In this document: piece after piece, positions 1 through 64,000 of the stretch
Position numbering within the stretch: the stretch's first letter is position 1
How the letters are laid out: every line of letters begins with the position of its first letter
Assembly: GCA_046482365.1 (NCBI GenBank)
Contig: JAWOFG010000182.1
Span: forward strand, 49,878-113,877
Direction: 5' to 3'
DNA: 64,000 nt
From: Pelovirga sp.
Lineage (GTDB): Bacteria > Desulfobacterota > Desulfuromonadia > Desulfuromonadales > Geopsychrobacteraceae
Translations under genes and position numbers: made by a program
The notes under the pieces: model-generated
Told to the model about the DNA's origin: nothing
Databases searched by the model: none
Seen by the model: the letters and a program-made list of their open reading frames with translations, nothing else

Positions 1-653
1 CCTTGTCATCAACCAGTTTCGGGTCGAGGTCAAGACCTTCGGCTTTGACCAGTTCGCGCAGTTGTTCACGAGTTTTATTTTTCTTGAGCAGGGTGCGGGC
101 GGTGACATTATCGATGCCCGGGGTTACCGAAACATTTACCTGTAAGGCCGTACGTTTGGCCTCATCTTTTTTTCCTGCTGCGCGCTGGGTGCCGGAGCAC
201 GGGCCAATAAAGCGCAAACCGGCATTTTCCAGGGCTGCAACAAACTCATCATCCTCCGCCATAAAGCCGTAGCCGGCAAAGACCGAGTCGTAGCCATTGT
301 CTCTGGCAATACTGATGATCTGCTGGATTCTTTCAATGCGCTCTTCCTTGGAGGCACCAGTATAGTCAGGTACCCGATGAACCCTTCTGGTGTCAGTCAG
401 TTGGCGCAATTCCGGGGAGAGGGCGCTCGGGTAGACAATGGAATCTTTTTCCGACAACAGGATGCCGTAGTGACTGATCCCCATCTCTTCGTAAACGTCC
501 ATCGCTTCTTTGCGGATCGGTCCACGACAGACAATCAGGGGCTTAAGTTCTTCGCAAGAAAAAGAACTGATCCATTTCGATGGGGATTTGCTGAGACGGC
601 GATCCTTGTGGATCAGGGGGTTGTTAAAGTACAGGTTGGTATTTTGTTGCATG
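1..653 (-). CDS. Biotin carboxylase (ATP-grasp carboxylase subunit), N-terminal part; partial, runs off the left edge
   Basis: Absent from the ORF track because no stop lies inside the window. Reading the minus strand from ATG 653-651 (GGAGA RBS upstream) gives MQQNTNLYFNNPLIHKD...LKPLIVCRGPIRKEAMDVYEEMGISHYGILLSEKD...VFAGYGFMAEDDEFVAALENAGLRFIGP..., open to position 1. This is the pattern of a biotin-carboxylase N-terminal domain. It lies directly downstream of a carboxyltransferase gene. Confidence 0.75.
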
Positions 654-717
654 AGTTTTATCTCCAATTTTCATGTGATGAAAAATAGCACTCAACAGGT
701 TCAAATGGCGGACAGGG

Positions 718-2451
718 TCAATGGAACTCGCGCTGGACACCCTGCCAGGCCGAAGGCTTGTAGTGACGCAGGAAAAAATTGAGGTTTTCCCCCAGAGCCT
801 TGCGCAGGTCGGTCGGCATGACCAGCGAGGAAATGGAGCCGAGCGCCAGGCCTTCCTTCGGATTCATCAGTTCTTTTTCGTAACGCTGATTCAGCGCTGT
901 TTCTTCTGATCTTAACCACTCGGCTGCTTCTTTTTCGGCATCCTTTTTGGCATCAGCACCGTCAAGGCCGGCTTTGATGCGCTCGGCTACTCCTTGCGCG
1001 ATGCGCGCCTTGATTGAACTACGCAGCTTGCGCAGTTCATCTTTGTAGACAAACTCTTTGCCGGCCGGTCCCATAACTGCCAGGCGGGTGGTCGGCAATG
1101 CCAGCACCAGGTCGGCGCCGGTCGGGTAGTTGTTATAGGAGGCATAGGCACCACCAAAGGCATTGCGCAGGATCAGCAGGATCCGGGGGGTACGGACATC
1201 GACAATGGAATCAAGCATGGAACGACCGGCCTGGACAATGCCGCGGGCTTCCTGCTCGCGTCCGGGGAGAAAACCGGTGGTGTCTTCCATGAAAATCAAC
1301 GGAATATTGTAGATGTTGCAGAAACGCACAAAGCGGGCAATTTTCAAGGCCGAGTCACAGTCAATCTGACCGGAGGAAACGGCTGAGTTGTTCGCCACGA
1401 AACCAACGACATTACCGCCCAGGCGGCCGAAGGCAGTGATGGCCTCCCGTGAACGGGTTGGCTGGATTTCAAAATAATCACCATGGTCACAGATCTGTTG
1501 GATGACGATGGAAACATCGAACGGCGTATTGAAGCCGGTGGGGGAATTAAAGGCTTTTTTCAGCAGGGTGTTGACCTCCCAGGTTTTGCGATCAAGGGGA
1601 TCGCTGGTTTCCTGGAAGGGAGCCATGCTGTGATTGTTGTCGGGAATATAGCTGAGTAGCCGAATCGCAGTACGCAGGGCGGCCATTTCATCGGAAACGG
1701 TCAGATCAGTCACTCCGGACGCAGCATGAACCTTGGGCCCGCCCAGATCCTCGGGGCTGATATCCTCACCGAGAACCGATTTGACAACCCCGGGCCCGGT
1801 CAGGCCGAAGAAGGTGTCTTCCGGTTGGATGAGGAAACTGCCCTGGCGCGGCAGATAGGAGCCCCCACCGGCATTAAAACCGAACATACACATGATGGTT
1901 GGGATCACGCCACTGATCTTGCGCAGGGCGGTAAAGGCTTCGGCATAGCCATCAAGGCCACCAACGCCGGCTGGTACGAAGGCGCCGGCAGAGTCGTTCA
2001 TGCCAATCAGCGGAATTCCTTTTTCGCCCGCCATGTACATCAATCGCGCCAGTTTCTGGCCGTTGGTAGCGTCGATAGACCCGGCACGGACGGTGAAATC
2101 GTGTCCATAGATGGCAACGTCACGGCCTTTAATGTTGAGAATGCCGGTGACCAGAGAGGCGCCGTCGAGGTTCTTGCCCCAGTTTTGAAAGAGAATATTG
2201 GGCTCGTGGCTGGTTAAAAAGTTGATCCGCTCCCAGACCGTCATGCGTTTTTTGAAGTGTTGCTTTTCGATCTGGGCGACACTGACGGACTTGATCGGGC
2301 GTTCAACCAGCTCGTAGCCTTCACGCATGACCTCTTCATACGCACCTGCTTTGCCGGCAATTTCTCCCGGGATATTGAATTCGACCTGTTGTTTCTCAGC
2401 GAGAGGGTTTTGCAATGAGGGTTTGATTTTGTTGTTTGACATCGTTGGCAT
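718..2451 (-). CDS. Acyl-CoA carboxylase carboxyltransferase (beta) subunit, PccB/methylmalonyl-CoA carboxyltransferase family
   Basis: The 596-aa ORF 718-2508 has carboxyl-transferase domain character throughout ([25 protein letters not shown]). The start was trimmed to ATG 2451 or 2442, which follow an AAGGGA RBS. It is co-oriented with the downstream biotin carboxylase. Confidence 0.9.
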
Positions 2452-2609
2452 CCCTTTACAAAAGTTTTGAGTCGATTGTCTGATGTCGGTGTAGTTCAAA
2501 GACATCAAAAAAAACTAGAGCACTAAAAAGCTGATCGCGTGGTTCATGGGAAATAAGGTTTTCTTGATTTGCCCTCAAGATGGCTAGCGGGACAAATCAG
2601 TTTGGTTTT

Positions 2610-2642
2610 CCAATAAAACATAAAACGCTGTTTTTTACAGCG
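2610..2642 (-). terminator. Candidate intrinsic terminator downstream of ygiQ
   Basis: On the minus strand the sequence is CGCTGT-AAAAA-ACAGCG followed by TTTTATGTTTTATT. The stem is only 6 bp and it lies about 160 nt past the stop codon. Confidence 0.4.
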
Positions 2643-2804
2643 CTAACAAACAAAAAATAGGGCAAATTGTCAAGGATAATTTTACTTAGGGTAAAAAATT
2701 ACAGAATTTGTTTATCACGATTTGAATCTTTTTGTAATGTCGTTTGACTGCAGCAAGACCGGGTTTTATAAATGACAGGAAGAAGTTAAAAGCATCAAGG
2801 GGTG

Positions 2805-4637
2805 TCATTTCCGGTTTTTTTCAGGCCTCTTAGTTACCTTGCGCGCTTTGTGAGAACCAAGCAGCAGTGACAGCAGATCTGTGCGTTTACATAAACGCAA
2901 AGCCTCCTCAATATCTTGATGGGATTCCGGCAGGTGATAAAGGAGCAGCGACTTCTGTAGTCTTTTTTCTTTTGCTGTGCGTGTGACCGGTACGCGACTG
3001 CCACTAAAAGGATCGCTCCCGGTGTAATAAATACAGGTCGACAGGGTGCCTGGAGTCGGGGTGAAATCCTGTACCTGTTCAACCTTAAGTTGATGTTGTT
3101 TGAGATATAAGGCCACCTCAATCATGTCATTCAGAGTGCAGCCGGGATGGCCACTGATCAGGTAGGGAACGATACCGGGAAAACGACCCTTGTCACGACA
3201 GCGCTGCCGATAATCATCTAGAAAGGCGGTGAATATTGCCGCCCCAGGTTTATGCATGACCCGGCTGACGGCATCACTGAAGGTCTCGGGGGCCACCTTG
3301 AGTAATCCGCTGATGTGATAATCCAGCAGGGCATCATAATACTCGGGCTGCAACGGCAGCAGGTCGTAGCGGATACCTGAGGCAACAAAAACGTGCTTGA
3401 CCTTTTGGTGGTCGCGCACCAGTTGCAGTAACTGGCGGTTAGCACGGTTGTCAATCTGCAGATGGCGGCAGCGTTCAGGATACAGACAGCTGCTGCGGCG
3501 ACAGATGCGTTCCTGGGCGGGGTTGCCGCAAGCCAGACCATACATGTTAGCTGTTGGTCCGCCGACATCGCTGATGGTACCGTTAAAATCCGGCTGTGTA
3601 CTAATCGCATCGACCTCCCTGGCAATAGAGGCAAGCGAGCGTGACTGGATCCGTTTCCCCTGGTGGGAGGCGATAGCGCAGAAGGCACAGCCACCAAAAC
3701 AGCCACGATGGCTGGTAATTGAATGACGAATCTGCAAGTAGGCGGGGATGGACTCGCGATAAACGGGATGGGGCTGGCGAGTAAAGGGAAGGGCGTAGAT
3801 CCGGTCCATCTCCTCTTCGCTTAACGGCAAAGCGGGGGGAAGGATAACCAGTTGGCGGTTGCCGTGGGGCTGGATCAGAGTTTTGGCTAAAAACGGATTG
3901 GACTGTTCTGCTGCCAGCCGAAAAGCGCGATTGTACATCTGGGTGTCAGCGTTTATCTGCTCAAAGCTCGGTAACATCGAGTGCTCTTGTAAGGGATCTT
4001 CTTTGCCGGACAGATATGCCGTTCCTCTAATATTGCGCAACGCAGAGATGTTTTCTCCGCGATCGAGTCGTTGGGTTACCTCAAGGATGGCGGTTTCCGC
4101 CATCCCGTAAATAAGCAGATCGGCCTTGCTGTCGACTAGTATTGAGCGCCTGACCCGATCTGACCAGTAATCGTAATGGGCCAGCCGGCGTAAACTCGCT
4201 TCAATCCCACCGATGACCGTAGCCACCCCTTTGAAAACCCCTTTAACTGCGGCGGTATAGGCAATGGTGGCGCGATCAGGTCGTAGTCCTGACTTCCCTC
4301 CTGGGGTATAGGCATCACTGCGGCGGATTTTTTTGGCCGCCGTATAATGGTTGACCATGGAATCCATGGCGCCGGCGGAGATAGCAGCAAAAAGTCGGGG
4401 TCGTCCCATTCGCTGAAGATCTAGCGGTTGCTTGATGTCCGGCTGGGCAATCACACCAACCCGATAACCTGCTGCTACGAGCAAGCGTGCCAACAAGGGA
4501 ACACCGAAGGCCGGGTGATCTACATAGGCATCGCCACTGATAAACAACACATCAAGTTGTTCCCAGCCGCGTCTGGACATCTCCTCGCGGCAGGTTGGCA
4601 AAGGCTCTGAATCATGTCTTAGGGGATTGATAACCAT
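2805..4637 (-). CDS. ygiQ: YgiQ-family radical SAM protein (UPF0313)
   Basis: Shows the N-terminal pattern LPTCREEMSRRGWEQLDVLFISGDAYVDHPAFG typical of YgiQ and the radical SAM cluster motif CFGGCAFC. The start was chosen at MVINPL (4637) rather than the upstream ATG at 4703. Confidence 0.9.
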   Translation of the reverse strand: MVINPLRHDSEPLPTCREEMSRRGWEQLDVLFISGDAYVDHPAFGVPLLARLLVAAGYRVGVIAQPDIKQPLDLQRMGRPRLFAAISAGAMDSMVNHYTAAKKIRRSDAYTPGGKSGLRPDRATIAYTAAVKGVFKGVATVIGGIEASLRRLAHYDYWSDRVRRSILVDSKADLLIYGMAETAILEVTQRLDRGENISALRNIRGTAYLSGKEDPLQEHSMLPSFEQINADTQMYNRAFRLAAEQSNPFLAKTLIQPHGNRQLVILPPALPLSEEEMDRIYALPFTRQPHPVYRESIPAYLQIRHSITSHRGCFGGCAFCAIASHQGKRIQSRSLASIAREVDAISTQPDFNGTISDVGGPTANMYGLACGNPAQERICRRSSCLYPERCRHLQIDNRANRQLLQLVRDHQKVKHVFVASGIRYDLLPLQPEYYDALLDYHISGLLKVAPETFSDAVSRVMHKPGAAIFTAFLDDYRQRCRDKGRFPGIVPYLISGHPGCTLNDMIEVALYLKQHQLKVEQVQDFTPTPGTLSTCIYYTGSDPFSGSRVPVTRTAKEKRLQKSLLLYHLPESHQDIEEALRLCKRTDLLSLLLGSHKARKVTKRPEKNRK

Positions 4638-4929
4638 CGTAGAATGCTGACCTTTTAGCTGTGGTTCATTGTATGAAAAAAACTTCCATATCGATAAAAA
4701 CAATCAAGAATTACCACAAGTTACTAATGTCGCGATTTTGTCGATCAGGGCAATATTTTACTTGACTCGATTACAGCTGGACTGTAAATATTACCATATT
4801 TGTTATCATTTTGCAGCTCAAACTCTTTCATGATTTTTTCGTTGGTTAGAGTGAAGAGCGGTTGTAGTCTATGGATATCACATCAGCGCTGGTGCTAGTG
4901 AGCGTAAACATTAACTGCGGGAGGTAATT

Positions 4930-6465
4930 GTGATTGAGACGATCGATGTGGGTACGGTGAACTGGGCCCGTGCCACCTTCACCCTGACAGCCATGTATCA
5001 CTGGATATTTGTACCGCTGACCCTTGGGTTGTCTTTTTTGTGCGCATTTTTTGAGTCCATTTATGTCCGTACCCAGAATCCTGAATGGAAACGTCTGACC
5101 AAATTCTGGATGACCCTGTTTGCGATTAATTTTGTCATCGGGGTCGCCACCGGCATTATCATGGAGTTCGAGTTTGGAACTCACTGGGCCAATTATTCAT
5201 GGATGGTCGGCGACGTTTTCGGCGCGCCCCTGGCCATTGAGGGGATCGTCGCTTTTTTTCTGGAGGCTACCTTTGTGGCCGTGATGCTGTTCGGCTGGAA
5301 TCGGGTCTCCCAACGGTTGCACCTGTTTTCAACCTGGATGGTGGCGATCGGGGCAAGCTTGTCAGCACTCTGGATTCTGGTGGCCAATGGCTGGATGCAG
5401 GCTCCGGTTGGTATGGTGTTCAACCCGGATAGCGCGCGCTTCGAAATGGAAAACCTCTGGTCGATCATTTCATCGCCGGTGGCAATAAGTCACTTCGCTC
5501 ATGCTACCAGCTCGGGATTTCTACTTGCTTCATTGTTTGTCATTGGTATTTCCAGTTTCTTCCTGCTGAAAAAACGTCATATTCAGTTTGCCAAGCGGTC
5601 GATTGTGGTGGCCTGCGTCTTTGGCCTGTTCAGCTCGCTGTTTGTTGCCTTTACCGGTGATGAGCACGCTTACCTTACGGCCCGTGAGCAGCCGCTGAAG
5701 CTGGCGGCGATGGAAGCCCTGTATGAAGGGATGACACCGTCCGGGTTGATAGCGGTTGGATTGATGCGTCCCGGGGTAGCGCCGGGCAGCGACGAAGATC
5801 CCTTTTATTTCAAGATCGAGATTCCGGGGATGCTTTCCTTTTTAGCTAACCGTCGTCTTGGCACTTTTGTTCCGGGGATCAATGACCTTGTTTATGGTAA
5901 TGACGAGTATAACCTGTTAAGTGTTGAGACGAAAATTGATCGCGGTAAAACCGCAGTCGCCAGCCTGGCCGACTATAAACAGGCAAAAAAGAGTGGTGAT
6001 GAAACCTCTGCCGGTGCCGCGCTGGCCGAATTTGAACAGCACCGTGATTACCTTGGCTACGGTTATCTGGAGTCCCCGGAGCAGGCGGTGCCGCCGGTTT
6101 GGATTACTTTCTACGCCTTTCGTGTCATGGTTGGCTTGGGTACCTTTTTTATCCTGCTGTTTCTGGTCTACCTCTATCTGCTGGAAAAAAAGCAGCTTGA
6201 GAATCGTCCACTGGTTCTCAAGGTTGGTTTCCTTTCGATATTTCTGGCCCATATCGCATCTCAGGCCGGCTGGCTGGTCACTGAGGTCGGGCGCCAGCCC
6301 TGGGCAATTCAAGGTTTGCTGCCGGTCAACATCGCCACATCACATCTTGATACCACCACCGTCGCCATATCGTTTTTTCTGTTTCTTGCCATCTTTACCG
6401 TTCTGCTTATCGCTGCGGTTAAAATTATGGCCAAACAGATTTCCCTTGGACCGGAAGGAGAGTAA
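4930..6465 (+). CDS. cydA: Cytochrome bd ubiquinol oxidase subunit I
   Basis: GTG start after a GGGAGG RBS. The N-terminus VNWARATFTLTAMYHWIFVPLTLGLS, the multi-TM profile and the Q-loop region match CydA. cydB follows 2 nt later. Confidence 0.95.
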   Translation: MIETIDVGTVNWARATFTLTAMYHWIFVPLTLGLSFLCAFFESIYVRTQNPEWKRLTKFWMTLFAINFVIGVATGIIMEFEFGTHWANYSWMVGDVFGAPLAIEGIVAFFLEATFVAVMLFGWNRVSQRLHLFSTWMVAIGASLSALWILVANGWMQAPVGMVFNPDSARFEMENLWSIISSPVAISHFAHATSSGFLLASLFVIGISSFFLLKKRHIQFAKRSIVVACVFGLFSSLFVAFTGDEHAYLTAREQPLKLAAMEALYEGMTPSGLIAVGLMRPGVAPGSDEDPFYFKIEIPGMLSFLANRRLGTFVPGINDLVYGNDEYNLLSVETKIDRGKTAVASLADYKQAKKSGDETSAGAALAEFEQHRDYLGYGYLESPEQAVPPVWITFYAFRVMVGLGTFFILLFLVYLYLLEKKQLENRPLVLKVGFLSIFLAHIASQAGWLVTEVGRQPWAIQGLLPVNIATSHLDTTTVAISFFLFLAIFTVLLIAAVKIMAKQISLGPEGE

Positions 6466-6467
6466 CT

Positions 6468-7598
6468 ATGTTTGGGAGTCTTGAATGGTCTACTTTGCAG
6501 CAGTTCTGGTGGCTCATCGTTTCTGTAGTGGGCTCGTTGTTTGTTCTTTTAACCTTTGTCCAGGGGGGGCAGACCCTGATTCTGACGGTACCAAAGTCTG
6601 AGACGGAAAAATCCCTGATGATTAATTCCCTTGGGCGCAAATGGGAGTTGACGTTTACCACTCTGGTTTTGTTCGGTGGTGCTTTTTATGCATCTTTCCC
6701 GCTTTTTTACGCGACCAGTTTTGGCGGCGCCTTCTGGGTCTGGCTGGCGATCCTGTTCACGTTCATTGTTCAGGCGGTCAGTTACGAATACCGGCGTAAA
6801 CCAAACAACTTTCTTGGTCAGAAAACCTTTGAAATGTTCTTGGTGATCAACGGCTCGATCGGGATTTTGCTTATCGGTGCCGCGATCGGGACCTTTTTCA
6901 CCGGGTCCAATTTTATTATCAATGATTACAATCTGTCCCGCTGGACCCATCCGCTGCGCGGGCTGGAAGCAGCATTCAGCTTATTCAACTTGAGTTTCGG
7001 CCTTTTCCTGGTGTTTCTGGCACGGACCCTGGGTGCCCTCTATCTGGCCAACAACCTTCAGCAGGAGCAACTGGTGCCGCGTTTAAAGGTCTCATCTTTT
7101 AATAACCTGCTCTGTGCGCTGCCATTTCTGCTCTATGTGTTGATCCGGCTGGTGACCATGGAGGGTTTTGCCGTTGATCCGCAGAGCGGCGAGGTGTTTA
7201 TGCAGTCCGGCAAGTACCTCAATAACCTCCTTGAATTTCCTGTTACCTTAGTCCTGTTGCTGGCCGGACTGGTGCTGGTCGTGGCTGGGGTAGCACTTAA
7301 CCGTTTTACTGCGTCGGTGCGCGGTATCTGGCCGGCTGGTCTGGGTACGGTAATGACCTGTCTAGCCGTGTTTTTTCTGGCGGGGTACAACAATACCGCA
7401 TTTTACCCATCAAAATATGACCTGGGCAGCAGTCTGACCATCTACAACGCTTCCAGCAGCCACTATACCCTGACGATGATGTCTTATGTCTCCTTATTGG
7501 TTCCTCTTGTGCTGGCTTACATCGCCTGGATATGGCGCCAGATGGATACGGAGAAGTTGACCGACGAAGAAATTGCTGCAGATAAAAAGAGTTATTAA
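6468..7598 (+). CDS. cydB: Cytochrome bd ubiquinol oxidase subunit II
   Basis: A 376-aa polytopic membrane protein immediately after cydA, with CydB-like length and hydrophobicity. Confidence 0.95.
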   Translation: MFGSLEWSTLQQFWWLIVSVVGSLFVLLTFVQGGQTLILTVPKSETEKSLMINSLGRKWELTFTTLVLFGGAFYASFPLFYATSFGGAFWVWLAILFTFIVQAVSYEYRRKPNNFLGQKTFEMFLVINGSIGILLIGAAIGTFFTGSNFIINDYNLSRWTHPLRGLEAAFSLFNLSFGLFLVFLARTLGALYLANNLQQEQLVPRLKVSSFNNLLCALPFLLYVLIRLVTMEGFAVDPQSGEVFMQSGKYLNNLLEFPVTLVLLLAGLVLVVAGVALNRFTASVRGIWPAGLGTVMTCLAVFFLAGYNNTAFYPSKYDLGSSLTIYNASSSHYTLTMMSYVSLLVPLVLAYIAWIWRQMDTEKLTDEEIAADKKSY

Positions 7599-7613
7599 AA
7601 GGAGATAAAAACG

Positions 7614-7700
7614 ATGTTACTGATGCTTTCCTGGATAGCCCTGATTGTTGTGTCGTACCTTGGTGCGGTGAGGTTGCTTAAGCGCTGGAACCTTCTTTAA
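7614..7700 (+). CDS. 28-aa single-TM peptide, candidate cytochrome bd accessory subunit (CydX/CydS-like by position)
   Basis: Too short for the ORF track. A strong RBS AAGGAGATAAAAACG precedes the ATG, 15 nt after the cydB stop. The peptide is MLLMLSWIALIVVSYLGAVRLLKRWNLL (hydrophobic helix plus basic tail) and is followed by a terminator hairpin. Confidence 0.45.
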   Translation: MLLMLSWIALIVVSYLGAVRLLKRWNLL

Positions 7701-7717
7701 ATTCACGATCAATAGAA

Positions 7718-7755
7718 GAGCTTCGCACCCGCCGTTTATAGTGGGTGCGAAGCTC
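7718..7755. terminator. Hairpin terminator between the convergent cyd operon and the hesB-like gene
   Basis: A 13-bp perfect stem GAGCTTCGCACCC / GGGTGCGAAGCTC with a 12-nt loop, sitting between two convergent gene ends. Confidence 0.7.
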
Positions 7756-7780
7756 GCGCTCTGCTTTGTCCTTTGTCGGA

Positions 7781-8068
7781 TCAGCAGCTTGCGCCGCTGG
7801 CGGCGCCGATGGAAAAGCCTTGACCGTATTCGTTATCGATGTAGTTGACCTGACGATCCTGAGTGAAGGGCAGGACCGACTCTTCGATCAACAAGTCAAT
7901 ATTGTTAATGGTGTGAATCTGCTGGTTTTCCTGTAGCTCATCCAGAGCCAACCCCAAACGGGGGCCACCTCAGCCAAAGCCTTCAAATACAATCCGCAGG
8001 TGTTTTTCCGGGTGCTCCTGCATCAGTTCCTTGATTTTGTCGCGGGCAACATCAGTTATTTTCAGCAA
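7781..8068 (-). CDS. HesB/IscA-like protein with in-frame UGA (candidate selenoprotein, Sec at codon 33)
   Basis: My own minus-strand translation from TTG 8068 (RBS AAAGGAGAG 5 nt upstream) gives LLKITDVARDKIKELMQEHPEKHLRIVFEGFG-U-GGPRLGLALDELQENQQIHTINNIDLLIEESVLPFTQDRQVNYIDNEYGQGFSIGAASGASC, stop at 7781-7783. The TGA at 7972-7970 sits where HesB/IscA proteins carry the first cluster-ligand Cys. The frame stays open and HesB-like on both sides of it. Confidence 0.7.
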
Positions 8069-8157
8069 ATCATCTCTCCTTTGGTGATCGTTGCAGGTTG
8101 TAAGGGTAAGTCTTCAGTTCGGGTAGCAAGGTGGTCACGCCACCTTCATTGTCAGCC

Positions 8158-8340
8158 TCAGGTGAAACCGGATCCACTACTTGGGCTACATGAACCGCCG
8201 GAAGTGCTGATCGCGGTGCGTGAGACCCTGCGTACTGCTGGTTTAGAACAGGCCGGGCAGCGGATGTCAGGCTGAGACCTTGTCTGAATTTTTTCTGTTA
8301 TTTTTCCACACTGCGGGCACTGGTACTCAAAAATCGGCAT
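8158..8340 (-). CDS. FmdB-family zinc-ribbon protein
   Basis: MPIFEYQCPQCGKITE...IRCPACSKP has the FmdB family signature with two CxxC pairs. A strong RBS AAGGAGGAG precedes the ATG. Confidence 0.85.
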   Translation of the reverse strand: MPIFEYQCPQCGKITEKIQTRSQPDIRCPACSKPAVRRVSRTAISTSGGSCSPSSGSGFT

Positions 8341-8418
8341 AGCTCCTCCTTGATGTCAATATACATATAAGTATATATATGGCTTTGTTGGTTTTCAAGC
8401 TTTTTTTTTGGATAGTTT

Positions 8419-8565
8419 GTATCTGTTCAGCACCGGGCCTTTGGATCCTATGTCAAGGGACGCTTTTCGTCATCCATGACCGCTTGTTGTCGCCGTCCAT
8501 AGCGACAAACACCGTTGCCACAGGATCCAAAGGCCCTGCGCGAAGGACAGCAGCTGAATAATTAC
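8419..8565. mobile_element. MITE-like structured repeat, copy A (147 nt), flanked by 8-bp direct repeat GATAGTTT
   Basis: About 85 percent identical to 62141-62284. The ends form imperfect terminal inverted repeats (GTATCTGTTCAGC ... GCTGAATAATTAC). GATAGTTT occurs at 8411-8418 and again at 8566-8573. No coding capacity is supported. Confidence 0.6.
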
Positions 8566-8701
8566 GATAGTTTTTTTGTTCGGGTCAAAGAAAGCAGGTA
8601 GCCCGATCGTTTTTTTCCGAAACCTCCAAATTCAACCATGGACGAAAAGCCATTTTGATATATACTAACGCCGTTTTATTATTTCTCACAGGGAGGTTGT
8701 T

Positions 8702-9478
8702 ATGACAGAAACACCGATTTTAAGCCGCGTAGAACATCACATCGGCTACATTACCCTCAATCGTCCGCAGGCCTTGAACACCTTCACCCCGGAATTTTCT
8801 GATCTGCTTGATCAGAGTTTATGGGCGATGGAGCGGGACGATGACGTTCGGGTCATTGTTGTTGAAGCAAAAGGAAAACATTTCAGTGTGGGAATTTCTC
8901 TTGAGGAGTTTCGCGGCAAGACGCCGCTAGAAGCTCGGCGATTTCTTCATCGGATTGATGCTTTTTACCATACCCTGAATCGTCTTAATAAGCCGACAAT
9001 AGCTGCCGTGCAGGGATATGCTGCGGCCAACGGAGCCGGGCTGTCTTTTGCCTGTGATATGACGGTTGCGACCGAAAGTGCCGTGTTCGGTACGACTGCT
9101 ATCAATGTCGGTCTAATCTGTCTGGGCCCGGCTGTGCCCCTGCTGCGTCTGGTCGGGCGCAAAAAGGCGATGGAAATGATTCTGACCGGTGAGACCCTGA
9201 GCGCGACTGAAGCACAACGGTTGGGGCTGGTCAATCGTGTAGTCGCTGACGATGCGCTGGCGGCTGAAACCCTGAAGCTGGCACAGACCCTGACCGCAAA
9301 AAGCCCGCTGGCCCTGCGGGCCGGTAAAGAAGGCTTGCGGCGCCTGCAGGATGTTCCTTATCACCAAGGCTTGGAAAATATGGATGACCTTTTTGCTGCG
9401 TTGACCACCTGCAGTGATGCTGAAGAGGGTATCAGTGCCTTTCTCGAAAAACGCTCTCCGCAATGGCAACAGTGCTAG
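8702..9478 (+). CDS. Enoyl-CoA hydratase/isomerase (crotonase) family protein
   Basis: A 258-aa protein with the crotonase-fold pattern (ITLNRPQALN, AAVQGYAAANGAGLSFACD, FLEKR). RBS GGGAGG. Confidence 0.9.
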   Translation: MTETPILSRVEHHIGYITLNRPQALNTFTPEFSDLLDQSLWAMERDDDVRVIVVEAKGKHFSVGISLEEFRGKTPLEARRFLHRIDAFYHTLNRLNKPTIAAVQGYAAANGAGLSFACDMTVATESAVFGTTAINVGLICLGPAVPLLRLVGRKKAMEMILTGETLSATEAQRLGLVNRVVADDALAAETLKLAQTLTAKSPLALRAGKEGLRRLQDVPYHQGLENMDDLFAALTTCSDAEEGISAFLEKRSPQWQQC

Positions 9479-9554
9479 CATGGCGAATAGTCAGATTAGA
9501 AGTCAGTGCCATGGCCGCACATTGATTGGATAACTCAAATACCCAGGAGCTGTT

Positions 9555-10118
9555 ATGTCGAAAGGATTTATTGTTGTATTAGTAATTTTTTGTGCTCTGG
9601 TTTCATCCGCTCATGCCTTCGATGAGGAACTGGGCCAGATTGCCGGCATCAGCCGTACCTGCGCCGGTTGCCACGGCACTGATGGCGCTTCACCCGGGGC
9701 GATGATTCCTATCATTGGTGGCCAGATGGAGGGTTATCTGGCCGTGACGATGGAAGAGTTCGCTACAGATCAGCGCCCCGGCAGTGCCATGCTTAAATTT
9801 GCCAAAGGGTACTCGGCCGAGCAGCGGCGTGGCATCTCTGCCTATTTCGCTGCCAAGCCCTGGGTAAACAGCCCTTGGGCGGCACCTTCTTCTGCCCAGA
9901 ATCCGGATCTGGTTCGTGCCTGCACCGGTTGCCATGGCAGCAGTGGGGAGGGGCGCAATAATACCCCCCGTCTGGCCGGGCAGGCTCCTGAGTATCTTAA
10001 ACATGCTCTGCTTGAATATCAGCGTGGCGAGCGACCCGCTGCTACCATGCGTCTGATGCGGGCCTTTGATGAGGCAACTATCAAGCTGATGGCTGATCAC
10101 TTTTCCTCTTTAAAATAA
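9555..10118 (+). CDS. fccA: Diheme c-type cytochrome, flavocytochrome c sulfide dehydrogenase cytochrome subunit-like
   Basis: Has a signal peptide and two CxxCH haem motifs (CAGCHG, CTGCHG). It lies directly upstream of an FccB-like flavoprotein. Confidence 0.8.
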   Translation: MSKGFIVVLVIFCALVSSAHAFDEELGQIAGISRTCAGCHGTDGASPGAMIPIIGGQMEGYLAVTMEEFATDQRPGSAMLKFAKGYSAEQRRGISAYFAAKPWVNSPWAAPSSAQNPDLVRACTGCHGSSGEGRNNTPRLAGQAPEYLKHALLEYQRGERPAATMRLMRAFDEATIKLMADHFSSLK

Positions 10119-10128
10119 GGAGTAGAGC

Positions 10129-11397
10129 ATGAAACGTCGAGATTTCATCCGTTACACTGCGGTTGGCCTGGGGGCCTTATCCTTCGCTCCCACTATGTCC
10201 CTGGCTTCCTCCGGCGGTCGCAAACGGGTGGTCGTTGTTGGTGGGGGGTTCGGCGGGATGACGGCCGCCCGCTATCTCAAACGATTGAATCCAGCCCTTG
10301 AGGTGGTGTTGATTGAACGTAATGAAAAGTTCATTTCCTGTCCGATCAGCAACTGGGTCATGGTTGGCAAGTGGCCGATGTCAGACATCAGTTTTTCTTA
10401 TGAAAGTCTAGCCGGGCAGGGGATCAAGATTGTTCATGACGAAGTCACAGGTCTTGATGCGACTGCCGGCTACGTTCAGGGAAAGGCGGGAAAATATGTT
10501 TATGACCGGCTGGTTGTATCACCCGGGATCGATTTTCGTGACGAGTTGATTGAAGGCTACGATCAGCGCGCCAAGGATGCTTTTCCTCATGCCTGGCATG
10601 CCGGTCCGCAAACGCTGCAGCTGCAACAGGAACTTGCCGCCCTGCCTGCTGGTGGTACGGTGATGATGACGGTGCCGGCCAGTCCTTATCGCTGCCCCCC
10701 CGGCCCCTATGAGCGTGCCAGTCTGATCGCTGATTATCTGAAATTAAACAAGCCGGGGTCACGTTTGATCGTGGTTGACCCGCATCCACAAATTGCTTCG
10801 AAAGCTGCGTTGTTTCAGTCGGCCTGGGATGATTACTATCAGGATGTGATCGATTATCGTACCGAGCAGACAATCGTAGGAGTAGATATTGATAAGAAGA
10901 GTATCGTGACTCCGTCTGGTGACATTAGTGCTGATGTGATCAACCTGATTCCCAATCAGAAAGCCGGCGCCCTGGCTTTTGCTCTCGGGCTGGTCCCCGA
11001 GGATGAGTTGTGGGCACCGGTTAACCCCCGGACCCTCGAATCCAAGAGGATTCCAGGTGTTTATGTGATTGGTGATGCGACCGATGCCCGCACCAGTGGT
11101 CCGATGCCGAAATCAGGTTATGTCGCCAATTCCATGGGCAAGGTGGTTGCGGCTGCGATTGTTGCAGAGCTTGCCGGCAAGACAGCGCCGATTCCCTGGT
11201 TTGCCAACACCTGCTACAGCATGGTCAGCATGTCTGAAGCGATCTACATCACCGGGGTTTATCAGTATGATGCAGCGTTGGACACAACCATTACCATCAA
11301 TGAAGGCACCAAGGTTTCGACCGGACGTTCTGCTCTGTACGGTCGCTATGCCGAGGACTGGGGCCCGGCTATCTGGTCTGACATGATGGGGACATGA
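10129..11397 (+). CDS. fccB: Flavocytochrome c sulfide dehydrogenase flavoprotein subunit-like (FAD pyridine nucleotide-disulfide oxidoreductase)
   Basis: Carries a Tat signal (MKRRDFIRYTAVGLGALS), the FAD-binding motif VVVVGGGFGG and the CPPGPYERA redox-cysteine region typical of FCSD flavoproteins. Confidence 0.85.
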   Translation: MKRRDFIRYTAVGLGALSFAPTMSLASSGGRKRVVVVGGGFGGMTAARYLKRLNPALEVVLIERNEKFISCPISNWVMVGKWPMSDISFSYESLAGQGIKIVHDEVTGLDATAGYVQGKAGKYVYDRLVVSPGIDFRDELIEGYDQRAKDAFPHAWHAGPQTLQLQQELAALPAGGTVMMTVPASPYRCPPGPYERASLIADYLKLNKPGSRLIVVDPHPQIASKAALFQSAWDDYYQDVIDYRTEQTIVGVDIDKKSIVTPSGDISADVINLIPNQKAGALAFALGLVPEDELWAPVNPRTLESKRIPGVYVIGDATDARTSGPMPKSGYVANSMGKVVAAAIVAELAGKTAPIPWFANTCYSMVSMSEAIYITGVYQYDAALDTTITINEGTKVSTGRSALYGRYAEDWGPAIWSDMMGT

Positions 11398-11486
11398 GTC
11401 AACCTGTTTCGATTAGCCCGGCGTTTTTTGCTGAATTATATTTGACATATGATGGCTTTAAGTTATAGTTGATTAACTCTAAATAA

Positions 11487-11566
11487 GCTTCCGATAAGAG
11501 CAAACCCGGGGCGATCCGGGGACGCAAAGCCACGGGTCCCACGCGGACAGCCGGGTTGCCGAAGAG
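11487..11566 (+). promoter_or_regulatory. GEMM-I class cyclic-dinucleotide riboswitch aptamer (A at the Vc2 G20-equivalent position)
   Basis: The sequence AAGAGCAAACCCGGG-GCGA-UCCGGGGACGCAAAGCCACGGGUCC...GGACAGCCGGGUUGCCGAAG contains the GCAAAC element, a P2 helix capped by a GNRA tetraloop, the invariant GGGACGCAAAGCC core and the AGC-GGGUU-CC 3-prime element of c-di-GMP-I riboswitches. Confidence 0.8.
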
Positions 11567-11575
11567 TCAGTTGTC

Positions 11576-11610
11576 AGGCCCACTTCGGTATGAAGCTGGG
11601 CCTTTTTTTG
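11576..11610 (+). terminator. Intrinsic terminator (riboswitch expression platform)
   Basis: AGGCCCA-CTT / AAG-C-TGGGCCT hairpin followed by TTTTTTTG, located between the aptamer and the downstream GGDEF gene. Confidence 0.75.
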
Positions 11611-11673
11611 TCAGTCAGGTGGCTTTTGTTGCTTTAGGGCGAAGTGACCAACGATGATTGGGAGCGGACAGCA

Positions 11674-13383
11674 ATGGGCACAGCTCAGGATGACAGGTTC
11701 CAGCGCCGGATCAGACTGCAGAAGCTTCGTTGCCGTGCCCTGGAGTTCTGGTCAGGTGTTGGTTTACGTCCCCGCCTCATTGGTGCTTTTTTGCTGGTTT
11801 CCTTGATCCCTTTAGTGATCCTCTTTTTTGCCCAGTATCAAATTTCCAAACGTAACGTTCTTGACCAGATCGAATCAAACCTGATGCAAATTGCCGAGGG
11901 GCAACACCGGCGTATCGATATGGAGTTGCAGCGGCTTTTCGAACAACTGGAACTGGTAAGCAGTCGAACCCAGCTGCGTATCAGTTTAAAGGCTTATAAC
12001 CGGACTGGAGAGCATCACCACCTGGAGCTTTTGAACAGGATCATGGGCGACGCCCTTGCGTCAATGGAGCATTTTGTCGGTATCTGGATTCGTAATCCTG
12101 ATGATGATCTGGTGACGGGAGTTTTTAATGAGGATCCGGAGGCTCTCTGTTCTCTGACTCCTCCAGTTCAATCAGCAGAGTCGAAGCAACTGCAGCTGCA
12201 CTGGTTAGCCGAAGATAGCCCCTGTGTCTGGGTGAATGGACCCCTTTATCTTGAAGATCAAAACCTCGGCACTATTTATCTGCTGGTAACCATGACCGAC
12301 ATCGTTGCCGTGCTCGAAGATTTCCGTTGTGAACAATCCGGAATGGAAAATGTTTTGTTGCTGCCTGCTGATAATCAAGACATAAAAATTCTGGGGACCC
12401 TGTGTCCGGTCCAAGGGAAAGCTAATCAGGCTTTTTATCGTTTGTTAGAGTCGTCTGATTTCTATAGTACCTTGATTGCCGGTGGGGAAAATAGGTCACC
12501 CGTTTACCACCATGGCCACATCGCAGTAGTTCGACAACTCAGTTATGGCTTCGGTGATGTTCTGGTTCATGCCCATCCCGCTTCGTTGGATGGTGTTTTC
12601 TGGGGCCAGATGCGCTATCTGTTGGGGATGACCTTGTTCGCTCTGGTTTTGGTCATTGCGATGGCCCTTGCCTTGACGCGCATGATCGCCCGTCCACTAC
12701 GGGAACTGACCAGAGCGACTTCGATATTGCATGTTGGTCAGACTGACGTTCATATCAAAGAGCAGTTCTGGGGTGAATTTGCTGAACTGACACAGTCGTT
12801 CAACCGTGCCATGCGGGCGCTTTCGCGCCGCACTCGCGAGTTGAATCGGGAGGTTGAAGCGCGCCGGCGATCGCAGGAAAAACTGGTTGATCTGGCCAAT
12901 ACCGATACCCTGACCGGTTTGATTAATCGCCGGTATTTTATGGAAAAATTTCGTGAGGTGCTCAGCTTGCCATTCAGGGATCGCCAACCTGCAGCGCTTT
13001 TGTATATTGATCTGGACGATTTCAAACCCATCAATGACAGCATGGGACACGAAGCGGGCGACCTGGTGCTGCAGGTGGTGGCCGGAAGGATTCGTCACTT
13101 GTTGCGCGAAGGGGATCTCGCCGCGCGTATGGGTGGTGATGAGTTTGTGTTGTTGTTGATGGCGGATGGTTTGCATCCCCTCGATCCGGAGGTGATTGTG
13201 AAGCGGGTAGAAGAGCAACTAACCATGCCGATGACGATCAAGAATCAGGTCATTAGCGTCGGCTGCAGCATCGGTACTGTCAGGCTCTCACCCGGAGATG
13301 ATCCCCATGTGGTGCTCAACCGGGCAGATCAGGAAATGTACCGGGTCAAGCGCTCACACCGTATCAACAAGACTGAAAATTGA
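11674..13383 (+). CDS. Membrane sensor diguanylate cyclase (periplasmic sensor domain - HAMP - GGDEF)
   Basis: Two TM segments flank a sensor region of about 280 aa, followed by a HAMP linker and a GGDEF domain (FKPINDSMGHEAGD, RMGGDEFVLLL, RxxD I-site REGD). The start is ambiguous between GTG 11644 and ATG 11674; the latter follows GGGAG. Confidence 0.9.
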   Translation: MGTAQDDRFQRRIRLQKLRCRALEFWSGVGLRPRLIGAFLLVSLIPLVILFFAQYQISKRNVLDQIESNLMQIAEGQHRRIDMELQRLFEQLELVSSRTQLRISLKAYNRTGEHHHLELLNRIMGDALASMEHFVGIWIRNPDDDLVTGVFNEDPEALCSLTPPVQSAESKQLQLHWLAEDSPCVWVNGPLYLEDQNLGTIYLLVTMTDIVAVLEDFRCEQSGMENVLLLPADNQDIKILGTLCPVQGKANQAFYRLLESSDFYSTLIAGGENRSPVYHHGHIAVVRQLSYGFGDVLVHAHPASLDGVFWGQMRYLLGMTLFALVLVIAMALALTRMIARPLRELTRATSILHVGQTDVHIKEQFWGEFAELTQSFNRAMRALSRRTRELNREVEARRRSQEKLVDLANTDTLTGLINRRYFMEKFREVLSLPFRDRQPAALLYIDLDDFKPINDSMGHEAGDLVLQVVAGRIRHLLREGDLAARMGGDEFVLLLMADGLHPLDPEVIVKRVEEQLTMPMTIKNQVISVGCSIGTVRLSPGDDPHVVLNRADQEMYRVKRSHRINKTEN

Positions 13384-13612
13384 TTGATGATCCCAGATGG
13401 ATTCTTGAGTTCAGCAAAATTTCACCAGCCGGCAGTTGTACTAGATCTTGCCGTGCAATTCCTTTACCCGCTCTTTACAATTCTTAACGTGCTATTTGGC
13501 GTAACTTTGTTACATTTTTAACGTGACTTTTAGAGTGTCGCAGTATTGATACCTGAGTTTTGATACGGTGGCAATGTTGCCATGAAATGTTATCGTGCCG
13601 GGGTGAAGTCAA

Positions 13613-14977
13613 ATGCACAAACTGATCATCTTTTTGCAGTTCATCCTGGTTGTCTCGACAACAGGGCAGCATGTTTGGGCTTTTGACCTGGACTCCAACC
13701 AACTTGCAACAAGTCCGGAAACGAGCTGGCCGTCATCGCCTTTAACTCTTGAACAGACCATTGCCCGGGCGCTGGCTCAAAATCCCGAAATTGCAGCTAA
13801 AGGCTGGGAGGCAGAGGCCGCGCAGGCCAGGATCAGCGCTGCCAGTGGCGCCCGTCGGCCGCGCCTGGCTTTGAGCGGCAATTATATGCATCATCTTGAT
13901 GAGCAGCGTTTGATCCCGGCCGCCAGTGACGGTAGTCCCGGCCTGTTCGGGCGCGATATTTTTATGGCCGATGTCGTTGTTACCCTCCCCCTGTACGCTG
14001 GTGGTCGGCTGAACCATCAGATCGCCGCCAGTGAACTGCTTCATGAGGCCGCCCTCAAGCGCCTGGCTCGCAGTCGTGATGAGTTGATTTTTAATGTCAC
14101 CAGCCTTTACACCCATATCCTGGCCCAACACCAACTGATTGTCTCCCTTGAGTTTTCTGCTACGACCCTGGCTCGTCACGTGGAACGGGTAGATCGCCTG
14201 ATCAAGGCGGGCAAGGCCGCCCGGGTTGAGCGTTTGCGGACCCAGGTGCGGCTTGCCGATATTCAACAATTACTGGTGCGCGAGCGTAATCTGCTGTATT
14301 TACAGCAACGTGCCCTGGCAGGCTTGCTGGGGATTCGTGGCGGGGGTGATCATCCGCTGGTTGCCGGCGAACTGGAAAACGGCTTCACTGATCCTATCCC
14401 GGAGTTTTCTGAGGTGTTAAAGCGGGCACGAACGACACGTAGTGATTATCGTGCGGCGCTGCTGGCCCTCAATGCTCAGGAGCGTCAGTTGAATGTCGTT
14501 CGCGCCGGCCACCTGCCATCTTTATCCCTGCAGGGCAGTTACGGCAGTCGTTGGGCTGTCGGTTCCACCACCGGAAACGGCTCCGACCAGGCCGATGTCG
14601 GTCGTATCGGCTTGGTGCTGGAAATTCCGCTCTATAGCGGCGGTCAGGTCAGTGCCGGCGTGGCGGAACAGCGTGCACAGTTGGGGGCTGCCCGGGCGCG
14701 CCTGCACACCCTTGAACAACAGATTGGCCTTGAGGTGGAAACTGCAGTTCGCAATCTTGCGGCGGCGGCTGAGCGGGGTGGTGCGCTGCAGCAAACTCTG
14801 GAATTGGCCCATGAAAGTCTGCAGATAGAACAGCAGAAGTATGAACTGGGCAAGGGCGCTATTATCGATGTCCTTGATGCGCAGACGGAACTGCTGCAGG
14901 CAGAATCAAGTTACTATCGGGTGTTGGCAGATTATCATACGGCGCAGGCGCAATTGACTCTGGCGGTGGGTGAATAA
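13613..14977 (+). CDS. TolC-family outer membrane efflux protein
   Basis: A 454-aa protein with a signal peptide and the repeated OEP-domain heptad pattern. It is the first gene of the efflux operon. Confidence 0.9.
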   Translation: MHKLIIFLQFILVVSTTGQHVWAFDLDSNQLATSPETSWPSSPLTLEQTIARALAQNPEIAAKGWEAEAAQARISAASGARRPRLALSGNYMHHLDEQRLIPAASDGSPGLFGRDIFMADVVVTLPLYAGGRLNHQIAASELLHEAALKRLARSRDELIFNVTSLYTHILAQHQLIVSLEFSATTLARHVERVDRLIKAGKAARVERLRTQVRLADIQQLLVRERNLLYLQQRALAGLLGIRGGGDHPLVAGELENGFTDPIPEFSEVLKRARTTRSDYRAALLALNAQERQLNVVRAGHLPSLSLQGSYGSRWAVGSTTGNGSDQADVGRIGLVLEIPLYSGGQVSAGVAEQRAQLGAARARLHTLEQQIGLEVETAVRNLAAAAERGGALQQTLELAHESLQIEQQKYELGKGAIIDVLDAQTELLQAESSYYRVLADYHTAQAQLTLAVGE

Positions 14978-16068
14978 TGAAAAAGTGGATCGTCGCTACA
15001 GCTGTGGTGCTGGCCGCCATGGTTGCCATATTTGTCTGGTATCAACCCGCGGCAGAAGATGCCGATGTTGCACCGCCGGCGAAAACAGCCCCGGCACCAA
15101 TGGTTCAGGTGTTGCCGGTGCCGCTGAAAAGCTTTGCCGCCAGGCTGGAGCTGACCGGCAGCGTAGAACCGGCCGTCAGCGCTCAGCTGGCGCTGGCGGC
15201 CGAAGGGGTCGTCAAAAAGGTCCTGGTGCGTGAGGGGGATCGGGTGAGTACCGACGCCCTGCTCGCCACTATCGCTCGTAAAGGCGGGGTTACGGCGTTG
15301 ATTGATTCGTTAAGTCGTGAGCTTGCCCAGGAAGAGGACAACCTTGCGCGCTTGACCAAGCTGGTTGAGATCGGCGCCCTGCCGGCGGAACAACTGGAAC
15401 TGGCCGGCGTAGCGCGAGAAAAAATTCGGGTACAGCTGATTAATGCCCGTGAGGCAGCACGGGACTATGAACTGCGCGCACCCTGGTCGGGTATTGTCAG
15501 TCGGATTGAGGTAAAAGCGGGGGAGCTGGTCGCCCTGCGCACCCCTCTGGTTGAAATCTACGATCCCACCAGCCTGGTGATTCAAACCGCCGTTCCCGAG
15601 CGCTATGCCATGGCTATGACGATCGGTATGGCCACGGCGATCAAACTGGACGCCTATCCGGAGCAGATCTTCAGTGGCCGGATTGTGCAGGTGTTTCCTG
15701 AACTGGACGTGCGTCTACGTTCCCGCACTATCCGGATTGCCCTGGATCAGCCCCTTGCGTTGTTGCCGGGGATGTTTGCCCGTCTTGATATTATTCTGGA
15801 GTCGCTGGCGGATGTTCCCGGCGTTCCGGTGCAGGCCGTTCTGGCCAGTCCACAAGGCCCTGTCGTTTTTGTTGTTGAGGATGGCAAGGCGCTGCGCCGC
15901 AAGGTCGAGACGGGGATCGAGGATGACGGATTCATCCAGATCAAAAAAGGGGTCAAGGTTGGTGAAAGCCTGATTATCGCCGGTGCGGAAAAGCTCAAGG
16001 AGGGTGCTGCGGTGACGGTGCGCGCCGCAGGTAGCGGCCAGGCGCCAACGAAAGGCGCGCAAGAATGA
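14977..16068 (+). CDS. Efflux RND transporter periplasmic adaptor (MFP/HlyD family)
   Basis: Its start overlaps the TolC stop (TAATG). It has an N-terminal anchor, a coiled-coil hairpin and barrel-sandwich motifs. Confidence 0.9.
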   Translation: MKKWIVATAVVLAAMVAIFVWYQPAAEDADVAPPAKTAPAPMVQVLPVPLKSFAARLELTGSVEPAVSAQLALAAEGVVKKVLVREGDRVSTDALLATIARKGGVTALIDSLSRELAQEEDNLARLTKLVEIGALPAEQLELAGVAREKIRVQLINAREAARDYELRAPWSGIVSRIEVKAGELVALRTPLVEIYDPTSLVIQTAVPERYAMAMTIGMATAIKLDAYPEQIFSGRIVQVFPELDVRLRSRTIRIALDQPLALLPGMFARLDIILESLADVPGVPVQAVLASPQGPVVFVVEDGKALRRKVETGIEDDGFIQIKKGVKVGESLIIAGAEKLKEGAAVTVRAAGSGQAPTKGAQE

Positions 16069-19000
16069 ACCTGACCCGTTACGCTATTTATCGGCGGCTC
16101 GCCTGTGGTGCCATTGCTGCCTTGCTGGTGGTTCTGGGTTTGTATGCCCTGTCTTTGCTGCCGATGAACTATCTGCCTTCTATCACCTATCCCTTGATCA
16201 AGGTCGAGATTCGCTGGGATGGGGCGGCACCCACCGAGATCGAAAAAAATATCGCCCAGCCGGTTGAACGGGTGATTGCCACCGTGGATCGTCTTGAGCG
16301 GATGGAGTCCTCCTCCTTCGAGGGGCGCTACAGCCTTGACCTCCATTTCAAGTACGGTGCCGATGTCGATGTCGCTTTTCAGGATGTGACTGCGGCGCTG
16401 GCGCGGGTACGTAATCTTCCGGCGACGGTGGCACCGCCTTATGCGTTCAAGGCTGATCCGACCCAGATACCGGTGATGCAGCTGGCCATTTCGTCGGATC
16501 GCTGGGATCCCGTCACCCTGCGTGACTGGTCAGAAAACTGGTTTCTTGATCGGCTGATGGCGGTGCCTGGTGTCGCCGGAACCGATATTGTCGGGGGCCT
16601 GGTGCGCGAGGTTCAGATTTTACTGGATCAAGCGGCCATTGAAAAGCATCAGCTGGTACTTGATGACATCGTTGCCAAGGTTGCGGCCGAAAATATTGAG
16701 CTGACCGGCGGGCGGATCACGGTGGGGCCGAAAGAGATCATTGCCCGGACCATGGGCGAGGTAACCGGGATTGAGGAATTGGGACGCATTGTTGTTGCCG
16801 GTGATGGGCATCAGAGCGTTCTGCTGGCCGATGTGGCAACCATCGTTGATGATTATGCCGATAAGCGCGTCAGTGCCCGATTTAACGGCCGCGAAGCGGT
16901 ACGGATCTCGGTGCTCAAATCAGCCGAAGCCAATATTGTCGAGGTGGCTGATGCGGTCAATCGACAACTGGAGTTATTACGTCCCGTGCTGCCTGAGGGG
17001 ATTGAGCTGGGCTACGTTGAAGACCAGTCAGTTTATGTGCGTCAGGCCCTGACCGGGGTCAGCAGCGCGGCTATTGCGGCAGCAGTTCTGTTGATCATCG
17101 TTATCTACCTGTTTCTCGGCAGTCTGCGTCAGGTTGCCGTCATGTTGATTGCATTGCCTTTGACCCTGATCATCAATTTTGCCCTGATGAAGGTCGCCGG
17201 CTTCAGCCTCAATATTTTTTCCCTCGGCGGCCTGGTGGTGGCCATTGGTGTGGTGCTTGATAATTCCGTTGTTGTGCTGGAAAATATTACCCGTCTGCAT
17301 CGCGCTGCCCCAGGGGACGATATCCGTGCCACCAGCCTGACGGCCACGACGGAAGTCAGCCCGGCACTGATTGCTGCAACCCTGTCGTTTCTTGCCTTGT
17401 TTGTCCCGTTTCTCCTGGTGCCGGGGCTGACCAGCCTGTTGTTTCGCGAGTTGATTCTGGTGATTGCCGGTATCGTTGTGGTCAGCCTGCTGGTCGCTCT
17501 GACCATGACGCCGTTGCTCGCGACCCTCTTTATCCACAGCAGCCAGACACCGATCTCGGATAGCCTGTTTGAGCGGTTTTTTAACCGGGTCGCCGATGGT
17601 TACGCCTTTATCCTCGATTGGGCTGTCCGCTGGCGACTGCTGGTTATCGCTCTGTTTGTCGTTATTCTTGCAGGGGCGGTGTTGCTTTCCGGTCGACTCG
17701 GCGGTGAGTTTCTGCCCTTGATTGACGATGGTCAGGTAATGATCCGGCTTGATATGCCAACCGGGGCAGCGGTAGCACAAACGGATCGTACTTTGCAACG
17801 CATTGAAGAGCGTCTGGCGGAGGATCCGCTGATCGCGACCATCTTCACTTTTTCCGGTGGTCAGGTCATGGGAATGACAACCCGTGAAGTTGCCCACCGT
17901 GGAGAAATCTATATTCAGCTGATTCCCCGGAGCCGGCGCGATATTACGACCGGGGAATATGCCGCCGATTTACGCCGCCGCCTGAACAGTCTGCAGCCTC
18001 CCGGAGGGCGGGCAATAGCGCGCCAGGTACCAATCCGTGGAATTCCCGGCATTCGCTCTGCTGATGTCATTGTCAAGGTGCGGGGACCGGACCTGAACCG
18101 CCTGGCGGAGTTGACCGGCACGACCACGCGTCTGGTTGCTGCGGTTGAAGGTTTTGGCAATGTGCGCGGCGGTGTCGATCTGACCAAGCCGGAATTCCAG
18201 GTTCATATTGACCGCGCCAAGGCCGCTACCCTCGGGATGTCGGTGGCCGATGTCAGTCGCTCATTACGAACCCTGATTACCGGTGCCGTACCCAGTCGTT
18301 TGCGCGACGGGGAGCAGTATTACGATATCCGGGTGTTGTTGCCTCGGGACCAGCTGGCCGGGCGCCAGGATCTGGAAAATCTGCTGATCAGTTCCCGTGC
18401 CGGGGGGGCCATCCGCCTGCGGGATATTGCGACAGTTGATCTGCAGAGTGGGCCCCTGGAGGTTTTGCGTGAAGATCAGCTCAAGCAGATCACCGTTGAA
18501 GCTGATATTGCTGACAGCGATCTGGCCGGAGCGGTAAAGAGGCTCGAGGTGGCGCTAGGTGAGGCAGAGTTGCCACCCGGCTACTCCTATGATCTTGGCG
18601 GCAGCGCCGAGATGATGCTCGATATGAAACGGGCGGTGGTAGCGGTGCTGGTTTTTTCCCTGTTCTTTTCCTTTATTGTTCTGACGGTTCAGTTCAACAG
18701 CTTTAAACTGCCCCTGGTGATTCTGGCCAGTGTGCCGGTGTGTTTTGCCGGCGTCGTTTTGCTGATGTATCAACTGGCGCTGCCCCTTGGGGCAACAGTG
18801 ATTATCGGGATTCTGGTGGTGGTCGCGGCTACGGTTAATGATGGGGTCCTGCTGCTGACCTACGCTGGTGATATTGGCCAGCAAGAGCAGTTGCCGCCAC
18901 GAGCGGCGGTGGTCAAGGCGGCGCGGATCCGGTTCCGGCCACGCGTGATGACCACCGTTACCACCATCACCGGATTTGTCCCGCTGGCCCTGAACCTGAG

Positions 19001-19118
19001 TGACGGGGGGGATATGCTTCAACCGATGGCGGTTGCTGCTATTGGGGGATTGGGGATGGAGATGCTGGTAGCACTGTTCCTCATGCCCTGTCTGTATGTG
19101 ATGACAGCTAAACAGTAA
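16065..19118 (+). CDS. Efflux RND transporter permease subunit (AcrB/CzcA superfamily)
   Basis: A 1017-aa, 12-TM protein with RND architecture and two large periplasmic loops. It overlaps the adaptor gene by 4 nt. Confidence 0.95.
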   Translation: MNLTRYAIYRRLACGAIAALLVVLGLYALSLLPMNYLPSITYPLIKVEIRWDGAAPTEIEKNIAQPVERVIATVDRLERMESSSFEGRYSLDLHFKYGADVDVAFQDVTAALARVRNLPATVAPPYAFKADPTQIPVMQLAISSDRWDPVTLRDWSENWFLDRLMAVPGVAGTDIVGGLVREVQILLDQAAIEKHQLVLDDIVAKVAAENIELTGGRITVGPKEIIARTMGEVTGIEELGRIVVAGDGHQSVLLADVATIVDDYADKRVSARFNGREAVRISVLKSAEANIVEVADAVNRQLELLRPVLPEGIELGYVEDQSVYVRQALTGVSSAAIAAAVLLIIVIYLFLGSLRQVAVMLIALPLTLIINFALMKVAGFSLNIFSLGGLVVAIGVVLDNSVVVLENITRLHRAAPGDDIRATSLTATTEVSPALIAATLSFLALFVPFLLVPGLTSLLFRELILVIAGIVVVSLLVALTMTPLLATLFIHSSQTPISDSLFERFFNRVADGYAFILDWAVRWRLLVIALFVVILAGAVLLSGRLGGEFLPLIDDGQVMIRLDMPTGAAVAQTDRTLQRIEERLAEDPLIATIFTFSGGQVMGMTTREVAHRGEIYIQLIPRSRRDITTGEYAADLRRRLNSLQPPGGRAIARQVPIRGIPGIRSADVIVKVRGPDLNRLAELTGTTTRLVAAVEGFGNVRGGVDLTKPEFQVHIDRAKAATLGMSVADVSRSLRTLITGAVPSRLRDGEQYYDIRVLLPRDQLAGRQDLENLLISSRAGGAIRLRDIATVDLQSGPLEVLREDQLKQITVEADIADSDLAGAVKRLEVALGEAELPPGYSYDLGGSAEMMLDMKRAVVAVLVFSLFFSFIVLTVQFNSFKLPLVILASVPVCFAGVVLLMYQLALPLGATVIIGILVVVAATVNDGVLLLTYAGDIGQQEQLPPRAAVVKAARIRFRPRVMTTVTTITGFVPLALNLSDGGDMLQPMAVAAIGGLGMEMLVALFLMPCLYVMTAKQ

Positions 19119-19190
19119 CCCGTTACCATCATTGACTATTCCACTATGACCTTGCGCAGGATAAGGGCTCCTGTGACTGATACCCATCAT

Positions 19191-20699
19191 TCAAAGAAAT
19201 AGCTGGTAAACCGGATCATCTGTCTCTTCTAAAAAGCGATAGCCGATGCGGTCAAGAAACTGCATCAGTTTGTTTTCATCGCCGAGCGGCAACTCCAGGC
19301 CGATCAGCACGCGGCCGAATTCCCCCCCCTGATTGCGGTAGTGAAACAGGGAAATATTCCAGTTGGTCCCCATGTCGGCCAGAAAGCGGGTCAGGGCGCC
19401 GGCGCGTTCCGGGAACCAGAAGCGGAACAGGCGCTCCCTGGTGGCCGCCGATGAACGCCCGCCCACCATGTAGCGCAGATGGGTTTTGGCCAGCTCGTTG
19501 GCAGTCAGGTCGATGGTCGGGTAGCCGCGTTGGCTGAGTTGGTCACAAAAAGCTAACCGCGCTGGTTCTCCACCAATGGCAACGCCGAGAAAGAGTTGGG
19601 CTTTGTCGCGATCGGCGAGGCGATAGCTGAACTCGGTGATGCTGGTACCGGCCAGCAGCTCACTGCAGAAGTGGCGCAAGGCGCCCGGTTTCTCCGGAAT
19701 GGTGACAGCAAACAGGGATTCAAGCCCTTCACCAATCTGGGTGCGTTCTGAAACATAGCGCAGGCGCTCAAAATTCATATTGGCGCCGGAGTTGATGGCG
19801 ATCAGGGTTTCTCCGCTGATCTGCCGTTGCTTGACATATTGTTTGAGCCCCGCCATGGCCAAGGCGCCTGCGGGCTCAACGATAGAGCGGCTGGCCTGGT
19901 AAACACTTTTGATCGCACTGCAGATCTCGTCGGTTGAGACGCGGATAATCTCATCGACATGTTTGCGGCACAGGTCAAAGGTTTTTTTGCCGACCTGTCG
20001 TACCGCCACGCCATCGGCAAAAATTCCAACGGTCTCAAGGGTGATGCGTTTGTCCGCGACCAGGGATTGGTACATGGCGTCACTGTCGAGGGGTTCGACC
20101 CCAATAATCCGGACCTGCGGTGCCAGCGCCTTGAAATAGGTGGCAATGCCGGCAATCAGGCCGCCGCCACCCACCGGCACAAAAATCGCGTCGAGTTTGC
20201 CGGCACTCTGCCGCAGGATTTCATCGGCAACGGTTCCCTGTCCGGCAATAATCAGCTCATCGTCAAACGGCGGGATAAAGGTCAGGTTACGCTGTTGTTG
20301 CAGCAGTTCGCAGTGGTCAGCCGCTTCAGAATAATTATCGCCATGCAGAACGACCTCGGCACCTAGCCTCTTAACCGCATCGATTTTGATCTTCGGGGTT
20401 GTTACCGGCATCACGATCAGCGCCTTGATGCCGAGCTTTTTGGCCGAGAAAGCGACACCTTGTGCGTGGTTACCGGCGGATGCGCAGATAACCCCATTGA
20501 TCTGTTCGGTTTCGTAGAGATGGGCAATCTTGTTGTAGGCCCCACGAATTTTAAATGAGAAAACCGGTTGCAGATCTTCGCGTTTGATCAGGATCCGGTT
20601 GCCCAGTTGCAGTGAGAGTTCGGTGGCCTCTTCGAGGGGTGTTTCGACCGCTGCCTCGTAAACCCGTGAAGTAAGAATTTTGCGAATCATTTCCTGCAT
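19191..20699 (-). CDS. ilvA: Threonine ammonia-lyase, biosynthetic
   Basis: A 502-aa protein with the PLP lysine region (PVFSFKIRGAYNK) and two C-terminal regulatory ACT-like domains. Confidence 0.95.
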   Translation of the reverse strand: MQEMIRKILTSRVYEAAVETPLEEATELSLQLGNRILIKREDLQPVFSFKIRGAYNKIAHLYETEQINGVICASAGNHAQGVAFSAKKLGIKALIVMPVTTPKIKIDAVKRLGAEVVLHGDNYSEAADHCELLQQQRNLTFIPPFDDELIIAGQGTVADEILRQSAGKLDAIFVPVGGGGLIAGIATYFKALAPQVRIIGVEPLDSDAMYQSLVADKRITLETVGIFADGVAVRQVGKKTFDLCRKHVDEIIRVSTDEICSAIKSVYQASRSIVEPAGALAMAGLKQYVKQRQISGETLIAINSGANMNFERLRYVSERTQIGEGLESLFAVTIPEKPGALRHFCSELLAGTSITEFSYRLADRDKAQLFLGVAIGGEPARLAFCDQLSQRGYPTIDLTANELAKTHLRYMVGGRSSAATRERLFRFWFPERAGALTRFLADMGTNWNISLFHYRNQGGEFGRVLIGLELPLGDENKLMQFLDRIGYRFLEETDDPVYQLFL

Positions 20700-20726
20700 G
20701 GAGGTTCTTTCCTGTTGGTTTTAATG

Positions 20727-21815
20727 TTATTCGTTGCGCAGGTTAGGGGTCCGGCCATGTTGTTCGATAAACATTTTCACATATTGCAGCCGCTCGTAAT
20801 CTTTCGGCGCGTTGCTGGCGTGACGGCTCATGCACCCGCGAACATCTGCTAAAGAACGGTAGCCGTTGTTTTCCATCCACTGCCGCAGTTCTTTTTCGAT
20901 GACCCTGATGGAACTGAGACCATGCAGGTAGAGGGTTGAACAGAGTTGGGTAACGGTGGCACCGGCGAGCAGTGCCTTGATGACTCCGGTGCTGTCGTGG
21001 ATGCCGGTCGTGGCGCCAAAATCACAGTCAACGGTGCCGTAGAGCAGAGAAATCCAGCGCAGTGTGTCGGCCATGTCATGGGGCGAACTGTAGGGCGACC
21101 CGTGGGTTAATTGGTGCTTGTCAATATCAATGTCAAAGCGATAAAAACGATTGAAAAGAACCAGCGCGTCGGCCCCTTGGCTGGTCACTTTTCCGGTCTG
21201 GCGATCTTTGCCCAACCACCCGACGCTGTAGGCCGGTGCTTCGGCCTGGTCGCTGGTCAGGAGTTTGGCGACATGGGCCAACGAGGTGAAGTAGGGGCCG
21301 ATTTTCAGCGCCACCGGAATGTTGGCCTGGTGTTTTACCGCGCGCAGAATACCAAGGTAGTCAGCAACAATATGTTCACATGGACGTGAGGAATCGGTCG
21401 CGAGAATACTGACATTCAGTTCGATCGCATCGGCCCCGGCTTGTTGGAGTTGCTGGGCATAGCCGGCCCATGAATCAGCACTGACGCAATTCAGGCTGGC
21501 GATAATGGGGATGGTCACCGCCTGTTTGGCTTGTCTGACCAGCTGCAGATACTGTTGCGGGCCGAAGGCCGTGCCATAGCTCTGCAGATACTGAAACGCT
21601 TCCCCATAGCCCGGGTAGTCCTCGGCGTGGCGACTCAGGGAGGAGATCTCGCCCCTGATCTGTTCCTCAAACAAAGAGCGCAGAACCACGGCACCGGCAC
21701 CGGCCTCGGCGCACTGACGGACCCCATCCAGCGTACCGGTAAGACAACAGCTGGCGACAACCAGTGGATTTTCCAGGGCAAGCCCCATATAGTTAGTGGA
21801 TAAGTCAGTCAACAT
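20727..21815 (-). CDS. Dihydroorotate dehydrogenase-like flavoprotein (class 1 DHOD/DHPD-like TIM barrel)
   Basis: The pattern LENPLVVASCCLTG...IIASLN...NVS...ALKIGPYF is that of a DHOD-like fold. The substrate cannot be assigned from sequence alone. Confidence 0.75.
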   Translation of the reverse strand: MLTDLSTNYMGLALENPLVVASCCLTGTLDGVRQCAEAGAGAVVLRSLFEEQIRGEISSLSRHAEDYPGYGEAFQYLQSYGTAFGPQQYLQLVRQAKQAVTIPIIASLNCVSADSWAGYAQQLQQAGADAIELNVSILATDSSRPCEHIVADYLGILRAVKHQANIPVALKIGPYFTSLAHVAKLLTSDQAEAPAYSVGWLGKDRQTGKVTSQGADALVLFNRFYRFDIDIDKHQLTHGSPYSSPHDMADTLRWISLLYGTVDCDFGATTGIHDSTGVIKALLAGATVTQLCSTLYLHGLSSIRVIEKELRQWMENNGYRSLADVRGCMSRHASNAPKDYERLQYVKMFIEQHGRTPNLRNE

Positions 21816-21904
21816 CGCCTCCGTTAGTCGTTGTTATCGTTGCGGCCCGGGATTTTTTCTGGCCTGTTTCTTTCCCTGTGTCGCTGTTGTTATACTGTCG
21901 GCCT

Positions 21905-22225
21905 ATGAAAAAATTACATGTTTTCAGTTTTCATGAAGCGTATCTTGCCAGCCTGCTGCGGGATATCCTGATCCGCGAGGAGATTGACTGTGTTTTGCGC
22001 AATGTTCAACTGAGCGCCGCTGTTGGTGAAATCCCCTTTATTGAGTGCTGTCCGGAGCTCTGGGTTGTTGATGATGAAGCCTGGCCCCGGGCAAAAATGT
22101 TTGTTGATGCCTGGTTTAAAAAAGATGCTGCTGCACCAGCGTGGCGTTGTCCGCAATGTCAGGAAACCCTTGAGGGGCACTTCGGAGCCTGCTGGCGTTG
22201 TGGTTACTTGCGCATAGATGGATAG
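21905..22225 (+). CDS. DUF2007-type small protein with C-terminal zinc ribbon
   Basis: MKKLHVFSFHEAYLASLLRDIL... resembles a putative signal-transducing fold. The C-terminus has CPQC...CWRC. The start was trimmed to the ATG at 21905. Confidence 0.6.
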   Translation: MKKLHVFSFHEAYLASLLRDILIREEIDCVLRNVQLSAAVGEIPFIECCPELWVVDDEAWPRAKMFVDAWFKKDAAAPAWRCPQCQETLEGHFGACWRCGYLRIDG

Positions 22226-22343
22226 ATACCATATCGTTATGATGCTGAACAGGGTTGTCTGGACCGGTGACAATAATCGAGTCGGAATAGCTGCTCTGAT
22301 TTTTTAATTGTTCGTTAATGAGGGGTCACAGGAAGGAACATCG

Positions 22344-22871
22344 ATGATACTCTCCGGCAGGGAAATCGACGCCCGTATGGGTCAGGACATTATTATCCAT
22401 CCCTATGACAAGTCGCGTCTGAATCCCAATAGTTACAATCTGGAATTACATGACGAGCTGCTGATTTATACCGAAAAGCAGCTTGATATGAAAAAAAACA
22501 ATGCCTGGACAACCCTTACCATTCCGCCGGATGGTTTTGTCCTGGAGCCGAACCGGCTTTATCTCGGCCGAACCCGGGAATACACGGAAACCCGCAACCT
22601 GGTGCCTATGCTGGAGGGGCGCTCATCGGTGGGACGTCTGGGTTTGTTCGTGCATGTCACGGCAGGGTTTGGTGACGTTGGTTTTCGCGGCTTCTGGACG
22701 CTTGAAATGTTCAGTGTCCACCCTATCCGGATTTATGCCGGAGTACAGATATGCCAGATTTATTACCATAGCCTGCACGGGGAGAGTGAGTCCTACGCCA
22801 GCGGTAAATATCAGGATAATCAAGGGATTCAGCCGAGCCTGCTGTACCGCGACTATAGCGATCAAACCTGA
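22344..22871 (+). CDS. dcd: dCTP deaminase
   Basis: MILSGREIDARMG...NSYNLEL...EGRSSVGRLGLFVHVTAGFGDVGF...TLEM is the Dcd signature. The start was chosen at 22344. Confidence 0.9.
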   Translation: MILSGREIDARMGQDIIIHPYDKSRLNPNSYNLELHDELLIYTEKQLDMKKNNAWTTLTIPPDGFVLEPNRLYLGRTREYTETRNLVPMLEGRSSVGRLGLFVHVTAGFGDVGFRGFWTLEMFSVHPIRIYAGVQICQIYYHSLHGESESYASGKYQDNQGIQPSLLYRDYSDQT

Positions 22872-22918
22872 TTGCTGCGCAAGAGACTAATATATTAACT
22901 ATTTTTGTTCGGAGCCTT

Positions 22919-25564
22919 ATGTCAACTCAATCACCAAAAACCAAATATCTTAAAGATTATCTTACCCCGGCCTACCTGGTGGATCAGGTTGAACTCAATT
23001 TTGATCTGAGCCCGACCGCAACCGAGGTTTTTTCAACCCTTACCTTACGGTTGAACCCGGACCGCAACGGGGTTATTGAACCCCTGGTGCTTGACGGTGA
23101 ACATCTGCAACTGCTGGCAGTCAAGGTTGACGGTATACCGCTGACGTTGGCTGACTACCAGTGTGATGACGTCGGTCTGACGATTCCTGCACCGCCTGCG
23201 CAGTTTATTTTACACATCATCACCCGCATTGATCCCCTGAACAACACGGCGTTGGAGGGACTTTATCAGTCCAACGGGATTTTCTGCACCCAGTGTGAAC
23301 CTGAAGGTTTTCGAAAAATTACCTACTATCCGGATCGCCCCGATGTGCTGGCGCCATTTAGGGTTCGGATCGAAGGGGAGCCGGCCGATTGCCCGGTGTT
23401 GTTGAGTAACGGCAATCTGGTGGATCAGGGAGTGCTGGATAGCGGCCGTCACTTTGCCTGCTGGGAAGACCCGTTTCCCAAGCCGAGCTATCTCTTTGCT
23501 CTGGTGGCTGGAAACCTGGTCTCTCTGGAAGATCACTTCATCACCATGTCGAAGCGTCGGGTTTTGTTGCAGATTTATGTTGAGGAGCGCAACCGCAACG
23601 ACTGTGACTTTGCCATGGAGTCGTTGAAAAAGGCGATGAAGTGGGAAGAACAGGTTTACCGGCTGGAATATGATCTGGACCGTTACATGATCGTTGCGGT
23701 GGACGATTTCAACATGGGAGCGATGGAGAACAAAGGCTTGAACGTGTTTAACTCAAAATACGTGCTTGCTCGCCCGGAAACGGCAACCGATAACGATTAC
23801 CTGGGGATTGAAGCGGTCATCGCGCATGAATACTTTCACAACTGGACCGGCAATCGCGTCACCTGCCGTGACTGGTTCCAGCTCAGCTTGAAAGAAGGGC
23901 TGACCGTGCTGCGCGATCAGCAGTTTTCTGCCGACATGCAGTCTGCTGCGGTCAAACGGATTGATGATGTCGCCTTGCTGCGCCAGTATCAGTTTCCCGA
24001 AGATGCCGGGCCCATGGCGCATCCGGTGCGTCCGGAGGCTTATGTAGAGATCAACAACTTCTACACGACAACGATCTACAACAAGGGTGCTGAGGTCATC
24101 CGGATGCTAGAAACCCTGCTGGGCCGAGAGCGGTTTGTCGAGGGGGTTCGCCTCTATCTGAACCGTCACGATGGTCAGGCCGCGACCTGCGAGGATTTTA
24201 TCGCCGCACTGGAAGCGGTCGGTGAGATGGATCTGACCCGGTTCCGGCGCTGGTACACCCAGGCTGGAACCCCTGAAATAAGGGTGGATTGTCAATACGA
24301 TCGCGCCACTCAAACCTTCACCCTTGACTGTCAGCAAAGCTGTCCAGCCACCCCCGGCCAGCCCGACAAAGAACCGTTTCACCTGCCCCTGATGATGGGA
24401 CTGCTTGGTCATGATGGTGTCGATCTTGCCTTGCAGCCGGCAAGCGACGAGGCTCCTGGCGGTACCAGTCGAGTGCTTGAACTGACGCAAGCCCGCGAGC
24501 AATTCTCTTTTGTCGGGGTCCAGGAGCAACCGGTACTGTCGCTGTTGCGCGGGTTTTCTGCGCCGGTACGCTTGAAAATGCAGGATCGGCCCGAAGACCT
24601 GGCGTTTCGCATGGCTTACGACAGCGATTCCTTTAACCGTTGGGAGGCGGGTCAGCAGTTATCCGTTGCGGAGTTGTTGCAACTTTATCAGCAGCAGCTG
24701 GAGGGACAGCTGTCCGCCGGCCTGAGTAAGATTTTTGTTGATGCCTGGGGGGTTGTCCTGACCGATAGCGAGGCGGATGAAAGCCTGCTGGCCCGCATGC
24801 TGCAGCTGCCCAGCGAACAGTATCTTGCCGATCAACTGGATGAGGTCGATCCACAGCTGATCAGGGCTGTGCGTGAACAGGCCCTGCGGCAACTGCTGTC
24901 AGTCCATCATGAGAAACTGCTGCAGCGTTATAACAGCTATTCAAGCGCAGGGGATTATTCCCTCGATCCCGGTTCTGTTGGTCGTCGTCGCCTGGTTCAT
25001 GGCTGCCTGTCGCTGCTGATGCTGGAACCCGATGAGCCGCTGCAGGACCGTTGCCTGCGTCATTATCAGCAGGCCGGCAACATGACCGATCGGCTGGCAG
25101 CCTTTGCCGCCCTGGTAGATTGCCGACAGAGTCCGCTGCGTGATCAGGTCAAAGAGGATTTTTACCAACAGTGGAAGCACTACCCGCTGTTGCTTGACAA
25201 GTGGTTCTCAACCTTGGCATCAGGGCGTGACGAAAATACTTTTTTTGAGATTGAACGTCTGCTGTTGCACCCTGATTTTACCCTGAACAACCCTAACCGG
25301 GCGCGCTCTTTACTCGGTGCATTTGCCCAGAATCTGGCAGTTTTTCACCGTCCCGACGGCAAAGGCTATCGCTTGTTAACCGAGCAGATCAGACGCCTTG
25401 ACAAGCGTAACCCCCAGGTGGCGGCGCGCATGGCTACCCCCTTGACCCGGTGGAAACGGCTGGAGCCCCATCGCCGGGCGCTGCTGCACGAGGAGCTGGT
25501 GGCGTTACAACAGGAAAATCTGTCGCGTGATCTATACGAAATCGTCAATAAAAGTCTGGTCTGA
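22919..25564 (+). CDS. pepN: Aminopeptidase N (M1 family)
   Basis: An 881-aa protein with the GAMEN exopeptidase motif and the zinc site HEYFHNWTGNRVT...LKEG. Confidence 0.95.
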   Translation: MSTQSPKTKYLKDYLTPAYLVDQVELNFDLSPTATEVFSTLTLRLNPDRNGVIEPLVLDGEHLQLLAVKVDGIPLTLADYQCDDVGLTIPAPPAQFILHIITRIDPLNNTALEGLYQSNGIFCTQCEPEGFRKITYYPDRPDVLAPFRVRIEGEPADCPVLLSNGNLVDQGVLDSGRHFACWEDPFPKPSYLFALVAGNLVSLEDHFITMSKRRVLLQIYVEERNRNDCDFAMESLKKAMKWEEQVYRLEYDLDRYMIVAVDDFNMGAMENKGLNVFNSKYVLARPETATDNDYLGIEAVIAHEYFHNWTGNRVTCRDWFQLSLKEGLTVLRDQQFSADMQSAAVKRIDDVALLRQYQFPEDAGPMAHPVRPEAYVEINNFYTTTIYNKGAEVIRMLETLLGRERFVEGVRLYLNRHDGQAATCEDFIAALEAVGEMDLTRFRRWYTQAGTPEIRVDCQYDRATQTFTLDCQQSCPATPGQPDKEPFHLPLMMGLLGHDGVDLALQPASDEAPGGTSRVLELTQAREQFSFVGVQEQPVLSLLRGFSAPVRLKMQDRPEDLAFRMAYDSDSFNRWEAGQQLSVAELLQLYQQQLEGQLSAGLSKIFVDAWGVVLTDSEADESLLARMLQLPSEQYLADQLDEVDPQLIRAVREQALRQLLSVHHEKLLQRYNSYSSAGDYSLDPGSVGRRRLVHGCLSLLMLEPDEPLQDRCLRHYQQAGNMTDRLAAFAALVDCRQSPLRDQVKEDFYQQWKHYPLLLDKWFSTLASGRDENTFFEIERLLLHPDFTLNNPNRARSLLGAFAQNLAVFHRPDGKGYRLLTEQIRRLDKRNPQVAARMATPLTRWKRLEPHRRALLHEELVALQQENLSRDLYEIVNKSLV

Positions 25565-25581
25565 TGCGAAAGTGAGAACGG

Positions 25582-26493
25582 ATGATGGATTATACAATCA
25601 TTGGTTGTGGTGATATCGGTAAACGGGTAGCCAAAGAGCTGTTGAACCAGGGGCACAAGGTGCAGGCCACGGCCCACGACGCCGAAGGGGCAGCAGAGCT
25701 TTTAACCTTAGGAGTGACGCCGGTTGTCACCAACTTCGATTACCGGGAAGGCTTGCCGCTTCTGGCGGTCCAGCGCCACAGGGTCTTTTATTTTATGCCG
25801 CCGCAAGGGGGAGGATCAATCGATGCCCGCATGGCAAATTTCTGCCGTATGCTGAGCGCCGATAACTGTCCGCAACGGATTGTCTACATAAGTACCAGCG
25901 GTGTTTATGGTGACTGTGGTGATGACCTGGTGACGGAAGAAACACCACTTGATCCCCAAACCAGTCGCGCCAAAAGAAGGGTCAGCGCCGAAAGCCAACT
26001 GTGCGACAAGGCCAAAGAGCTGGGTTTTGACCTGATCATCCTGCGTGTGACAGGGATTTATGGCCCTGGACGCCTGCCACTGGCGCAATTGCACAAGGGG
26101 CACCAGGTGTTGCGACCGGAAGATTCACCGATAACCAATCGTATTCACAGCCTGGATCTGGTGCGCATCTGCCTGGTTGCTATGGAACGGGGCGAGGCGG
26201 GAGATATCTTTAATGTCTGTGATGGTCAGCACAGCAGTATGAGTGAATATTTTAGTGCGGTCGCTGATCTGTATGATCTGCCGCGTCCACAGCAGTTGAC
26301 CTGGGACGAAGCGCAGCAGATCATGAACCCTCTGACGTTGTCGTTTCTGCAGGAATCGCGGCGTATGACCAATCGTCATATGCTGGAAAAGCTTGGAATC
26401 AAGTTGTTGTATCCTACCCTCGAGGAGGGGCTGGCGATCTGCCGGCAAGGTGATGATGTGCCGGTCGTTGTAAGCAAGGCTACAAACGAATAA
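25582..26493 (+). CDS. NAD(P)-binding SDR/epimerase family protein
   Basis: Has an N-terminal Rossmann motif (IIGCGDIGKRV) and an atypical-SDR length of 303 aa. Confidence 0.75.
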   Translation: MMDYTIIGCGDIGKRVAKELLNQGHKVQATAHDAEGAAELLTLGVTPVVTNFDYREGLPLLAVQRHRVFYFMPPQGGGSIDARMANFCRMLSADNCPQRIVYISTSGVYGDCGDDLVTEETPLDPQTSRAKRRVSAESQLCDKAKELGFDLIILRVTGIYGPGRLPLAQLHKGHQVLRPEDSPITNRIHSLDLVRICLVAMERGEAGDIFNVCDGQHSSMSEYFSAVADLYDLPRPQQLTWDEAQQIMNPLTLSFLQESRRMTNRHMLEKLGIKLLYPTLEEGLAICRQGDDVPVVVSKATNE

Positions 26494-26688
26494 TGCTGGC
26501 TAATTTTGTCATTAAGGTCAGTTCACAGTTGCCGGAAATCTTCCAGTGGGCTAAAGTAGTTTGTCAAGTCGAAGACGGTATCTGACCCTTAAGGTCAATT
26601 ATTGATTCCTCGTTTACGATTCGAAAACTGTACTAAGCTCATCTGGAGTTACCGGATAAACACTAACTAGATAAGGGGAGCGTATCTC

Positions 26689-27681
26689 ATGAGTGAACCG
26701 GGTAAAACCAAGTTTCAGGTCGATCTGCGGCGCCATTTGCGCGAAACCGGTGTTGAAGATAATCTGACCCATCTCATTTGTGAGATAGCCGAGGCATCCA
26801 AATATATTATTCATTCCATTCGAACCGGTGACCTCGGGGTGGCCGGTACTTCCAACCTTTATGGTGAGCAGCAGCTGGCTCTGGATGTGTTGGCGGATCG
26901 GATCTTGCGTAAGCGCCTTGATCATTCCGGCGTGGTCGCAAACATGATGTCGGAGGAGATGGATCAGATTATACCCGTTTCGACCGACTGGGAGGGTAAA
27001 TATTCAGTTGCTTTTGATCCCCTGGATGGTTCATCCCTGGTTGACGTTAACCTGGCGGTAGGCACCATCGTTGCTATTTTCCCCGGCTATGATCTGCTGC
27101 GCCCCGGGCGTGAGCAGGTGGCAGCCTTATATATTCTCTACGGTCCGCGCACCACCCTGGTTTACAGTGTCGGGGACGGGGTTTATGAATTCGGGATGAA
27201 CAACCTGATGGAATATACGCTGCTGCGTGAGCACATTACTTTAAAGCCCAAAGGCAAGCTTTATTCGCCGGGGGGGATACGCAATCAGTATACTCCAGGG
27301 GTTGAAGCCTATGTTTCGTCGCTGGAGAAAAGCGGGGTGAAATTGCGCTACAGCGGTGGTTTTGTGCCGGATATCAATCAGGTGCTGCTTAAGGGGGAGG
27401 GGATTTTCCTTTACCCTCACCTCAAAGACCTGCCCCGTGGCAAACTGCGCCTACTGTTTGAACTCAGCCCCATGGCCTATCTGGTCGAGCAGGCCGGTGG
27501 CGCGGCTTCCGACGGTCACCAGCCGATTCTCGATCTGATGCCGACCCAGATCCACGAGCGTGCCCCGGTCTTTATCGGCTGCAAGGACGATGTTGCCCTG
27601 GCTGAAGAGATGCTTCGTACCCACGAGGGGAAAAAGGACGTTCCCGCCGAGAAAGGGCGCTCAGTTAAAGCTTCAGGATAA
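26689..27681 (+). CDS. fbp: Fructose-1,6-bisphosphatase class 1
   Basis: EQQLALDVLAD...FDPLDGSS...YGPRT...YSGGFVPD are FBPase class 1 motifs. Confidence 0.95.
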   Translation: MSEPGKTKFQVDLRRHLRETGVEDNLTHLICEIAEASKYIIHSIRTGDLGVAGTSNLYGEQQLALDVLADRILRKRLDHSGVVANMMSEEMDQIIPVSTDWEGKYSVAFDPLDGSSLVDVNLAVGTIVAIFPGYDLLRPGREQVAALYILYGPRTTLVYSVGDGVYEFGMNNLMEYTLLREHITLKPKGKLYSPGGIRNQYTPGVEAYVSSLEKSGVKLRYSGGFVPDINQVLLKGEGIFLYPHLKDLPRGKLRLLFELSPMAYLVEQAGGAASDGHQPILDLMPTQIHERAPVFIGCKDDVALAEEMLRTHEGKKDVPAEKGRSVKASG

Positions 27682-27730
27682 GGTTTTTTAAACCAGACCT
27701 TGTCGCAATAGTCTAACCGGGGAGGGGGAC

Positions 27731-30151
27731 TTGCCGTTATTATTTTATTTGCTGGCGGCGGCCATTATTGGTTTGGCCGCCGCCAGTGTCGTTTCTGTCG
27801 GGGCGCCAAGCGGATGGATTGCTATCCTGCTTTGTCTGTGCCTGGCGTTTTATCTGCGCTGTATTTCCCGATTTTCCCGATTTCCACGACTCCCCCTGCT
27901 TCTGACCTGCCTTGCTGTTTCGCTCTTTTTCAACAGCCAGTATGCTGCCCGGTTACAATTTGCGGATGATGTTACCCGGATCGACCGGCTGGCCCGTCGA
28001 ACGACCGCCATTGGAATAATAACCGATATTCGTCAGTTGACCGATGGGCGTAGCCGGATTGATCTGCTGGTTGACGAGGTAAGGGATAAGCAGGTGGCGC
28101 TGGAACTCAAGCGCCCGTTGAGATTGCGCCTGAGTGTCGAAGAAAGCGGTGATCAGGTTGATCTGCTGCCCCGGGATCGTATTCGTTTTAGCGGTCGACT
28201 CCGCCAGCCGCGGTTATTCGGCACCCCGGGTGAATTTCAATGGCCGCGTTATGTGATCAGCCAGAATATCGATATGACCAGTTGGGTTAAAAGTATTGAC
28301 GAGGTCGCACTTGTGGCTGCGGGGGAAGGAGGCCTGCAACGGTTGATCGTCCAGTGGCGAGAACGGATTGCGGGTTTTATCGTAGCCCATGTGTCAGAAA
28401 AGAACTCTCCTTTGGTACGGGCCCTGGTACTGGGGGAGGGGCGGCAATTGCCGGAGACCGTACGTAAAACCCTGGCCGGCGCGGGCGTCAGTCATCTGTT
28501 TGCCATTTCCGGACTGCATCTTGGAATATTAGCGGTGTTCGGTTATCGTCTGTTGCTGTTGTTCTACCGGCGCTCAGCCTGGCTGCTTCACTGGCAGCCG
28601 CCTCAACGGGTACTCCCCCTGGTGTTGTTACCGTTGCTCTTTGTTTATCTGCTGTTAACCGGTGATGCGGTGTCAACCCGCCGCGCTTTTGCCCTGGCTG
28701 GTATCGGGGCGCTGTTGTTGTGGTGGCGTTATCCGGTCAATCCGCTACATCTGTTGGCTGCTGTAGCGTTGACTTTTTTACTCTATAACCCGCTGCTGTT
28801 GTGGTCAGCCGGCTGGCAGTTGTCGTTTTGCGGCGCTGCCGGCATTCTGTTGTGGCGACCCTGGTGGCAACATCAGCGTGTCATGGAGCTGCCATGGACC
28901 GGTTTGCGCTATCTGATCCAGATTTTTCTGGTCAGTTTCGCCGCAACTTCGGCAACCCTGCCTTTAGTCCTGTTTAATTTTCACTTGTTCGCTCCGGCAG
29001 CCCTGGTCGCGAATCTGGTCTGCGTGCCGATCGTTACCCTGATTGCTCTACCGATCGGGTTTGTCGGTCTGTTCTTGTTTCCCTTGTGGCCACAAGCGGC
29101 CGCGCTTTTATTTCCCTGCAGTGGCTTTTTTCTGGGACAGCTCTATCAGTTCTCTTTATGGCTGACCGACTTTTCGCTGCTGGCGGGCAAGTATCTCTAC
29201 TGGTCACGTACTCAGTATCTTGCGCTGGCTTTACTGTTGGTCCCGTTGCTGTTGATGCCCCTGCTATCCCGGCGTCCGTGGCTTGCCATAACAGCAGGTT
29301 GCCTGTTGTCGGCTTTGTTGTTGTGGCAGTTGCCCCTGGTGTCCAGGACACCATTAACCCTGACCATGTTCAGCGTCGGTCAGGGGGAGTCGTTGCTTCT
29401 ACAAAACAACAGTGGCCAGAATATCCTGATTGATGGAGGCGGACTCTATGGTGACCGTTTTGATGTCGGGCAGCGCCTGCTGGCTCCGGCCTTCGGTGAG
29501 TTAGGTGTTAAGCATTTTGACCGGATTATCCTGACCCATGATCATGCTGATCACTGGAAAGGATTGATCTATGTGCTTGAACGCTTTCCGGTCGCTGAGC
29601 TGGTCGTTGGTGAGCCCCTGGTGAACTACAACCCGGCACTTGTAGAAGTGACCCGACGCAACAATATCCCCGTGCGGGTGGTGGAACAGGGGTGGAGCCC
29701 CTTTGCCGACTGGCGAGAGGGAACACTGGAGGTATACAATGACAGTGCTGTGGCCGCTAATGCCAATGATGCCTCTCTGGTGCTTGCCTTGCGCACCGTC
29801 GATGCAACAGGACGTGCTCAGGGGCTGCTGTTGGCCGGTGATCTCGAGTCACAGGGGGTGCAGGGCCTGATTGCTGCGGGACTTTCGACTCCCGCAACCT
29901 TGCTCAAACTTCCCCACCACGGCAGCGGTAAATCGCAGAGCGAGCGCTTGGTGTCTTTGTTGGGTTCTGAGGTGGGTTTGGTGTCAGTCGGCTATCAGAA
30001 TATCTATCGGTTGCCATCCAAAACTCTATTGGAACAGCTCGAAGAACAGGACATGAGGATTTATCGAACCGATCGGGACGGAACCGTTCGAGTGCAGCTG
30101 GATGATGCCGGGTGGCGCCCGCAAAAATGGCAAAATGGCCTTTTCCGTTGA
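27731..30151 (+). CDS. comEC: DNA internalization-related competence protein ComEC/Rec2
   Basis: An 806-aa protein with a polytopic competence domain plus a C-terminal metallo-beta-lactamase domain (LTHDHADHWKG, LKLPHHGS). Confidence 0.9.
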   Translation: MPLLFYLLAAAIIGLAAASVVSVGAPSGWIAILLCLCLAFYLRCISRFSRFPRLPLLLTCLAVSLFFNSQYAARLQFADDVTRIDRLARRTTAIGIITDIRQLTDGRSRIDLLVDEVRDKQVALELKRPLRLRLSVEESGDQVDLLPRDRIRFSGRLRQPRLFGTPGEFQWPRYVISQNIDMTSWVKSIDEVALVAAGEGGLQRLIVQWRERIAGFIVAHVSEKNSPLVRALVLGEGRQLPETVRKTLAGAGVSHLFAISGLHLGILAVFGYRLLLLFYRRSAWLLHWQPPQRVLPLVLLPLLFVYLLLTGDAVSTRRAFALAGIGALLLWWRYPVNPLHLLAAVALTFLLYNPLLLWSAGWQLSFCGAAGILLWRPWWQHQRVMELPWTGLRYLIQIFLVSFAATSATLPLVLFNFHLFAPAALVANLVCVPIVTLIALPIGFVGLFLFPLWPQAAALLFPCSGFFLGQLYQFSLWLTDFSLLAGKYLYWSRTQYLALALLLVPLLLMPLLSRRPWLAITAGCLLSALLLWQLPLVSRTPLTLTMFSVGQGESLLLQNNSGQNILIDGGGLYGDRFDVGQRLLAPAFGELGVKHFDRIILTHDHADHWKGLIYVLERFPVAELVVGEPLVNYNPALVEVTRRNNIPVRVVEQGWSPFADWREGTLEVYNDSAVAANANDASLVLALRTVDATGRAQGLLLAGDLESQGVQGLIAAGLSTPATLLKLPHHGSGKSQSERLVSLLGSEVGLVSVGYQNIYRLPSKTLLEQLEEQDMRIYRTDRDGTVRVQLDDAGWRPQKWQNGLFR

Positions 30152-30200
30152 CTTTGCGGGGTAAAGACTGATACTTAAATGACAATATTGCTAAGGGGTT

Positions 30201-31577
30201 ATGATGGTGGAACAAGCTAAAATACTGGTTGTTGACGATGAGCTTTTTTTTCGTCATCTCTACCGTGATCTCCTCGAAGATGCCGGTTATGCTGTGGTGA
30301 TCTGTGCTAATGGTGATGAAGCTGTCAGGTTACTGGAAGCAGAGCCCTTTGACCTGGTCTTGAGTGATGTGGTCATGCCCGGTCGCAGTGGTATCGACGT
30401 GCTCCGTTTCGCCAAGGGGTTGCCGTCACCTCCTGAAGTGGTGATGGTGACTGGTTACGCCAGTCTTGACTCTGCAATCGAATCTCTTAAAAACGGTGCC
30501 CGCGACTATCTGGTAAAACCTTTTAATCCGGAAGAGCTCAAACATCTGATCGCAACCTGTCTGGAGCAGCGGCGGCTACTGGCTGAAAATGCCCATCTTA
30601 AACGCCAGATCAACCTGTTTCAGACTGGCCAGACGCTTTCTTCCCTGATCGACCTGGAGTGCCTGATTCCTCAATCCCTTGAAGCCTTGATGCGTAAACT
30701 AGGTTCCCAATCGGGGTTCTCCTTTACCCTGGCAGACGATCAGGCAACCTATCTGACGGGTCTGAAAAAGATCCACGCAGGACATGCCGAGCAGTTAATC
30801 GAACTGCTGCTGCCGGAATTTTTTCAGGCGGCCGGTGTTGTTCAGCCATCAGGAGAATGTCTGGAGGGGTTGCGTAGCTTGAACAAACGACCTGAGCAGA
30901 TCTGGATGCTGCCATTGCGTGACGGAGATTTGTTGAAGGGTGGCATTCTGATCAGTGATGCAGTTTGTAACGATACCGATTTTTCTCCGGCTGACCTGCG
31001 CTACCTGTGCGATCAGATTGCCCTGGGGTTTGCCAACGCCTCGCGTTATCGTAATGCCCAGCAACTGATGTATTCCGATGACCTGACCGGTCTTTATAAT
31101 CATCGTTATCTTCAGATCGCTCTTAATCAGGAGATGATGCGCTCGCAGCGTTATGGTCTGAAATTTTCTGTTTTGTTTATGGATCTGGATCGTTTCAAGG
31201 AGATCAATGATCAGCACGGGCATCTAGCCGGCAGTGCGGCTCTGCAGGAAGTGGGGCGGTTGATGCGTGGTTGTGTTCGTGATGTCGACACCCTGTTTCG
31301 CTTTGGGGGCGATGAATTTGCTGCCCTGTTGGTTGAGACCGATCGACGCGCAGCACGAGTTGTTGCCGAGCGGATTCGCGGGCTGATTGAAAAGCATGTG
31401 TTTCTGGAAAAAGACAATCAGCCATCGCAGGTTACCGTCTCTATCGGCATTGCGACCTTCCCCGATGATGCCACCAACCAGGAACGCCTTCTCGGCCTCG
31501 CTGATCAGGCCATGTACGCCGGCAAGGAATCGCGTAACAGCATCTGCAGTGCCGTCGATCTGGTAGATACTCGTTAA
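30201..31577 (+). CDS. Response regulator receiver - linker/GAF-like - GGDEF cyclase; candidate Hypr GGDEF (GacA-like)
   Basis: The REC domain has an intact acceptor Asp (LVLSDVVMPGRSG). The GGDEF domain has FGGDEF and an RxxD I-site. The base-recognition motif reads FKEINDQHGHLAGS, with Ser345 (AGT 31233-31235) where canonical cyclases have Asp. Confidence 0.85.
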   Translation: MMVEQAKILVVDDELFFRHLYRDLLEDAGYAVVICANGDEAVRLLEAEPFDLVLSDVVMPGRSGIDVLRFAKGLPSPPEVVMVTGYASLDSAIESLKNGARDYLVKPFNPEELKHLIATCLEQRRLLAENAHLKRQINLFQTGQTLSSLIDLECLIPQSLEALMRKLGSQSGFSFTLADDQATYLTGLKKIHAGHAEQLIELLLPEFFQAAGVVQPSGECLEGLRSLNKRPEQIWMLPLRDGDLLKGGILISDAVCNDTDFSPADLRYLCDQIALGFANASRYRNAQQLMYSDDLTGLYNHRYLQIALNQEMMRSQRYGLKFSVLFMDLDRFKEINDQHGHLAGSAALQEVGRLMRGCVRDVDTLFRFGGDEFAALLVETDRRAARVVAERIRGLIEKHVFLEKDNQPSQVTVSIGIATFPDDATNQERLLGLADQAMYAGKESRNSICSAVDLVDTR

Positions 31578-31780
31578 CCTCAATTTTAGTCATCCCCTAA
31601 AAAAGCGAGTTCTTGCTGTTCCCTCTTCTTTGATTTATAACATCGGCGGACATCATCTGCAGATCGTTCGTCCCGTGTTAATCCCCTTTTGGTCGCTGAT
31701 AAAATGGAGTATGGTCACAGTCATGATGGTCGCTGGTTTCCCGTTTATCAGTGTAAGCATAAGTATGAAAGGATAATGCG

Positions 31781-33022
31781 TTGAGTATCTCAGGAATCAA
31801 GGGAATGAACGATGTGCTGCCGGATGTCATTGGTGTCTGGCAGTTTGTTGAACGCAGTGCGCGCGAGGTTTTTGGCACCTATGGCTTTACTGAAATCAGA
31901 ACGCCGGTGCTCGAAAAAACCGAACTCTTCTGTCGTTCTATCGGTGAAACGACCGACATCGTTGAAAAAGAGATGTATACTTTTGCTGACAAGAGTGGCA
32001 ACTCCATGACCTTGCGCCCGGAAGGGACGGCTCCGGTGATGCGCTCCATTATCCAGAATCGTCTGGCTGCCCAGGATCCGGTTGCCAAGCTCTATTATAT
32101 CGGTTCCATGTTTCGCTACGAACGTCCACAGAAAGGACGTTACCGGCAGTTTCATCAAATCGGGGTCGAAGCGATCGGGGTCGAAGATCCCAAGATTGAC
32201 GCCCAGATACTGATGATGCTTCATCATTTTTTTAACCGTATCGGTATCAGTGCCGTCTCCCTCGAAATTAATTCCCTTGGCTGTCCGGCCTGCCGTCCCG
32301 GTTACCGCGAGCACTTGATCCAGTATCTTGAACAACGACTGGAGCCCCTTTGCAGTGAATGCCAACGGCGTTATCAGACCAACCCTTTACGCGTGCTGGA
32401 TTGCAAGGTGGAAGCCTGCCGGACGGCTACGGCTGATGCGCCGGCGATGGTCGAGCATCTGTGTGGCGAGTGTGACCAGCATTTCAGTCAGGTCCGGCGG
32501 TATCTTGATCTGCTCAAGGTGCCTTACACTGTCAATGAACGGATGGTGCGTGGTCTTGATTATTATGTCCGTACGACCTTTGAGCTGGTGACCGATCAGT
32601 TGGGTTCACAAAACGCTGTAGCAGCTGGTGGTCGCTATGATGGGCTGATTGAAAGTCTGGGCGGCCCGGCACTGCCGGGGATCGGTTTTGCCATCGGGCT
32701 GGAACGTCTGGTGCTTATGCTCGACCAGGATGCTGCCAGTTCTGCCGCGCCGGACCTGTTTATCGCTGCCCTCGGGGATGCCGCAGCCGAGCAGGCCTTT
32801 GTTCTGATGTCGCAACTGCAGGTCCAGGGCGTGCGCGCGGAAATGGATTTCCAAAACAAAAGCTTGAAAGCGCAGATGCGGCGGGCGGACAAGCTGGGTG
32901 CAGTTCATACGCTGATCATCGGCGACGATGAGTTGCGCAGCGGGCAGGCACAGCTCAAAAAGATGGCAGACGGCACCCAGACAAGTGTCCGTCTTGATGC
33001 CCTGCTGGAAATACTGACGTAA
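31781..33022 (+). CDS. hisS: Histidine--tRNA ligase
   Basis: TTG start. GMNDVLP, LRPEGTAPVMR, YIGSMFRYERPQKGRYRQFHQ and GGRYDGL are class II HisRS motifs. Confidence 0.95.
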   Translation: MSISGIKGMNDVLPDVIGVWQFVERSAREVFGTYGFTEIRTPVLEKTELFCRSIGETTDIVEKEMYTFADKSGNSMTLRPEGTAPVMRSIIQNRLAAQDPVAKLYYIGSMFRYERPQKGRYRQFHQIGVEAIGVEDPKIDAQILMMLHHFFNRIGISAVSLEINSLGCPACRPGYREHLIQYLEQRLEPLCSECQRRYQTNPLRVLDCKVEACRTATADAPAMVEHLCGECDQHFSQVRRYLDLLKVPYTVNERMVRGLDYYVRTTFELVTDQLGSQNAVAAGGRYDGLIESLGGPALPGIGFAIGLERLVLMLDQDAASSAAPDLFIAALGDAAAEQAFVLMSQLQVQGVRAEMDFQNKSLKAQMRRADKLGAVHTLIIGDDELRSGQAQLKKMADGTQTSVRLDALLEILT

Positions 33023-33129
33023 TTTTCTCATGTCTGTTTCTAGTGCTTGACCGACAGTCATTGGAATCCATATAATAACCCGTTTAACAATAACTATTTA
33101 GGCGCTGTTTTGGCGCATCTGGAGGCACC

Positions 33130-34920
33130 GTGCAAAACGATAAACTGGGAAGCTGGAAGCGAACACATCGATGTGGCGAACCGACGGCAGCATTGATTGG
33201 TCAAGAGGTTTGTGTCATGGGGTGGGTGCAGCGCCGTCGTGACCACGGTGGCCTGATTTTTATCGATCTGCGTGATCGTGAGGGGATTGTGCAGCTGGCA
33301 CTTGATCCTGATCGTGATGCCGCTTCACATAACAAGGCTGAGCAGGTGCGAACCGAGTATGTTGTTGCTGCCAGGGGGAAGGTTTCGGCGCGGCCGGAAG
33401 GAACGGTCAACCCGCGCATGAAAACCGGTGAAATTGAGATTGAGGTGATAGAGCTGTTGATTCTCAACCGCTCTGAAACTCCACCCTTCATGATTGATGA
33501 ATATACCGAGGTAGCAGAAAATATCCGTTTGAAATATCGCTACCTTGACCTGCGGCGGCCGGCCTTGCAGCGCAACCTGATGATGCGCCACCTGGTTGCC
33601 AGAACGGTCAGAACCTACCTTGACAGTCAGGGCTTTATTGAAGTTGAAACGCCGGTACTGACCAAGAGTACCCCGGAAGGTGCCCGTGACTATCTGGTGC
33701 CAAGTCGTGTCAACCCCGGTAACTTCTATGCTCTGCCGCAGTCTCCCCAGTTGTTCAAACAGCTGCTCATGGTATCCGGTTTTGATCGCTATTTTCAGAT
33801 TGTCAAATGTTTCCGTGACGAGGATCTGCGGGCTGATCGCCAGCCGGAATTCACTCAGATCGACTGTGAAATGAGCTTTGTTAAAAGTGACGATGTTATC
33901 GGCACGATGGAGGGGCTGATTGCTGCGATCTTTAAGGCGGCCATCGGGCTCGAGGTTAAGCTGCCGATGGAGCGCCTCACTTATGCTGAGGCCTTGCGAC
34001 GGTTTGGGGTTGATAATCCCGACTTGCGTTTCGATCTGGAGCTGGTTGATCTGACCGCCCTGGTTGCTGACTCGCAATTCAAGGTGTTTGCTGAGGTCGC
34101 GGCTATCGGCGGCTTGGTCAAAGCCATCAACGTCAAGGGAGGTGCAGAATTTTCACGCAAGGATCTTGACGGGTTTACTGATTTTGTCAAGATTTATGGT
34201 GCTAAAGGACTGGCCTGGGTGAAGGTAACGCAAGAGGGCTGGCAGTCACCCATAGCCAAATTTTTCACCACCGAGGAGTTGGCCCGCCTTAATCAGGAAC
34301 TGTCCGCCGAGGTTGGTGATCTGTTGCTGTTTGTTGCTGATACGGCCGGGGTTACCAATGAGGCGTTGGGACGCTTGCGGGGTCATTTGGGGCAGCGCCT
34401 CGGGCTGGCGAGCAAGGATGCGTATCGCTTCGTCTGGGTGACCGATTTTCCGCTGCTCGAGTGGGATGCCGAAGCCAAGCGTCACGTTGCCGTCCATCAC
34501 CCCTTTACCTCCCCTCTGGAGGAGGATATCCCGCTGCTTGACAGCGACCCCGGCAAGGCGCGGGCCCAGGCCTACGATCTGGTGTTAAATGGTTCCGAGG
34601 TTGGCGGCGGCAGTGTCCGGATCCACGATCAGGCGGTGCAGTCGCGCCTGTTCGAGCTGCTGGGTATTGGTGAAGAGGAAGCACAATTGAAGTTTGGTTT
34701 CCTGCTTGATGCCTTGAGTTATGGTGCACCCCCCCATGGCGGCATCGCTTTTGGTCTCGATCGGTTGATGATGATTCTGACTGCTGCTGATTCGATCCGC
34801 GATGTGATTGCCTTTCCCAAAACCCAGAAAGCGACCTGCATGTTGTCGGATGCGCCGAATGCCGTCGACGAAAAGCAGTTGCAGGAACTTGGCATCCGGT
34901 TACGAAAAAAGCAGGAATAG
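33130..34920 (+). CDS. aspS: Aspartate--tRNA ligase
   Basis: GTG start. A 596-aa bacterial-type AspRS ([50 protein letters not shown]). Confidence 0.95.
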
Positions 34921-34942
34921 CAATGCTGAAAAAAGAGTCTAA

Positions 34943-35674
34943 ATGACCACCAGATTTTTACTTATCATCAGTATCGCAGCCATGGTTCTCGCTGGTTGTG
35001 CCAAGCCTCCGCTGGCTGAGTTGGAGACGGCGCGCTATCTGGTTCGCCACGCTGCTGAAGTCGGCGCCGCCAACTGGTCACCGGGTGAATACCAGCTGGC
35101 CCGGTCCGCCCTGGACAGGGCTGAAGAACAGATGGACAAACAGCAATACCGTGCTGCTGCGCGAACGATCAGTCTGGCCCAGCGTTACGCTGAAGAAGCT
35201 CGTAGTGAGTCAGAACAGGCTCTTGCCCGTCAGGCCGAGCTGGAGCGCCAACGCGCAGAGAAAGCCAGGCTGCAGGAAGAGCAACGTTTGCGTGAACTGG
35301 CAGAGCAGGAGGAGGCTTTGCGCCAACGTGAATTGGAACAGCGCCGCCAGGAGGAAACCCGACAGGCAGCAGCGCGCGCAGCTCGTGCCGCCAGTGCGGT
35401 AAAACCACCGCCTCCGCCCCCATCACTCCCGGTCGAGCCTGTCAGGGTTGAGCGTTATGAAGTCAGGGCCGGACAAAATCTGGCTGATATCGCTGATTTG
35501 CCTGAAGTGTATGGGGACAGGCTGTTGTGGCCCCTGATTTACCGCGCAAATCGTGATCAGATTAAAACCCCTCAGGAAATTGCCCCCGGTCAGATGCTGG
35601 ATATCCCGCGCGATAAAAACGCTGAAGAGCTCGAAGCTGCGCGCAAGGAAGCACGGAAGTTGAATCTGTTTTAA
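34943..35674 (+). CDS. Lipoprotein with DUF4398-like N-terminus, charged coiled-coil and C-terminal LysM domain
   Basis: Has the lipobox LAGC, an E/R/Q-rich helical stretch and a LysM-like C-terminus (YEVRAGQNLADIA...PGQMLDIP). Confidence 0.8.
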   Translation: MTTRFLLIISIAAMVLAGCAKPPLAELETARYLVRHAAEVGAANWSPGEYQLARSALDRAEEQMDKQQYRAAARTISLAQRYAEEARSESEQALARQAELERQRAEKARLQEEQRLRELAEQEEALRQRELEQRRQEETRQAAARAARAASAVKPPPPPPSLPVEPVRVERYEVRAGQNLADIADLPEVYGDRLLWPLIYRANRDQIKTPQEIAPGQMLDIPRDKNAEELEAARKEARKLNLF

Positions 35675-35821
35675 TGGGCGCGGCTGCTCTCTGGTTACAG
35701 TGTTTTTGCTTCAAGTCTTTTTGTGGTTCCGGTTAGCTGTCGACAGCAGGGCTTACCCGTCTTTTGATGGAGAGTTTTAATCGCCGCTTGGTCCTGAACC
35801 CCCTTGACAGGTCCCCCTCCT

Positions 35822-35838
35822 TTGTATACTGTATACAA
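35822..35838. promoter_or_regulatory. Perfect 8-1-8 palindrome TTGTATAC-T-GTATACAA downstream of a TTGACA box (candidate operator in the icd promoter)
   Basis: TTGACA lies at 35804-35809. The palindrome starts 12 nt later and covers TATACT. A near-identical site lies upstream of acnB (43397-43413). Confidence 0.5.
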
Positions 35839-35922
35839 CGCTTTCCCATGCGGGATTCTCGGTTTATAACTTTGTTATAGGCTGGTTTGTTTTGACACTA
35901 CATTTATCAAGGAGAGAGACGA

Positions 35923-38148
35923 ATGGCAGCAAAAATTATCTGGTCTGAAATTGATGAAGCACCGGCGTTGGCCACCTATGCATTTTTGCCCGTTGTTCAA
36001 GCCTTCACCAAAGGCTGTGACATAGAGGTGGAAACCCGTGATATTTCCCTGTCCGGTCGCGTCCTGTCACTTTTTCCGGAGCGCCTGACCGAAGCACAGC
36101 GGGTTGCTGACCATCTGGCAGAGTTGGGTGAATTGGTCAAGACCCCCGAAGCCAACGTTATCAAGCTGCCGAACATCAGTGCCTCGATTCCCCAGCTGCA
36201 GTCCTGTATCAAAGAACTTCAACAACAGGGCTATGATATTCCCAGTTATCCGGAAGAAGCGAAGAACGATGAGGATCGTAAGCTTCAGGAGCGTTTTTCC
36301 AAGGTGCTCGGCTCTGCGGTAAATCCGGTGCTGCGCGAAGGCAACTCGGATCGCCGTGCTGCAGCGTCGGTTAAAAAGTTTGCCCAGAAAAACCCCCACA
36401 AAATGATGCAGCCATGGCCGCCGGCCGGTGAGTCAAAGTGCCGTGTCGCCTTTATGGATGGTGGCGATTTCTATGAGTCAGAAAAATCAGTGACCATGGA
36501 TGCCGCCGATACCGTCAAGATTCAATTTGTTGATGAAGGTGGTAATACCAAGACCCTTAAAGAAGTCAAATTGCTGGCTGGTGAAGTTTTTGACAGCTCT
36601 ACCATGAATGTGCGCAAGCTGCGCGAGTTCTATGCTGCCACCGCCGCTGAGGCAAAAGCAAAGGGTGTGCTGTTGTCGCTGCACCTGAAGGCCACGATGA
36701 TGAAGATCTCTGATCCGATTCTGTTCGGCCACTGCGTCACGGTGTATTTCAAGGATGCCATTGATAAGCATGCTGCGACCCTAAAAGAGATCGGTGCCAG
36801 CCCCAACTACGGTATGGGCGATATTCTTTCCAAACTGGATAAACTGCCGGCAGAAAAAAAGGCAGAAATCGAAGCGGACATCAGCAAATGTTACGAGAGT
36901 GGCCCGGCTCTGGCCATGGTCGATTCCCGTAAAAACATTACCAATCTGCATGTTCCCAACGATGTTATTGTTGATGCCTCCATGCCTAACGTCGTCCGGG
37001 ATGGCGGCAAGATGTGGAATCTGCAGGACCAGCTGCAGGACACCATCGCTATGGTTCCTGATCGTTGTTATGCCACCATGTATGCAGAGATTGTCGATAA
37101 CGCCCGTGAAAACGGTCAGTTTGACCCCGCGACTATGGGTAGCGTAGCCAACGTTGGTTTAATGGCACAGAAAGCTGAAGAATACGGCTCTCATGACAAA
37201 ACCTTCGAAGCTCCCAGCAACGGAACCTTCCAGGTGGTTAATTCTGCCGGTCAGGTGCTGATGGAACAGAAGGTCGAAAAAGGCGATGTCTATCGTTCTT
37301 GCCAGACCAAGGATATTGCCATCAAGGACTGGGTCCGTCTTGCGGTTGAACGTTGCCGTGAGTCTGGTGAGCCGGTAGTTTTCTGGCTTGACGAAAAGCG
37401 TGGCCATGATCAGCAGATCATTGCCAAGGTCAACAAATACCTGCCCGACCATGACACCGCCGGTCTCGAGATCAAAGTGATGGCTCCGCGTGACGCCATG
37501 AAATTTTCGCTGGAGCGGATCCGCAAAGGCCTTAACACAATTTCGGCAACCGGAAACGTGTTGCGGGATTACCTGACCGACCTGTTCCCGATTCTGGAAC
37601 TGGGTACCAGTGCACGGATGCTGTCCATCGTGCCGCTGCTTGCTGGTGGTGGTCTGTTTGAGACTGGCGCCGGGGGATCAGCTCCCAAGCATGTTCAGCA
37701 GTTCCTGAAAGAAGGACATACCCGCTGGGATTCCTTGGGTGAGTATTGTGCTCTGGTGCCATCGCTGGAGCTGGTCGAAAAAAATTACAATAACAACAAG
37801 GCCAAAGTGCTGGCCGAAACGCTGGATACCGCAATCGGTACTTATCTTGAGAACCAGAAGCTGCCGTCACGGAAAGTCAACGAACTGGATAACCGTGGTA
37901 GCACTTTCTACCTGACCCTGTACTGGGCCCAGGCGCTGGCAGCACAGAATCAGGATCAGGATCTTAAGGCCCGTTTCACTCCAATCGCTAAGGAAATGAC
38001 CGACAACGCTGACAAGATCGATGCTGAATTGATCGCGGCTCAGGGTAAACCGGTTGATATCGGTGGTTACTTCCGTCCGGATCCGGTCAAGGCGGAAAAG
38101 GAAATGCGTCCAAGCGCAACCTTGAATGCTATCATTGATAAGATGTAG
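35923..38148 (+). CDS. icd: Isocitrate dehydrogenase, NADP-dependent, monomeric type
   Basis: A 741-aa protein whose N-terminus [24 protein letters not shown]...[11 protein letters not shown]...[12 protein letters not shown] matches monomeric IDH. Confidence 0.95.
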
Positions 38149-38158
38149 TTGTTTTTAG

Positions 38159-39190
<1,032 letters not shown>

Positions 39191-39210
39191 TCGGATTATT
39201 GCTCTTGATT

Positions 39211-39244
39211 CAGAGGGGCAGTCGTTCGGCTGCCCCTCTGTTTT
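39211..39244 (+). terminator. Intrinsic terminator after mdh
   Basis: CAGAGGGGCAG-loop-CTGCCCCTCTG followed by TTTT. Confidence 0.8.
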
Positions 39245-39547
39245 AGACTCCCCTCTGACAATTGAATAATGATGGTGCAGAGGTGCTGCAAGCAGGGAAG
39301 AGAAACACAGGCATAGTAAAAGTTGCCGGTAAACACCTGTTGCAGTGTTTTTTTTTGTTGTGAAAAGTTATTATTCGATTTCCAGAGTAGAGCCTAAACC
39401 GTTGCTTTTATAAAGGAAAGCATCAACGTACAGGATGCTTAAAGGTATGGATGTTTTTGCTGGCGTAGAGTCGCCGCTTATGTTAGCATTCCGCCGCTTT
39501 GAAAAGCTGTTTGTCGACAGTCACTATATTAAAGGAGAAAATCGTTC

Positions 39548-39742
39548 ATGAGCGCGAAAGCGGAAATTGAAATCATCGAAGCCTATTGTAAGGGGTGCAG
39601 CATCTGCGTAGAGTTCTGCCCTACAAAGGTCCTGGAGATGGATGCATTTGTTGTCAAGGTCGTTAACGCTGATGCCTGCATTGCATGTAATCAGTGTGAA
39701 TTACGTTGCCCTGACTTCGCCATTAAAGTTCACAAGCTGTAA
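39548..39742 (+). CDS. korD: 2-oxoglutarate:ferredoxin oxidoreductase delta subunit (2x[4Fe-4S] ferredoxin-like)
   Basis: A 64-aa protein with CKGCSICVEFCP and CIACNQCELRCP, immediately upstream of korA. Confidence 0.85.
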   Translation: MSAKAEIEIIEAYCKGCSICVEFCPTKVLEMDAFVVKVVNADACIACNQCELRCPDFAIKVHKL

Positions 39743-39762
39743 TAGCTAGAGGAGGTCGGTTC

Positions 39763-40902
39763 GTGGCAAAGAAAATTGCTCTTTTACAGGGGAATGAGGC
39801 TTGCGCCCAGGGCGCACTTTATGCCGGATGTAACTTTTTCGGCGGATACCCAATTACTCCTTCCACCGAAGTTGCTGAAGTCATGGCAGGCGAGCTTCCC
39901 AAGGTTGGTGGCAAGTTTATTCAGATGGAAGATGAAATCGGTGCTATGGCATCGATTATCGGCGCTTCCCTCGCTGGTTCAAAAGCGTTGACCGCAACTT
40001 CAGGCCCCGGTGTTTCCCTTAAACAGGAACTGATCGGTTATGCCTGTATTGCTGAAGTTCCCTGCGTTATCATTAACGTTATGCGTGGTGGCCCTTCAAC
40101 CGGTATGCCGACCGGTCCTGGCCAATCAGATGTGATGCAGGCCCGCTGGGGAACCCACGGTGACCACGCTGCTATCGCGCTGTGTCCCTCTTCCTGTCAG
40201 GAAATTTTCTCTGAAACCGTACGTGCTTTTAATCTGGCAGAAAAATATCGCATGCCGGTGCAGGTCCTGTTTGATGAGATCGTTGGTCACATGCGTGAGC
40301 GTATTGTTTTCCCGGAACCGGGTGAGCTCGAAGTCATTGACCGGACAGCACCATCTGTTCCACCGGAAAAATACAAGCCGTTTGACACTTCTTTCGGCGA
40401 TGTTCCTCCGCTGGCGGCCTTTGGCTCTGATTATCGTTTCCATGTGACCGGCCTGAACAAGGCCGAAGATGGTTTTCCGACCACCAAGGCAGAGCTGGTA
40501 GATGCAGAAGAGCGCCGCCAGATTCGCAAAGTTGAGTGTCCGGAATCCCGCGCTGATATTGAGTTGAACGAGGAGTATCTGACTGAAGATGCCGAGGTGA
40601 TCGTTTTCGCTTACGGCTCGACCGCTCGTTCAGCCCGTTATGCGGTGAATGAACTGCGTGAGCAGGGCATTAAAGCTGGGTTATTCCGTCCTATCACTCT
40701 CTGGCCTTTCCCGGAAAAGCGAGTTGCCCAACTGGGTGAGCAGGCCAAAGCGATGGTCGTCGCTGAAATGAACCTCGGACAAATGGTTTTCGAGGTTGAG
40801 CGGATTGTCAAAAATACATGTAAACTAGGTCTGGTTACCCGCGTCGATGGTGATCCACTCACCCCGACCCAAATTATTGACCAGGTTAAGGAGGTCCTCT
40901 AA
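39763..40902 (+). CDS. korA: 2-oxoglutarate:ferredoxin oxidoreductase alpha subunit
   Basis: LQGNEACAQGALYAGCNFFGGYPITPSTE... shows 2-oxoacid:ferredoxin oxidoreductase alpha-subunit character; 379 aa. Confidence 0.9.
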   Translation: MAKKIALLQGNEACAQGALYAGCNFFGGYPITPSTEVAEVMAGELPKVGGKFIQMEDEIGAMASIIGASLAGSKALTATSGPGVSLKQELIGYACIAEVPCVIINVMRGGPSTGMPTGPGQSDVMQARWGTHGDHAAIALCPSSCQEIFSETVRAFNLAEKYRMPVQVLFDEIVGHMRERIVFPEPGELEVIDRTAPSVPPEKYKPFDTSFGDVPPLAAFGSDYRFHVTGLNKAEDGFPTTKAELVDAEERRQIRKVECPESRADIELNEEYLTEDAEVIVFAYGSTARSARYAVNELREQGIKAGLFRPITLWPFPEKRVAQLGEQAKAMVVAEMNLGQMVFEVERIVKNTCKLGLVTRVDGDPLTPTQIIDQVKEVL

Positions 40903-41718
40903 ATGGCTTACGATTACGAAAAATCAATCCGCCCAGGTAAGCTGCCTCATATCTGGTGCCCCGGTTGTGGTCATGGCATTGTCATGAAAGGCCTGATTCG
41001 GGCCATGGATAGCTGCGGTCTGGAAAAAAACAATACAGCAATTGTTTCAGGTATCGGTTGCGCCAGCCGGATGCCTGGTTATCTGGATTTTAACACCTTG
41101 CATACCGCCCATGGTCGTGCTGCCGCTTTCGCGACCGGCGTCAAGATGGCAAAGCCGGAGATGACGGTTATCTGCTGTGGTGGCGACGGAGACGGCGCAG
41201 CGATCGGTGGTAATCACTTCATTCATGCCTGTCGGCGTAATATCGATATGACTTACGTGTTGTTGAATAACTACATCTACGGTATGACCGGTGGTCAGTT
41301 CTCTTCATCCACTCCGACCGGACATCTGGCGTCGACAACTCCCTACGGTAATCCTGATCCTGCTTTTGATCTGGCAAAACTGGCGATCGGTGCCGGCGCG
41401 ACATTTGTTGCCCGGACCACAGCTTTTCATGCCACCCAGATCGACAAATTGATTGCTGAAGGGATCAAGCACAAGGGTATGGCAGTGATCGAAGTCCTCG
41501 ATGATTGCCCGACAACCTACGGTCGCCGTAACAAGTTCCGCAGTGTTGTGGATATGATGAAGCGTCTGAAGGATATCGCGGTTCCGGTGACGGCAGCAGC
41601 AAAGATGACTCCCGAGCAGCTGGAAGGCAAGACGCTGACCGGCGTACTGCACAAGGAAGACCGTCCGGAATACTGTGAAAACTACGCAAAAATCATTGCG
41701 CGTGTACAAGGCGCCTGA
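40903..41718 (+). CDS. korB: 2-oxoglutarate:ferredoxin oxidoreductase beta subunit (TPP-binding)
   Basis: WCPGCGHG and GGDGDGAAIGGNH TPP motifs. Its start abuts the korA stop. Confidence 0.9.
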   Translation: MAYDYEKSIRPGKLPHIWCPGCGHGIVMKGLIRAMDSCGLEKNNTAIVSGIGCASRMPGYLDFNTLHTAHGRAAAFATGVKMAKPEMTVICCGGDGDGAAIGGNHFIHACRRNIDMTYVLLNNYIYGMTGGQFSSSTPTGHLASTTPYGNPDPAFDLAKLAIGAGATFVARTTAFHATQIDKLIAEGIKHKGMAVIEVLDDCPTTYGRRNKFRSVVDMMKRLKDIAVPVTAAAKMTPEQLEGKTLTGVLHKEDRPEYCENYAKIIARVQGA

Positions 41719-41743
41719 TCACATCCATAAGGAGACGAGAATC

Positions 41744-42295
41744 ATGGCAGAAAGATATGAACTTCGCTTTTCCGGTGCGGGTGGTCAGGGTCTGATCACT
41801 GCCGGAATTATATTGGCTGAAGCCGCTTCGATCATCGAAGGGCGTCATGCCGTACAGTCACAAAGTTATGGCCCGGAAGCCCGAGGTGGTGCTTCCAAGT
41901 CGGAAGTTATTATCGGCGAAGGGCCGATCGACTATCCCAAGGCAACCGTGGTTGATGCTTGTCTGGCGATGACCCAGGAAGCTGCCGATAAATATGCTGT
42001 TGGTATTAAAGATGGTGGCGTTCTGCTGGTCGACAGTGATTTTGTCAAAAATCCGCCACAGGGTAATTACAAGGTTTACAGTCTGCCGATTATGCGGACC
42101 GCTAAGGTCGATGTTGGTCGTGAAATTGTCGCCAACGTTATTGCCCTTGGGGCAATGATTGCCTTGACCGATGTTGTTAAACGTGAGTCAGGCGAGCAGG
42201 CTGTTCTGGCGAAAGTACCGGAGGCCTTCAAGGACCTGAACAAAAAGGCCTACAGCCTTGGTTTTGATAAAATGAAAGAAATTCTGGCTGGTTGA
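41744..42295 (+). CDS. korC: 2-oxoglutarate:ferredoxin oxidoreductase gamma subunit
   Basis: RFSGAGGQGLITAGIILAEA...SYGPEARGG is the gamma-subunit motif. The start was chosen at ATG 41744 after an AAGGAGA RBS. Confidence 0.9.
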   Translation: MAERYELRFSGAGGQGLITAGIILAEAASIIEGRHAVQSQSYGPEARGGASKSEVIIGEGPIDYPKATVVDACLAMTQEAADKYAVGIKDGGVLLVDSDFVKNPPQGNYKVYSLPIMRTAKVDVGREIVANVIALGAMIALTDVVKRESGEQAVLAKVPEAFKDLNKKAYSLGFDKMKEILAG

Positions 42296-42312
42296 TTTGC
42301 TGGATAGTTATA

Positions 42313-42359
42313 AAAAAAGCAAGGCCCGGCGTAATAATACCGGGCCTTGCTTTTTTTTA
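42313..42359 (+). terminator. Intrinsic terminator after korC
   Basis: AAAAAAAGCAAGGCCCGG-loop-CCGGGCCTTGCTTTTTTTT; a strong GC stem with flanking A and T tracts. Confidence 0.85.
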
Positions 42360-42442
42360 TTGATTTGATTTGTTAAAGTCTTTGTAACGAGTATCCTTAC
42401 AGGATGAATTTGCTAAAAACTCTGATAGAAAGGTTGATAAGG

Positions 42443-43123
42443 ATGAAAAAACTGATTATTGCAGTATTGATTATGTTGTTTGTTGCAACTAGCGGTTATG
42501 CAACAACATGGGAAACAGAAGCTCAGAAGGTGGGCTATGCCATCGGCATGAACATTGGTATGAACATGAAAATGCAGGAACTGGATATCGACCCCGAGCA
42601 GGTGTCGGCAGGCCTGGTGGCCGCCTTTAAGGGCGAACCCACCCTGATGGACGAAGATCAGATGGCGCAGACACTGATGGCTTTTCAACAACAGATGCAA
42701 GCACGCGACATGGAAAAGTCGGCTGCTGAAGCAACAGTAAATGCCGTCGCGTCACAAAAATATCTTGAAGAGAACCGCAAAAAGAAGGGTGTTGTGACAA
42801 CGGATAGTGGATTGCAATATCGGGTTTTGTCAGAAGGCAAGGGGGCCTCACCCACGGCTGATTCGACGGTTGATGTTCACTATCGCGGTACCCTGGTAGA
42901 TGGAACCGAGTTCGACAGTTCTTACTCACGGGGTGAGCCCGCCACCTTCCCGGTTGCTAATGTGATCCCCGGCTGGACCGAAGCTCTCCAGCTGATGAAG
43001 GAAGGGGCGAAGTGGGAAATCGTCATACCTGCTGAACTGGCCTATGCCGATCAGGGTGCCCCACCCGTCATCCCACCAGGTTCTGCTCTTATCTTTGAGG
43101 TTGAACTGTTGAAGGTTCATTAG
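42443..43123 (+). CDS. FKBP-type peptidyl-prolyl cis-trans isomerase (FkpA/Mip-like, secreted)
   Basis: Has a signal peptide from MKKLIIAVLIML, a Mip-type N-terminal dimerisation helix and a C-terminal FKBP domain (VHYRGTLVDGTEFDSS...IPGW...GSALIFEVELL). Confidence 0.9.
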   Translation: MKKLIIAVLIMLFVATSGYATTWETEAQKVGYAIGMNIGMNMKMQELDIDPEQVSAGLVAAFKGEPTLMDEDQMAQTLMAFQQQMQARDMEKSAAEATVNAVASQKYLEENRKKKGVVTTDSGLQYRVLSEGKGASPTADSTVDVHYRGTLVDGTEFDSSYSRGEPATFPVANVIPGWTEALQLMKEGAKWEIVIPAELAYADQGAPPVIPPGSALIFEVELLKVH

Positions 43124-43396
43124 TCCACCTCCGACTCATTCTCCTCGGGCAATAAGCGCCCGATGAGAATGAGTGCAGCGCCAAGTAACAGTAATGTTTC
43201 AAACATGATAATGACCTCTCTGGTAGTACAGATCCAAAGCTTTACCTTGTGGATATCAAGATAACTTCTCAGTGTGTCACAATATTTCACACCGATGGTG
43301 TAGCTGGCCTCGCACTATTAAATTAAATACAAGAAGCTATTACCCTTGATTGTTTTTGTTGAAACAGGAACTGCACGTTGACTTCAATTTAAAAAA

Positions 43397-43413
43397 TCGT
43401 ATACAGTATGCAA
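43397..43413. promoter_or_regulatory. Palindrome TCGTATAC-A-GTATGCAA (15/17 identical to the icd site) overlapping the -10 of a TTGACT promoter upstream of acnB
   Basis: TTGACT lies at 43378-43383 and TATACA at 43400-43405, a 16-nt spacer. The palindrome covers the -10 element. Confidence 0.5.
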
Positions 43414-43509
43414 TTGCTGAACACTAAAACCCTTGTTTAACCTTGATTTTTAGAGTGAAAAATCAGGATCAAAAAACCAATTTTCCAACCTGATAACTGG
43501 AGGAGAGAG

Positions 43510-46044
43510 ATGATTAACGCTTATCTGAAGCACGAAGAGGAAAGAAAGGCCCAGGGGATTCCTGCGCTACCATTAAGCCCGGAACAGACGACAGATCTTT
43601 GTGATCTGCTGCAGAATCCTCCAGCGGGGAAGGAAGAATTCTTAATGTACCTGCTGACTGAGCGGATTTCGCCAGGGGTGGATGCAGCCGCCGAAGTCAA
43701 AGCGGCATTTTTGGCAGATGTGATTACTGGTGCTAAAACATCACCATTGATTGATCGGGTTAAAGCTGTCCGGATTCTTGGAACCATGATTGGTGGTTAT
43801 AATGTCGATCCGCTGATCAACGCCTTAACAGATAAAGAGCTTGCTGATGAGGCCGCTAAGGCATTGTCCGCAATGACCTATGTATATGATGCCGCCGAGC
43901 AGGTCATCGAGCTGGCTAAAACCAATGCGGCAGCAAAGCAGGTTGTGCAAAGCTGGGCTGATGCCCAATGGTTTACCCGCAAGCCGGCTATGCCTGAAGA
44001 AATCAAAGTCAAGGTGTTCAAGGTAGAAGGGGAAATCAATACTGATGATTTTTCACCTGCCGGCGATGCCTGGAGTCGTCCGGATATTCCCCTGCACGCC
44101 CTGGCGATGGGAAAAACCCGTTTTCCCGGGGGCATTCAGGAAATTGCCAAGTGGCGAGCTGAAGGCCATCAGGTAGCTTTTGTTGGTGACGTAGTCGGTA
44201 CCGGTTCCTCGCGCAAATCAGCCTGTAACAGTGTTTTGTGGTGGATTGGTGATGACATTCCTGCCGTACCCAACAAACGTCGTGGCGGTGTGATTATTGG
44301 TGAAGTTATTGCTCCGATCTTTTTCAATACCGCCCAGGACTCCGGTGCCCTGCCGTTACGCATGGACGTCAGTAACCTGAATATGGGTGATGTTGTCACC
44401 ATCAATACTGCCAAAGGTGAGGTCACTAACGCTGCTGGTGAGGTGATCACCACCTTTGAGATCAAGCCTTCTACGGTTCCTGATGAATATCGAGCTGGTG
44501 GCCGGGTGCCATTAATCATCGGCCGTGCCCTTACCGGGGTTGCGCGCAATGCGCTGGGACTGGGAGCTTCAGATCTGTTCGCCCAAGTTCAGAATCCAGA
44601 AGCTAAACCGGGTCAGGGTTTTACCCAGGCACAGAAGATGGTTGGTCGTGCCTGTGGTGTTGCCGGGGTGTTGCCGGGTAGTTCCTGTGAACCAAAAATG
44701 ACGACGGTTGGCTCCCAGGACACGACTGGGCCAATGACCGCTGACGAGTGGAAGGAGCTTGCTTGTCTGCGTTTCCAGTCACCTATGGTGATGCAGTCAT
44801 TCTGTCATACTGCTGCCTATCCCAAGCCGGCAGATATTAAAATGCACAAAACCCTGCCGAAATTTATCGCCGAGCGTGGCGGTGTTCCCTTGCGTCCTGG
44901 TGATGGCGTTATCCATAGTTGGCTTAACCGCCTGTTGGTTCCCGACACGGTCGGTACCGGCGGTGACTCACATACCCGCTTCCCGATCGGTATCAGTTTT
45001 CCTGCCGGATCCGGTCTGATTGCTTTTGCCGGTGCCCTTGGCTTTATGCCTCTGGATATGCCGGAGTCGGTGCTGGTACGCTTCAAGGGTAAATTAAATG
45101 AGGGCATTACCTTGCGTGATGCCGTCAATGCGATTCCCTACTGGGCGATTAAGAAAGGACTGTTGACCGTTCCCAAGAAGAACAAAGTGAATATTTTTAA
45201 CGGTCGTATCCTTGAAATGGAAGGACTTCCTGATCTCTCCGTCGAGCAGGCATTTGAACTGACCGATGCCGCTGCTGAGCGCTCTGCGGCTGCCGGTTGT
45301 ATCCAATTGTCGGAAGAGAGCGTCTGTGCTTACCTGCGTTCAAATATCGCACTGATGGAGCAGATGATCAAGGACGGCTATCAAGATGCAGAGACACTGC
45401 GCAACCGAATTGATACGGTCAAGGATTGGCTCAAGGACCCCAAATTGATTCGTGCCGACTCCAATGCTGAGTATGCCGCTGTTATTGAGATCGATCTGGC
45501 CGAGATTACCGAGCCGATTCTCGCCTGTCCGAATGATCCTGATGATGTGAAGCTGCTTTCAGAAGTCCAGGGAACCTCAATCCAGGACGTTTTTATTGGT
45601 TCCTGCATGACCAATATCGGTCACTTCCGCGCTGCCGCTGAAATCTGGCGTGGTGAGAAGTTCAACCCCGACGTACGTACCTGGGTATGCCCGCCAACCC
45701 GTATGGATCAGGAAAAACTCAAAGAGGAAGCGGTTTTTTCCATCTTCAGCGCCAAAGGTGCGCGGCTCGAAATTGCCGGTTGTTCGTTGTGTATGGGGAA
45801 CCAGGCACGAGTGCCCGACAAGGTCAATATGTACTCGACCAGTACCCGGAACTTCGATGATCGCATTGGTGATGGTGCTCAGGTTTATCTGGGCTCGGCG
45901 GAACTGGGTGCCGTGGTTGCCAATGTCGGCAAGTTGCCGACTCCAGCTGAGTACCTTGCGGTTTATAAGGAGCGTATAGCTCCTAAAGAAGCACAAATTT
46001 ACCAGTATCTGCAGTTTGATGAGATGGAAGGTTACGGAGCCTGA
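43510..46044 (+). CDS. acnB: Aconitate hydratase B (bifunctional aconitase 2 / 2-methylisocitrate dehydratase type)
   Basis: An 844-aa protein whose N-terminus YLKHEEERKAQGIPALPLSPEQTTDLCDLLQNPPAGKEEFLMYLLTERISPGVD is collinear with AcnB. Cluster-ligand cysteines are in the C-terminal half. Confidence 0.95.
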   Translation: MINAYLKHEEERKAQGIPALPLSPEQTTDLCDLLQNPPAGKEEFLMYLLTERISPGVDAAAEVKAAFLADVITGAKTSPLIDRVKAVRILGTMIGGYNVDPLINALTDKELADEAAKALSAMTYVYDAAEQVIELAKTNAAAKQVVQSWADAQWFTRKPAMPEEIKVKVFKVEGEINTDDFSPAGDAWSRPDIPLHALAMGKTRFPGGIQEIAKWRAEGHQVAFVGDVVGTGSSRKSACNSVLWWIGDDIPAVPNKRRGGVIIGEVIAPIFFNTAQDSGALPLRMDVSNLNMGDVVTINTAKGEVTNAAGEVITTFEIKPSTVPDEYRAGGRVPLIIGRALTGVARNALGLGASDLFAQVQNPEAKPGQGFTQAQKMVGRACGVAGVLPGSSCEPKMTTVGSQDTTGPMTADEWKELACLRFQSPMVMQSFCHTAAYPKPADIKMHKTLPKFIAERGGVPLRPGDGVIHSWLNRLLVPDTVGTGGDSHTRFPIGISFPAGSGLIAFAGALGFMPLDMPESVLVRFKGKLNEGITLRDAVNAIPYWAIKKGLLTVPKKNKVNIFNGRILEMEGLPDLSVEQAFELTDAAAERSAAAGCIQLSEESVCAYLRSNIALMEQMIKDGYQDAETLRNRIDTVKDWLKDPKLIRADSNAEYAAVIEIDLAEITEPILACPNDPDDVKLLSEVQGTSIQDVFIGSCMTNIGHFRAAAEIWRGEKFNPDVRTWVCPPTRMDQEKLKEEAVFSIFSAKGARLEIAGCSLCMGNQARVPDKVNMYSTSTRNFDDRIGDGAQVYLGSAELGAVVANVGKLPTPAEYLAVYKERIAPKEAQIYQYLQFDEMEGYGA

Positions 46045-46071
46045 TCCCCTGACCTGACAAGGCATGTTAAT

Positions 46072-46104
46072 AAAAAGGCCACCCTATTCAAGGGTGGCCT
46101 TTTT
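46072..46104. terminator. Bidirectional intrinsic terminator between acnB and the dedA-like gene
   Basis: AAAAAGGCCACCCT-ATTCA-AGGGTGGCCTTTTT. Confidence 0.85.
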
Positions 46105-46118
46105 GTCGACTGCGGTAC

Positions 46119-46730
46119 TTACTTGAACAGTTTTTTCACCTGGTAATGTACCAGGACGATCAGCAGCATCAAAAAGACGGCCAGTCCGAAACGGGCACCC
46201 ATGGTCTGTGCCTGCCGCAGACTGCTGCCGCCGATATAGCCAAGACCCGGATAACAGATACCCCAGAGGATCGAACTGATCAGGATATAGCTGATCGCTG
46301 ATCGCCCGGACATGTGTGAAAGACCCGCGATAAATGGAACAATCCCGCGGATGGGACCCAGAAACCGTGCAAAAAACAAGCTTTTGCCACCATGAGTGAG
46401 GAAGAATTTCTGGGCATAGCGGACCATCAGTCGCCGGCGGCGAAAAAAACGCATGCGCAAAAAGATGTCACCATAGCGTTTTCCCAACCACAGGCTGAGC
46501 AGATCACCGAACAGGGCCCCAAGACCTGCAAGCAGGATCAGGGTTGCCAGATTACCTTTGCCGGCAACAACAAGAAAACCAGCCAGAACGATGATAGTGC
46601 TGCCGGGGACGAGCAAACCGGCAACCGGTAGTGATTCTGCGAAGGCGACGAAAAAGATCAGAAAATGGTATTTGCTGCCGGCAGGAACAAACATCAGGAT
46701 TTGCTGGATCCAGGCTTCCATCAGCGCCAA
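46119..46730 (-). CDS. DedA-family membrane protein
   Basis: A 203-aa multi-TM protein with the SNARE-associated/DedA pattern (FAESLPVAGLLVPG..., FFARFLGPIRGIVPFIAG). Confidence 0.85.
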   Translation of the reverse strand: MALMEAWIQQILMFVPAGSKYHFLIFFVAFAESLPVAGLLVPGSTIIVLAGFLVVAGKGNLATLILLAGLGALFGDLLSLWLGKRYGDIFLRMRFFRRRRLMVRYAQKFFLTHGGKSLFFARFLGPIRGIVPFIAGLSHMSGRSAISYILISSILWGICYPGLGYIGGSSLRQAQTMGARFGLAVFLMLLIVLVHYQVKKLFK

Positions 46731-47299
46731 TCTTCCGGTTCAAAATCGGCCAGCCAACGATCAAAAATAATCACCTTATCACGACCGAAACCCTTGAGTT
46801 TTTTACGTACCTTGTCAATGCTTTTGACTGAGTTCAATTCATCCGGATTTTTGGAGTAAAACAGGTCAGCATAGCAGATGATCTTCTCTTCCAGGGTTTC
46901 CGGGAGCAGATCGCGCCGGGGTAAGGGTAAATCAGCCTGTTCAATTTCAACCGCCGTCAGTCCCACCCCGGTGTGACGCTCGCAAACCCGTGCATGGGCA
47001 GGTAGCCCTAACTCTGCGAGTAACCGGGCGCCGATGATACCGTGTTGCAGGTATGGAGCCTCGCCGTGACAGCCGATGTCGGGGGCGTCAGTGAAGATCA
47101 TGCCGATGTCGTGCAGCATGGCCGCTTCGGCAATAAACTGCAGATCGGGGTTCTGCCCTCGCTGGCAGAGCGATCGGGCGATATTCAGTGCCCGGCGGGT
47201 CACCTGGCGGCTGTGGTCAAGCAGAATTGCACGCGCCAGCGGGTGGGGCAGGTAATAACGATCAATCAGGTCGGCCGGTTTTAATCTGGTTGCTGTCAC
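46721..47299 (-). CDS. HD-domain phosphohydrolase
   Basis: The HD motif AAMLHDIG and downstream His residues; 192 aa. It overlaps the dedA-like start by 10 nt. Confidence 0.8.
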   Translation of the reverse strand: MTATRLKPADLIDRYYLPHPLARAILLDHSRQVTRRALNIARSLCQRGQNPDLQFIAEAAMLHDIGMIFTDAPDIGCHGEAPYLQHGIIGARLLAELGLPAHARVCERHTGVGLTAVEIEQADLPLPRRDLLPETLEEKIICYADLFYSKNPDELNSVKSIDKVRKKLKGFGRDKVIIFDRWLADFEPEDWR

Positions 47300-47308
47300 C
47301 GGCAGAAC

Positions 47309-47503
47309 TTATTCATCTTCCCAGGTGATACAGGCAACCGGACAGTTGTCCATCGCTTCCTCAACCTTTTCAATACTATCGCCGTTTGGATCAAGAATGC
47401 CGGCTTTATGTTCCGAGACCATATGAAAAACCCTGGGACAGATCCGGGTGCAGGTTTCACAACCGATACAGACGTCCTGATCGAGATAAAGAACTTTTGT
47501 CAT
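47309..47503 (-). CDS. Small single-cluster ferredoxin
   Basis: A 64-aa protein with CIGCETCTRICP ... CP, the Desulfovibrio-type [4Fe-4S]/[3Fe-4S] ferredoxin layout. Confidence 0.85.
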   Translation of the reverse strand: MTKVLYLDQDVCIGCETCTRICPRVFHMVSEHKAGILDPNGDSIEKVEEAMDNCPVACITWEDE

Positions 47504-47615
47504 AAGGATATCCTTTGATGATAGGTATTGAAGAAAGTTTCGAACTTGTCAGTCTGGTCTATTATTACCTGTTCGGGAGTACTTTGACAAACAAGATTCA
47601 TTTTCCCGATAAAAT

Positions 47616-49166
47616 ATGGTAGTGAACAGGAACTGTCATCACCGCTGCGGGGTTGTGTCGTTGAAAAAAAATGTCGGTTTAAGGACGGAAATCCTGGTAA
47701 CTCTGACGTTTCTTCTGGTTGCAGCCCTGCTCTTGGGTGGCATGCTGATGTTGCGTCTGACCGAGCAACGTTTGCTGGCGGAACGCTTGCGCCACCTGGA
47801 TGAAACCGCCCGTTTTGTCGCGCTCGCCTTGTCGGAACAGCAAACCTCAGCAGAGTCCTCTCACCCCGGGCAGTCACGCCACCGTTTGCTGGATATGCTG
47901 AGTGAGAACGCTAATTGCAGCGGCTGGTGGCTGTTTGATCAGGACCTTAATGCGCTGGAGTCCTTCACTAGTGCTGAACAGCAACCATTTAGTCTCACCC
48001 GTCGTCAACAGGTCAAACTCACCGGCAATATGGAGTTGCGGGTCAATTTTCCTGCTCTGCTTAATCTGTTCGGTTCAACCAGTGCCGGGGTTCAACTGGC
48101 GCTTCCCCTTTATACCGATCAGCGCTTTGCCGGCGTGCTGGAAATGCACTTCAGCCTAGAGGATATCCGTCTGCAGTTGCTGGATGCTCTTAAGGTACTG
48201 CTGATCTATGTGGCACTCTACGGCCTGGTTCTGATCGCTGCCGGTTATTATCTGCTCCAGCGTAATATTATCAAGCCGGCTAAGCTGTTATTGCGGGCGA
48301 CGCAGGATGTCGGCCGTGGCAATTTGAACACCCGCCTGCCGATTGCCGGACCGACGGAATTAGCTCAACTTGCCACCGCCTATAATGACATGGTGATGGC
48401 CCTGGATAAAAGCCAGGCGCAAACGGCTATTCACATTGAAGAACTGAAAAAGACCAATCGGCAATTACAGCAGGCCCGAGATGAGCTGATTCGCAGTGAA
48501 AAAATGGCATCAGTGGGTCAACTTGCTGCGGGCCTGGCGCATGAGCTTGGGAATCCCCTGGCGGCGCTGATCGGCTATCTTGAGTTACTCAAAACCCGCT
48601 TGAGTGCAGCCGATAAGGACGTTGCGCAGCGCTGTCTGGCGGAAACCCAGCGGATTGATTATCTGGTGCGTGAGCTCCTCAACTTTGCGCGACCGGCGGA
48701 TAAAAACAGCATTGACGAAGTCGACTGTATCGCTGAATTGCGAGCCTGTCGAGATCTGCTTGCGCGCCAGGGCACATTCAGGGAGGTGCGGGTTGCTGAT
48801 CAGCTGGCTGAGACTTCTGCCGGGGTGCTGATAAATCGACAAAAACTTCATCAGGTTTATATCAATTTGTTGATCAATGCAGTTCAGGCCTGTGAAAAAA
48901 GAGGGTCAATTGAGCTGACCGCCGGGTGCGGTCAGGATCACGTCTGGTTGCAGATCAAAGATGATGGCTGCGGTATCGCGGCAGGTAATTTGCCCCGGAT
49001 TTTTGATCCTTTTTATACCACCAAGGCGCCGGGAGAAGGAACTGGTCTGGGATTGACGATCTGTCACCGGATCATTGATGAGGCCGGGGGTCATTTACAA
49101 GTTGAGTCATGTCCTGGGCAGGGTAGTGCTTTTAGGTTGGTTTTGCCGTTGGCGGTTGATAGGTAG
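47616..49166 (+). CDS. Sensor histidine kinase (TM - sensor - HAMP - HisKA - HATPase_c)
   Basis: H-box LAAGLAHELGNPL, N-box LINAVQA, and G-boxes DDGCGI and GTGLGL. The start is uncertain; TTG 47661 is an alternative. Confidence 0.9.
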   Translation: MVVNRNCHHRCGVVSLKKNVGLRTEILVTLTFLLVAALLLGGMLMLRLTEQRLLAERLRHLDETARFVALALSEQQTSAESSHPGQSRHRLLDMLSENANCSGWWLFDQDLNALESFTSAEQQPFSLTRRQQVKLTGNMELRVNFPALLNLFGSTSAGVQLALPLYTDQRFAGVLEMHFSLEDIRLQLLDALKVLLIYVALYGLVLIAAGYYLLQRNIIKPAKLLLRATQDVGRGNLNTRLPIAGPTELAQLATAYNDMVMALDKSQAQTAIHIEELKKTNRQLQQARDELIRSEKMASVGQLAAGLAHELGNPLAALIGYLELLKTRLSAADKDVAQRCLAETQRIDYLVRELLNFARPADKNSIDEVDCIAELRACRDLLARQGTFREVRVADQLAETSAGVLINRQKLHQVYINLLINAVQACEKRGSIELTAGCGQDHVWLQIKDDGCGIAAGNLPRIFDPFYTTKAPGEGTGLGLTICHRIIDEAGGHLQVESCPGQGSAFRLVLPLAVDR

Positions 49167-49203
49167 TGGGTAGTGGGTAGTGGGTAGTGGGTAGTGGGTA
49201 GTG
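49162..49203 (+). repeat. Perfect heptanucleotide tandem repeat (GGTAGTG)x6 overlapping the kinase stop codon
   Basis: Read directly: GGTAGTG repeated six times and followed by GGGGGCC. The TAG stop at 49164-49166 lies in unit 1. Seven GGG runs spaced by 4 nt (the six-unit repeat plus the flanking GGGGG) fit the G3N4 G-quadruplex pattern. Confidence 0.9.
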
Positions 49204-49208
49204 GGGGG

Positions 49209-49248
49209 CCGCTGCGAAGCAAAAGGGTCTTCGCAGCGGTCCTTTTTT
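49209..49248. terminator. Intrinsic terminator shared by the convergent kinase and ppiB genes
   Basis: CCGCTGCGAAG-CAAAAGGGT-CTTCGCAGCGG followed by TCCTTTTTT. Confidence 0.85.
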
Positions 49249-49756
49249 ATTCGACGATGGTGGTTTTCAAGATCAAGACCGTATCTTTGGGAACGTCCTG
49301 ATGGGGGCCGGAATTGCCGGTTGGTGTCTTGGCGATAGCGTCAACAACCTCCATGCCGTCAGTGACCTGAGCAAAAACGGCGTAACCATAAGCGTTGGGA
49401 GTTTTTCCCTGGTGGTCGAGAAAATTGTTGTCGACCAGATTGATGAAAAACTGACTGGTGGCACTGTCTACCACCTGGGTGCGCGCCATGGCAATAGAAC
49501 CTCGGACATTTTTAAGGCCGTTGTCGGCCTCGTTTTTAATCTGCTGGTTGGTTCCTTTTTGTTTCATGTCGGCAGTAAAACCACCCCCTTGAATCATAAA
49601 ATTGGGGATAACCCGATGGAAAATTGTCTCATCATAAAATCCGTTGCGTGCATAATTGAGAAAGTTCTCGGTAGAGATAGGGGCTTTTTCCTGATTCAGG
49701 GCAATGGTGATTGACCCTTTGCTGGTTTCGATAATAACACTTGGTTGCTGGCTCAT
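49247..49756 (-). CDS. ppiB: Peptidyl-prolyl cis-trans isomerase, cyclophilin type
   Basis: [22 protein letters not shown] and FFINL motifs; 169 aa. Confidence 0.95.
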
Positions 49757-49860
49757 TTTTTTCTCCTGTACGTATGGTGGCTTGGTTGGCGCAGATAAAA
49801 CCTGCTCAGGACATAGCTCAGGGTAACATGCTCTGTGTATTGATCAGAGTTTGGCACGAA

Positions 49861-52053
49861 CTAACTGTCGGTCTGAGGGACACCGTTCTTCAGTAAATTA
49901 ATGAATTGGTGATCTGGAATCGGGCGACTGAATAAATAGCCCTGGAAAAGATTACATCCATTCTGTTTGAGAAAGTCGAGTTCAGGGCGGGTCTCTACGC
50001 CTTCGGCAATGACTTTAAGATAAAGATGTTCCGCCATGGCGATAATGGTGGCAACAATGGCGGCATCATTGGCATCGGTTTCAATGTCACGGACGAAGGA
50101 CTGATCAATTTTGAGAATGTCCAGAGGCATTTTTTTCAGATAGGTCAAGGAAGAATAGCCGGTCCCAAAATCGTCAATGGAAAGTTGTAATCCCAGTTTT
50201 TTTAGCCCCTGCATTTTTTCAATCGTGTCGATAATATTGTCAATCACCAGGCCTTCCGTCAGTTCAAAGCAGACCATGGTCGGATCGACCCCGGTTTCAT
50301 CCAGGATTGACTGAACCTGGGCGACAAACTCAGGTTGGCGGAACTGGCGGGGGCTGACGTTAATGGCAAGATGACTGAGCCCCAGCCCTTGATCGTTCCA
50401 CTTCTTTAAATGCCGGCAGGCTGTTCTCAACACCCATTCACCAATCGATAGAATCAAGCCACTGGCTTCGGCAATGGGGATAAAGGTGCCGGGAGAAATA
50501 AATCCCTTGGTGGGGTGGATCCAGCGAATAAGCGCTTCGGCACCAAGAATATTACCATGATAATCGACTTGCGGTTGAAAATAGAGAGACAATTCATCGC
50601 GTTCGATGGCATGGCGCAGTTCTTTTTCCAGGGCGAGACGATAGTCAGCCGCCGCCTGCATGCTTGGCAGAAAGAAGCGAATGGTATCGCGACCATCATC
50701 CTTGGCCCGGTACATGGCGGTATCAGCATAGCGCAGAATATCACTGCCGGTTTCGTAGCCGCCGTCAACTGACGGGAACATGGCAACCCCTATACTCGGG
50801 GTGATGTGCAAAATATTGTCATGAATCATGTAGGGTTCGGTCAGGCGTTCCTTGATGCTTTCCGCTTTGTGTTGGGCCGCCGCCGCTGCAGTTCCTGCTT
50901 CGGTGCCCAGGTCAGCTAAGAGGACGACGAATTCATCACCTCCCAGCCGAGAAATTGTATCCTCGCTGCGCATGTCAGTCGCCAGTCGTTCAGCTACCTG
51001 CTTGAGGAGATCATCGCCGATCGGATGGCCGAGGGAGTCATTGATGTTTTTAAAACGATCCAGATCTAAAAAGAGCATGGCACCATAGTGGCCATAGCGT
51101 CTGGCACGAGAGAGGTTCTGCTCAAGACGATTGATCAACAGGCGACGATTCGGCAGTTCCGTCAAGGCATCATAATAAGCCAGGTATTCAATCCGTGCCT
51201 CGGCCTCTTTGCGTTCGGTGATGTCGCGCAACGTAGCACAAATTTTATCAGCATTTTCGCGCTCGCCACTCTGATAACTGGCGTTGAGGGAGCAGGGAAT
51301 GTCGTGCTGGTCTTTGTCGCGCAGGTGGATCTCGAAATCACGAATCTGGCTAGTTTGATTGAGCAGATCGAATAACTCGTCGCGCTCCTGCGCCACAGGG
51401 AAAAGTCCCTCGACTTTAGTACCGATTAATTCATCACGTTTGAACGCTGAAATTGCAGAGATGGACGGGCTGACTTCCAGGATCACGCCGTTGCCGGCGA
51501 ATTCGAAGTAGACATCCTGCAAATTTTCAAAAATGGAGCGGTATGTTTCTTCACTCTTGCGTAGCTTGAAATGCGATTCATTGAGGTCGTTGATAGCTTT
51601 CTGCAGAGCAGCGGTGCGGCGTGTGACTTCTTCTTCAAGATGTTCCTGGTAAGCGCGATTTTCAATGATCAGGCGCGCACGCTCAAGTTCCTGATTGATG
51701 GCATGCAACAAAACGGACATGTCCTGAATCGGTTTAAGCAGATAGTTCCATGCCCCGCGGTGGATTGCCTCAATGGCATCACCGATAATCCCGGTTCCGG
51801 AAACGACAACGATTGGGGTGTCTGGAGATTCAGCCCTGATCGTCTGCAGTACCTCAAGTCCATCCATCTCCGGCATTCGCAGATCGCACAGTACCAGATC
51901 CGGTTTATCGCGACGAAAAACCTCCAGCCCCTCGCGCCCGTTTTTTGCTTCAACCACGTCAAAATCATGATCTTCAAGAAACAGCTGGAAGCTGTTGCGG
52001 ATCTGGTCTTCATCGTCAATGGTGAGAATTAGCGGATTTTTTTGACGCCCCAT
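49861..52053 (-). CDS. Response regulator receiver - PAS - GGDEF - EAL protein
   Basis: REC domain (LVLCDLRMPEMDG), a PAS region, a GGDEF domain (NDSLGHPIGD, LGGDEF, RxxD) and an EAL domain (EALIRW, DDFGTGYSS, KIDQSF). Confidence 0.9.
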   Translation of the reverse strand: MGRQKNPLILTIDDEDQIRNSFQLFLEDHDFDVVEAKNGREGLEVFRRDKPDLVLCDLRMPEMDGLEVLQTIRAESPDTPIVVVSGTGIIGDAIEAIHRGAWNYLLKPIQDMSVLLHAINQELERARLIIENRAYQEHLEEEVTRRTAALQKAINDLNESHFKLRKSEETYRSIFENLQDVYFEFAGNGVILEVSPSISAISAFKRDELIGTKVEGLFPVAQERDELFDLLNQTSQIRDFEIHLRDKDQHDIPCSLNASYQSGERENADKICATLRDITERKEAEARIEYLAYYDALTELPNRRLLINRLEQNLSRARRYGHYGAMLFLDLDRFKNINDSLGHPIGDDLLKQVAERLATDMRSEDTISRLGGDEFVVLLADLGTEAGTAAAAAQHKAESIKERLTEPYMIHDNILHITPSIGVAMFPSVDGGYETGSDILRYADTAMYRAKDDGRDTIRFFLPSMQAAADYRLALEKELRHAIERDELSLYFQPQVDYHGNILGAEALIRWIHPTKGFISPGTFIPIAEASGLILSIGEWVLRTACRHLKKWNDQGLGLSHLAINVSPRQFRQPEFVAQVQSILDETGVDPTMVCFELTEGLVIDNIIDTIEKMQGLKKLGLQLSIDDFGTGYSSLTYLKKMPLDILKIDQSFVRDIETDANDAAIVATIIAMAEHLYLKVIAEGVETRPELDFLKQNGCNLFQGYLFSRPIPDHQFINLLKNGVPQTDS

Positions 52054-52165
52054 GCATGCAACCTTTGTATGAGAATACTCATGATATATTTTTTACTATA
52101 ACATTATTACGATTGAAATCAGTAAAAATATTTAGATCTATGGCCCTTTTGTTGCGGTTTGTTGG

Positions 52166-52576
52166 TCACAGGTCACCGGTCAGGTTCTGCAAGATAAAGA
52201 GCTTGGGATTGATGGTGGCTATTGCCTCAATCAGTTCAAGTAATTGATCTGAATCAAGGTTTTCTTCCGTGTCCGTGTCTTGAAAATAGCGGTAACCTTT
52301 GGGCAGTTCGCTGTAGTTTCCTCCGAATAACAGGGAGGCGTCAACCAGATCATTGACTCTGCCGGTGGCTTCCCAGGGGTCACGATAGTTGTACTGGCGA
52401 GCGGTAATCTGTAAGCCCAGCTTGTTGGGGAACAGCGCCTTGACCTCAAAGGAGAAATCGCGCGGCGAGCCGTAGTGAGCACTACGCCCGTCACGTCCTT
52501 TGACCCGTGCTCCTGCTGCCGAGAGCATGGCGCTCACGCTGTCCACTGACATGGGGGTTGGTTGGGTCGTTGTCAT
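52166..52576 (-). CDS. Hypothetical 136-aa protein, third gene of the AAA/vWA operon
   Basis: Its start overlaps the stop of the upstream vWA gene (ATGA). I recognise no family motif, signal peptide or TM segment. The C-terminus is acidic. Confidence 0.6.
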   Translation of the reverse strand: MTTTQPTPMSVDSVSAMLSAAGARVKGRDGRSAHYGSPRDFSFEVKALFPNKLGLQITARQYNYRDPWEATGRVNDLVDASLLFGGNYSELPKGYRYFQDTDTEENLDSDQLLELIEAIATINPKLFILQNLTGDL

Positions 52577-53766
52577 GATGCCTCCAGGATCTTGTCAAGT
52601 CGCAGTTCGAGACCCCATGTTACCGGCTTTTTCCCCTCTGGCGATAGTACCCACAGGGTCGGAATATCTGATGCTAGTGGGGCGGGGCCAAAACCATCGG
52701 TCAGGTAGATAATCGCAGCCGGGCGGGGTTGCATGTGGCGGGCATAGTCGAAAATCGGACGCAGGTCGGTAAAGCCGCCACCACGAAAGACTTCGATCAC
52801 CGCAGGGTCGCCGCTAAAGGTCGAAATTTTCTGAATCCGGCTGCCGGCATAGAGGACGGTGATGCGGCTTTGTCGTGCCTGGGCAATCCTCATGAGTTCT
52901 CCGGCAAAGGTTTCACGCAGAGGCTGGGTATCGGTGGAATCACTGACATCGATACCGACCACCAGGTTCAGATATTGCTTTTTGCGAATTCCCGGCGTCG
53001 TCTGATCAAAACGCCGATGGGCCCGTTTCCAGGTAGCGGTTTTGCCGACCCGCCCGGCGTTGCCGATAAACTGGCGCAGAATCTGCTGCCAGGGGATGGT
53101 GGGGGGGGTGAGGTAGGGGTGAATCAATGCCCGTAGATCGCCTGCACCTTCGTCACCACTTTTGTGCCAGGCCGATTGTACCATCTGGCGTACCACTTGT
53201 TCACTCAAGGCGTCCGGCGTGCGTTCGGCGTCCTGCCAGTGTTGGTGATCATCCAGCGGTTGCAGCTGCAACGCCTCAAGGGTAGCTGTTGTCCTGTCGG
53301 CTGCCGGTTCGCCGGAGATTTCAGCGGAGTTGTCACCATCACCAGCGCCGAGTTGATCCCCCAGCCGTGGTATCAGCAGCAGCTGGTCGTAATATTCTTC
53401 AGCAGCGAGACCTGCCCCCAGCTTCAGGCGTTCAGGGCGCGGCGCTTCGGGGGGCATGTTGTCAATACCGGGGTTAATGGCAAGGTCGCAGGCCAGATCC
53501 CAGAGCCTGGGGTGGCGATCTCTGCGCCGGCACGGGTGCAGGTGAAGGATATGTTTGACCAGATGTTCGAGCAGTGCCTGTTGTTCATCACCGGAAAAAC
53601 AGGAGAAATGCTGTGATGAAACCATCAGGGTCGGCAAGGCATCAATCAGGGTCACAGCCACCGCCTTGCGTCCCTGGTAGGGACGGCGCCGAAACTGCAG
53701 GAGAAAATGGCCGTAAAAGGGGCGCTGTTTCAGCAACCTGACAATCGTATCTTCAAGCTGGCGCAT
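52573..53766 (-). CDS. DUF2201-type protein: metallopeptidase-like N-domain plus vWA domain
   Basis: The N-terminus RPFYGHFLLQF...DRHPRLWDLACDLAINP resembles the DUF2201_N fold. The C-terminal vWA domain has the MIDAS motifs GIDVSDS and IIYLTDG. It starts 5 nt after the AAA gene stop. Confidence 0.8.
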   Translation of the reverse strand: MRQLEDTIVRLLKQRPFYGHFLLQFRRRPYQGRKAVAVTLIDALPTLMVSSQHFSCFSGDEQQALLEHLVKHILHLHPCRRRDRHPRLWDLACDLAINPGIDNMPPEAPRPERLKLGAGLAAEEYYDQLLLIPRLGDQLGAGDGDNSAEISGEPAADRTTATLEALQLQPLDDHQHWQDAERTPDALSEQVVRQMVQSAWHKSGDEGAGDLRALIHPYLTPPTIPWQQILRQFIGNAGRVGKTATWKRAHRRFDQTTPGIRKKQYLNLVVGIDVSDSTDTQPLRETFAGELMRIAQARQSRITVLYAGSRIQKISTFSGDPAVIEVFRGGGFTDLRPIFDYARHMQPRPAAIIYLTDGFGPAPLASDIPTLWVLSPEGKKPVTWGLELRLDKILEAS

Positions 53767-53771
53767 TGGCT

Positions 53772-54833
53772 TTACAGCGCATCGTGGCTGATTTTACGGA
53801 TCGTATCCAGTATCGCGGCGTCGTACTTGTCCTGGCATAGAATCATGGCGATGGCCGGGATCCGCAACAAACTCTTGACCGTGGCAAATCGCATATCGCG
53901 TGGCAGAATATCAATATAGGCCACCAGATGACCCTGTTCGGTTTCATTGAGGGGGGTCTGCTGTTGCAGCAGGGAGGTCAATTCATTGATGGTCGCCGCC
54001 TGGATATCGTCACGTTGTTTTTCCGCCTGCTCGGCCACCTCGGGCCAGCGTTGCAGAATGTCCTGAGCACTCAAGGGGCGCAGGCGTTGTTCATGGCACC
54101 ACTGCAGAAAGGCCACGGCAGCTTCCTTGCCGATGACACCGCTGTAGACCTCCATTTCCAGCCCTTGCGCGAAGCGGCAATGACGGCGCAAGATGCTGAC
54201 CATTTCCCAGGCGCGTTCAGAAGGCTCGACGTTCATATCGAAGCTGGCATTATTCAGGGACAGCAGGTGCTGATGAGAACTAATAAAGTGACGTACCGAT
54301 GGCTCGAAGTCAGCTTGTTGCGCATAGTGAGACCAGCAGCTGGCATCTGTTTCAACCTGAATGACCACCATGCGATCCAGCAGGGCCCGATCAAGCGGCG
54401 TAACCTGGTAACTGCCGTCGGGCGGGTTGATGGCAACCACGACCCGATGCTGCGGTGCAAGCTTGTGGGTGTGCAATGAGCGTTGTTGTCCCTGGGATGG
54501 TGGCTCAACAAACTGAAAAATCGCCTGCAGGGTGTCTTCCTGTTGGGCGCGATTGAGTTCATCACAGTGAATAACCGTTGGCTCAGCATTGTCGGCCGGC
54601 CACCAGGATGGACGGGACCAGTGCATGGTCTCGTCTACGCGATAGGGAATACCGACCAGGTCACCAACCTCCATCTGTCCCAGACGTAAAGGAATATAAC
54701 TGCGCTTGATCTCACGACAGACCTGAATAATGCCGGCGGTTTTGCCGACCCCCCGGTGACCCACCACGCAAGGCGTCAGATCGGTCCTCATCAGGATTTC
54801 TTTGAGCACAATCTTCATCTGTTCGATATTCAT
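53772..54833 (-). CDS. AAA+ ATPase (AAA_5/MoxR-like) with helical C-terminal extension
   Basis: Walker A GHRGVGKT and Walker B VIHCDELNR, with a single AAA module followed by about 180 aa of extension. Confidence 0.85.
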   Translation of the reverse strand: MNIEQMKIVLKEILMRTDLTPCVVGHRGVGKTAGIIQVCREIKRSYIPLRLGQMEVGDLVGIPYRVDETMHWSRPSWWPADNAEPTVIHCDELNRAQQEDTLQAIFQFVEPPSQGQQRSLHTHKLAPQHRVVVAINPPDGSYQVTPLDRALLDRMVVIQVETDASCWSHYAQQADFEPSVRHFISSHQHLLSLNNASFDMNVEPSERAWEMVSILRRHCRFAQGLEMEVYSGVIGKEAAVAFLQWCHEQRLRPLSAQDILQRWPEVAEQAEKQRDDIQAATINELTSLLQQQTPLNETEQGHLVAYIDILPRDMRFATVKSLLRIPAIAMILCQDKYDAAILDTIRKISHDAL

Positions 54834-54985
54834 GGTTTTCTCGTTTTGGCTTGGCTGGAACGGTCAGTCCCTCCATGGTTGCAGAATAAGAAGGGTAAAC
54901 TGTCTCTTAATATGCCGGAAGCTACAGGAGAAAGTCAAAAGGAGGTTGGACAGGAGCAGATCAGTGATCAGGGGTTTACCGATAA

Positions 54986-56221
54986 TCAGCTGGGAAGTGC
55001 GCTGAGGACTTCCCGTGTTTTGTGTTTAAGCAAGTCAATGACTTCCTCATTAAGGTGGAAGCGCTCAAAGCAGCTTTCGTGCAAATGAGTCTTGTAGGTT
55101 TCCTGGCGGGTACAAAAATTGAACTGACAGGCAAGAATATTACCTGCATAGGCAGCAGCGCTGACCTCCGGCTCAATCGGTGTGGCGCGAAGGTGATGAT
55201 GTGAGCGGATGGCTTCGACCAGGAAAGGCGGCAGGCTCCACCATTGTGCCAGCATAGCGCCGATTTCAGCATGATCTGTTGCGAAAATGCTGCATTCAGC
55301 TTGTAGTGAAGAACAGTGATTTGCAGCGGCAATTTCAATGGCATGCTGGTATTGTTTTGGCAGGTAGGTAGCCAGCAACAGTTTACCCATATCATGAAGA
55401 AGCCCGGCAATAAAAGCGCGATCCTGCATGCCGACATTGCTGCTGTAGGTCAGTTTGATCAGTAAACGGGCAATTGTTGCGCTGGCAATCGAATGTCTTT
55501 TAAAGCGGTTGATATCAAACCCGGGAACTTTATGGGTATCGGTTTTGACCGTGCGATAAACCGACTCCGACAATACCAGATTCTCGACGATGTCCGTACC
55601 CAGGACAATAATTGCTTTTTTAATGGAGTCAACGAGAAAGCGCTGACCAAAGAGGGCAGAATTGCCCCAATGCAGCAGGGTGGTGGACAGGCTGACATCC
55701 TGACTGATGGCCTCCGCCATTCCTTCAATATCGATGTCATCATCGCTGATACAGGCGCGCACCTGACTATAGGTTTCCGGCAGGGTTGGAAGCAGGGGCA
55801 TGGTATTGATCAGCTTTTGCAACTCCAGACCGTACTTGCGCTGATATTGTGCCTGCCGCAGGGCGCTGCGGAGGATTTCCTTAAGTTCGATATCAATCCA
55901 GGGTTTGGGAATAATCTGCTGGGTATACCCTTGTGCCAAAGCTTGCAGGACCGTGTTGTGGCGGGGATGATCTGTCAGGAACAGACGAATCATTGTTGGG
56001 TAGAGCACGCGGATCTCACTGAGCAGGCTGATGCCGTCCATTTCCTGCATGACCGCCGCGCTGACGACCAGCTCAACGGGGTCGTCTTTCAGGTGCTGCA
56101 GCGCCTTACCAGCGCTTGCAACGAAATGGCATTCCCACTCCTCGTTTTGCAGCAATGTTTGCAGTGCTGTCAGGACCTTGGGATCTTCATCAATAAAAAG
56201 GATTTTTGGCGTGTCATTCAT
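54986..56221 (-). CDS. Receiver-like domain plus HDOD domain signalling protein
   Basis: The N-terminal REC fold (ILFIDEDPKV ... TDH ... KPW) is followed by an HDOD domain (GLLHDMGKLLL). The phospho-acceptor position reads Ala. Confidence 0.85.
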   Translation of the reverse strand: MNDTPKILFIDEDPKVLTALQTLLQNEEWECHFVASAGKALQHLKDDPVELVVSAAVMQEMDGISLLSEIRVLYPTMIRLFLTDHPRHNTVLQALAQGYTQQIIPKPWIDIELKEILRSALRQAQYQRKYGLELQKLINTMPLLPTLPETYSQVRACISDDDIDIEGMAEAISQDVSLSTTLLHWGNSALFGQRFLVDSIKKAIIVLGTDIVENLVLSESVYRTVKTDTHKVPGFDINRFKRHSIASATIARLLIKLTYSSNVGMQDRAFIAGLLHDMGKLLLATYLPKQYQHAIEIAAANHCSSLQAECSIFATDHAEIGAMLAQWWSLPPFLVEAIRSHHHLRATPIEPEVSAAAYAGNILACQFNFCTRQETYKTHLHESCFERFHLNEEVIDLLKHKTREVLSALPS

Positions 56222-56304
56222 CGATCAGATTCCAGCTGTCAATAGGAGGAAAAAAGAGCGGTGTCGAGCCGAAAGCCTCATGTTAGCATAAACGATAAAC
56301 GAAG

Positions 56305-57681
56305 TTAATCCTTGTTTATGAAAAAATCCTGACCTGGTTGGGAATTTTTGGCCCCTCGTTCCTGCAACTGCAACAATTCACAATTTTCAAAGCAGACCTG
56401 GCGAAAACCTTCAGAGATCCGCTCATCAATAGCGGCACTCTTCCAGAAAAGAAGAGCAGCCTGCCGGGCATTTACAAGTTGGGCCTCTGCTTCTTTGCGT
56501 AGTGAAGGTGGAGTGAACAGACGTGCCGGAATTTCACCGGCAAGGGGTTCATAGATGGTTGGACGCATCCCGTAGGCCGGAGCCAGAAGGAAATTATCTT
56601 TACCATGGGGCAAAAAAGAAATGTTGCCAAAATGCTGGTTAGCGTTACCGATCATATCACTGAACAGGGCCAGCCAGTGAAGCTTTCCGGCCTCACTAAG
56701 AGGAATGATCCCCTGCTTTTGCAGGCGGGTTGCCGCTGACACCCAGTCATCGCAGGGTTCCTGAATGCGGGTGTGCAGAGCGCGCAGGGAGATGGCCGGC
56801 AGACGCCCGAAAAGGCCGCGGCGATCAAAACGCTTTATGCACAAAAAGGTCTGATTGCCGCTGATTACCAGACGTGAACGCGCGGCATTCAGTCCGGCGA
56901 GGCGGATGGCTTCAAGTGCCAGATGTTCACACACGAGCAGGTCAGCATAGCGTCTGGCCTCCTTGCTGTCTGCCGCCGGTGAAAATTTGACCAGCATCCA
57001 ACAGGGGGCACCGCGTTCGTTGAGGCAAACAGAAAACTTGGGTTGTTCTCCGCTAAGTTGCAGTGGAGTGGTTTCTCGGGCCAGGGTTTTAAGTGCCAAT
57101 TGCGGGTATTCATGGGTCTGGCTGCCAGGCTCGATCAATTCGGGTGGATTGCGTACCAGTTCAAAGTAGCGGGCAAGGGATTCTTCACCCAGGATCAGGT
57201 TGCCGGGTCGATCCTCACCACAACGACTGGTGGCAATCAGCATATCTTCCTCGGTCCAGTCAGTGACTCGCGGTGAGAGTTTAAGATAGTCGCCGTAGCG
57301 CAGAGCAAAGGTACGAGCACAATAGCCGTTAATCAGCAAGTCCTGGATTTGCCACGGTAATTGATGAGAGATTTCACCACTACAGGCAATCGATTGCCAC
57401 CAGTACTGCCCTCCTTGTAAGGGGGTCAGTTGACCGTAAGGGTGGACGTCACCTTTGGCGTCAATGCTGTAAACCGGCAGACGGTTAAACTCCTGTCCTG
57501 GTTTATTAGGCAGGCCATAGCAAGTAGCTCGCCCTTTTCCCATGACAACAATTTCATTCTGCATGGTGTTGATCAGTCGTGACAGGGTCGGTTGGCTGAT
57601 GCCGAGTTCCCGGACCAGTTCGCGTGACGTCATCACCCGATCAGCCAGCAGCTGTAGCAATTGTTGTCGGTTGGTTTTCAT
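56305..57681 (-). CDS. HipA-like protein with N-terminal HTH domain (YjjJ/HipH-type architecture)
   Basis: The HTH is TSRELVRELGISQPTLSRLINTM. The HipA N- and C-domains are collinear with HipA (MLVKF, LVCEHLALE, IGNANQHFGNISFL, LAPAYG). Confidence 0.8.
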   Translation of the reverse strand: MKTNRQQLLQLLADRVMTSRELVRELGISQPTLSRLINTMQNEIVVMGKGRATCYGLPNKPGQEFNRLPVYSIDAKGDVHPYGQLTPLQGGQYWWQSIACSGEISHQLPWQIQDLLINGYCARTFALRYGDYLKLSPRVTDWTEEDMLIATSRCGEDRPGNLILGEESLARYFELVRNPPELIEPGSQTHEYPQLALKTLARETTPLQLSGEQPKFSVCLNERGAPCWMLVKFSPAADSKEARRYADLLVCEHLALEAIRLAGLNAARSRLVISGNQTFLCIKRFDRRGLFGRLPAISLRALHTRIQEPCDDWVSAATRLQKQGIIPLSEAGKLHWLALFSDMIGNANQHFGNISFLPHGKDNFLLAPAYGMRPTIYEPLAGEIPARLFTPPSLRKEAEAQLVNARQAALLFWKSAAIDERISEGFRQVCFENCELLQLQERGAKNSQPGQDFFINKD

Positions 57682-57850
57682 ATAGCCCCTTTTATGAATA
57701 TAAAGATGGAGCTAAAGATACTGATCAAGCCTATTAAATCAAGGATAAATCTATTTATTAGAATAAAAAAATGATCAGTTTGGGAAAGCCAAACCTGGAC
57801 CTGGGCTAACCGTGGGGCCCTGGCTCAGCTCTGTATTATAGAGGTTATTA

Positions 57851-58522
57851 TTAACGCGAAAAGCTGCGGTTTTTTTGCCGGGAAATTTTTCCAATAAGCC
57901 AGCCGCCCAAAAAGACACCGGCTCCGGCAAGAAACCACTGGATCATATTGGAGCGGTGAAAACTGCTATTTTCCTCACGTAGTATCTGGACTTCGCGGTT
58001 CAAAGATTGGTTTTGCTCTTCGAGGAGTTGGTTGTTTTCATGAAGAGTCAGGACATCGGCAGAGCTTTCGCGCAAGTTTTCGTACTGCTCGGTCATTTGT
58101 TTCAGCTTTGTTCGTGTTTCTTCCAACTGAACCACAAGGTTGGCAGTTTCTGCTGGGTCCTCATTAGCCTCTTGCAGTTCGGTATAACGCGTCTGCAGTT
58201 GTCGGTTCTCTTCTTCCAGGGCGGCAATTTGAGCTTGCAACTGTTCAATAATGAGCGTTTTCGGCGGTTCTGCAGTAATATATTGTTTAGCCACATAACC
58301 TTCTATTCCATCTGCGGTGCGTAGACGGTAAAAGTTTCCCTGCTCACCAAGAATAGTCACCGGGGCATTTGATGATAACCGCCCAAGGATCTGATAGTCA
58401 TTGGTGGTGTTGCTGCGCACCGTTACGAGCAGAGTGTCGGAAATATAGCGGGTTTCAGCCGTTGCTGGACCGGCAAGAAGTGCGGCCAGCAGGCTAACCA
58501 AAATTAGTATTTTAAACTTCAT
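57851..58522 (-). CDS. SH3-domain protein with coiled-coil and C-terminal TM anchor (YgiM/TIGR04211-like)
   Basis: Signal peptide, a bacterial SH3 domain (GNFYRLRTADGIEGYV), a long Q/E-rich coiled coil and a C-terminal TM segment. Confidence 0.8.
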   Translation of the reverse strand: MKFKILILVSLLAALLAGPATAETRYISDTLLVTVRSNTTNDYQILGRLSSNAPVTILGEQGNFYRLRTADGIEGYVAKQYITAEPPKTLIIEQLQAQIAALEEENRQLQTRYTELQEANEDPAETANLVVQLEETRTKLKQMTEQYENLRESSADVLTLHENNQLLEEQNQSLNREVQILREENSSFHRSNMIQWFLAGAGVFLGGWLIGKISRQKNRSFSR

Positions 58523-58623
58523 CGAGTCATCCTCTTGAAATGTGGGAGCATATAAAGATAGTTACTGATACTAACCCCAATGAAGGTGGAATTCAAGTTA
58601 CCTTCGAGCCGGCTCTACGACGT

Positions 58624-61317
58624 TCATAACCACAGGCGCGTAAGAAGCTTTTCTGTTTCAACGATAAGAAAAACCGCCATTCCAATTCCCAGAGGAATCA
58701 ACCATTGACCTGCCTCGAGGGGCGCCGAGCCGAACCATATCTGCATAAAGGGAGCATACACAAATAATAATTGAAAGCAGGCCAGAACCGCCACGGCCAC
58801 CCAAGCTGCCGGATTGGCCATGAGGCGACTGATTTTGAGACTGGTTCGTTTGAGATAGCGGCTGTTGAACAGATAAAATACCTGACCACAGACCAGGGTG
58901 TTGACTGCCAGAGTCCGAGCATATTCGAGGGAGGTTCCCTGGTTTCTTTCGTAAAGGAAAACCGCAATCGTTGCACCACCGATCAGCAACGAAACAGAAA
59001 TGATGCGCCAGACAAAAAATGCACCGAGAATCGATGTTCCCGGCTCTCGCGGAGGTCGTTCCATGACCCCCGGCTCTGCCGGTTCAAAGGCTAGAGCCAG
59101 GGCCAGGGTTACCGCTGTAACCATGTTGACCCAGAGGATCTGTACCGGGGTCAGGGGCAGGGCCAGCCCGAAAAGGATGGCCGTAAGGATGACCAGGGCT
59201 TCGGCACCGTTAGTGGGTAGAATGAACAGGATCGCTTTGCGCAGGTTATCGTAGATGGTGCGGCCTTCTTTGATGGCCTTTTCGATAGAGGTGAAGTTAT
59301 CGTCAGCAAGAACCACCTCGGCAGCTTCCTTGGTTGCTTCTGTTCCCTTGATTCCCATGGCAATGCCGACATCAGCGCGCTTCAGGGCGGGAGCATCGTT
59401 GACACCGTCACCAGTCATCGCCACCACGTCACCGCTTGACTGCAGAGCCTTGACCAGCCGCAGCTTATGTTCAGGGCTTGTGCGGGCGAAAATATTGTTG
59501 TCTCTGGCTATCTGGACCAGCTCCTGATCTGAAGCCTTTTCCAATTCGGTCCCGGTAGTGACCCGGTCTGCGTTTTTAATGCCCATTTCCCGGCCGATAG
59601 CAGCAGCGGTCCCGGCGTGGTCACCGGTGATCATTTTTACCTTGATACCGGCATCATGGCAGATCTTAATGGAGTTGATGGCTTCGGGGCGTGGCGGATC
59701 AATGATACCTACCAGTCCGAGAAAGGTTAAGTCAGAATCAAGGTCGCTCATTTCAAGGGTCTTTTGTCCCTCTTTAGCAGGACACGTGGCCGCCGCCAGA
59801 ACCCGCAGGCCCTCACCGCTTAACTGCTCGACCTGATCCAGCCAGAATTCACGATCAAGAGAATGATCGCCATTGGCGGTGCTGCGTTGGGAACTTGAAA
59901 GGTCGAGCAGTTGATCCGGCGCTCCCTTTATAAAGATCCTCAGTTCCCCGTCGGGAACACGGTTGAGGGTCGCCATGAACTTGTTTTGGGATTCAAACGG
60001 AACCGTGGCGATGCGCTCGTAGCTGTCCTCATCAAAATCAGTTTTGGCGGCCAGGGTACGAAGCGACCCTTCTGTTGGTTCCCCTCGAACTTGCCACTGT
60101 CCGTCTTTCTCAACGATCTGTGAATCGTTACAGATTGCCATGGCCTCAATCAAGTTAAAAAGATCCTGATGCTCTTTCAGCCTGACCGGGTCATCCTCCC
60201 GGATAACTTCGCCCTCCGGGGCATAGCCGGTACCACTGACATCGTAGCTGTTGTCGACCACGACCAGACGACGGGCCGTCATCTCGTTGCGGGTCAGGGT
60301 GCCGGTTTTGTCCGCGCAGATAACCGTCACCGAGCCCAACGTCTCGATGGCATTAAGTTTGCGGGTAATGGCGTTAAGCCGGGCCATGCGTTGGACCCCG
60401 AGGGCGAGGGTGATGGTGAAGATGGCGGGCAGACCTTCCGGTATAGCGGCAACACCGAAGCCGATGGCTGACATAAAGAGCTCACCAACTGTATATTCAT
60501 GAAAAAACCAGCCGATAAACCAGATGCTTACAGCCATGCCGATAATAACTATCGACAAGCGTTTGCCAAAGGTATCCATCTGGCGGGTCAGGGGGGTGGC
60601 GATTTTTTCAACCTCGGCAATCATTGTGTTGATGCGGCCGATTTCGGTGTTCAGGCCGGTTGCGGTAATGACGCCGATGCCACGACCGGTGGTAACCATG
60701 GTGCCGGAAAAGGCCATTCCTTTGCGATCGCCGATACCAGCGTCGGCAGCGACCACTGAGGTGGATTTATCAACTGCCATCGACTCACCGGTCAGGGCCG
60801 ACTCTTCAATTTGCAGGTGGGTCGTTTCAATCAGACGCATATCAGCAGGCACGCGGTTGCCGGAACGTAACTTGACACGATCGCCGGGTACCAGCTCTTC
60901 AGCATCGACTTCGACCCACTGATCATCGCGTAAAACCTGAGCCTGGAGTGAGAGCATCTTGCGAATCCCTTCAAGAGCCTCCTCGGCCTTGCCTTCCTGG
61001 ATAAAGCCAATCGTTGCATTGATAATCACTACAGCGAGAATAACGCCGGTATCAATCCAGTGTTCAAGAAGCGCAGTCAACACCGCCGCTGCGAGCAACA
61101 CGTAGATCAGCAGATCATGAAAGTGGATAAAAAAGCGCTTTAAAATTCCGTCTTTTTCCGCAGCCGGAAGGCGGTTGTGACCAACCGCTTCGAGTCGTTT
61201 TTCTGCTTCAGCAGAACTCAGTCCCTTGGCTGGACTGTCAAGCTGCTTGATGATCTCATCGGTGTCGATGTGGTGGGGATTGCTGGTGCTGTAAGGTGTC
61301 TTTTGTTCTGATGACAT
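58624..61317 (-). CDS. Cation-transporting P-type ATPase (P2-type, Ca2+/Mg2+-ATPase-like)
   Basis: An 897-aa protein with TGES, ICADKTGTLT, KGAPD, MITGDH and MTGDGVNDAPALK motifs and a 10-TM layout. Confidence 0.95.
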   Translation of the reverse strand: MSSEQKTPYSTSNPHHIDTDEIIKQLDSPAKGLSSAEAEKRLEAVGHNRLPAAEKDGILKRFFIHFHDLLIYVLLAAAVLTALLEHWIDTGVILAVVIINATIGFIQEGKAEEALEGIRKMLSLQAQVLRDDQWVEVDAEELVPGDRVKLRSGNRVPADMRLIETTHLQIEESALTGESMAVDKSTSVVAADAGIGDRKGMAFSGTMVTTGRGIGVITATGLNTEIGRINTMIAEVEKIATPLTRQMDTFGKRLSIVIIGMAVSIWFIGWFFHEYTVGELFMSAIGFGVAAIPEGLPAIFTITLALGVQRMARLNAITRKLNAIETLGSVTVICADKTGTLTRNEMTARRLVVVDNSYDVSGTGYAPEGEVIREDDPVRLKEHQDLFNLIEAMAICNDSQIVEKDGQWQVRGEPTEGSLRTLAAKTDFDEDSYERIATVPFESQNKFMATLNRVPDGELRIFIKGAPDQLLDLSSSQRSTANGDHSLDREFWLDQVEQLSGEGLRVLAAATCPAKEGQKTLEMSDLDSDLTFLGLVGIIDPPRPEAINSIKICHDAGIKVKMITGDHAGTAAAIGREMGIKNADRVTTGTELEKASDQELVQIARDNNIFARTSPEHKLRLVKALQSSGDVVAMTGDGVNDAPALKRADVGIAMGIKGTEATKEAAEVVLADDNFTSIEKAIKEGRTIYDNLRKAILFILPTNGAEALVILTAILFGLALPLTPVQILWVNMVTAVTLALALAFEPAEPGVMERPPREPGTSILGAFFVWRIISVSLLIGGATIAVFLYERNQGTSLEYARTLAVNTLVCGQVFYLFNSRYLKRTSLKISRLMANPAAWVAVAVLACFQLLFVYAPFMQIWFGSAPLEAGQWLIPLGIGMAVFLIVETEKLLTRLWL

Positions 61318-61454
61318 GGAAAAGCCCCTCTTTCAGAGCTGGTTGGTCAGTTCTCAAAATCAGCATGTGGAGCACGTTGTCGAAGGGAATGATCTCTTCG
61401 GATATTTTAGCAATACGCTTGAGTCTGTCAACCAAACGCCGGTAAGCTTGTTGC

Positions 61455-61988
61455 CTATCTGCCGTAACCGCTACCGATGGCAGAGAAGGGCAGACGTACG
61501 TCGAGGTCGGGAATCTGGCTGATAACCCAGCCGGTGAAGGTATTGCTGTTGGGCCCGGGGAAAACACGATATTCGGTTGGCCATGGATAGCGCTTTGCGA
61601 CCGCGTTGATCTGGTCAATAAGTTCATCAACTTGCTGGCCACGGTAATCTGCCAACAGTTGAGGTCTTTCTCCGTACCAGTGTCGATCCGGTGTGTCAGG
61701 TTCAATCCGCAATACCGGCAGGCCCCGGTTGCCGCGCCAGCCGATGACTTCGTAGACGGTATAATAGGGCTCATCCGTACCTTTGGTCGCAATCCAGGTA
61801 TGAACAGCAAACCAGCCACGCCACCCCCAGGCGCGTGCCGCGTAAACCTGTACCACCGCTTCCCGGCTGTGTGCCGGATCCGGAGCTATCCCTGCCGGTT
61901 CACGACTGGCGGTGCGCCAATCGCCGTCGGAGCAGCCATTCAGTAGCATGAATAGTGTCAGTATTGACAAAAGAACGAGTTTCTTCAT
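61455..61988 (-). CDS. DUF3750-like lipoprotein
   Basis: The start was trimmed to MKKLVLLSILTLFMLLNGC (lipobox). The body VQVYAARAWGWRGWFAVHTWIATK...YEVIGWR resembles DUF3750. Confidence 0.7.
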   Translation of the reverse strand: MKKLVLLSILTLFMLLNGCSDGDWRTASREPAGIAPDPAHSREAVVQVYAARAWGWRGWFAVHTWIATKGTDEPYYTVYEVIGWRGNRGLPVLRIEPDTPDRHWYGERPQLLADYRGQQVDELIDQINAVAKRYPWPTEYRVFPGPNSNTFTGWVISQIPDLDVRLPFSAIGSGYGR

Positions 61989-62140
61989 GATGACAGTGTC
62001 CTTAATCGTTACAAAAAACAGGTTTGAATTCACTATACTCTCGCATGCAGAAGGTTTTGCTGACAAGGGTTAGGATGGTGAAATTACAGACTTACTTTGA
62101 CAGCGTGAGTTCAGCAGACTATCTTTGATTACGAAAAATT

Positions 62141-62284
62141 GTATCTGTTCAGCACCGGATCGGGGTTCCTATGTCAAGGGACGCATTTTCGTCATCCCTG
62201 ACCGCTTGTTGTCGCCGTCCATGGCGACAAACACCGTTGCCACAGCAACACCGATCCTGCACAAGGACAGTGGTGAATAGTTAC
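62141..62284. mobile_element. MITE-like structured repeat, copy B (144 nt), flanked by 8-bp direct repeat GAAAAATT
   Basis: Homologous to 8419-8565. GAAAAATT occurs at 62133-62140 and again at 62285-62292. It lies in a divergent intergenic region. Confidence 0.6.
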
Positions 62285-62328
62285 GAAAAATTTAAGTAAT
62301 GGAATGGATCACATAGAAGGGAAGCTTT

Positions 62329-64000
62329 ATGGGAATTGCCGCTGATATTGTTGTTATTGTAGTCGCCGCATTGATTGGTGGCTTGATTGCCCAGCGTCTG
62401 CGTCAACCACTGATCCTGGGCTACATCCTGGCCGGGGTAGCGATTGGCCCCTTTACTGGTGGCTTATCCATATCGGAAGTTCATGAAATTGAAAAACTCG
62501 CGGAGATTGGCGTTGCCCTGCTGCTGTTTGCTCTGGGGCTGGAATTCTCCCTGAAAGAACTCAAGCCGGTCAAATATGTGGCGTTGATCGGTGCCCCGAT
62601 CCAGATTCTGACTACCGTCGCCTATGGCTACCTGATTGGTCGCTGGTTTGGGTGGGAAATGGGACCGTCCTTGTGGATGGGGGGGCTGATCTCCATTTCC
62701 AGTACCATGGTGATTCTCAAAACCCTGATGGCCCAGGGGATGATGGGCACCCTGTCGAGCCGGGTGATGATCGGGATTCTGATTGTCCAGGATCTGGCGG
62801 TTGTGCCTCTGCTGATTCTGCTGCCGCAAGTCACCAATCCGGCAGCCGGTTTGCCTCTGTTAGGTTGGGCAGTGGTCAAATCCATCATTTTTCTGGCCAT
62901 CATGCTGGTGCTTGGCACCCGCTTGTTGCCATTTTTGTTGATGCGGGTGGCACGCTGGAACTCCCGCGAACTTTTTCTGCTGACAATCACTGCCATTGGC
63001 CTGGGCATCGGCTATGCCACTTATCTGGTCGGTCTTTCCTTTGCTTTTGGGGCTTTTGTCGCCGGCATGGTGCTCAGTGAATCGGATTACGGCCATCAGG
63101 CATTAAGCGACATTATCCCGCTGCGTGACCTGTTTGGTCTGCTGTTTTTCACCTCCGTCGGTATGCTGCTCAATCCCCAGTTTCTGATTGAAAACTGGTT
63201 CGTGGTCCTCAAACTGGTGATGCTGGTAGCGGTTGGTAAGGCATTGATCCTGGCAATCATTGTCCGCGGATTTGGTTATGGCAACGTCGTGCCGCTGGCG
63301 GTGGCCCTGGGGATGTTCCAGATCGGCGAATTTTCCTTCGTCCTGGGGCAAGTTGGCTTTGCCGGCGGTTTCTTAAGTATCGAGCAGCACTCTTTTTTAC
63401 TCTCTGCTACGATCATCAGCATGTTGATGACACCCCTGGTCTCGGGGTGTACGGCTCCCTTGTATCGCTTGCAGCAACGTTTGTTCCAGCGTGAAAAACT
63501 CGAATCCTTCAACCTTCCTCCCGAAGGATTGCACGATCATGTGGTGATCGCCGGCGGCGGCCAGGTGGGTCAGGGCGTGGCTCATATCCTGACCAAGCTG
63601 GACGTGCCTTTTGTGGTGGTCGAGCTGGCTCAGAATTCGATCAAGGAGTGCCAAAAACAGGGGTATCCGGTCATCTTCGGTGATGCCGGGCAACCTGTGG
63701 TGCTCGAGGCAGCCAATCTGGCCGAGGCCAAACAGCTCCTGATTACCGTGCCGAATATTGTGACCACCGAAGCGATCGTCCGTCATGTCCATCTCAATTT
63801 TCCCGACTTGAGTATGGTTGTTCGCGCCGTCGGTGCTGAGCAGATGAAGGCACTCTATGATGATGGCGTCTATATGGTTATCAATCCTGAACTGGAAGCG
63901 GGCCTCGAAATTGGTCGGCAGGCTCTGTTGAATCTCAATATTCCGGTACCGCTGATTCAAAAATTTACCGATGATGCGCGGCGTGAACGCTATTACGGAG
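62329..64000 (+). CDS. Monovalent cation:proton antiporter-2 (CPA2, KefB/KefC-like) with C-terminal RCK/TrkA-N domain; partial, runs off the right edge
   Basis: Absent from the ORF track because it has no stop in the window. The ATG at 62329 follows AGAAGGGAAG. The translation [41 protein letters not shown]... shows a 12-13 TM Na_H_exchanger fold, then [14 protein letters not shown] (Rossmann/RCK). Confidence 0.9.

Follow-up and report, generated by a model that had tools for sequence, protein, structure and literature searches.

A dispersed MITE family with IS66/ISBst12-type ends and a two-hairpin GGA-loop interior in Desulfuromonadales

The window, by which we mean the whole 64,000-nt stretch of Pelovirga sp. 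DNA analysed here (contig JAWOFG010000182.1), holds two copies, A and B, of a short non-coding repeat, and both are members of a dispersed, recently active MITE family. What moves this element, and what does it carry? With a probability of roughly 70%, we consider that a transposase from the ISBst12 group of the IS66 family mobilizes it in trans and that it carries a cargo selected for its structure; a role of this cargo as RNA, with CsrA as partner, is a prediction. A first-pass annotation of the window had proposed that positions 8419-8565 recur at 62141-62284 as a non-autonomous transposable element (MITE). The recurrence was found again by reading both sites, by a core probe and by a covariance model. 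That the element is a MITE is borne out by its many copies, by the statistics of target-site duplications (TSDs) over 89 copies, by an empty site and by ends of the IS66/ISBst12 type. The features of the two copies in the window are the following.

8419-8565, minus strand (the strand on which the AYGGAY-type structure reads): MITE copy A, 147 bp; covariance model, 146 bits on the minus strand.
8411-8418, no strand: left TSD of copy A, 8 bp, GATAGTTT; read from the sequence.
8566-8573, no strand: right TSD of copy A, 8 bp, GATAGTTT; read from the sequence.
8419-8431, no strand: terminal inverted repeat of copy A, 'GTATC' type, GTATCTGTTCAGC; 12/13 against the GTATCTATTCAGC end of the pHTA426 IS.
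8553-8565, no strand: terminal inverted repeat of copy A, 'GTAAC' type, GCTGAATAATTAC; reverse complement GTAATTATTCAGC, family consensus GTAACTATTCAGC.
8433-8459, minus strand: long stem P1/P2 of copy A, 3' arm on the minus strand; structure, pair counts and RNAalifold.
8512-8538, minus strand: long stem P1/P2 of copy A, 5' arm on the minus strand, containing GGATCCAAAGGCCC, the arm quoted in the first-pass annotation; structure and pair counts.
8487-8508, minus strand: hairpin 1 of copy A, UUGUCGCU-AUGGAC-GGCGACAA, the apical module of the first-pass annotation; folding, core probe and loop counts.
8469-8480, minus strand: hairpin 2 of copy A, GUC-AUGGAU-GAC; covariation of GUC/GAC against CCC/GGG, loop A-N-GGA-U.
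62141-62284, minus strand: MITE copy B, 144 bp; covariance model, 130 bits.
62133-62140, no strand: left TSD of copy B, 8 bp, GAAAAATT; sequence read and octamer comparison.
62285-62292, no strand: right TSD of copy B, 8 bp, GAAAAATT; sequence read and octamer comparison.
62141-62153 and 62272-62284: ends of copy B, GTATCTGTTCAGC and GGTGAATAGTTAC respectively.
62209-62230: hairpin 1 of copy B.
62191-62202: hairpin 2 of copy B.

The two copies are 97% identical over the central 60 nt. They are the sole matches in the window to a 25-nt core probe with up to 3 mismatches, where 0 are expected in shuffles, and the covariance model likewise finds copies A and B only. The ends of copy A had been described as imperfect inverted repeats, in agreement with GTATCTGTTCAGC against the reverse complement GTAATTATTCAGC. 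The exact 8-bp repeat said to bracket it is there as well; the corresponding octamer of copy B had been missed. A long hairpin with an apical module was also rightly recognized, and both strands fold far better than shuffles: the z values are -6.4 on the plus strand and -7.0 on the minus strand for copy A, and -3.9 and -3.5 respectively for copy B. The only open reading frame over copy A, of 60 aa at 8379-8561, was considered as a gene and dismissed, because it starts in the flank and is missing at the empty site of Pelovirga terrestris described below.

How far does the repeat extend beyond the window? With a 22-nt core (the apical sequence) as probe and one genome taken per species, at least 98 blocks carrying the core were found in 12 Desulfuromonadales-like assemblies among the matches listed. 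Among these matches, 35 blocks belong to MAG KA08, 19 to MAG M55B183 and 17 to the isolate P. terrestris M08fum, while the 27 remaining blocks are spread over the other nine assemblies. Within the at least 98 blocks of the 12 assemblies the covariance model gives about 125 copies, so the copy count that had been advised for the relatives leaves the pair in the window far from alone. The copies are 128-168 bp in size, with two main classes of about 144 and 156 bp, and their interior has no coding capacity. Because it is non-coding, the element is not an IS but must be a non-autonomous derivative or a passenger. The 13-bp ends, GTATCTGTTCAGC and the reverse complement of GTAAYTATTCAGC, are present in both window copies and in 89 of the 103 seeded copies. 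For the 89 copies with both ends, the flanking octamers are identical at 8/8 positions in 34 and at 7/8 in 21, while control octamers shifted outward by 8 bp are never identical at more than 6/8. The exact duplications are 72% A+T, compared with 48% in the surrounding DNA, and 86 of the 89 copies are intergenic. In three copies (L007, L095 and L097) the interior is flipped relative to the ends, and deletion derivatives that have lost the core and kept the ends and flanking octamers also occur. An all-against-all blastn of the copy-bearing loci gave orthologous matches only, and the element is absent from both the plasmid and the phage collections searched.

Evidence of insertion comes from P. 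terrestris, the closest relative. The crotonase gene adjoining copy A has a 98%-identical homologue in this species, and the orthologous intergenic region reads …TTTTTTTGATCGTTTCTTTGTTCGGG…, with the element absent and one octamer, GATCGTTT, in its place. In blastn the two flanks of copy A, which are 87-89% identical between the window and P. terrestris, are directly adjacent in strain M08fum (L099, 2363|2364), and the window is 157 bases longer. This indicates that copy A was inserted after the split of the two species. A look for empty sites had been suggested in the first-pass annotation, and what it yielded is this unoccupied locus with a single octamer. Copy B, on the other hand, is common to both species, its P. 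terrestris counterpart (L005:4462-4605) being 96.5% identical. Conservation of copy B above its flanks was considered as a sign of constraint and rejected, since the adjacent 45-60 nt are also 100% identical.

Which transposase may recognize such ends? ISDge4 of Deinococcus geothermalis, which belongs to the single-ORF ISBst12 group of the IS66 family, has the ends GTGACTACTCAGCA / GTAACTGCTCAGCA and an 8-bp direct repeat (PMC12898284). GTAA… ends and 8-bp repeats are given as the hallmark of this family in another paper. For the Geobacillus kaustophilus plasmid pHTA426 one IS66/ISBst12 copy is listed (PMC8024623). The plasmid gene annotated as 'IS66-like element ISGka4 family transposase' matches Pfam DDE_Tnp_IS66 at 1.9e-64, together with zf-IS66 and DUF6444. 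The ends of this IS, which is the one copy listed, are GTAACTATTCAGC on the gene-start side and GTATCTATTCAGC on the other side, and it is bracketed by the 8-bp duplication GACGAGTT. The consensus ends of the MITE agree with GTAACTATTCAGC at 13/13 positions and, for GTATCTGTTCAGC against GTATCTATTCAGC, at 12/13, and the asymmetry of a GTAAC and a GTATC end is the same in both. Because the ends match, the transposase family can be named as IS66, ISBst12 group; an IS with matching ends and 8-bp duplications, for which a search had been suggested earlier, is found on pHTA426. The MITE is like the IS66/ISBst12 elements in its terminal inverted repeats, end asymmetry and 8-bp target duplication, and unlike them in having no transposase gene and a length of about 145 bp instead of about 1.6 kb. 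Its interior is unrelated to that of the pHTA426 IS, and the covariance model finds nothing on pHTA426.

Variants of the ends are also shared with other IS. An IS66-type IS of Bacillus thuringiensis has perfect GTAACTACTCAGC ends, and a relative from Octadecabacter has GTAACTCCCAAGC ends with an exact 8-bp duplication; the end variants GTAACTACTCAGC and GTAACTGCTCAGC are found exactly in some MITE copies. What is more, locus L008 contains a second MITE of about 150 bp, with an unrelated interior, the same ends and the exact duplication CTATAATT. This suggests that the ends are a module whose working does not depend on the interior. When the end of this second MITE was used as a query, no match beyond that element itself was obtained. 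As for the enzyme, the first-pass annotation had reported no transposase in the window, and tblastn with the pHTA426 transposase agrees: no IS66-type homologue was found there or in the 1.25 Mb of retrieved loci (best E 0.7), so that the transposase partner is unseen in these genomes. A regular-expression scan of the retrieved DNA for canonical IS66 TnpC motifs found none, and these motifs do not fit the ISBst12 group anyway. Against plasmids, the same tblastn query found relatives in 190 records, 0 of them from Desulfuromonadales.

Could the copies instead form a non-mobile host family, sRNA or cis-regulatory, of the TwoAYGGAY type, with flanking repeats that are coincidental? Such a family would be structured, covarying and intergenic, as the copies are, and there is a weak Rfam match. 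However, the flanking octamers agree at 7-8 of 8 positions in 55 of 89 copies and in 0 of the controls, the orthologous site is empty, the ends are identical to IS ends, dozens of copies per genome lie beside unrelated genes, and neither promoter nor terminator accompanies them. We regard this explanation as very improbable. The same is true of a palindromic element of the REP/BIME-like or IS200/IS605 type that an HUH (Y1) transposase or a RAYT would move. Strong palindromes in many intergenic copies would be in accordance with it, but to our knowledge these elements have no fixed-length target duplication and no terminal inverted repeats of this type, whereas an 8-bp duplication and IS66-type ends are present here.

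We now turn to the interior. On the minus strand the parts follow each other in the order GTAAC-type end, spacer of 13-16 nt, long stem, two-hairpin junction, variable bulge and GTATC-type end. The long stem has about 27 pairs and consists of a variable part, P1, followed by P2 (GCAAGGG/CCCUUGA), in which one G·A mismatch and one G·U are conserved. The bulge is either GAAAA or a 16-nt insert, which gives the size class of about 156 bp. In the family, hairpin 1 is UUGUCGCC-AUGGAC-GGCGACAA, and 114 of 124 copies have AUGGAC as its loop. Hairpin 2 reads GUC-AUGGAU-GAC, with CCC-AUGGAU-GGG instead in the divergent sub-families; in its loop, C-A-N-GGA-U-G, N is U in 86 copies, G in 17, C in 6 and A in 1, and GGA is almost invariant. 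Note that hairpin 1 served as the search seed, so its invariance carries no weight. Among copies unmatched by the seed, the sole compensatory change is the outer pair of hairpin 1, from U-A to C-G; a scan of the collection for copies with a changed second hairpin-1 pair that keep the loops and P2 found 0.

Is the structure maintained across the family? In the proposed structure 88.9% of the cells are paired, compared with 33-53% when the partners are slid, and 27 pairs have double changes. The covariation score is 0.198, compared with 0.115 in shuffles and at most 0.061 with slid partners, although such shuffle-based statistics are inflated because the copies are related. Across sub-families, the covariation is found in the long stem and in hairpin 2, and P1 and both hairpins are recovered independently by RNAalifold. 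Complementarity is retained by at least 8 arm sequences that are unrelated to one another, for example TGAGTTGGCTGTGC/GCATTGCCAACTCT and TGTGCTGGGAACCC/GGGTTGCTAGCACA. Many copies showing no covariation in the variable stem had been named as what would tell against a selected structure, and the stem does covary across sub-families. The comparison of the two window copies had been put too strongly. The 14-bp stem is indeed perfect in copy A, but of the 13 positions in the arms of copy B, GGATCGGGGTTCC / GCAACACCGATCC, only about 10-11 are paired, with the outer GG..CC as in copy A. Copy B thus has a different arm type that is mostly rather than fully complementary, and its replacement is not fully compensatory. 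Over the 89 copies, the 14 variable pairs contain 0-1 mismatch in 43 and at least 3 mismatches in 31 (about 35%), and most of the latter are copies of KA08 and P. terrestris in which recombination has brought different arm types together. Therefore many copies do not keep the structure. The earlier claim of selection on RNA or ssDNA structure is upheld by the covariation of the long stem and hairpin 2 and by the strand bias of G·U pairs, and it is weakened by this third or so of the copies.

The strand bias was obtained by counting G·U against A·C in P1 on the minus strand, where A·C is what would be G·U on the plus strand. Over unique arm combinations the ratio is 174:40, and 119:40 when the one constant G·U column is left out; in well-paired copies it is 85:8, and in the divergent sub-families 31:5. 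Such a bias is not expected from a double-stranded cruciform or from arm-to-arm correction, which indicates that the constraint acts on a single strand. The strand in question may be RNA; a single strand of DNA is less likely. Judged by the end asymmetry, the AYGGAY strand is the transposase sense strand of the pHTA426 IS. As a caveat on the bias, DNA hairpins also tolerate the G·T wobble.

Might the element be a plain foldback MITE without RNA function, whose hairpin favours transposition, for instance by drawing both ends together in single-stranded DNA, or whose arms correct each other through intramolecular template switching or gene conversion, and whose tip reflects recent common ancestry together with a need of the transposition machinery or of DNA structure? 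There is a good deal that fits. All hallmarks of a MITE are present, with no promoter and no orientation bias to the neighbouring genes. One third of the copies have chimeric, mismatched arms, the flipped interiors are as arm-to-arm recombination would give, there are core-less derivatives with ends and octamers, and the hairpin-1 stem is invariant in sequence. However, G·U exceeds A·C by about 4:1 to 10:1 on one strand, whereas correction or a cruciform predicts unbiased Watson-Crick pairs. Besides, loops and junction are the same even in sub-families with unrelated arms, it is precisely the N of A-N-GGA that varies most in the loops, and the second MITE in L008 has the same ends and lacks the module, which shows that the module is dispensable for end recognition. 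A plain foldback MITE is thus the less likely account, to which we still give a real share of belief.

Returning to the reading of a MITE with structure-selected cargo, what might the cargo be? At the gathering threshold Rfam has nothing at the element. Below it, TwoAYGGAY (RF01731) aligns end to end on the minus strand with both loops aligned, scoring 22 bits in the window and 31.4 in L016; both scores fall short of the gathering score, 43 bits, and the E-values of 0.3-0.6 are not significant alone. No other Rfam family gives an end-to-end alignment with matching loops on that strand. When the loops themselves are tested, AUGGAC and AUGGAU are found on the minus strand, and the second position of loop 2 may also be G, C or A (24 copies). 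The MITE interior resembles TwoAYGGAY in architecture, without membership. Common to both are the long closing stem, the inner stem and the pair of hairpins with AYGGAY loops closed by C-G, and the closing stem (P1) of TwoAYGGAY is often very large (Weinberg et al. 2010). Its Rfam seed members from Psychromonas and gut contigs are likewise multicopy and lie inside long inverted repeats. The differences are that the MITE is found in Desulfuromonadales and TwoAYGGAY in Clostridia, gamma-proteobacteria and the human gut, that loop position 2 is N in the MITE and Y in TwoAYGGAY, and that the MITE motif lies demonstrably inside a transposable element with defined ends, while the repeat ends in the gut and Psychromonas sequences look different. 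The outer stem of the Rfam model (…AGAUAC / GUAUC…) was considered as an IS66-like end and rejected, its polarity being opposite to that of the terminal repeat.

TwoAYGGAY has been proposed as a CsrA binder (Gardner & Eldai 2015, PMC4333381), and in Geobacter sulfurreducens CsrA is functional, with RNA antagonists unestablished (PMC11934962). Like sRNAs of the CsrB/RsmY/RsmZ type, the MITE presents GGA in hairpin loops (A-N-GGA), and the variation of loop 2 at N with an almost invariant GGA is the pattern expected of an A-N-GGA site. There are two GGA sites per element, about 23 nt apart. This spacing is compatible with one CsrA dimer. Unlike the CsrB/Rsm sRNAs, the MITE has only two sites per unit and no promoter or terminator of its own, and it is mobile and multicopy. 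The retrieved DNA, a small part of these genomes, yielded no csrA. Binding of the module by CsrA or a protein like it is a tentative idea, and we would not bet on it. We infer that a protein-binding RNA of the CsrA type ranks first among the possible roles and a hairpin acting at the DNA level, in transposition, second.

If the module acts as RNA, how would it be transcribed? Copy A has no promoter-like or terminator-like site of its own. It lies between divergent promoter-like sites, one for an fmdB-like gene (8398-8370, minus strand) and one for the crotonase gene (8655-8682, plus strand). Copy B also has no promoter-like or terminator-like site of its own on the AYGGAY strand, and upstream of it there is a promoter-like site on the plus strand (62097-62125), from which the complement of the AYGGAY strand would be transcribed. 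For copies with tandem neighbours, the AYGGAY strand runs with the genes in 14 cases and against them in 27, with no bias toward gene sense.

The scenario that we propose from these comparisons is as follows. The MITE would be mobilized in trans by a resident single-ORF DDE transposase of the ISBst12 group of the IS66 family, which presumably recognizes the 13-bp ends, GTAACTATTCAGC at one and GTATCTGTTCAGC at the other. Insertion would take place into AT-rich intergenic octamers, which get duplicated. The autonomous partner is predicted to be an element of about 1.5-1.7 kb with GTAWCTRTTCAGC ends and 8-bp duplications. The cargo would comprise the foldback stem of about 27 bp, the small junction and the two hairpins with A-N-GGA-Y loops, a module probably kept by selection on the single-stranded form of the minus (AYGGAY) strand. 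The selected molecule is most likely RNA, which may arise by read-through or from the GTAAC end of the element. The module would then most likely serve as a two-site platform for a dimeric RNA-binding protein, with CsrA as the best candidate. A broader version of this scenario holds that the MITE is a mobile carrier of a dual-GGA-hairpin module of the TwoAYGGAY type which spreads high-affinity sites for CsrA or another dimeric RNA-binding protein, and that TwoAYGGAY, in Clostridia, Psychromonas and gut metagenomes, is generally a cargo of mobile foldback elements; we think this doubtful. If it is true, tens to hundreds of copies in promoters and UTRs would form a dispersed sponge or would place their neighbours under the control of the regulator.

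The family can be compared with well-known MITEs. The Correia elements of Neisseria, ERIC/IRU of enterobacteria and RUP of pneumococci are non-coding sequences of 100-200 bp with inverted repeats and target duplications, found in dozens to hundreds of intergenic copies. They have extensive self-complementarity and can act as RNA when co-transcribed. The present family differs from them in its transposase family, in the length of the duplication (8 bp, IS66 type) and in a distinct two-hairpin tip, conserved in sequence, with GGA loops. In the searchable literature we found no description of this family, nor of any MITE with IS66/ISBst12-type ends. A recently active MITE family is thus documented in Desulfuromonadales, and a TwoAYGGAY-like motif, whose function has been open since 2010, is linked to mobile DNA. 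For annotation, the units of about 145 bp should be masked as repeats, and they should be weighed in promoter regions such as that of fmdB/crotonase. P. terrestris M08fum, an isolate in culture, has at least 17 blocks that bear copies, and the organism of the window differs from it by a natural insertion.

The interior of the MITE, namely the stem together with the two-hairpin tip, is not always in the same orientation. Among the fetched genomic loci it is reversed relative to the asymmetric ends at L007:1185-1328, L095:6508-6650 and L097:1337-1472, and also at L056:6976-7143. How might such copies have arisen? The 8-bp duplications around the copies with an inverted interior are still exact, and at L056:6976-7143 both sides carry the GTAAC-type end with its spacer. 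Judged from the sequences, these inversions within intact duplications and the doubled end suggest recombination between the stem arms.

There is also a hint of exchange between copies. On the minus strand, the P2 arm (…CACCGTTGCC…) of both window copies, A and B, carries AACGG in place of AAGGG (window 8514 and 62236), a change that disrupts one P2 pair in each. The variant is missing from the orthologue of copy B in Pelovirga terrestris, the closest relative, and from every other full copy; the private change thus hints at gene conversion between copies inside this genome.

Other loci carry the MITE in arrays or in reduced form. Head-to-tail arrays were seen with three copies in L062:2781-3248 and two copies in L085:2700-3012, where 8-24 bp lie between copies, and in the L062 array an identical octamer-like spacer (…AAATAATG) separates them. 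Core-less mini-derivatives of 37-65 bp retain both ends (L091:2047-2110, L090:4227-4270 and L038:121-157), and in two of the three the flanking octamers still match at 7-8 of 8 positions; these short forms may have moved as such or may have lost their core by deletion in place. At L010:6807-6900, in the MAG KA08, likeness to the MITE end drew attention to a tandem array of the 14-nt unit GGTCACTGTTCACC, which decays into the 7-nt unit GGTCACT.

KA08 further contains a second element whose ends, GTAACTATTCAGC … CTGAATAATCAC, are of the same IS66/ISBst12 type as those of the main MITE:

L008:5200-5351, minus strand, second MITE of about 150 bp

It is flanked by the exact 8-bp duplication CTATAATT, has its own internal hairpin and is unrelated to the main MITE. 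In a scan of the genome collection its terminal 24-mer occurs once.

The known TwoAYGGAY motif (RF01731), which the MITE interior resembles, may itself be carried on mobile foldback repeats, since its Rfam seed members from Psychromonas ingrahamii and human gut (seed alignment, supplement of PMC2864571) are multicopy, with inverted repeats reaching at least 60 nt on each side and flanks diverging at fixed points. The ends of these repeats look unlike the IS66 type.

The window also has an RNA element just 3' of flavocytochrome-c/sulfide-dehydrogenase-like ORFs (9555-11397):

window 11490-11564, plus strand, c-di-GMP-I-GGC riboswitch aptamer (RF03167, 64.4 bits, exceeding the gathering score of 59)

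Window 57865-61281 is just 79% identical to P. terrestris (L005:1-3427), while identity is 86-100% around copy B and 98% for the crotonase protein, so that divergence is very uneven along the window.

Follow-up and report, generated by a model that had tools for sequence, protein, structure and literature searches.

The closest described systems are the GEMM-I riboswitches, in which the adenine A47 (Vc2 numbering) intercalates between the two bases of the ligand, C92 is the Watson-Crick partner of a ligand guanine, and OFF-type expression platforms are common. Known targets of GEMM-Ib members are cytochromes, pilus assembly genes, lipoprotein transpeptidases, and hypothetical genes, and also polysaccharide genes. 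In Geobacter, 3',3'-cGAMP and c-di-GMP favor opposite surface lifestyles, on metal-oxide particles and in electrode biofilms, respectively, and c-di-GMP inhibits GacA, the cGAMP synthase, through an inhibitory site. To our knowledge, this inhibition is the only known link between the two messengers in Geobacter.

The Geobacteraceae are the lineage in which riboswitches with A at position 20 (A20) proved to be cGAMP sensors (PMC6456294), and the characterized Geobacter cGAMP riboswitches are all ON switches (PMC6456294, PMC9262584). As a group, A20 RNAs span from ~1200-fold cGAMP-selective to c-di-GMP-preferring (PMC6456294, PMC6140456). The Vc2 G20A variant binds c-di-GMP at 53 nM and cGAMP at 120 nM, and Cbe 1-2, a naturally occurring A20 riboswitch, has a preference for c-di-GMP (30 nM compared to 463 nM for cGAMP; PMC6140456). 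Selectivity for cGAMP is limited to a subset of A20 riboswitches; one of these, Gs1761, also binds c-di-GMP by way of a protonated adenine, and its selectivity depends on P1 (PMC6140456).

We analyzed a stretch of 64,000 nucleotides (here called the window) from Pelovirga, a genus that the NCBI taxonomy places in the Geobacteraceae. When the whole window was searched with cmscan, a single Rfam match reached its gathering threshold, a GEMM-I-clan aptamer (clan CL00126) at 11490-11564 on the + strand, scoring 64.4 bits (gathering score, 59) with an E value of 6.6e-13. A second CL00126 member also scored above its own threshold and was masked by clan competition. The transcription unit around the aptamer has the following features.

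11442-11469, + strand: sigma-70-type promoter (TTGACA, 16-nt spacer, TATAGT), agreeing with the consensus at 11 of 12 positions
11488-11564, + strand: GEMM-I aptamer (Rfam clan match; pairs 91 to 100% kept, helix by helix, in seven orthologues)
11488-11493 with 11560-11564, + strand: P1, from the covariance-model alignment
11500-11525, + strand: P2 with a GCGA (GNRA) cap, from the same alignment
11528-11557, + strand: P3, from the same alignment
11576-11609, + strand: intrinsic terminator, a hairpin at 11576-11603 with a U7 tract at 11603-11609 (-16 kcal/mol)
11674-13383, + strand: regulated gene (ATG at 11674) for a two-transmembrane sensor with HAMP and GGDEF domains (Pfam GGDEF, 2.2e-40; HAMP, 1.7e-5)

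Searching species-representative genomes for the cyclase identified five orthologous loci, one in Pelovirga terrestris (86% identity) and four in Geobacteraceae/Desulfuromonadales metagenome-assembled genomes (MAGs; 59 to 78%). A metagenome contig, L086 (56%), supplied the seventh leader, with that of the window counted as the first. In each of these six other genomes or contigs, the cyclase orthologue (56 to 86% identity) comes directly after the leader, and promoter, aptamer, linker, and terminator lie directly upstream of it in all seven cases. Promoter sites of the quality found in the window occur on average 0.2 times in shuffled sequences; across six orthologous leaders, the -35 hexamer does not vary and the -10 hexamer hardly does, and the transcript is predicted to start near 11476, ~12 nt ahead of P1.

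P1 is closed by pairing of 11492-11493 with 11560-11561, and a bulge at C11491 would allow the helix to continue with pairing of 11488-11490 to 11562-11564. The P2 loop is a GNRA tetraloop (GCGA, GUAA, or GAGA) in seven of the seven orthologues. The terminator has an outer stem (11576-11582 with 11597-11603) and an inner stem (CUUC at 11583-11586 with GAAG at 11592-11595), and a bulged C in its hairpin caused a simple terminator scan to overlook it. Its helix is 100% paired in the seven orthologues; three pairs of the outer stem show compensatory changes, the inner stem does not vary, and L086 has a weaker U tract. Thus, the leader contains a GC-rich hairpin with an adjoining U tract and pairing that is kept in relatives, as expected of an intrinsic terminator.

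We located the residues of the ligand pocket with the covariance-model alignment and with a MAFFT alignment to Vc2 and Gs1761, the numbering of which agrees with the ligand-contact residues in PMC7288161.

11499, + strand: A at the specificity position, Vc2 G20 or Gs1761 A14 (covariance-model position 10; MAFFT alignment with both RNAs)
11526, + strand: A47 equivalent, the first base past P2 (model position 37)
11559, + strand: C92 equivalent (model position 75; aligned with C75 of Gs1761)

A11499 directly precedes the first base pair of P2, a G-C pair, and C11559 is the second of two unpaired bases ahead of the P1 3' strand, so that the pocket consists of A20, A47, and C92. The covariance score, the GNRA loop on P2, and the A47 and C92 equivalents place this RNA in the GEMM-I fold. 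It departs at A11499 from the G20 pocket of c-di-GMP-I proper (the RF01051 type) and has the A20 with retained C92 that defines GEMM-Ib. The bases around A20, namely G19 and the G21:C46 pair, are as in Vc2, whereas Gs1761 has U13 and C15:G40. P3 and J3/1 differ very little from those of the selective Gs1761 (GGGUC...GACAGCCGGGYUGCCGAA).

These results bear out most of what an earlier note had read from this DNA: an unmistakable GEMM-I aptamer with a GNRA-capped P2, a span of 11487-11610 that correctly takes in both aptamer and terminator, an A at the Vc2 G20 equivalent (the covariance-model and MAFFT alignments both returned A11499), and a retained C92 equivalent. Aptamer, A20, and a covarying terminator are thus confirmed, and the RNA at 11488-11609 can be described, on these features, as a putative transcriptional riboswitch of the GEMM-I fold with A at position 20.

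The top-scoring Rfam family for the aptamer was not RF01051 but RF03167 (c-di-GMP-I-GGC), which raises the possibility that this RNA is a true member of that class and binds its ligand. RF03167 is the best-scoring family not only for the window but also for the orthologues, which reach 59 to 71.7 bits. However, its consensus has G at model positions 10 and 37 and C at position 75, and we infer that the "GGC" of its name refers to these pocket positions. Where the window reads A, A, and C, both of the positions that set RF03167 apart from ordinary GEMM-I (10 and 37) differ from that consensus. Given this mismatch, the high score reflects the common scaffold and the short P3 rather than the pocket. 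We therefore rejected filing the RNA under RF03167 and regard true membership in that class as extremely improbable.

The product of the regulated gene contains GHEAGD, an RxxD inhibitory site, and GGDEF (REGD-x5-GGDEF) in its translation and is, by these motifs, a canonical, product-inhibitable diguanylate cyclase, in agreement with the description of a canonical GGDEF membrane cyclase in the earlier note. No Pfam family scored above threshold for its periplasmic domain (residues ~65 to 325, ~260 amino acids), where only a subthreshold match to dCache_1 was found (E 0.007, 16 bits). Upstream of the riboswitch, genes for a cytochrome c and a flavocytochrome c sulfide dehydrogenase (FCSD) occupy 9555-11397. 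In the window and in L003, this pair lies between an enoyl-CoA hydratase gene and the riboswitch, and the short contig L005 begins with FCSD sequence that includes at least the final part of the gene. In P. terrestris (L001, 3647-3718) and in L002 (3517-3594), only approximately the last 25 FCSD codons are left just upstream of the promoter, in what looks like a deletion scar. The window also contains a third gene for a cyclic-dinucleotide enzyme, a Rec-PAS-GGDEF-EAL protein with a canonical GHPIGD motif (49861-52053, - strand); the whole-window Rfam scan detected no riboswitch near it.

The anatomy of the leader bears on the direction of control, which the earlier note had left open. The terminator begins at 11576, 12 nt past the end of the aptamer at 11564. 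Because they share no nucleotides, the two structures can coexist, and a ligand-bound aptamer leaves the terminator free to form. The leader has the [PA][TH] layout, as described for the OFF switch Cd1 (PMC9262584). When the leader was scanned for other partners of the terminator arms, the two P1 strands were the only strong ones; a single further 6-mer match, GGGUCC at 11534 in P3, pairs with the terminator 3' arm. The scan, folding, and conservation together single out one segment as a candidate switching element.

11558-11564, + strand: switching strand GCCGAAG, either the P1 3' strand or one half of an antiterminator (complementarity, folding, invariance)

This strand pairs with CUUCGGU (11583-11589) in the terminator 5' inner arm over 7 bp, at -7.9 kcal/mol, and the P1 5' strand, AGCUUC (11486-11491), is complementary to GAAGCU (11592-11597) in the terminator 3' inner arm. 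P1 itself contributes only -0.2 kcal/mol. For folding, we compared defined states with P2 and P3 held fixed; unconstrained folding of the leader was dropped, since J1/2 then mispairs with the U tract and the aptamer is not recovered. For ligand-free transcripts ending at 11590 to 11602, the minimum-energy fold combines the antiterminator with pairing of the P1 5' strand to the 3' arm of the terminator, and for the transcript to 11602 this strand-swapped fold has -44.0 kcal/mol, compared to -41.2 kcal/mol for aptamer plus terminator. In constrained folding with P1 locked, the terminator forms. The thermodynamic minimum of the full-length leader favors the terminator in both states, so switching must be kinetic.

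Sequence conservation follows the same division of the leader. The segments with two possible partners, which are the inner terminator stem and both P1 strands, never vary among the seven orthologues, while the outer stem, with one partner, covaries. The antiterminator pairing of 11558-11564 with 11583-11589 is likewise invariant in all seven and hence shows no covariation. In the window it contains a 6-bp Watson-Crick run, which 6% of shuffled sequences attain and which is only suggestive when taken alone. In an unrelated A20 leader from metagenomes (contigs L085 and L088), the corresponding run, which joins the 3' strand of P1 to the 5' arm of the terminator, is 8 bp long and is attained by 0.06% of shuffles, and in another (L019) a 6-bp run is attained by 4%.

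From these results, we consider it likely that ligand promotes termination, i.e., that the leader is an OFF switch. The alternative is an ON switch of the Geobacter GEMM-Ib kind, in which ligand would prevent termination and induce the cyclase. It has precedent in the lower expression of all GEMM-Ib-controlled genes in a gacA deletion mutant of Geobacter sulfurreducens (PMC6456294) and in the pilM riboswitch, which is an ON switch (PMC9262584). Against it, the terminator at 11576-11609 is placed beyond the aptamer without overlap and is free to form when ligand is bound, and the two P1 strands, its arms' only strong competitors, are both sequestered by ligand binding. We therefore think that an ON switch is improbable at this locus.

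In the predicted OFF mechanism, transcription would start at the conserved sigma-70 promoter, and binding of ligand would lock P1 (11488-11493 with 11560-11564). CUUCGG and GAAG would then pair with each other, the terminator at 11576-11609 would form, and transcription would stop ahead of the HAMP-GGDEF gene. When ligand is absent, P1 would be nearly worthless energetically, GCCGAAG would pair with CUUCGGU in the terminator 5' arm, and AGCUUC of the P1 5' strand could pair with GAAGCU in the 3' arm. The terminator would thereby be preempted and the cyclase transcribed. The net effect would be that a high level of cyclic dinucleotide lowers the synthesis of an enzyme that produces c-di-GMP.

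The window also contains a gene for a candidate source of cGAMP, ~19 kb from the riboswitch-cyclase unit.

30201-31577, + strand: GacA-type Hypr GGDEF protein with Rec and GGDEF domains (Pfam; GHLAGS, GGDEF, and an RxxD site)

In its product, Ser replaces the Asp that specifies guanine (GHLAGS). The Hypr signature combines Ser at this position with GGDEF in place of GGEEF (PMC6456294), and the protein has both. Its best match in the PDB is 6d9m, the GGDEF domain of Geobacter metallireducens GacA (2e-45), followed by a match at 9e-37, and among the homologues listed as matches, 120 of 120 have Ser at the specificity position, 119 of them together with GGDEF. The gene is flanked by comEC (27731-30151) and hisS (31781-33022), and the order comEC-gacA-hisS was found again in four other contigs. 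Hypr GGDEF genes are also present in the genomes of the riboswitch orthologues; on one MAG contig (JAGYPB010000001.1), for example, ~19 kb separates GacA from the riboswitch-cyclase unit, the same spacing as in the window. Thus, this organism very probably makes 3',3'-cGAMP, with the 30201-31577 product as the likely synthase, and the predicted enzyme would provide the capacity for cGAMP synthesis that a GEMM-Ib host should have.

Position 20 is A in six of the seven orthologous leaders and G in that of P. terrestris, whose aptamer is otherwise nearly identical to that of the window and whose assembly has 45x coverage. We rejected a link between this G20 and loss of the cGAMP synthase: P. terrestris keeps a Ser-type GacA, encoded on the same 95,420-nt contig as the G20 leader, so loss of cGAMP does not explain the base. 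The G20 leader also indicates that A20 is not obligatory for the promoter-leader-cyclase unit. We also surveyed aptamers that share the P2 and J2/3 core of the window's aptamer, using for metagenomes a search pattern that begins just past position 20 and is thus blind to the base there. Among 129 such aptamers, from metagenomes and those already collected, 109 have G, 15 have A, and 5 have C. By this count, A20 is a minority state that the Pelovirga-like clade has retained. A20 also occurs sporadically in unrelated high-GC leaders (L050, L056, L068, and L100) whose sibling leaders have G20, so exchange of G and A at position 20 is not rare in evolution.

The metagenome survey yielded several further observations. 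High-GC leaders with an identical P2 core have C at position 20 in L075, L078, L082, L095, and L120, and several high-GC leaders, with C or A at this position, precede small proteins beginning MS(F/Y)W(D/N)G..W. One independent A20 aptamer, present in both L088 (~8800-8950, - strand) and L085, has an OFF-type platform that is even more distinct than that of the Pelovirga leader (8 bp); it is followed by an EAL-like open reading frame (ORF; 30.8 bits, just below the Pfam cutoff) and then an HDOD ORF. In L088, a frameshift may have split a single gene into these ORFs, at 8227-8787 and 7609-8088. The A20 aptamer of L019 (- strand, core at reverse-strand position 1069) precedes a small secreted protein with a match to the Rap1a immunity-protein family. 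Two same-core GEMM-I aptamers lie 0.75 to 6 kb apart in L043, L050, and L119, in a nontandem arrangement and apparently before different genes.

The earlier note had taken A20 to imply a preference for cGAMP, and part of that claim stands, in that both A20 and a Hypr GGDEF gene are present. The implied preference is weakened, on the other hand, by A20 RNAs that prefer c-di-GMP, by the Vc2-like neighbors of A20 in this pocket, and by a P. terrestris leader that has G20 alongside GacA. Its further proposal, that cGAMP is a transcriptional input to c-di-GMP synthesis, agrees with a cyclase as the target. A at position 20 would let the riboswitch accept 3',3'-cGAMP, probably made by the GacA-type enzyme 19 kb away, and we lean toward cGAMP as a physiological ligand. 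Strong discrimination against c-di-GMP seems less likely than that, and the RNA may also respond to c-di-GMP. From sequence alone, repression of the cyclase by cGAMP cannot be separated from feedback by c-di-GMP; in published data, A20 permits binding of cGAMP without shutting out c-di-GMP.

An OFF switch of identical architecture whose cellular ligand is c-di-GMP, or both dinucleotides equally, would make the leader a negative-feedback element on the cyclase in which A20 is tolerated. The affinities of Vc2 G20A (53 nM) and Cbe 1-2 (30 nM) for c-di-GMP, which A20 RNAs bind through a protonated adenine (PMC6140456), are consistent with this reading, as are the Vc2-like G19 and G21:C46 pair, the G20 of the P. 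terrestris orthologue in a genome that kept GacA, and the sporadic A20 among G20 siblings in the four high-GC leaders. GEMM RNAs have, in addition, long been known upstream of c-di-GMP turnover genes (PMC7266159). Several results argue the other way: six of the seven orthologues keep A over cyclases at 56 to 86% protein identity, against a background of 85% G; A20 riboswitches of the Geobacteraceae have been shown to be cGAMP sensors (PMC6456294); P3 and J3/1 almost match those of Gs1761; and the cyclase already carries an RxxD site for product inhibition. On this evidence, c-di-GMP or dual feedback is possible but rather unlikely. An A20 OFF switch that accepts cGAMP, ahead of a diguanylate cyclase, is the explanation that we favor overall, with modest confidence.

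The leader is thus predicted most likely to terminate transcription ahead of the diguanylate cyclase when ligand binds, either as cross-repression by cGAMP or as dual or c-di-GMP feedback. We tentatively suggest one extension of the cross-repression reading. If the A20 OFF switch is selective for cGAMP, this dinucleotide would repress transcription of the cyclase, and the repression would form a mutual-inhibition toggle with the inhibition of GacA by c-di-GMP; the GacA homologue at 30201-31577 retains the inhibitory RxxD site. Such a circuit would be a toggle between two second messengers with an RNA as one arm, and the RNA would be the first OFF-type cGAMP riboswitch. If cGAMP turns the cyclase off, a reciprocal link between the two messengers would be supplied, and the cGAMP subclass would not be confined to ON switches on electron-transfer genes. 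In that case, the G20 of P. terrestris would have naturally rewired the unit through one base, turning cross-repression into self-feedback by c-di-GMP. The seven orthologous leaders, six with A20 and one with G20 in otherwise nearly identical aptamers, are a ready-made specificity experiment. If both ligands bind, the leader would be an ordinary feedback element and chiefly a caution against calling specificity from position 20 alone.

Every element of this locus is already known from other systems, and only the combination is uncharacterized, though the 2015 surveys of the class may list GGDEF targets of A20 riboswitches. The Geobacter GEMM-Ib riboswitches (Gs1761 upstream of pgcA and the pilM riboswitch of G. 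metallireducens) have in common with the Pelovirga RNA the fold, A20, A47, and C92, a Geobacteraceae host with a GacA-type Hypr GGDEF protein, and control by an intrinsic terminator. Within the pocket, Gs1761 has U 5' of A20 and C:G as the first P2 pair, compared to G and G:C in the window. In the pilM leader, aptamer and terminator are mutually exclusive, which makes it an ON switch (PMC9262584), whereas in the window they are separate and the switch is predicted to be OFF. The targets also differ, as the earlier note had pointed out for cytochrome and pilus genes: GEMM-Ib RNAs of Geobacter control cytochromes, pili, and polysaccharide genes, and the window's target is a HAMP-GGDEF diguanylate cyclase. 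This leader would thus depart from a typical, though not defining, trait of GEMM-Ib, an ON switch before genes for extracellular electron transfer.

[quoted passage not shown] Unlike these two RNAs, the Pelovirga RNA has a P3 of the Geobacter type and a host that is predicted to make cGAMP through a Hypr GGDEF enzyme. RF03167 has the scaffold and the short P3 in common with the Pelovirga RNA, with G, G, C rather than A, A, C in the pocket. Cd1 of Clostridioides difficile, a c-di-GMP-I OFF switch, differs in having G20, in sensing c-di-GMP, in controlling flagellar genes, and in a much longer expression platform. In the logic of its leader, however, Cd1 is similar: aptamer and terminator can coexist, the antiterminator is built from the 3' strand of P1 and the 5' arm of the terminator, and ligand promotes termination, as we predict for the Pelovirga leader.

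What the first reader, a model, noticed from the sequence alone, without database searches (positions are those of the whole stretch)
30201..31577. REC-GGDEF protein carrying the Hypr (cGAMP synthase) specificity substitution
In GGDEF cyclases the guanine base is read by the Asn and Asp of the motif N-D-x-x-G-H-x-x-G-D (PleD N335 and D344). Here the motif is INDQHGHLAGS, so the Asp position is Ser345 (codon AGT, 31233-31235). A Ser or Thr at this position defines the hybrid promiscuous (Hypr) GGDEF enzymes such as Geobacter GacA (Ser348), which produce 3',3'-cGAMP. GacA also has a REC-GGDEF architecture of about the same length. The other two GGDEF proteins in the window (11674-13383 and 49861-52053) keep the canonical Asp. 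Together with the A-variant GEMM-I riboswitch 19 kb away, this points to an active cGAMP signalling pathway in this organism.
Basis: partly seen in the sequence, partly recalled or inferred. Interest (0 to 1): 0.65.

Follow-up and report, generated by a model that had tools for sequence, protein, structure and literature searches.

The report
GacA-type cGAMP synthase (Hypr GGDEF) ortholog
This gene encodes a response-regulator cyclase whose active site carries the serine that lets known relatives in Geobacter make the signal 3',3'-cGAMP instead of only c-di-GMP; it is the positional ortholog of that known enzyme, so it is a correct call but an ordinary one.

Summary
ORF 30201-31577 (+) encodes a 458-aa protein with the motif INDQHGHLAGS. 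Ser345 (AGT, 31233-31235) aligns without gaps to Ser348 of the crystallised G. metallireducens GacA Hypr GGDEF domain (PDB 6d9m) and to the guanine-reading Asp of PleD and WspR. 6d9m is the best match among all PDB sequences.

The other reported Hypr features are present: GGDEF rather than GGEEF, Asn336, a non-Arg cross-dimer residue (His301, versus Tyr304 in GacA), the RxxD I-site plus Arg391, and an intact receiver domain. The other two GGDEF proteins in the window keep Asp and Arg.

The gene sits between comEC and hisS-aspS. That order is kept in 20 Desulfuromonadia loci, and gacA (GSU1658) lies directly upstream of hisS (GSU1659) in G. sulfurreducens. Ser345 is invariant in 120 homologs.

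Two refinements. The ~160-aa "linker" is a GAF fold that Pfam misses, so the architecture is REC-GAF-GGDEF. The riboswitch at 11490-11564 does have A at position 20, but its leader looks like an OFF switch controlling a canonical diguanylate cyclase.

Verdict: a new member of a known enzyme family, with no biochemical test here. Interest is low to moderate.

The parts
30201..31577 (+). gacA-like gene: REC-GAF-GGDEF protein of 458 aa. The start is ATG 30201 or the next ATG at 30204; the Shine-Dalgarno-like AAGGGG lies at 30193-30198.
30222..30551 (+). Receiver (REC) domain, residues 8-117. It has the acidic pocket D12/D13, phospho-acceptor D56 (30366-30368), T84 and K106.
   Evidence: Pfam; residues conserved in orthologs
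30654..31073 (+). Cryptic GAF-fold domain (about residues 152-291), ending in a long helix that runs into the GGDEF domain. A linker helix at residues 131-148 precedes it.
   Evidence: AF2 domain model with pLDDT 87 and pTM 0.81. All 50 listed of 82 Foldseek PDB hits at E<=0.001 are GAF domains or GAF-containing photosensory modules. No Pfam hit even at E<=10.
31071..31535 (+). GGDEF catalytic domain, residues 291-445, of the Hypr type.
   Evidence: Pfam. Best PDB sequence hit is 6d9m, 158.5 bits; the next-best single GGDEF-domain hit is 5euh at 111.5 bits (WspR domain 101, PleD 79).
31101..31103 (+). His301 (CAT): cross-dimer base-stacking position. It is Tyr304 in Gmet GacA and Arg in 94% of canonical cyclases.
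   Evidence: Family distribution: H 109, Y 6, N 4, T 1, Q 1.
31206..31208 (+). Asn336 (AAT): sugar-edge contact to the purine base (GacA Asn339, PleD N335).
31233..31235 (+). Ser345 (AGT): specificity residue (GacA Ser348; PleD Asp344).
31278..31289 (+). Primary inhibitory site R360-D-V-D363 (RxxD), five residues before GGDEF.
31305..31319 (+). GGDEF motif, residues 369-373. Asp371 is the Mg2+ ligand and Glu372 the cross-dimer general base.
   Evidence: residue roles from PMC6456294
31371..31373 (+). Arg391 (CGG): second I-site arginine, equivalent to GsGacA R393.
11490..11564 (+). Context, same pathway: GEMM-I aptamer with A at position 20 and A at position 47. A promoter-like TTGACA (11442-11447) / TATAGT (11464-11469) lies upstream.
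   Evidence: Rfam (64.4 bits, E 6.6e-13); sequence; conserved in L083 and L084
11576..11609 (+). Context: intrinsic terminator (11-bp interrupted stem plus T7) after the aptamer. Its 5' strand CUUCGG(U) can instead pair with the P1 3' strand GCCGAAG (11558-11564).
11674..13383 (+). Context: the gene controlled by the riboswitch. It encodes a GGDEF protein with a hydrophobic, probably membrane-spanning N-terminal segment, canonical Asp (NDSMGHEAGD) and Arg (NRR).

Best explanation
The gene encodes the ortholog of Geobacter GacA, a hybrid promiscuous (Hypr) GGDEF dinucleotide cyclase.

Inferred mechanism, by homology to GacA. The protein acts as a homodimer, and each GGDEF half-site binds one purine NTP. 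[quoted passage not shown] Asp371 of GGDEF holds the Mg2+-triphosphate, and Glu372 of the partner subunit deprotonates the 3'-OH. His301 of the partner subunit stacks on the base in place of the guanine-favouring Arg of canonical cyclases. With ATP in one half-site and GTP in the other, the main product in vivo would be 3',3'-cGAMP, with c-di-GMP and c-di-AMP as side products.

Inferred regulation. Output is set by an orphan receiver domain (D56), a GAF-fold middle domain, and allosteric inhibition at the RxxD/Arg391 I-site, which binds c-di-GMP in GacA. The cGAMP would be read by A20-type GEMM-I riboswitches such as the one at 11490-11564.

Shown here: all the sequence features, the fold of the middle domain, the conservation and the synteny. 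Inferred: the product, the regulators and the riboswitch ligand.
For: - **Closest structure.** The best match among 177,635 PDB sequences is 6d9m, the T4L fusion of the Gmet_1914 Hypr GGDEF domain: 158.5 bits and about 50% identity, versus 111.5 bits for the next-best single GGDEF domain (5euh), 101 for WspR and 79 for PleD. The alignment is gapless and places S345 on S348 and N336 on N339.
- **Hypr signature (PMC6456294).** The paper gives Ser/Thr348, GGDE[F/Y] exclusively, and a non-Arg cross-dimer residue. All three are met here, whereas the window's two other GGDEF domains have Asp plus Arg.
- **Conservation.** S345, N336, G369-E372, R360, D363 and R391 are invariant in 121/121 family sequences (F373 in 120, Tyr in one), and the same residues are kept in all 20 syntenic loci.
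- **Synteny.** The order comEC - gene - hisS - aspS is kept in 20 Desulfuromonadia loci, down to 42% identity. In G. sulfurreducens hisS is GSU1659, next to gacA GSU1658. A published primer 'on the 5' side of hisS' encodes DISLDR, which equals Gmet GacA residues 308-313.
- **Length and architecture.** The GGDEF domain starts at residue 291, versus 294 in Gmet_1914. The PDB depositors name Gmet_1914 'response receiver sensor diguanylate cyclase, GAF domain-containing', and the middle domain here folds as a GAF.
- **Riboswitch.** An A20 GEMM-I aptamer is in the same window. Replacement of G20 by A is the defining change of cGAMP-binding GEMM-Ib (PMC6140456).
Against: - No enzymatic data exist for this protein or for any member of its His301 clade.
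- Ser alone is not sufficient. D-to-S mutants of canonical cyclases were inactive in four of five cases or still made only c-di-GMP, and two natural Ser enzymes with Arg at the cross-dimer position make more c-di-GMP (PMC6456294).
- His is not among the residues reported as tested (Y, S, A, Q, R). If protonated, it could mimic Arg.
- Full-length G. sulfurreducens GacA could not be retrieved, so full-length identity and a reciprocal best hit were not computed.
- The GGDEF domain in the full-length AF2 model has only moderate confidence: pLDDT is 40-86, and below 50 at residues 360-371.
Confidence: 0.8

Rival explanations
1. It is a Ser-variant GGDEF enzyme that in vivo makes mainly c-di-GMP. 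It would be functionally a diguanylate cyclase, like the Ser-containing Cabther_A1065 and Ddes1475, because His301 (partly cationic) favours guanine as Arg does.
For: The cross-dimer residue shifts the product ratio: Y304R skews GacA toward c-di-GMP, and natural Ser enzymes with Arg make more c-di-GMP. His301 differs from Tyr304 of the characterised GacA and is not among the residues reported as tested.
Against: His is not Arg. Close syntenic orthologs alternate His, Tyr and Gln at this site, which suggests functional equivalence with the Tyr and Gln forms that make mostly cGAMP. Ser345 with GGDEF is under absolute conservation, which would be unnecessary for a GTP-only enzyme. An A20 aptamer is present.
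Confidence: 0.13
2. It is a dual-output enzyme whose product switches with the state of the receiver or GAF domain, for example cGAMP in one state and c-di-GMP in the other. In that case 'cGAMP synthase' describes only part of its role.
For: Hypr enzymes are promiscuous in vitro. The GacA kinetic model invokes asymmetric activation and communication of Rec state across the dimer. Bd0367 is described as dual-functional in a commentary title (PMC9302825). The REC phospho-acceptor residues and a GAF fold are conserved here.
Against: In G. sulfurreducens, deleting gacA changed cGAMP reporter levels but not c-di-GMP reporter levels, and the D52A receiver mutant behaved like wild type.
Confidence: 0.05
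3. It is a catalytically inactive GGDEF protein that serves only as a cyclic-dinucleotide receptor through its I-site.
For: The I-site residues are intact.
Against: All catalytic residues (GGDEF, Asn336, Glu372, the DxLTGL motif, Lys/Arg contacts) are intact and invariant. The closest relative is an active enzyme.
Confidence: 0.02

Closest known systems
GacA (GSU1658 of Geobacter sulfurreducens; Gmet_1914 of G. metallireducens, PDB 6d9m/5VS9), the founding Hypr GGDEF GMP-AMP cyclase
   Same: Same length class (458 vs about 459-460 aa), with the GGDEF domain starting within 3 residues of the same position. Shared residues: Ser at the specificity position, Asn339 equivalent, GGDEF rather than GGEEF, a non-Arg cross-dimer residue, RxxD plus the R393-equivalent I-site, and an N-terminal orphan receiver domain. 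The depositors' name for Gmet_1914 includes a GAF domain. The gene lies directly upstream of hisS. About 50% identity over the GGDEF domain.
   Different: The cross-dimer residue is His301 instead of Tyr304. The organism belongs to a different Desulfuromonadia lineage: its nearest named relatives are Pelovirga (69%), Desulfuromusa (about 64%) and Malonomonas (56%). Full-length identity to GacA was not measured.
Bd0367 of Bdellovibrio bacteriovorus (REC-GGDEF Hypr enzyme, Ser214)
   Same: Ser specificity residue, receiver domain and conserved I-site. S-to-D converts it to a c-di-GMP synthase, which is the same experiment proposed here.
   Different: Judging from the position of its specificity Ser (S214 vs S345), it is much shorter and probably lacks the roughly 160-aa GAF-fold middle domain. 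It is not syntenic. It controls gliding motility rather than riboswitch regulons.
GacB (MXAN_2643 of Myxococcus xanthus), a GAF-GGDEF Hypr enzyme activated by cAMP
   Same: A Hypr GGDEF domain preceded by a GAF domain, and inhibited by c-di-GMP at the I-site.
   Different: It has no receiver domain, and its GAF is recognisable by sequence and binds cAMP. The GAF fold here is invisible to Pfam and its ligand, if any, is unknown.
PleD of Caulobacter crescentus (REC-REC-GGDEF diguanylate cyclase)
   Same: Overall response-regulator cyclase design, the N335-equivalent Asn, the RxxD I-site and similar length. It gives the top Foldseek hits for the full-length model.
   Different: PleD has Asp344, GGEEF and Arg at the cross-dimer position, and a second pseudo-receiver domain where this protein has a GAF fold. 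The NCBIfam PleD equivalog score of 202.6 is far below its cut-off of 474.

Membership tests
Hypr GGDEF (GacA-type GMP-AMP cyclase) | Ser or Thr at the position of GacA Ser348 / PleD Asp344 | tested here: met
   Ser345 aligns gaplessly to S348 of 6d9m and to the Asp of PleD and WspR. It is invariant in 121/121 homologs.
Hypr GGDEF (GacA-type GMP-AMP cyclase) | GGDE[F/Y] motif, never GGEEF ('Goldilocks' rule, PMC6456294) | tested here: met
   G369-G-D-E-F373. [quoted passage not shown]
Hypr GGDEF (GacA-type GMP-AMP cyclase) | Cross-dimer stacking residue is not the canonical Arg (Tyr304 in GacA; Y/S/A/Q give mostly cGAMP) | tested here: met
   His301 in 'LYNHRY', versus 'NRR' in both other GGDEF proteins of the window and in PleD and WspR. 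His itself is not among the residues reported as tested.
Hypr GGDEF (GacA-type GMP-AMP cyclase) | Intact catalytic core: Asn339 equivalent, Mg-binding Asp374 and general-base Glu375 equivalents | tested here: met
   N336, D371 and E372 are present and invariant.
Hypr GGDEF (GacA-type GMP-AMP cyclase) | Allosteric I-site (RxxD plus the R393 equivalent) | tested here: met
   R360-D-V-D363 and R391 are invariant in the family.
Hypr GGDEF (GacA-type GMP-AMP cyclase) | GacA subfamily architecture: N-terminal receiver domain, long middle region, C-terminal GGDEF, with no adjacent histidine kinase | tested here: met
   REC at 8-117, GAF fold at about 152-291, GGDEF at 291-445. The neighbours are comEC and hisS.
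Hypr GGDEF (GacA-type GMP-AMP cyclase) | Orthology to GSU1658/Gmet_1914: closest characterised relative and conserved gene position | tested here: met
   6d9m is the top PDB hit by 47 bits over the next GGDEF domain. The gene lies upstream of hisS-aspS in 20 loci. GSU1659 is hisS, and a 5'-flank primer encodes a GacA peptide. A full-length reciprocal best hit against GSU1658 was not done because the sequence was not retrievable.
Hypr GGDEF (GacA-type GMP-AMP cyclase) | Produces 3',3'-cGAMP from ATP + GTP, and S-to-D restores a c-di-GMP-only enzyme | not testable with these tools
   This needs enzyme assays or LC-MS.
GEMM-Ib (cGAMP-sensing subclass of c-di-GMP-I riboswitches) | GEMM-I fold with A instead of G at position 20 (Vc2 numbering), with A47 and C92 retained | tested here: met
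   The aptamer at 11490-11564 scores 64.4 bits. The nucleotide 5' of the GCAAACC stem is A, and the nucleotide after GACGC is A. Mapping of position 20 uses the Vc2 sequence from my own knowledge plus PMC6140456. The same bases are present in two relatives.
GEMM-Ib (cGAMP-sensing subclass of c-di-GMP-I riboswitches) | Selective binding of cGAMP over c-di-GMP | not testable with these tools
   A20 variants may be selective or bispecific. In-line probing or ITC is needed.
c-di-GMP-I-GGC variant (Rfam RF03167) | G at position 47 (consensus GACGC-G-AA) and G at position 20 | tested here: not met
   The window has A at both positions, although RF03167 is the best-scoring clan member at 64.4 bits against a gathering score of 59. 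Reading 'GGC' as the bases at positions 20/47/92 is my inference from the consensus.
Canonical diguanylate cyclase (PleD family) | Asp at the PleD-344 position, Arg at the cross-dimer position, and a score above the NCBIfam PleD equivalog cut-off | tested here: not met
   Ser345 and His301. NF007135 scores 202.6 bits against a cut-off of 474.

The most novel reading that the evidence does not exclude
The A20 GEMM-I riboswitch at 11490-11564 may be a cGAMP-responsive OFF switch that shuts down a canonical diguanylate cyclase (11674-13383), while c-di-GMP inhibits the GacA ortholog through its I-site. Together these would form a mutual-inhibition (toggle) circuit between the cGAMP and c-di-GMP networks. 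The clade-specific His301 could add a pH- or state-dependent bias to the product ratio. Neither a cGAMP riboswitch that represses a cyclase gene nor a His-type Hypr enzyme appears in the papers read here.
Probability: 0.15. Interest if true: 0.55.

Novelty: new member of a known kind. Interest (0 to 1): 0.25.

Why it matters
Automated annotation calls this protein, and all 120 of its closest database relatives, a "diguanylate cyclase". NCBIfam has no Hypr model. As a result, cGAMP signalling is invisible in genome annotations of Desulfuromonadia outside Geobacter.

Recognising it as the positional gacA ortholog extends the Hypr-cGAMP pathway to the lineage around Pelovirga, Desulfuromusa and Malonomonas. 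In Geobacter that pathway controls extracellular metal-oxide respiration. It also gives three practical leads:
- A natural His variant at the cross-dimer specificity position.
- A GAF-fold sensor domain that Pfam fails to detect.
- A riboswitch that links the pathway to a c-di-GMP synthase.

None of this changes current understanding of how the enzyme family works.

Tried and rejected
- **Second homolog search.** I queried with the Gmet_1914 GGDEF domain to fetch full-length Geobacter GacA. Only fragments of 277 aa or less came back (best full-coverage hits about 70% identical; one 102-aa fragment is 96% identical), so full-length identity and a reciprocal best hit could not be computed.
- **Founding paper.** Hallberg et al. 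2016, PNAS (PMC4763787) is not held. The defining features were taken from the 2019 eLife paper and later papers instead.
- **Source organism.** The window protein is not on record as an exact sequence. The genome-contig scan found no locus above 69% identity. The organism is therefore known only as a Desulfuromonadia bacterium 92% identical at this protein to the MAGs GCA_018400995.1 and GCA_018399135.1.
- **Middle domain by sequence.** A Pfam scan of residues 125-292 at E<=10 found nothing. A separate structure prediction was needed.
- **Whole-protein fold search.** Foldseek with the full-length model is dominated by multi-domain matches with rmsd above 14 Å, and it gives no residue-level superposition. 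It was not used to argue residue homology, which rests on the gapless sequence alignments.
- **Sequencing error or pseudogene.** Rejected. AGT needs two substitutions to become an Asp codon, the ORF is full length, and Ser is invariant in relatives.
- **Other pathway parts in the window.** I looked for a cGAMP-specific HD-GYP phosphodiesterase or a partner histidine kinase near the gene and found none. The small HD protein at 46721-47299 has no GYP motif, and the kinase at 47616-49166 lies 16 kb away beside a different REC-PAS-GGDEF-EAL gene.
- **Further aptamers.** An E-value-threshold Rfam scan found no additional GEMM aptamers in the window.
Full report
**1. The observation**

The ORF at 30201-31577 (+) is real. 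It is the only long frame at this place and translates to 458 residues. An AAGGGG Shine-Dalgarno-like element lies at 30193-30198. The spacing fits the second ATG at 30204 slightly better than the first.

Pfam finds a receiver domain at residues 8-117 and a GGDEF domain at 291-445. The two other GGDEF proteins in the window read NDSMGHEAGD and NDSLGHPIGD, so both keep the Asp.

**2. Is Ser345 homologous to the specificity residue?**

A phmmer search of all PDB sequences puts 6d9m first. That entry is the T4-lysozyme fusion of the G. metallireducens Gmet_1914 (GacA) Hypr GGDEF domain, and it scores 158.5 bits for the domain. The next-best single GGDEF domain (5euh) scores 111.5 bits; the GGDEF domains of WspR and PleD score 101 and 79 bits.

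The alignment to 6d9m has no gap from the DxLTGL motif to beyond GGDEF. Counting from the construct start (residue 294) reproduces the published Asn339 and Ser348, which fall on Asn336 and Ser345 here. A MAFFT alignment of this domain with Gmet_1914, PleD, WspR and the window's two other GGDEF domains places Ser/Ser/Asp/Asp/Asp/Asp in one column, with no indel nearby.

I rest this on the gapless sequence alignments. The full-length AlphaFold model has only moderate confidence in the GGDEF domain, and the Foldseek output gives no residue mapping.

**3. The rest of the Hypr signature**

The 2019 eLife paper on GacA (PMC6456294) defines Hypr domains by three features:
- Ser348 in place of Asp.
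- Exclusive use of GGDE[F/Y], because Ser combined with GGEEF is inactive (the 'Goldilocks' rule).
- Replacement of a cross-dimer Arg, conserved in 94% of diguanylate cyclases, by another residue (Tyr304 in GacA).

Enzymes with Tyr, Ser, Ala or Gln at that last site make mostly cGAMP; those with Arg make more c-di-GMP.

Here the motif is GGDEF (369-373) and the cross-dimer residue is His301 (LYNHRY). Both other GGDEF proteins in the window, like PleD and WspR, have NRR. Also present are the Mg-binding Asp371, the general base Glu372, the RxxD I-site (R360-D363) and Arg391, which is equivalent to GsGacA R393, whose mutation relieves c-di-GMP inhibition. The receiver residues D12, D13, D56, T84 and K106 are intact.

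**4. Conservation and chance**

Ser/Thr at this position is reported for only 0.17% of GGDEF domains (PMC9140294). In the 120 best database homologs plus the query, Ser345, Asn336, G369-E372, R360, D363 and R391 are invariant; Phe373 is Tyr in one sequence. Position 301 is His in 109, Tyr in 6, Asn in 4, Thr in 1 and Gln in 1, and it is never Arg.

In 82 related loci, 61 of the 62 proteins with Ser at this position have Asp at the centre of GGDEF; the exception reads Gly. Of the 15 with Asp at this position, 14 have GGEEF. That sample is biased by the search patterns used, but it reproduces the published rule.

**5. Orthology and organism**

The nearest named relatives are all Desulfuromonadia:

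| Relative | Identity |
|---|---|
| Pelovirga | 69% |
| Desulfuromusa | about 64% |
| Malonomonas | 56% |
| Geopsychrobacter | 56-58% |

The closest sequences (92%) come from two unnamed NCBI MAGs. Their gene order is M1 peptidase - epimerase - FBPase - comEC - this gene - hisS - aspS - DUF4398 - IDH, the same as in the window.

The core order comEC - gene - hisS - aspS is kept in 20 loci, down to 42% identity. In G. sulfurreducens hisS is GSU1659, the neighbour by locus tag of gacA GSU1658. A published sense primer 'on the 5' side of hisS GSU1659' (TGACATCTCGCTGGACCGGG) encodes DISLDR, which is identical to residues 308-313 of the Gmet GacA domain. That places gacA directly upstream of hisS on the same strand. 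The window gene is therefore the positional ortholog of gacA.

I could not retrieve full-length GSU1658, so full-length identity is not reported.

**6. Architecture**

The roughly 170 residues between REC and GGDEF give no Pfam hit, even at E<=10. A separate AlphaFold model of residues 130-292 is confident (pLDDT 87, pTM 0.81). All 50 listed of its 82 Foldseek PDB matches at E<=0.001 are GAF domains or GAF-containing photosensory modules, with E values down to 1e-6 and TM about 0.55-0.66. They include the REC-GAF 'dual sensor histidine kinase' 6oap and the cAMP-binding GAF of Lcd1.

The protein is thus REC-GAF-GGDEF. This agrees with the PDB depositors' name for Gmet_1914, 'response receiver sensor diguanylate cyclase, GAF domain-containing'. 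No histidine kinase is adjacent, matching the orphan receiver described for GacA homologs (bioRxiv 10.1101/600031).

**7. The riboswitch context**

Rfam finds one aptamer, at 11490-11564 (+), scoring 64.4 bits with E = 6.6e-13. The best-scoring clan member is the c-di-GMP-I-GGC variant. However, the RNA has A where that consensus and canonical GEMM-I have G20 (the base 5' of the GCAAACC stem). It also has A where the GGC variant has G (the base after GACGC, position 47). By the published criterion of G20 replaced by A (PMC6140456), it is a GEMM-Ib-type aptamer. The same paper warns that such RNAs can be bispecific.

The aptamer is preceded by a good promoter-like pair (TTGACA, 16 nt, TATAGT). 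It is followed by a strong terminator at 11576-11609 and then by a GGDEF gene with canonical Asp and Arg. This arrangement, including A20, is kept in two metagenomic relatives whose GGDEF protein is 83% and 78% identical.

The aptamer and the terminator do not overlap. The P1 3' strand (GCCGAAG) can instead pair with the terminator's 5' strand (CUUCGGU), and that hairpin is the predicted fold of the nascent transcript up to 11590. Enforcing the aptamer leaves the full terminator intact. This suggests an OFF switch, unlike the ON switches of the Geobacter cGAMP regulon. It is a thermodynamic inference only.

**8. Verdict**

What is shown: the sequence features, the fold of the middle domain, the conservation and the synteny. 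What is inferred: that the enzyme's main product is 3',3'-cGAMP, that c-di-GMP inhibits it, and that the nearby riboswitch reads cGAMP.

The main uncertainty is His301, which is not among the residues reported as tested at a position known to tune the product ratio.

The enzyme family, its signature residue, its structure, its riboswitch effectors and its physiology are already described, and this gene is the ortholog. It is a new member of a known kind, of modest interest. Its main value is as an annotation correction and as a source of a natural His variant and a possible cGAMP/c-di-GMP cross-regulatory circuit.

Noticed in passing
window 11442-11673 (+): The leader of the GGDEF gene 11674-13383 has a promoter-like TTGACA/TATAGT, an A20 GEMM-I aptamer, then a terminator that does not overlap the aptamer. 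The P1 3' strand (GCCGAAG) can pair with the terminator's 5' strand (CUUCGGU) as an antiterminator. This suggests a ligand-OFF switch on a canonical diguanylate cyclase, the opposite logic to the Geobacter cGAMP ON switches.
   Followed up: partly
window 11490-11564 (+); L083 2188-2262; L084 2192-2266: Rfam assigns the aptamer to the c-di-GMP-I-GGC variant model (RF03167), just above its gathering score. All three copies nevertheless have A, not G, at positions 20 and 47. The clan competition therefore mislabels a GEMM-Ib-like RNA.
   Followed up: partly
window 30654-31073 (+): The middle domain of the GacA-like protein is a GAF fold that Pfam does not detect at any threshold. The GacA papers read here describe the protein simply as Rec-GGDEF. 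Its ligand, if any, is unknown.
   Followed up: yes
window 13613-19118 (+): An RND efflux set (outer-membrane factor, HlyD-type adaptor, AcrB-type pump) follows the riboswitch-controlled GGDEF gene on the same strand after a 230-nt gap. Whether it is co-transcribed was not examined.
   Followed up: no
window 47616-52053 and 54986-56221: A second signalling cluster lies here: a HAMP histidine kinase (47616-49166, +), a convergent REC-PAS-GGDEF-EAL protein (49861-52053, -) with canonical Asp, and a REC-HDOD protein (54986-56221, -).
   Followed up: no
window 56305-57681 (-): A 458-aa protein combines an N-terminal ArsR-type HTH with a HipA-like C-terminal kinase domain. It may be a fused toxin-regulator.
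   Followed up: no
window 35923-46044 (+): A run of TCA-cycle genes (monomeric isocitrate dehydrogenase, malate dehydrogenase, three-subunit 2-oxoacid:ferredoxin oxidoreductase, aconitase B) lies downstream of hisS-aspS. Cytochrome bd oxidase (4930-7598) and a flavocytochrome c sulfide dehydrogenase pair (9555-11397) lie upstream. This fits a chromosomal housekeeping region of an anaerobic Desulfuromonadia bacterium.
   Followed up: no
L020, L026, L028, L030, L033, L043-L051 (Desulfuromonadales/Geobacteraceae MAGs): A second family of GGDEF proteins carries Ser at the specificity position. They match from about residue 130 onward (no receiver domain matched) and have Gly, Ser or Ala at the cross-dimer site. 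Some have RxxC/RxxS instead of RxxD. They may be additional Hypr paralogs in these genomes.
   Followed up: no

Follow-up and report, generated by a model that had tools for sequence, protein, structure and literature searches.

Organization of the operon

The locus considered here raises two questions: what a MoxR-type ATPase and a DUF2201-vWA protein do on the chromosome of a Pelovirga species, and what part is played by the 136-aa protein encoded directly behind them. The three genes, referred to as the triad, lie on the minus strand of a 64-kb window, the whole stretch of DNA that was analysed, with the following features:

53772-54833, minus strand: gene 1, MoxR-type AAA+ ATPase, 353 aa (open reading frame and Pfam AAA_5)
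52573-53766, minus strand: gene 2, DUF2201_N and vWA protein, 397 aa (open reading frame and Pfam)
52166-52576, minus strand: gene 3, 136-aa acidic protein (open reading frame; apparently class-restricted orphan family)
52581-52585, minus strand: GGAGG Shine-Dalgarno sequence of gene 3, within the 3' end of gene 2 (sequence reading)
54834-54985, minus strand: 152-nt intergenic region upstream of the triad (sequence reading)
49861-52053, minus strand: REC-PAS-GGDEF-EAL context gene, 112 nt downstream of the triad (Pfam)
54986-56221, minus strand: pseudo-receiver-HDOD context gene, upstream of the triad (Pfam Response_reg and HDOD)

A 5-nt spacer (53767-53771) separates genes 1 and 2, genes 2 and 3 share a 4-nt ATGA start/stop overlap (52573-52576), and a scan of the minus strand found no terminator-like site inside the operon; this packing, including the 152-nt leader, is as the first-pass annotation had described it. 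A consensus scan returned a sigma-70-like match, TTGACT-18-CATATT, at 54909-54938, which is no more than a sequence pattern and does not show function. Open reading frames and domain searches also bore out the neighbours that had been named, a REC-HDOD protein, a HipA/YjjJ-like HTH protein and the REC-PAS-GGDEF-EAL protein, and the pseudo-receiver of the HDOD protein carries Ala55 at the phospho-acceptor position (...ELVVSAAVMQEMDG...). The triad occurs once within the window, with ordinary G+C, and is single-copy where examined.

Conservation and linkage of the three genes

Relatives of the triad were found in 185 species genomes, and those among the genomes listed are all named Desulfuromonadales or Geobacterales, or carry a broader label. 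The closest is Pelovirga terrestris, in which all eight genes of the block are present at 84-95% identity. As 54 of 70 informative loci in other species have these three genes in the same order, the arrangement is not a product of chance, and the question raised in the first-pass annotation, whether the small gene accompanies the AAA-DUF2201 pair elsewhere, can be answered in the affirmative. Counted separately, the small gene is adjacent to or near DUF2201 in 69 of the 70 loci and the AAA gene is likewise close by in 56, while reverse sampling with divergent DUF2201 orthologues gave AAA(353)-DUF2201-small(134-137) in 4/4. The chromosomal neighbours PPIase, MntP, agmatine deiminase (PAD_porph), CN_hydrolase and MetK are conserved as well, and the triad has been passed on vertically with its synteny preserved. 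This region had been regarded as the least housekeeping-like stretch of the window; since the locus sits in a stable chromosomal block beside PPIase, MntP, agmatine deiminase and MetK, it is not an island of that kind.

Adjacency on this scale could in principle reflect inherited synteny without shared mechanism, with the small gene functionally independent of AAA-DUF2201, much as the unrelated PPIase, MntP and MetK genes are syntenic in the same region. The small gene is retained in 13 loci without an adjacent ATPase, unrelated opposite-strand genes part it from DUF2201 in three loci (L032, L037 and L058), and in one genome (L067) it stands alone within +/-7 kb; the latter four cases indicate that the small gene can be transcribed on its own and might also act on its own. 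We nevertheless consider functional independence quite improbable, as the linkage to DUF2201 (69/70) outlasts a complete turnover of the other neighbours between the Geobacteraceae and the Desulfuromonadaceae group, start/stop overlaps or very short gaps point to translational coupling in many lineages, and the phyletic range of the small gene coincides with that of the clade of Glu-less DUF2201 proteins described below.

An ATPase-vWA pair with a degenerate peptidase domain

Gene 1 matches AAA_5 with 24.7 bits against a cutoff of 22 in Pfam, over a core of approximately residues 22-155, with some 180 aa forming a tail behind it. Its Walker A (GHRGVGKT) and Walker B (VIHCDELN) motifs, together with the flanking motifs, are unchanged across 55 orthologues. 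The protein aligns with the MoxR-annotated partners of DUF2201 genes from plasmids and phages, and its match to the PHROGs family phrog_1297, 'ATPase' (E=9e-47), spans residues 1-325, which makes the tail homologous to those of the phage ATPases. Motifs, gathering score and pairing with a vWA gene all fit a MoxR-class AAA+ protein of the AAA_5 branch, in line with the earlier description of a single AAA_5/MoxR-like module.

Gene 2 contains both DUF2201-family Pfam domains in the expected N-to-C order, DUF2201_N (PF13203; E=4.7e-25, 89.2 bits versus a gathering score of 23.2) at residues 1 to about 135 and the C-terminal DUF2201/vWA domain (PF09967; E=6.3e-15, 55.8 bits versus 26.4) at 268-390. 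Between them lie a disordered linker (137-161), a helical region and a beta-hairpin, in that order; as the vWA domain reaches the C-terminus of the 397-residue protein, there is no C-terminal effector domain. Its orthologues vary little, all having these two domains and lengths of 357-440 aa. Gene 2 matches phrog_1314 (E=2e-46; PHROGs) and has no relative in the PDB by sequence or by fold; its AlphaFold2 (AF2) model, made as a single chain, has a pLDDT of 78.5 and a pTM of 0.56, with only moderate inter-domain confidence. Three elements of the protein were located as follows:

53536-53568, minus strand: degenerate zincin motif E67-H68-L69-V70-K71-H72-I73-L74-H75-L76-H77 (alignment with HExxH relatives)
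52945-53049, minus strand: long beta-hairpin, residues ~240-274, before vWA strand beta-1 (AF2 secondary structure)
52696-52950, minus strand: MIDAS residues D273-x-S275-x-S277, T333 and D357 (sequence reading)

The MIDAS site is intact, as the first reading of the sequence had it, and the motifs DxSxS, GGGxT and [LIV][ST]DG are each present in 120/120 clade orthologues, with a DxSxS-like motif in 120/120 outgroup proteins. The hairpin, modelled as strands at residues 240-248 and 257-274 with a low-confidence tip, carries T-W-K-R-x-H-R-R-F ... P-G-x-R-K, a motif shared by 118 of 120 clade orthologues and by 11 of the 13 loci without an adjacent AAA gene, and the RR pair of this region is invariant in a six-sequence alignment spanning the family. 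By analogy with NorD (PMC9976466, PMC13036017), we infer that the hairpin is a candidate pore-inserting 'finger'. Judged by the conservation of Walker A/B, MIDAS and finger motifs, the machine appears to be still functional.

The N-terminal domain of gene 2 had been called metallopeptidase-like, a family assignment that the DUF2201_N match supports; what that reading missed is the absence of the catalytic Glu (H68-L69-V70-K71-H72). Leu takes the place of the Glu while all three His ligands remain, so that HExxH becomes H[LV]xKH. None of 119 readable clade orthologues has the Glu (L/V/Q/M there), versus 119 of 120 diverse outgroup proteins, and Geobacter-type loci have A/C/G/V/L at this position, so that the His residues are invariant while the Glu position varies (L/V/A/C/G/M/Q). 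Gene 2 is thus a DUF2201 family member by homology, yet it does not have the HExxH...H active site. As the Glu is lost and the three His ligands are kept, the zincin domain now most likely binds metal and peptide without cleaving.

Loss of the Glu may still fall short of strict proof that catalysis is gone, as clade orthologues share an invariant Glu67 just before His68 and an additional conserved His75. A residual protease using a non-canonical base such as Glu67 or His75, for which the small protein would be an ATP-dependently processed substrate or pro-protein, or else an inhibitor, would account for the strict conservation of the three His ligands, the 'LEH' Glu and His75, which places the zincin site under selection. 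It would also have precedents, since Kaur et al. (2020, PMC7159879) describe 'peptide-processing' pairs of a zincin and a small precursor next to vWA-MoxR systems and proteolytic processing has been proposed for the phage versions (PMC7824862). However, the general-base position is variable and occupied by hydrophobic or small residues, as expected once catalysis has been abandoned, Glu67 and the canonical Glu position would by helix geometry flank His68 from opposite sides, and the small protein is conserved over its full length, unlike the fast-diverging precursors of Kaur et al. (PMC7159879). We therefore judge an active protease to be improbable.

The 136-aa protein

The product of gene 3 is acidic and cytoplasmic (pI 4.8), with no Cys and a single, non-conserved His. 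It was unrecognised when first read and has no match in Pfam, NCBIfam, PADLOC or PHROGs, nor among PDB folds (best E=0.25); the AF2 model has an alpha/beta fold with a pLDDT of 81 and a pTM of 0.76. Its 1260 relatives are all about 128-141 aa long, none with a Pfam domain, and among 1.84 billion representatives they form one full-length 50%-identity cluster, with no remote sequence relatives. An alignment of 30 sequences contains 36 invariant columns, and the sequence closes with L-T-G-D-L, which is nearly invariant. Within the chain, the model is least confident in two segments, which contain 11 of the 36 invariant residues (Fisher p=0.004) and are candidate partner-binding loops. Identity across the class is 57-89% for the small protein, comparable to the 55-92% of the AAA protein and higher than the 49-94% of DUF2201. 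The first-pass annotation had likened the locus to systems with variable third components; the component found here is instead near-invariant, falling into one 50%-identity cluster and being about 60% identical throughout the class. A gene 3 profile found nothing in 830 ORF segments of 11 outgroup loci, while positive controls scored E<1e-64, and on these searches the family appears to be restricted to the Desulfuromonadia.

Relationship to mobile two-gene modules

Outside this clade, AAA and DUF2201 genes form modules of two that are carried by phages, plasmids and mobile islands, and no conserved third gene was found beside them in the outgroup loci examined. As the small gene is confined to the Desulfuromonadia and absent from pairs elsewhere, the triad represents a lineage-specific elaboration and not a property of the whole family. 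Both proteins are homologous over their full length to those of the mobile pair (phrog_1297 and phrog_1314, found also in N4-like Schitoviridae; E about 1e-46), with the same gene order, tight coupling and MIDAS, and with the RR pair of the finger region shared in the six-sequence alignment. The mobile or viral pairs keep HExxH (119/120) and have no conserved third gene; in the Desulfuromonadia clade the Glu is gone, the 136-aa partner is present, and the genes are passed on vertically on the chromosome. The pair itself is already known from phages: Iyer et al. (2021; PMC7824862) described a MoxR gene beside a metallopeptidase-vWA gene in group 2.2 jumbo phages, where the function of the pair, virion-assembly chaperoning with proteolytic processing, is only a prediction (PMC7824862). 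In N4-like phages the pair sits in the early nucleotide-metabolism region and not in the structural module. A full-text search for DUF2201 gave matches that were off-topic by title or abstract, and to that extent agrees with the earlier statement that this branch has no experimentally assigned function. The loss of the Glu across the clade and the class-restricted partner are new here.

These outgroup contexts invite a comparison with anti-phage defence or conflict systems, in which an NTP-dependent vWA-MoxR core would sense invasion and deploy the third component as an effector. Ternary vWA-MoxR conflict systems do exist, comprising VMAP, iSTAND and FtsH types (Kaur, Burroughs, Iyer and Aravind 2020, PMC7159879), and are mobile and enriched in prokaryotes that are multicellular or that aggregate (PMC7159879). 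Like the triad, they have three components around a vWA-MoxR core, and inactive peptidase domains are common among them (PMC7159879); some outgroup pairs on plasmids and islands, moreover, adjoin toxin-antitoxin genes, DUF262, WYL and IS elements. The third component of the triad differs from theirs in being a 136-aa single domain without a VMAP or iSTAND match, near-invariant and not diversifying, and without a recognisable effector domain. Variable effectors C-terminal to the vWA domain and diversifying architectures, both typical of the ternary systems, are also lacking in the triad. The idea of a conflict or signalling core, which the first-pass annotation had entertained, gained nothing from the defence screen, as none of the three proteins matched a PADLOC family (PADLOC-DB v2, E<=0.01). 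The triad is present as one copy at a stable syntenic position with ordinary G+C, and among phages themselves, with 215 records, the outgroup family is no less common. The triad does not look like a phage-defence system, and we regard such a role as highly improbable.

Comparison with MoxR-vWA maturation chaperones

All experimentally characterised MoxR-vWA pairs, NorQD, CbbQO and RavA-ViaA, act as maturation chaperones (PMC9976466, PMC13036017), and the triad could belong with them: the ATPase-vWA pair would remodel or metallate a client enzyme encoded elsewhere, with the 136-aa protein as an accessory assembly factor or specificity adaptor and not the client. The likenesses are an AAA_5/MoxR ATPase encoded beside a protein with a C-terminal vWA domain, an intact DxSxS-T-D MIDAS, and a predicted beta-hairpin that adjoins the vWA domain as the NorD finger does (PMC9976466, PMC13036017). 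Intact ATPase, MIDAS and finger motifs, a His triad that could bind metal, and core-genome behaviour with high conservation would all suit a housekeeping maturation role. PDB searches detected no sequence similarity between the triad proteins and these systems, however, and gene 2 begins with a degenerate zincin in place of a NorD/CbbO-type domain. The triad also differs in having a small dedicated third protein and no linked client gene; neighbours differ between subclades, and no metalloenzyme or other client-enzyme gene conserved next to the triad was found across them, which leaves room for a client elsewhere in the genome. A small protein without Cys or conserved His is an unlikely metallochaperone, and it appears together with the Glu loss specifically in the Desulfuromonadia clade, suggesting that the two changes are connected. 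On balance, we find a maturation role of this kind rather unlikely.

A model for the triad and its possible link to signalling

The reading that we favour, and to which we give about an even chance, is that of a domesticated MoxR-vWA remodelling machine in which the dead peptidase domain holds a dedicated, clade-specific partner. The operon would have arisen from a MoxR-zincin-vWA module of two genes, common among phages, plasmids and mobile islands. This module would have become fixed as a chromosomal gene set in the ancestor of the Desulfuromonadia, where it gained the 136-aa acidic protein as a new and obligate neighbour. In the MoxR/vWA paradigm, the ATPase is a hexamer, a vWA finger enters its pore, and the MIDAS binds acidic residues of the target (PMC9976466, PMC13036017). 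The gene 1 ATPase would likewise assemble as a hexamer whose pore is entered by the basic beta-hairpin before the vWA domain, as in NorQ/NorD, while the small protein would be held by the MIDAS site, the dead peptidase cleft or both. Candidate contacts on the small protein are the invariant Arg/aromatic loops 28-40 and 59-73, the acidic patch D102/E104 and the C-terminal LTGDL. ATP hydrolysis would then remodel or release the small protein. In this view the small protein would serve an ATP-driven holdase or switch as its dedicated client or as a regulatory subunit, and would not be a protease substrate.

The context genes point to a possible connection with c-di-GMP signalling. A REC-PAS-GGDEF-EAL gene lies downstream of the triad in ~26 loci, from Pelovirga, the Geopsychrobacteraceae, Malonomonas and the Desulfuromonas group, and is absent from the ~45 Geobacteraceae-type loci, while the REC-HDOD gene is upstream in only 8. 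As the association of c-di-GMP genes with the triad is only marginally above background, a signalling connection in part of the clade is suggestive only. A bolder version of the model, which we think unlikely, is that a phage-derived, ATP-driven protease became, in the ancestor of Geobacter-type bacteria, a non-proteolytic, ATP-resettable 'catch-and-release' switch, with a lineage-invented protein of novel fold as its sole client, that feeds c-di-GMP signalling. The small protein would then be, for example, an effector of a novel type for nucleotide second messengers, or a regulator of adjacent GGDEF-EAL, HDOD or PilZ proteins.

The MoxR-DUF2201 pair belongs to a large family, with hundreds of phage and plasmid records and two PHROG families, for which the Desulfuromonadia version offers a clean entry point, being single-copy where examined, chromosomal, strongly conserved and equipped with a candidate dedicated partner. 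Cultured genera that have the triad include Geobacter, Geotalea and Geoalkalibacter, and some of these are genetically tractable. The clade-wide loss of the Glu, together with a class-restricted protein that matches no PDB fold, makes a testable case of a mobile-element enzyme turned into a non-catalytic cellular machine. A role for the small protein, once identified, would annotate a family conserved in at least 185 species and presently without any annotation, and the switch, if it exists, would be a regulatory module not recognised before and peculiar to the electroactive Desulfuromonadia.

Organization of the three-gene operon

Open reading frame calls placed three genes on the minus strand of the window, at exactly the coordinates reported in the first-pass annotation:

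52166-52576, minus strand, gene 3, small protein, 136 aa
52573-53766, minus strand, gene 2, DUF2201 protein, 397 aa
53772-54833, minus strand, gene 1, AAA ATPase, 353 aa

The compact layout described in that annotation can also be read directly in the sequence: 5 nt separate genes 1 and 2, the stop codon of gene 2 and the start codon of gene 3 overlap as ATGA, and a 152-nt region lies between gene 1 and the REC-HDOD gene upstream of it. This region contains one sigma-70-like match (54938-54909; pattern match only), a GGAGG Shine-Dalgarno sequence is positioned 5 nt 5' of the gene 3 ATG, and a pattern scan of the minus strand identified no terminator-like site inside the operon. The G+C content of the stretch (0.55) is ordinary for the window, and no paralogues of any of the three genes were found elsewhere in it. 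[quoted passage not shown] Gene 3, earlier said to match nothing, indeed had no match in Pfam, NCBIfam, PADLOC, or PHROGs, and sequence searches of the PDB with all three proteins returned nothing meaningful. The Walker A and Walker B motifs and their surrounding segments are invariant among 55 orthologues of the ATPase, whose residues 1-325 match phrog_1297; because this match extends so far, the C-terminal tail is a family feature and not a lineage-specific addition.

The DUF2201 protein carries the signature of a pseudo-peptidase

In zincins, the Glu of the HExxH motif serves as the general base. Alignment of the window DUF2201 protein with relatives from a Sphaerotilus plasmid, a Pontibacillus plasmid, Synechocystis pSYSA, and Xanthomonas phage PB119 revealed that these outgroup proteins, from outside Desulfuromonadia, have the canonical motif (HEVWH, HELLH, or HELDH) plus the third His, where the window protein reads L-E67-H68-L69-V70-K71-H72-I-L-H75-L-H77. 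The residue at the general-base position was then tabulated for three sets of proteins.

Residue at the general-base position of DUF2201 proteins
120 clade orthologues (56-100% identical): L 102, V 15, Q 1, M 1, E 0, unreadable 1
Geobacter-type loci: A, C, G, V, or L
120 diverse family members (profile search): Glu 119/120; the exception is P0361

The three His ligands, and Glu67 preceding them, are invariant in the clade. Variable hydrophobic or small residues occupy the general-base position and the metal ligands are kept, which is the signature of a pseudo-peptidase, and we infer that the zincin domain has been retained for binding, not catalysis. A protease that remains active via an alternative base, with the small protein as its substrate or inhibitor, was weighed against the same residues; this reading, second in our ranking of the alternatives, is distinctly unlikely. 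The first-pass description of the domain as metallopeptidase-like stands as far as the Pfam assignment to DUF2201_N goes, but it overlooked the missing catalytic Glu.

The database protein P0361 (423 aa, encoded on a 1.4-kb metagenome contig) reads HLAMH and is the sole Glu-less member among the 120 diverse outgroup DUF2201 proteins; it possibly represents an independent inactivation outside Desulfuromonadia.

An AlphaFold2 model of the DUF2201 protein (pLDDT 78.5) comprises a well-defined N-terminal domain, a disordered linker (residues 137-161), a helical region, a long beta-hairpin (240-274) bearing a conserved T-W-K-R-x-H-R-R-F / P-G-x-R-K motif, and the vWA domain. Foldseek searches with the full model returned only generic Rossmann, USP, and vWA matches, all with E>0.02, and neither these nor the PDB sequence search found a solved structure closely resembling the protein.

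The triad behaves as core genome

The triad behaves as core genome and not as a mobile island. The DUF2201 protein of the window is 94% identical to that of Pelovirga terrestris, and the block of SH3, HipA-like, REC-HDOD, AAA, DUF2201, small, REC-PAS-GGDEF-EAL, and PPIase genes is collinear with a P. terrestris contig (L003) at 84-95% protein identity, which places the window on the chromosome of a Pelovirga-like member of the Desulfuromonadales. Malonomonas rubra and a 4.7-Mb genome share the same chromosomal neighbourhood, with the triad followed by genes for GGDEF-EAL, PPIase, MntP, agmatine deiminase-like, CN-hydrolase, and MetK proteins. A scan of one genome per species identified relatives of the small gene in 185 species; the 80 listed are all Desulfuromonadales or Geobacterales by name, or carry a broader label, and include Pelovirga, Geopsychrobacteraceae, Malonomonas, Desulfuromonas, Trichloromonas, Geoalkalibacter, Geobacter, Geotalea, Geomonas, Oryzomonas, and Geomobilimonas.

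Gene linkage was assessed by tblastn in the 70 of 80 fetched loci that had enough flanking sequence.

Linkage of the triad genes in 70 loci
AAA-DUF2201-small contiguous: 54/70
All three genes, with an insertion of ~3 kb between DUF2201 and small: 2/70
DUF2201-small, AAA absent within ~5.5 kb upstream: 13/70, mostly of Geobacter, Oryzomonas, and Geomobilimonas types
Small gene alone: 1/70

The insertions consist of unrelated opposite-strand genes, encoding an esterase-like protein and, in locus L058, a MutY-like glycosylase. In the AAA-less loci, for which ±7 kb each was covered and which include those of Geobacter sp. AOG1, G. hydrogenophilus, Oryzomonas japonica, and Geomobilimonas luticola, the DUF2201 protein has kept its MIDAS (13/13) and, in 11/13, the basic hairpin motif, which suggests, but does not show, that the ATPase partner is encoded elsewhere in these genomes. 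Reverse sampling, begun at four DUF2201 orthologues that lie on long contigs and are among the most divergent, gave the order AAA (353 aa), DUF2201, small (134-137 aa) in all four. Together, the 70-locus linkage and the reverse sampling demonstrate that within the class the small gene is conserved beside the AAA-DUF2201 pair, the point on which the first-pass annotation had made its three-gene system depend. Functional independence of the small gene from the pair, third in our ranking, was considered alongside these counts and is improbable.

At the Geobacter sp. L1geo locus (L067) a lone small gene occupies 6986-7390, with AAA and DUF2201 both absent within ±7 kb; as read from translations, its flanks encode cob(I)alamin adenosyltransferase-like and B12-binding-domain proteins on one side and an MsrA-like protein on the other.

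The small protein is acidic, conserved, and lineage-restricted

The small protein has 1260 relatives in a 90%-clustered database, the best 120 of which are all 128-141 aa in length with no Pfam domain, and an alignment of 30 diverse members has 36 invariant columns and a mean column identity of 68%. Identities in Geobacter-type loci are 58-63% for the small protein, 60-66% for AAA, and 49-57% for DUF2201, such that across the same genome pairs its conservation equals that of the ATPase and exceeds that of DUF2201. It is acidic (pI 4.8), with no Cys, a single non-conserved His, and a nearly invariant C-terminal LTGDL.

When 1.84 billion 50%-identity representatives were searched with a profile, only one full-length cluster was recovered; the remaining hits were fragments and one compositional false positive (P0252, a 632-aa acidic-repeat surface protein), and thus HMMER detects no remote homologues among these representatives. 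The family appears to be an invention of Desulfuromonadia. The gene that follows DUF2201 in outgroup phages and plasmids was rejected as a candidate homologue, as it differs case by case (dCTP deaminase, dUTPase, assorted small ORFs) and never resembles the small protein, and the small-protein profile (A1) had no match among 830 ORF segments of outgroup loci.

The AlphaFold2 model of the small protein is reasonably confident (pLDDT 81, pTM 0.76) and predicts an alpha/beta fold of one helix, five strands, and two helices. Of the 36 invariant residues, 11 fall within two low-confidence internal segments, residues 31-40 and 61-70 (Fisher p=0.004); most of these 11 are Arg, Tyr, Trp, or Pro, and such a pattern is typical of loops that would become ordered upon binding a partner or ligand. 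The structural search proposed in the first-pass annotation gave no significant fold match in the PDB (best Foldseek E 0.25, TM 0.33; no assignment). Weak matches in BFVD (E 2.6e-3 to 3e-2, TM 0.4-0.65) to uncharacterised phage proteins of ~100-190 aa, including those of Streptomyces phage EGole (A0A482JGW5), Mycobacterium phage DrLupo, and Bacillus phage G (gp643), are a lead, not evidence. A PilZ-like or other known c-di-GMP receptor identity is unsupported, as Pfam gave no match and the 50 top fold matches listed contain no PilZ.

c-di-GMP-related genes near the triad

In five distinct arrangements, genes with c-di-GMP-related domains lie no more than 2.5 kb from the triad.

c-di-GMP-related neighbours of the triad
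REC-PAS-GGDEF-EAL, downstream: ~26 loci
REC-HDOD, upstream: 8 loci
Divergent dCache-GGDEF, upstream: 6 loci
Same-strand GGDEF, upstream: locus L091
Convergent PilZ, downstream: 5 loci

Such genes are missing within this distance from about 45 loci of Geobacteraceae type. Measured in the same way, the background frequency per 2.5 kb is 0.03 for the far flanks and nearer 0.09 for the window, which contains two further GGDEF genes; the enrichment is thus suggestive only, reflecting few events; it is not robust and serves as a lead. Features noted in the window, both these and others near the triad, are:

11490-11564, plus strand, c-di-GMP-I-GGC riboswitch aptamer (Rfam, 64.4 bits, gathering score 59, E=6.6e-13)
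12847-13362, plus strand, GGDEF domain ~1.3 kb 3' of the aptamer (tblastn)
31053-31550, plus strand, further GGDEF domain (tblastn)
54986-56221, minus strand, REC-HDOD protein
56305-57681, minus strand, HTH + HipA_C protein, closest to the YjjJ/HipA family (362 bits, under the NCBIfam cutoff of 401)

In the REC-HDOD protein, Ala55 takes the place of the phospho-acceptor Asp (ELVVSAAVMQEMDG), in keeping with its earlier designation as a pseudo-receiver; in the adjacent GGDEF-EAL protein, the REC domain retains this Asp (DLVLCDLRMPEMDG). HipA kinases have a D-x-H-x-K-N catalytic loop, and since the HTH + HipA_C protein reads GNANQHFGN at this position, it is probably inactive. Its gene occurs only in Pelovirga-type loci and locus L029.

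Relatives of the pair on plasmids, phages, and islands

DUF2201 relatives at <32% identity were found in 96 plasmid and 215 phage records, the phages including N4-like Schitoviridae, Vibrio phages of ~190 kb, cyanophage S-TIM5, and a Thermus phage. A MoxR-like ATPase gene lies immediately or closely upstream of DUF2201 in every inspected context except two: a Pseudomonas mendocina island, which has IS21-family genes there instead, and Vibrio phage phiKT1024, with no ATPase annotated within 2.4 kb upstream. N4-like phages carry the pair among early nucleotide-metabolism genes, and on plasmids and islands its surroundings include toxin-antitoxin genes, DUF262, WYL, and transposases. The HExxH-intact outgroup may be associated with defence islands. 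For the triad itself, a role as a defence system comes last in our ranking and is very improbable. The conflict-system idea of the first-pass annotation did not hold up: no PADLOC model matched, and compared with VMAP/iSTAND ternary conflict systems the triad has the wrong third component, no effector fusions, and no diversification.

Several individual loci merit description. In P. mendocina (L087, 3369-5664), Mu-transpos_C_2 and IstB genes lie directly upstream of a stand-alone DUF2201 gene, at the expected MoxR position, which may reflect insertional loss of the ATPase; downstream are genes for a 370-aa protein without a Pfam domain and then a WYL protein. DUF262 (GmrSD-like) genes lie within ~2.3 kb downstream of the pair on two unrelated plasmids, Sphaerotilus pSna507_unt13 (L083, 5848-7644) and Synechocystis pSYSA (L085, 7527-9188), and toxin-antitoxin genes also flank the pair on pSYSA. 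The phage DUF2201 metallopeptidase-vWA gene is labelled 'HNH endonuclease' in many records (e.g. NC_019514.1 and PV565044.1) and in PHROGs (phrog_1314), apparently a mis-annotation that has propagated.

The occurrence of the MoxR / metallopeptidase-vWA pair in jumbo phages was pointed out by Iyer et al. 2021, who proposed that it acts as a chaperone in virion assembly, with proteolytic processing (PMC7824862). We found no experimental work on the MoxR-DUF2201 pair in the literature and, consistent with the first-pass statement that this branch has no experimentally assigned function, no functional study of DUF2201, COG3864, or TM0930 in titles and abstracts.

A model for the triad

By homology, the ATPase belongs to the MoxR (AAA_5) family and gene 2 to the DUF2201 family, although gene 2 lacks the catalytic motif of the latter. 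For MoxR/vWA couples, the model with experimental support is that of NorQ/NorD, in which the ATPase assembles into a hexameric ring whose pore receives a finger projecting from the vWA domain, acidic residues of the target are bound by the MIDAS ion, and the N-terminal domain of the adaptor confers specificity (PMC9976466, PMC13036017). The elements that such a mechanism requires are conserved in the triad, namely the ATPase motifs, the MIDAS, and, as a candidate finger, a predicted basic hairpin adjoining the vWA domain. What sets the clade apart is that the peptidase domain has lost its general base and that an acidic protein, highly conserved and tightly linked, has been gained. On the most economical reading, to which we give about an even chance, the small protein would be a dedicated partner or client of the ATPase-DUF2201 machine, held by the inactivated zincin cleft and/or the MIDAS and remodelled or released upon ATP hydrolysis, an interaction that we infer. 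NorQD-type couples are the likeliest working analogue, although the triad has neither specific similarity to them nor a linked client. A classical maturation chaperone whose client is unlinked heads our ranking of the alternatives, and is unlikely.

We class the triad as a MoxR-DUF2201 module that is domesticated and catalytically degenerate, and whose third subunit is restricted to the lineage and lacks a fold match in the PDB. It does not overturn current views; it offers a clean, probably tractable way into a family that is large and uncharacterised, and a clear-cut example of an enzyme from mobile elements that became a non-catalytic cellular machine.
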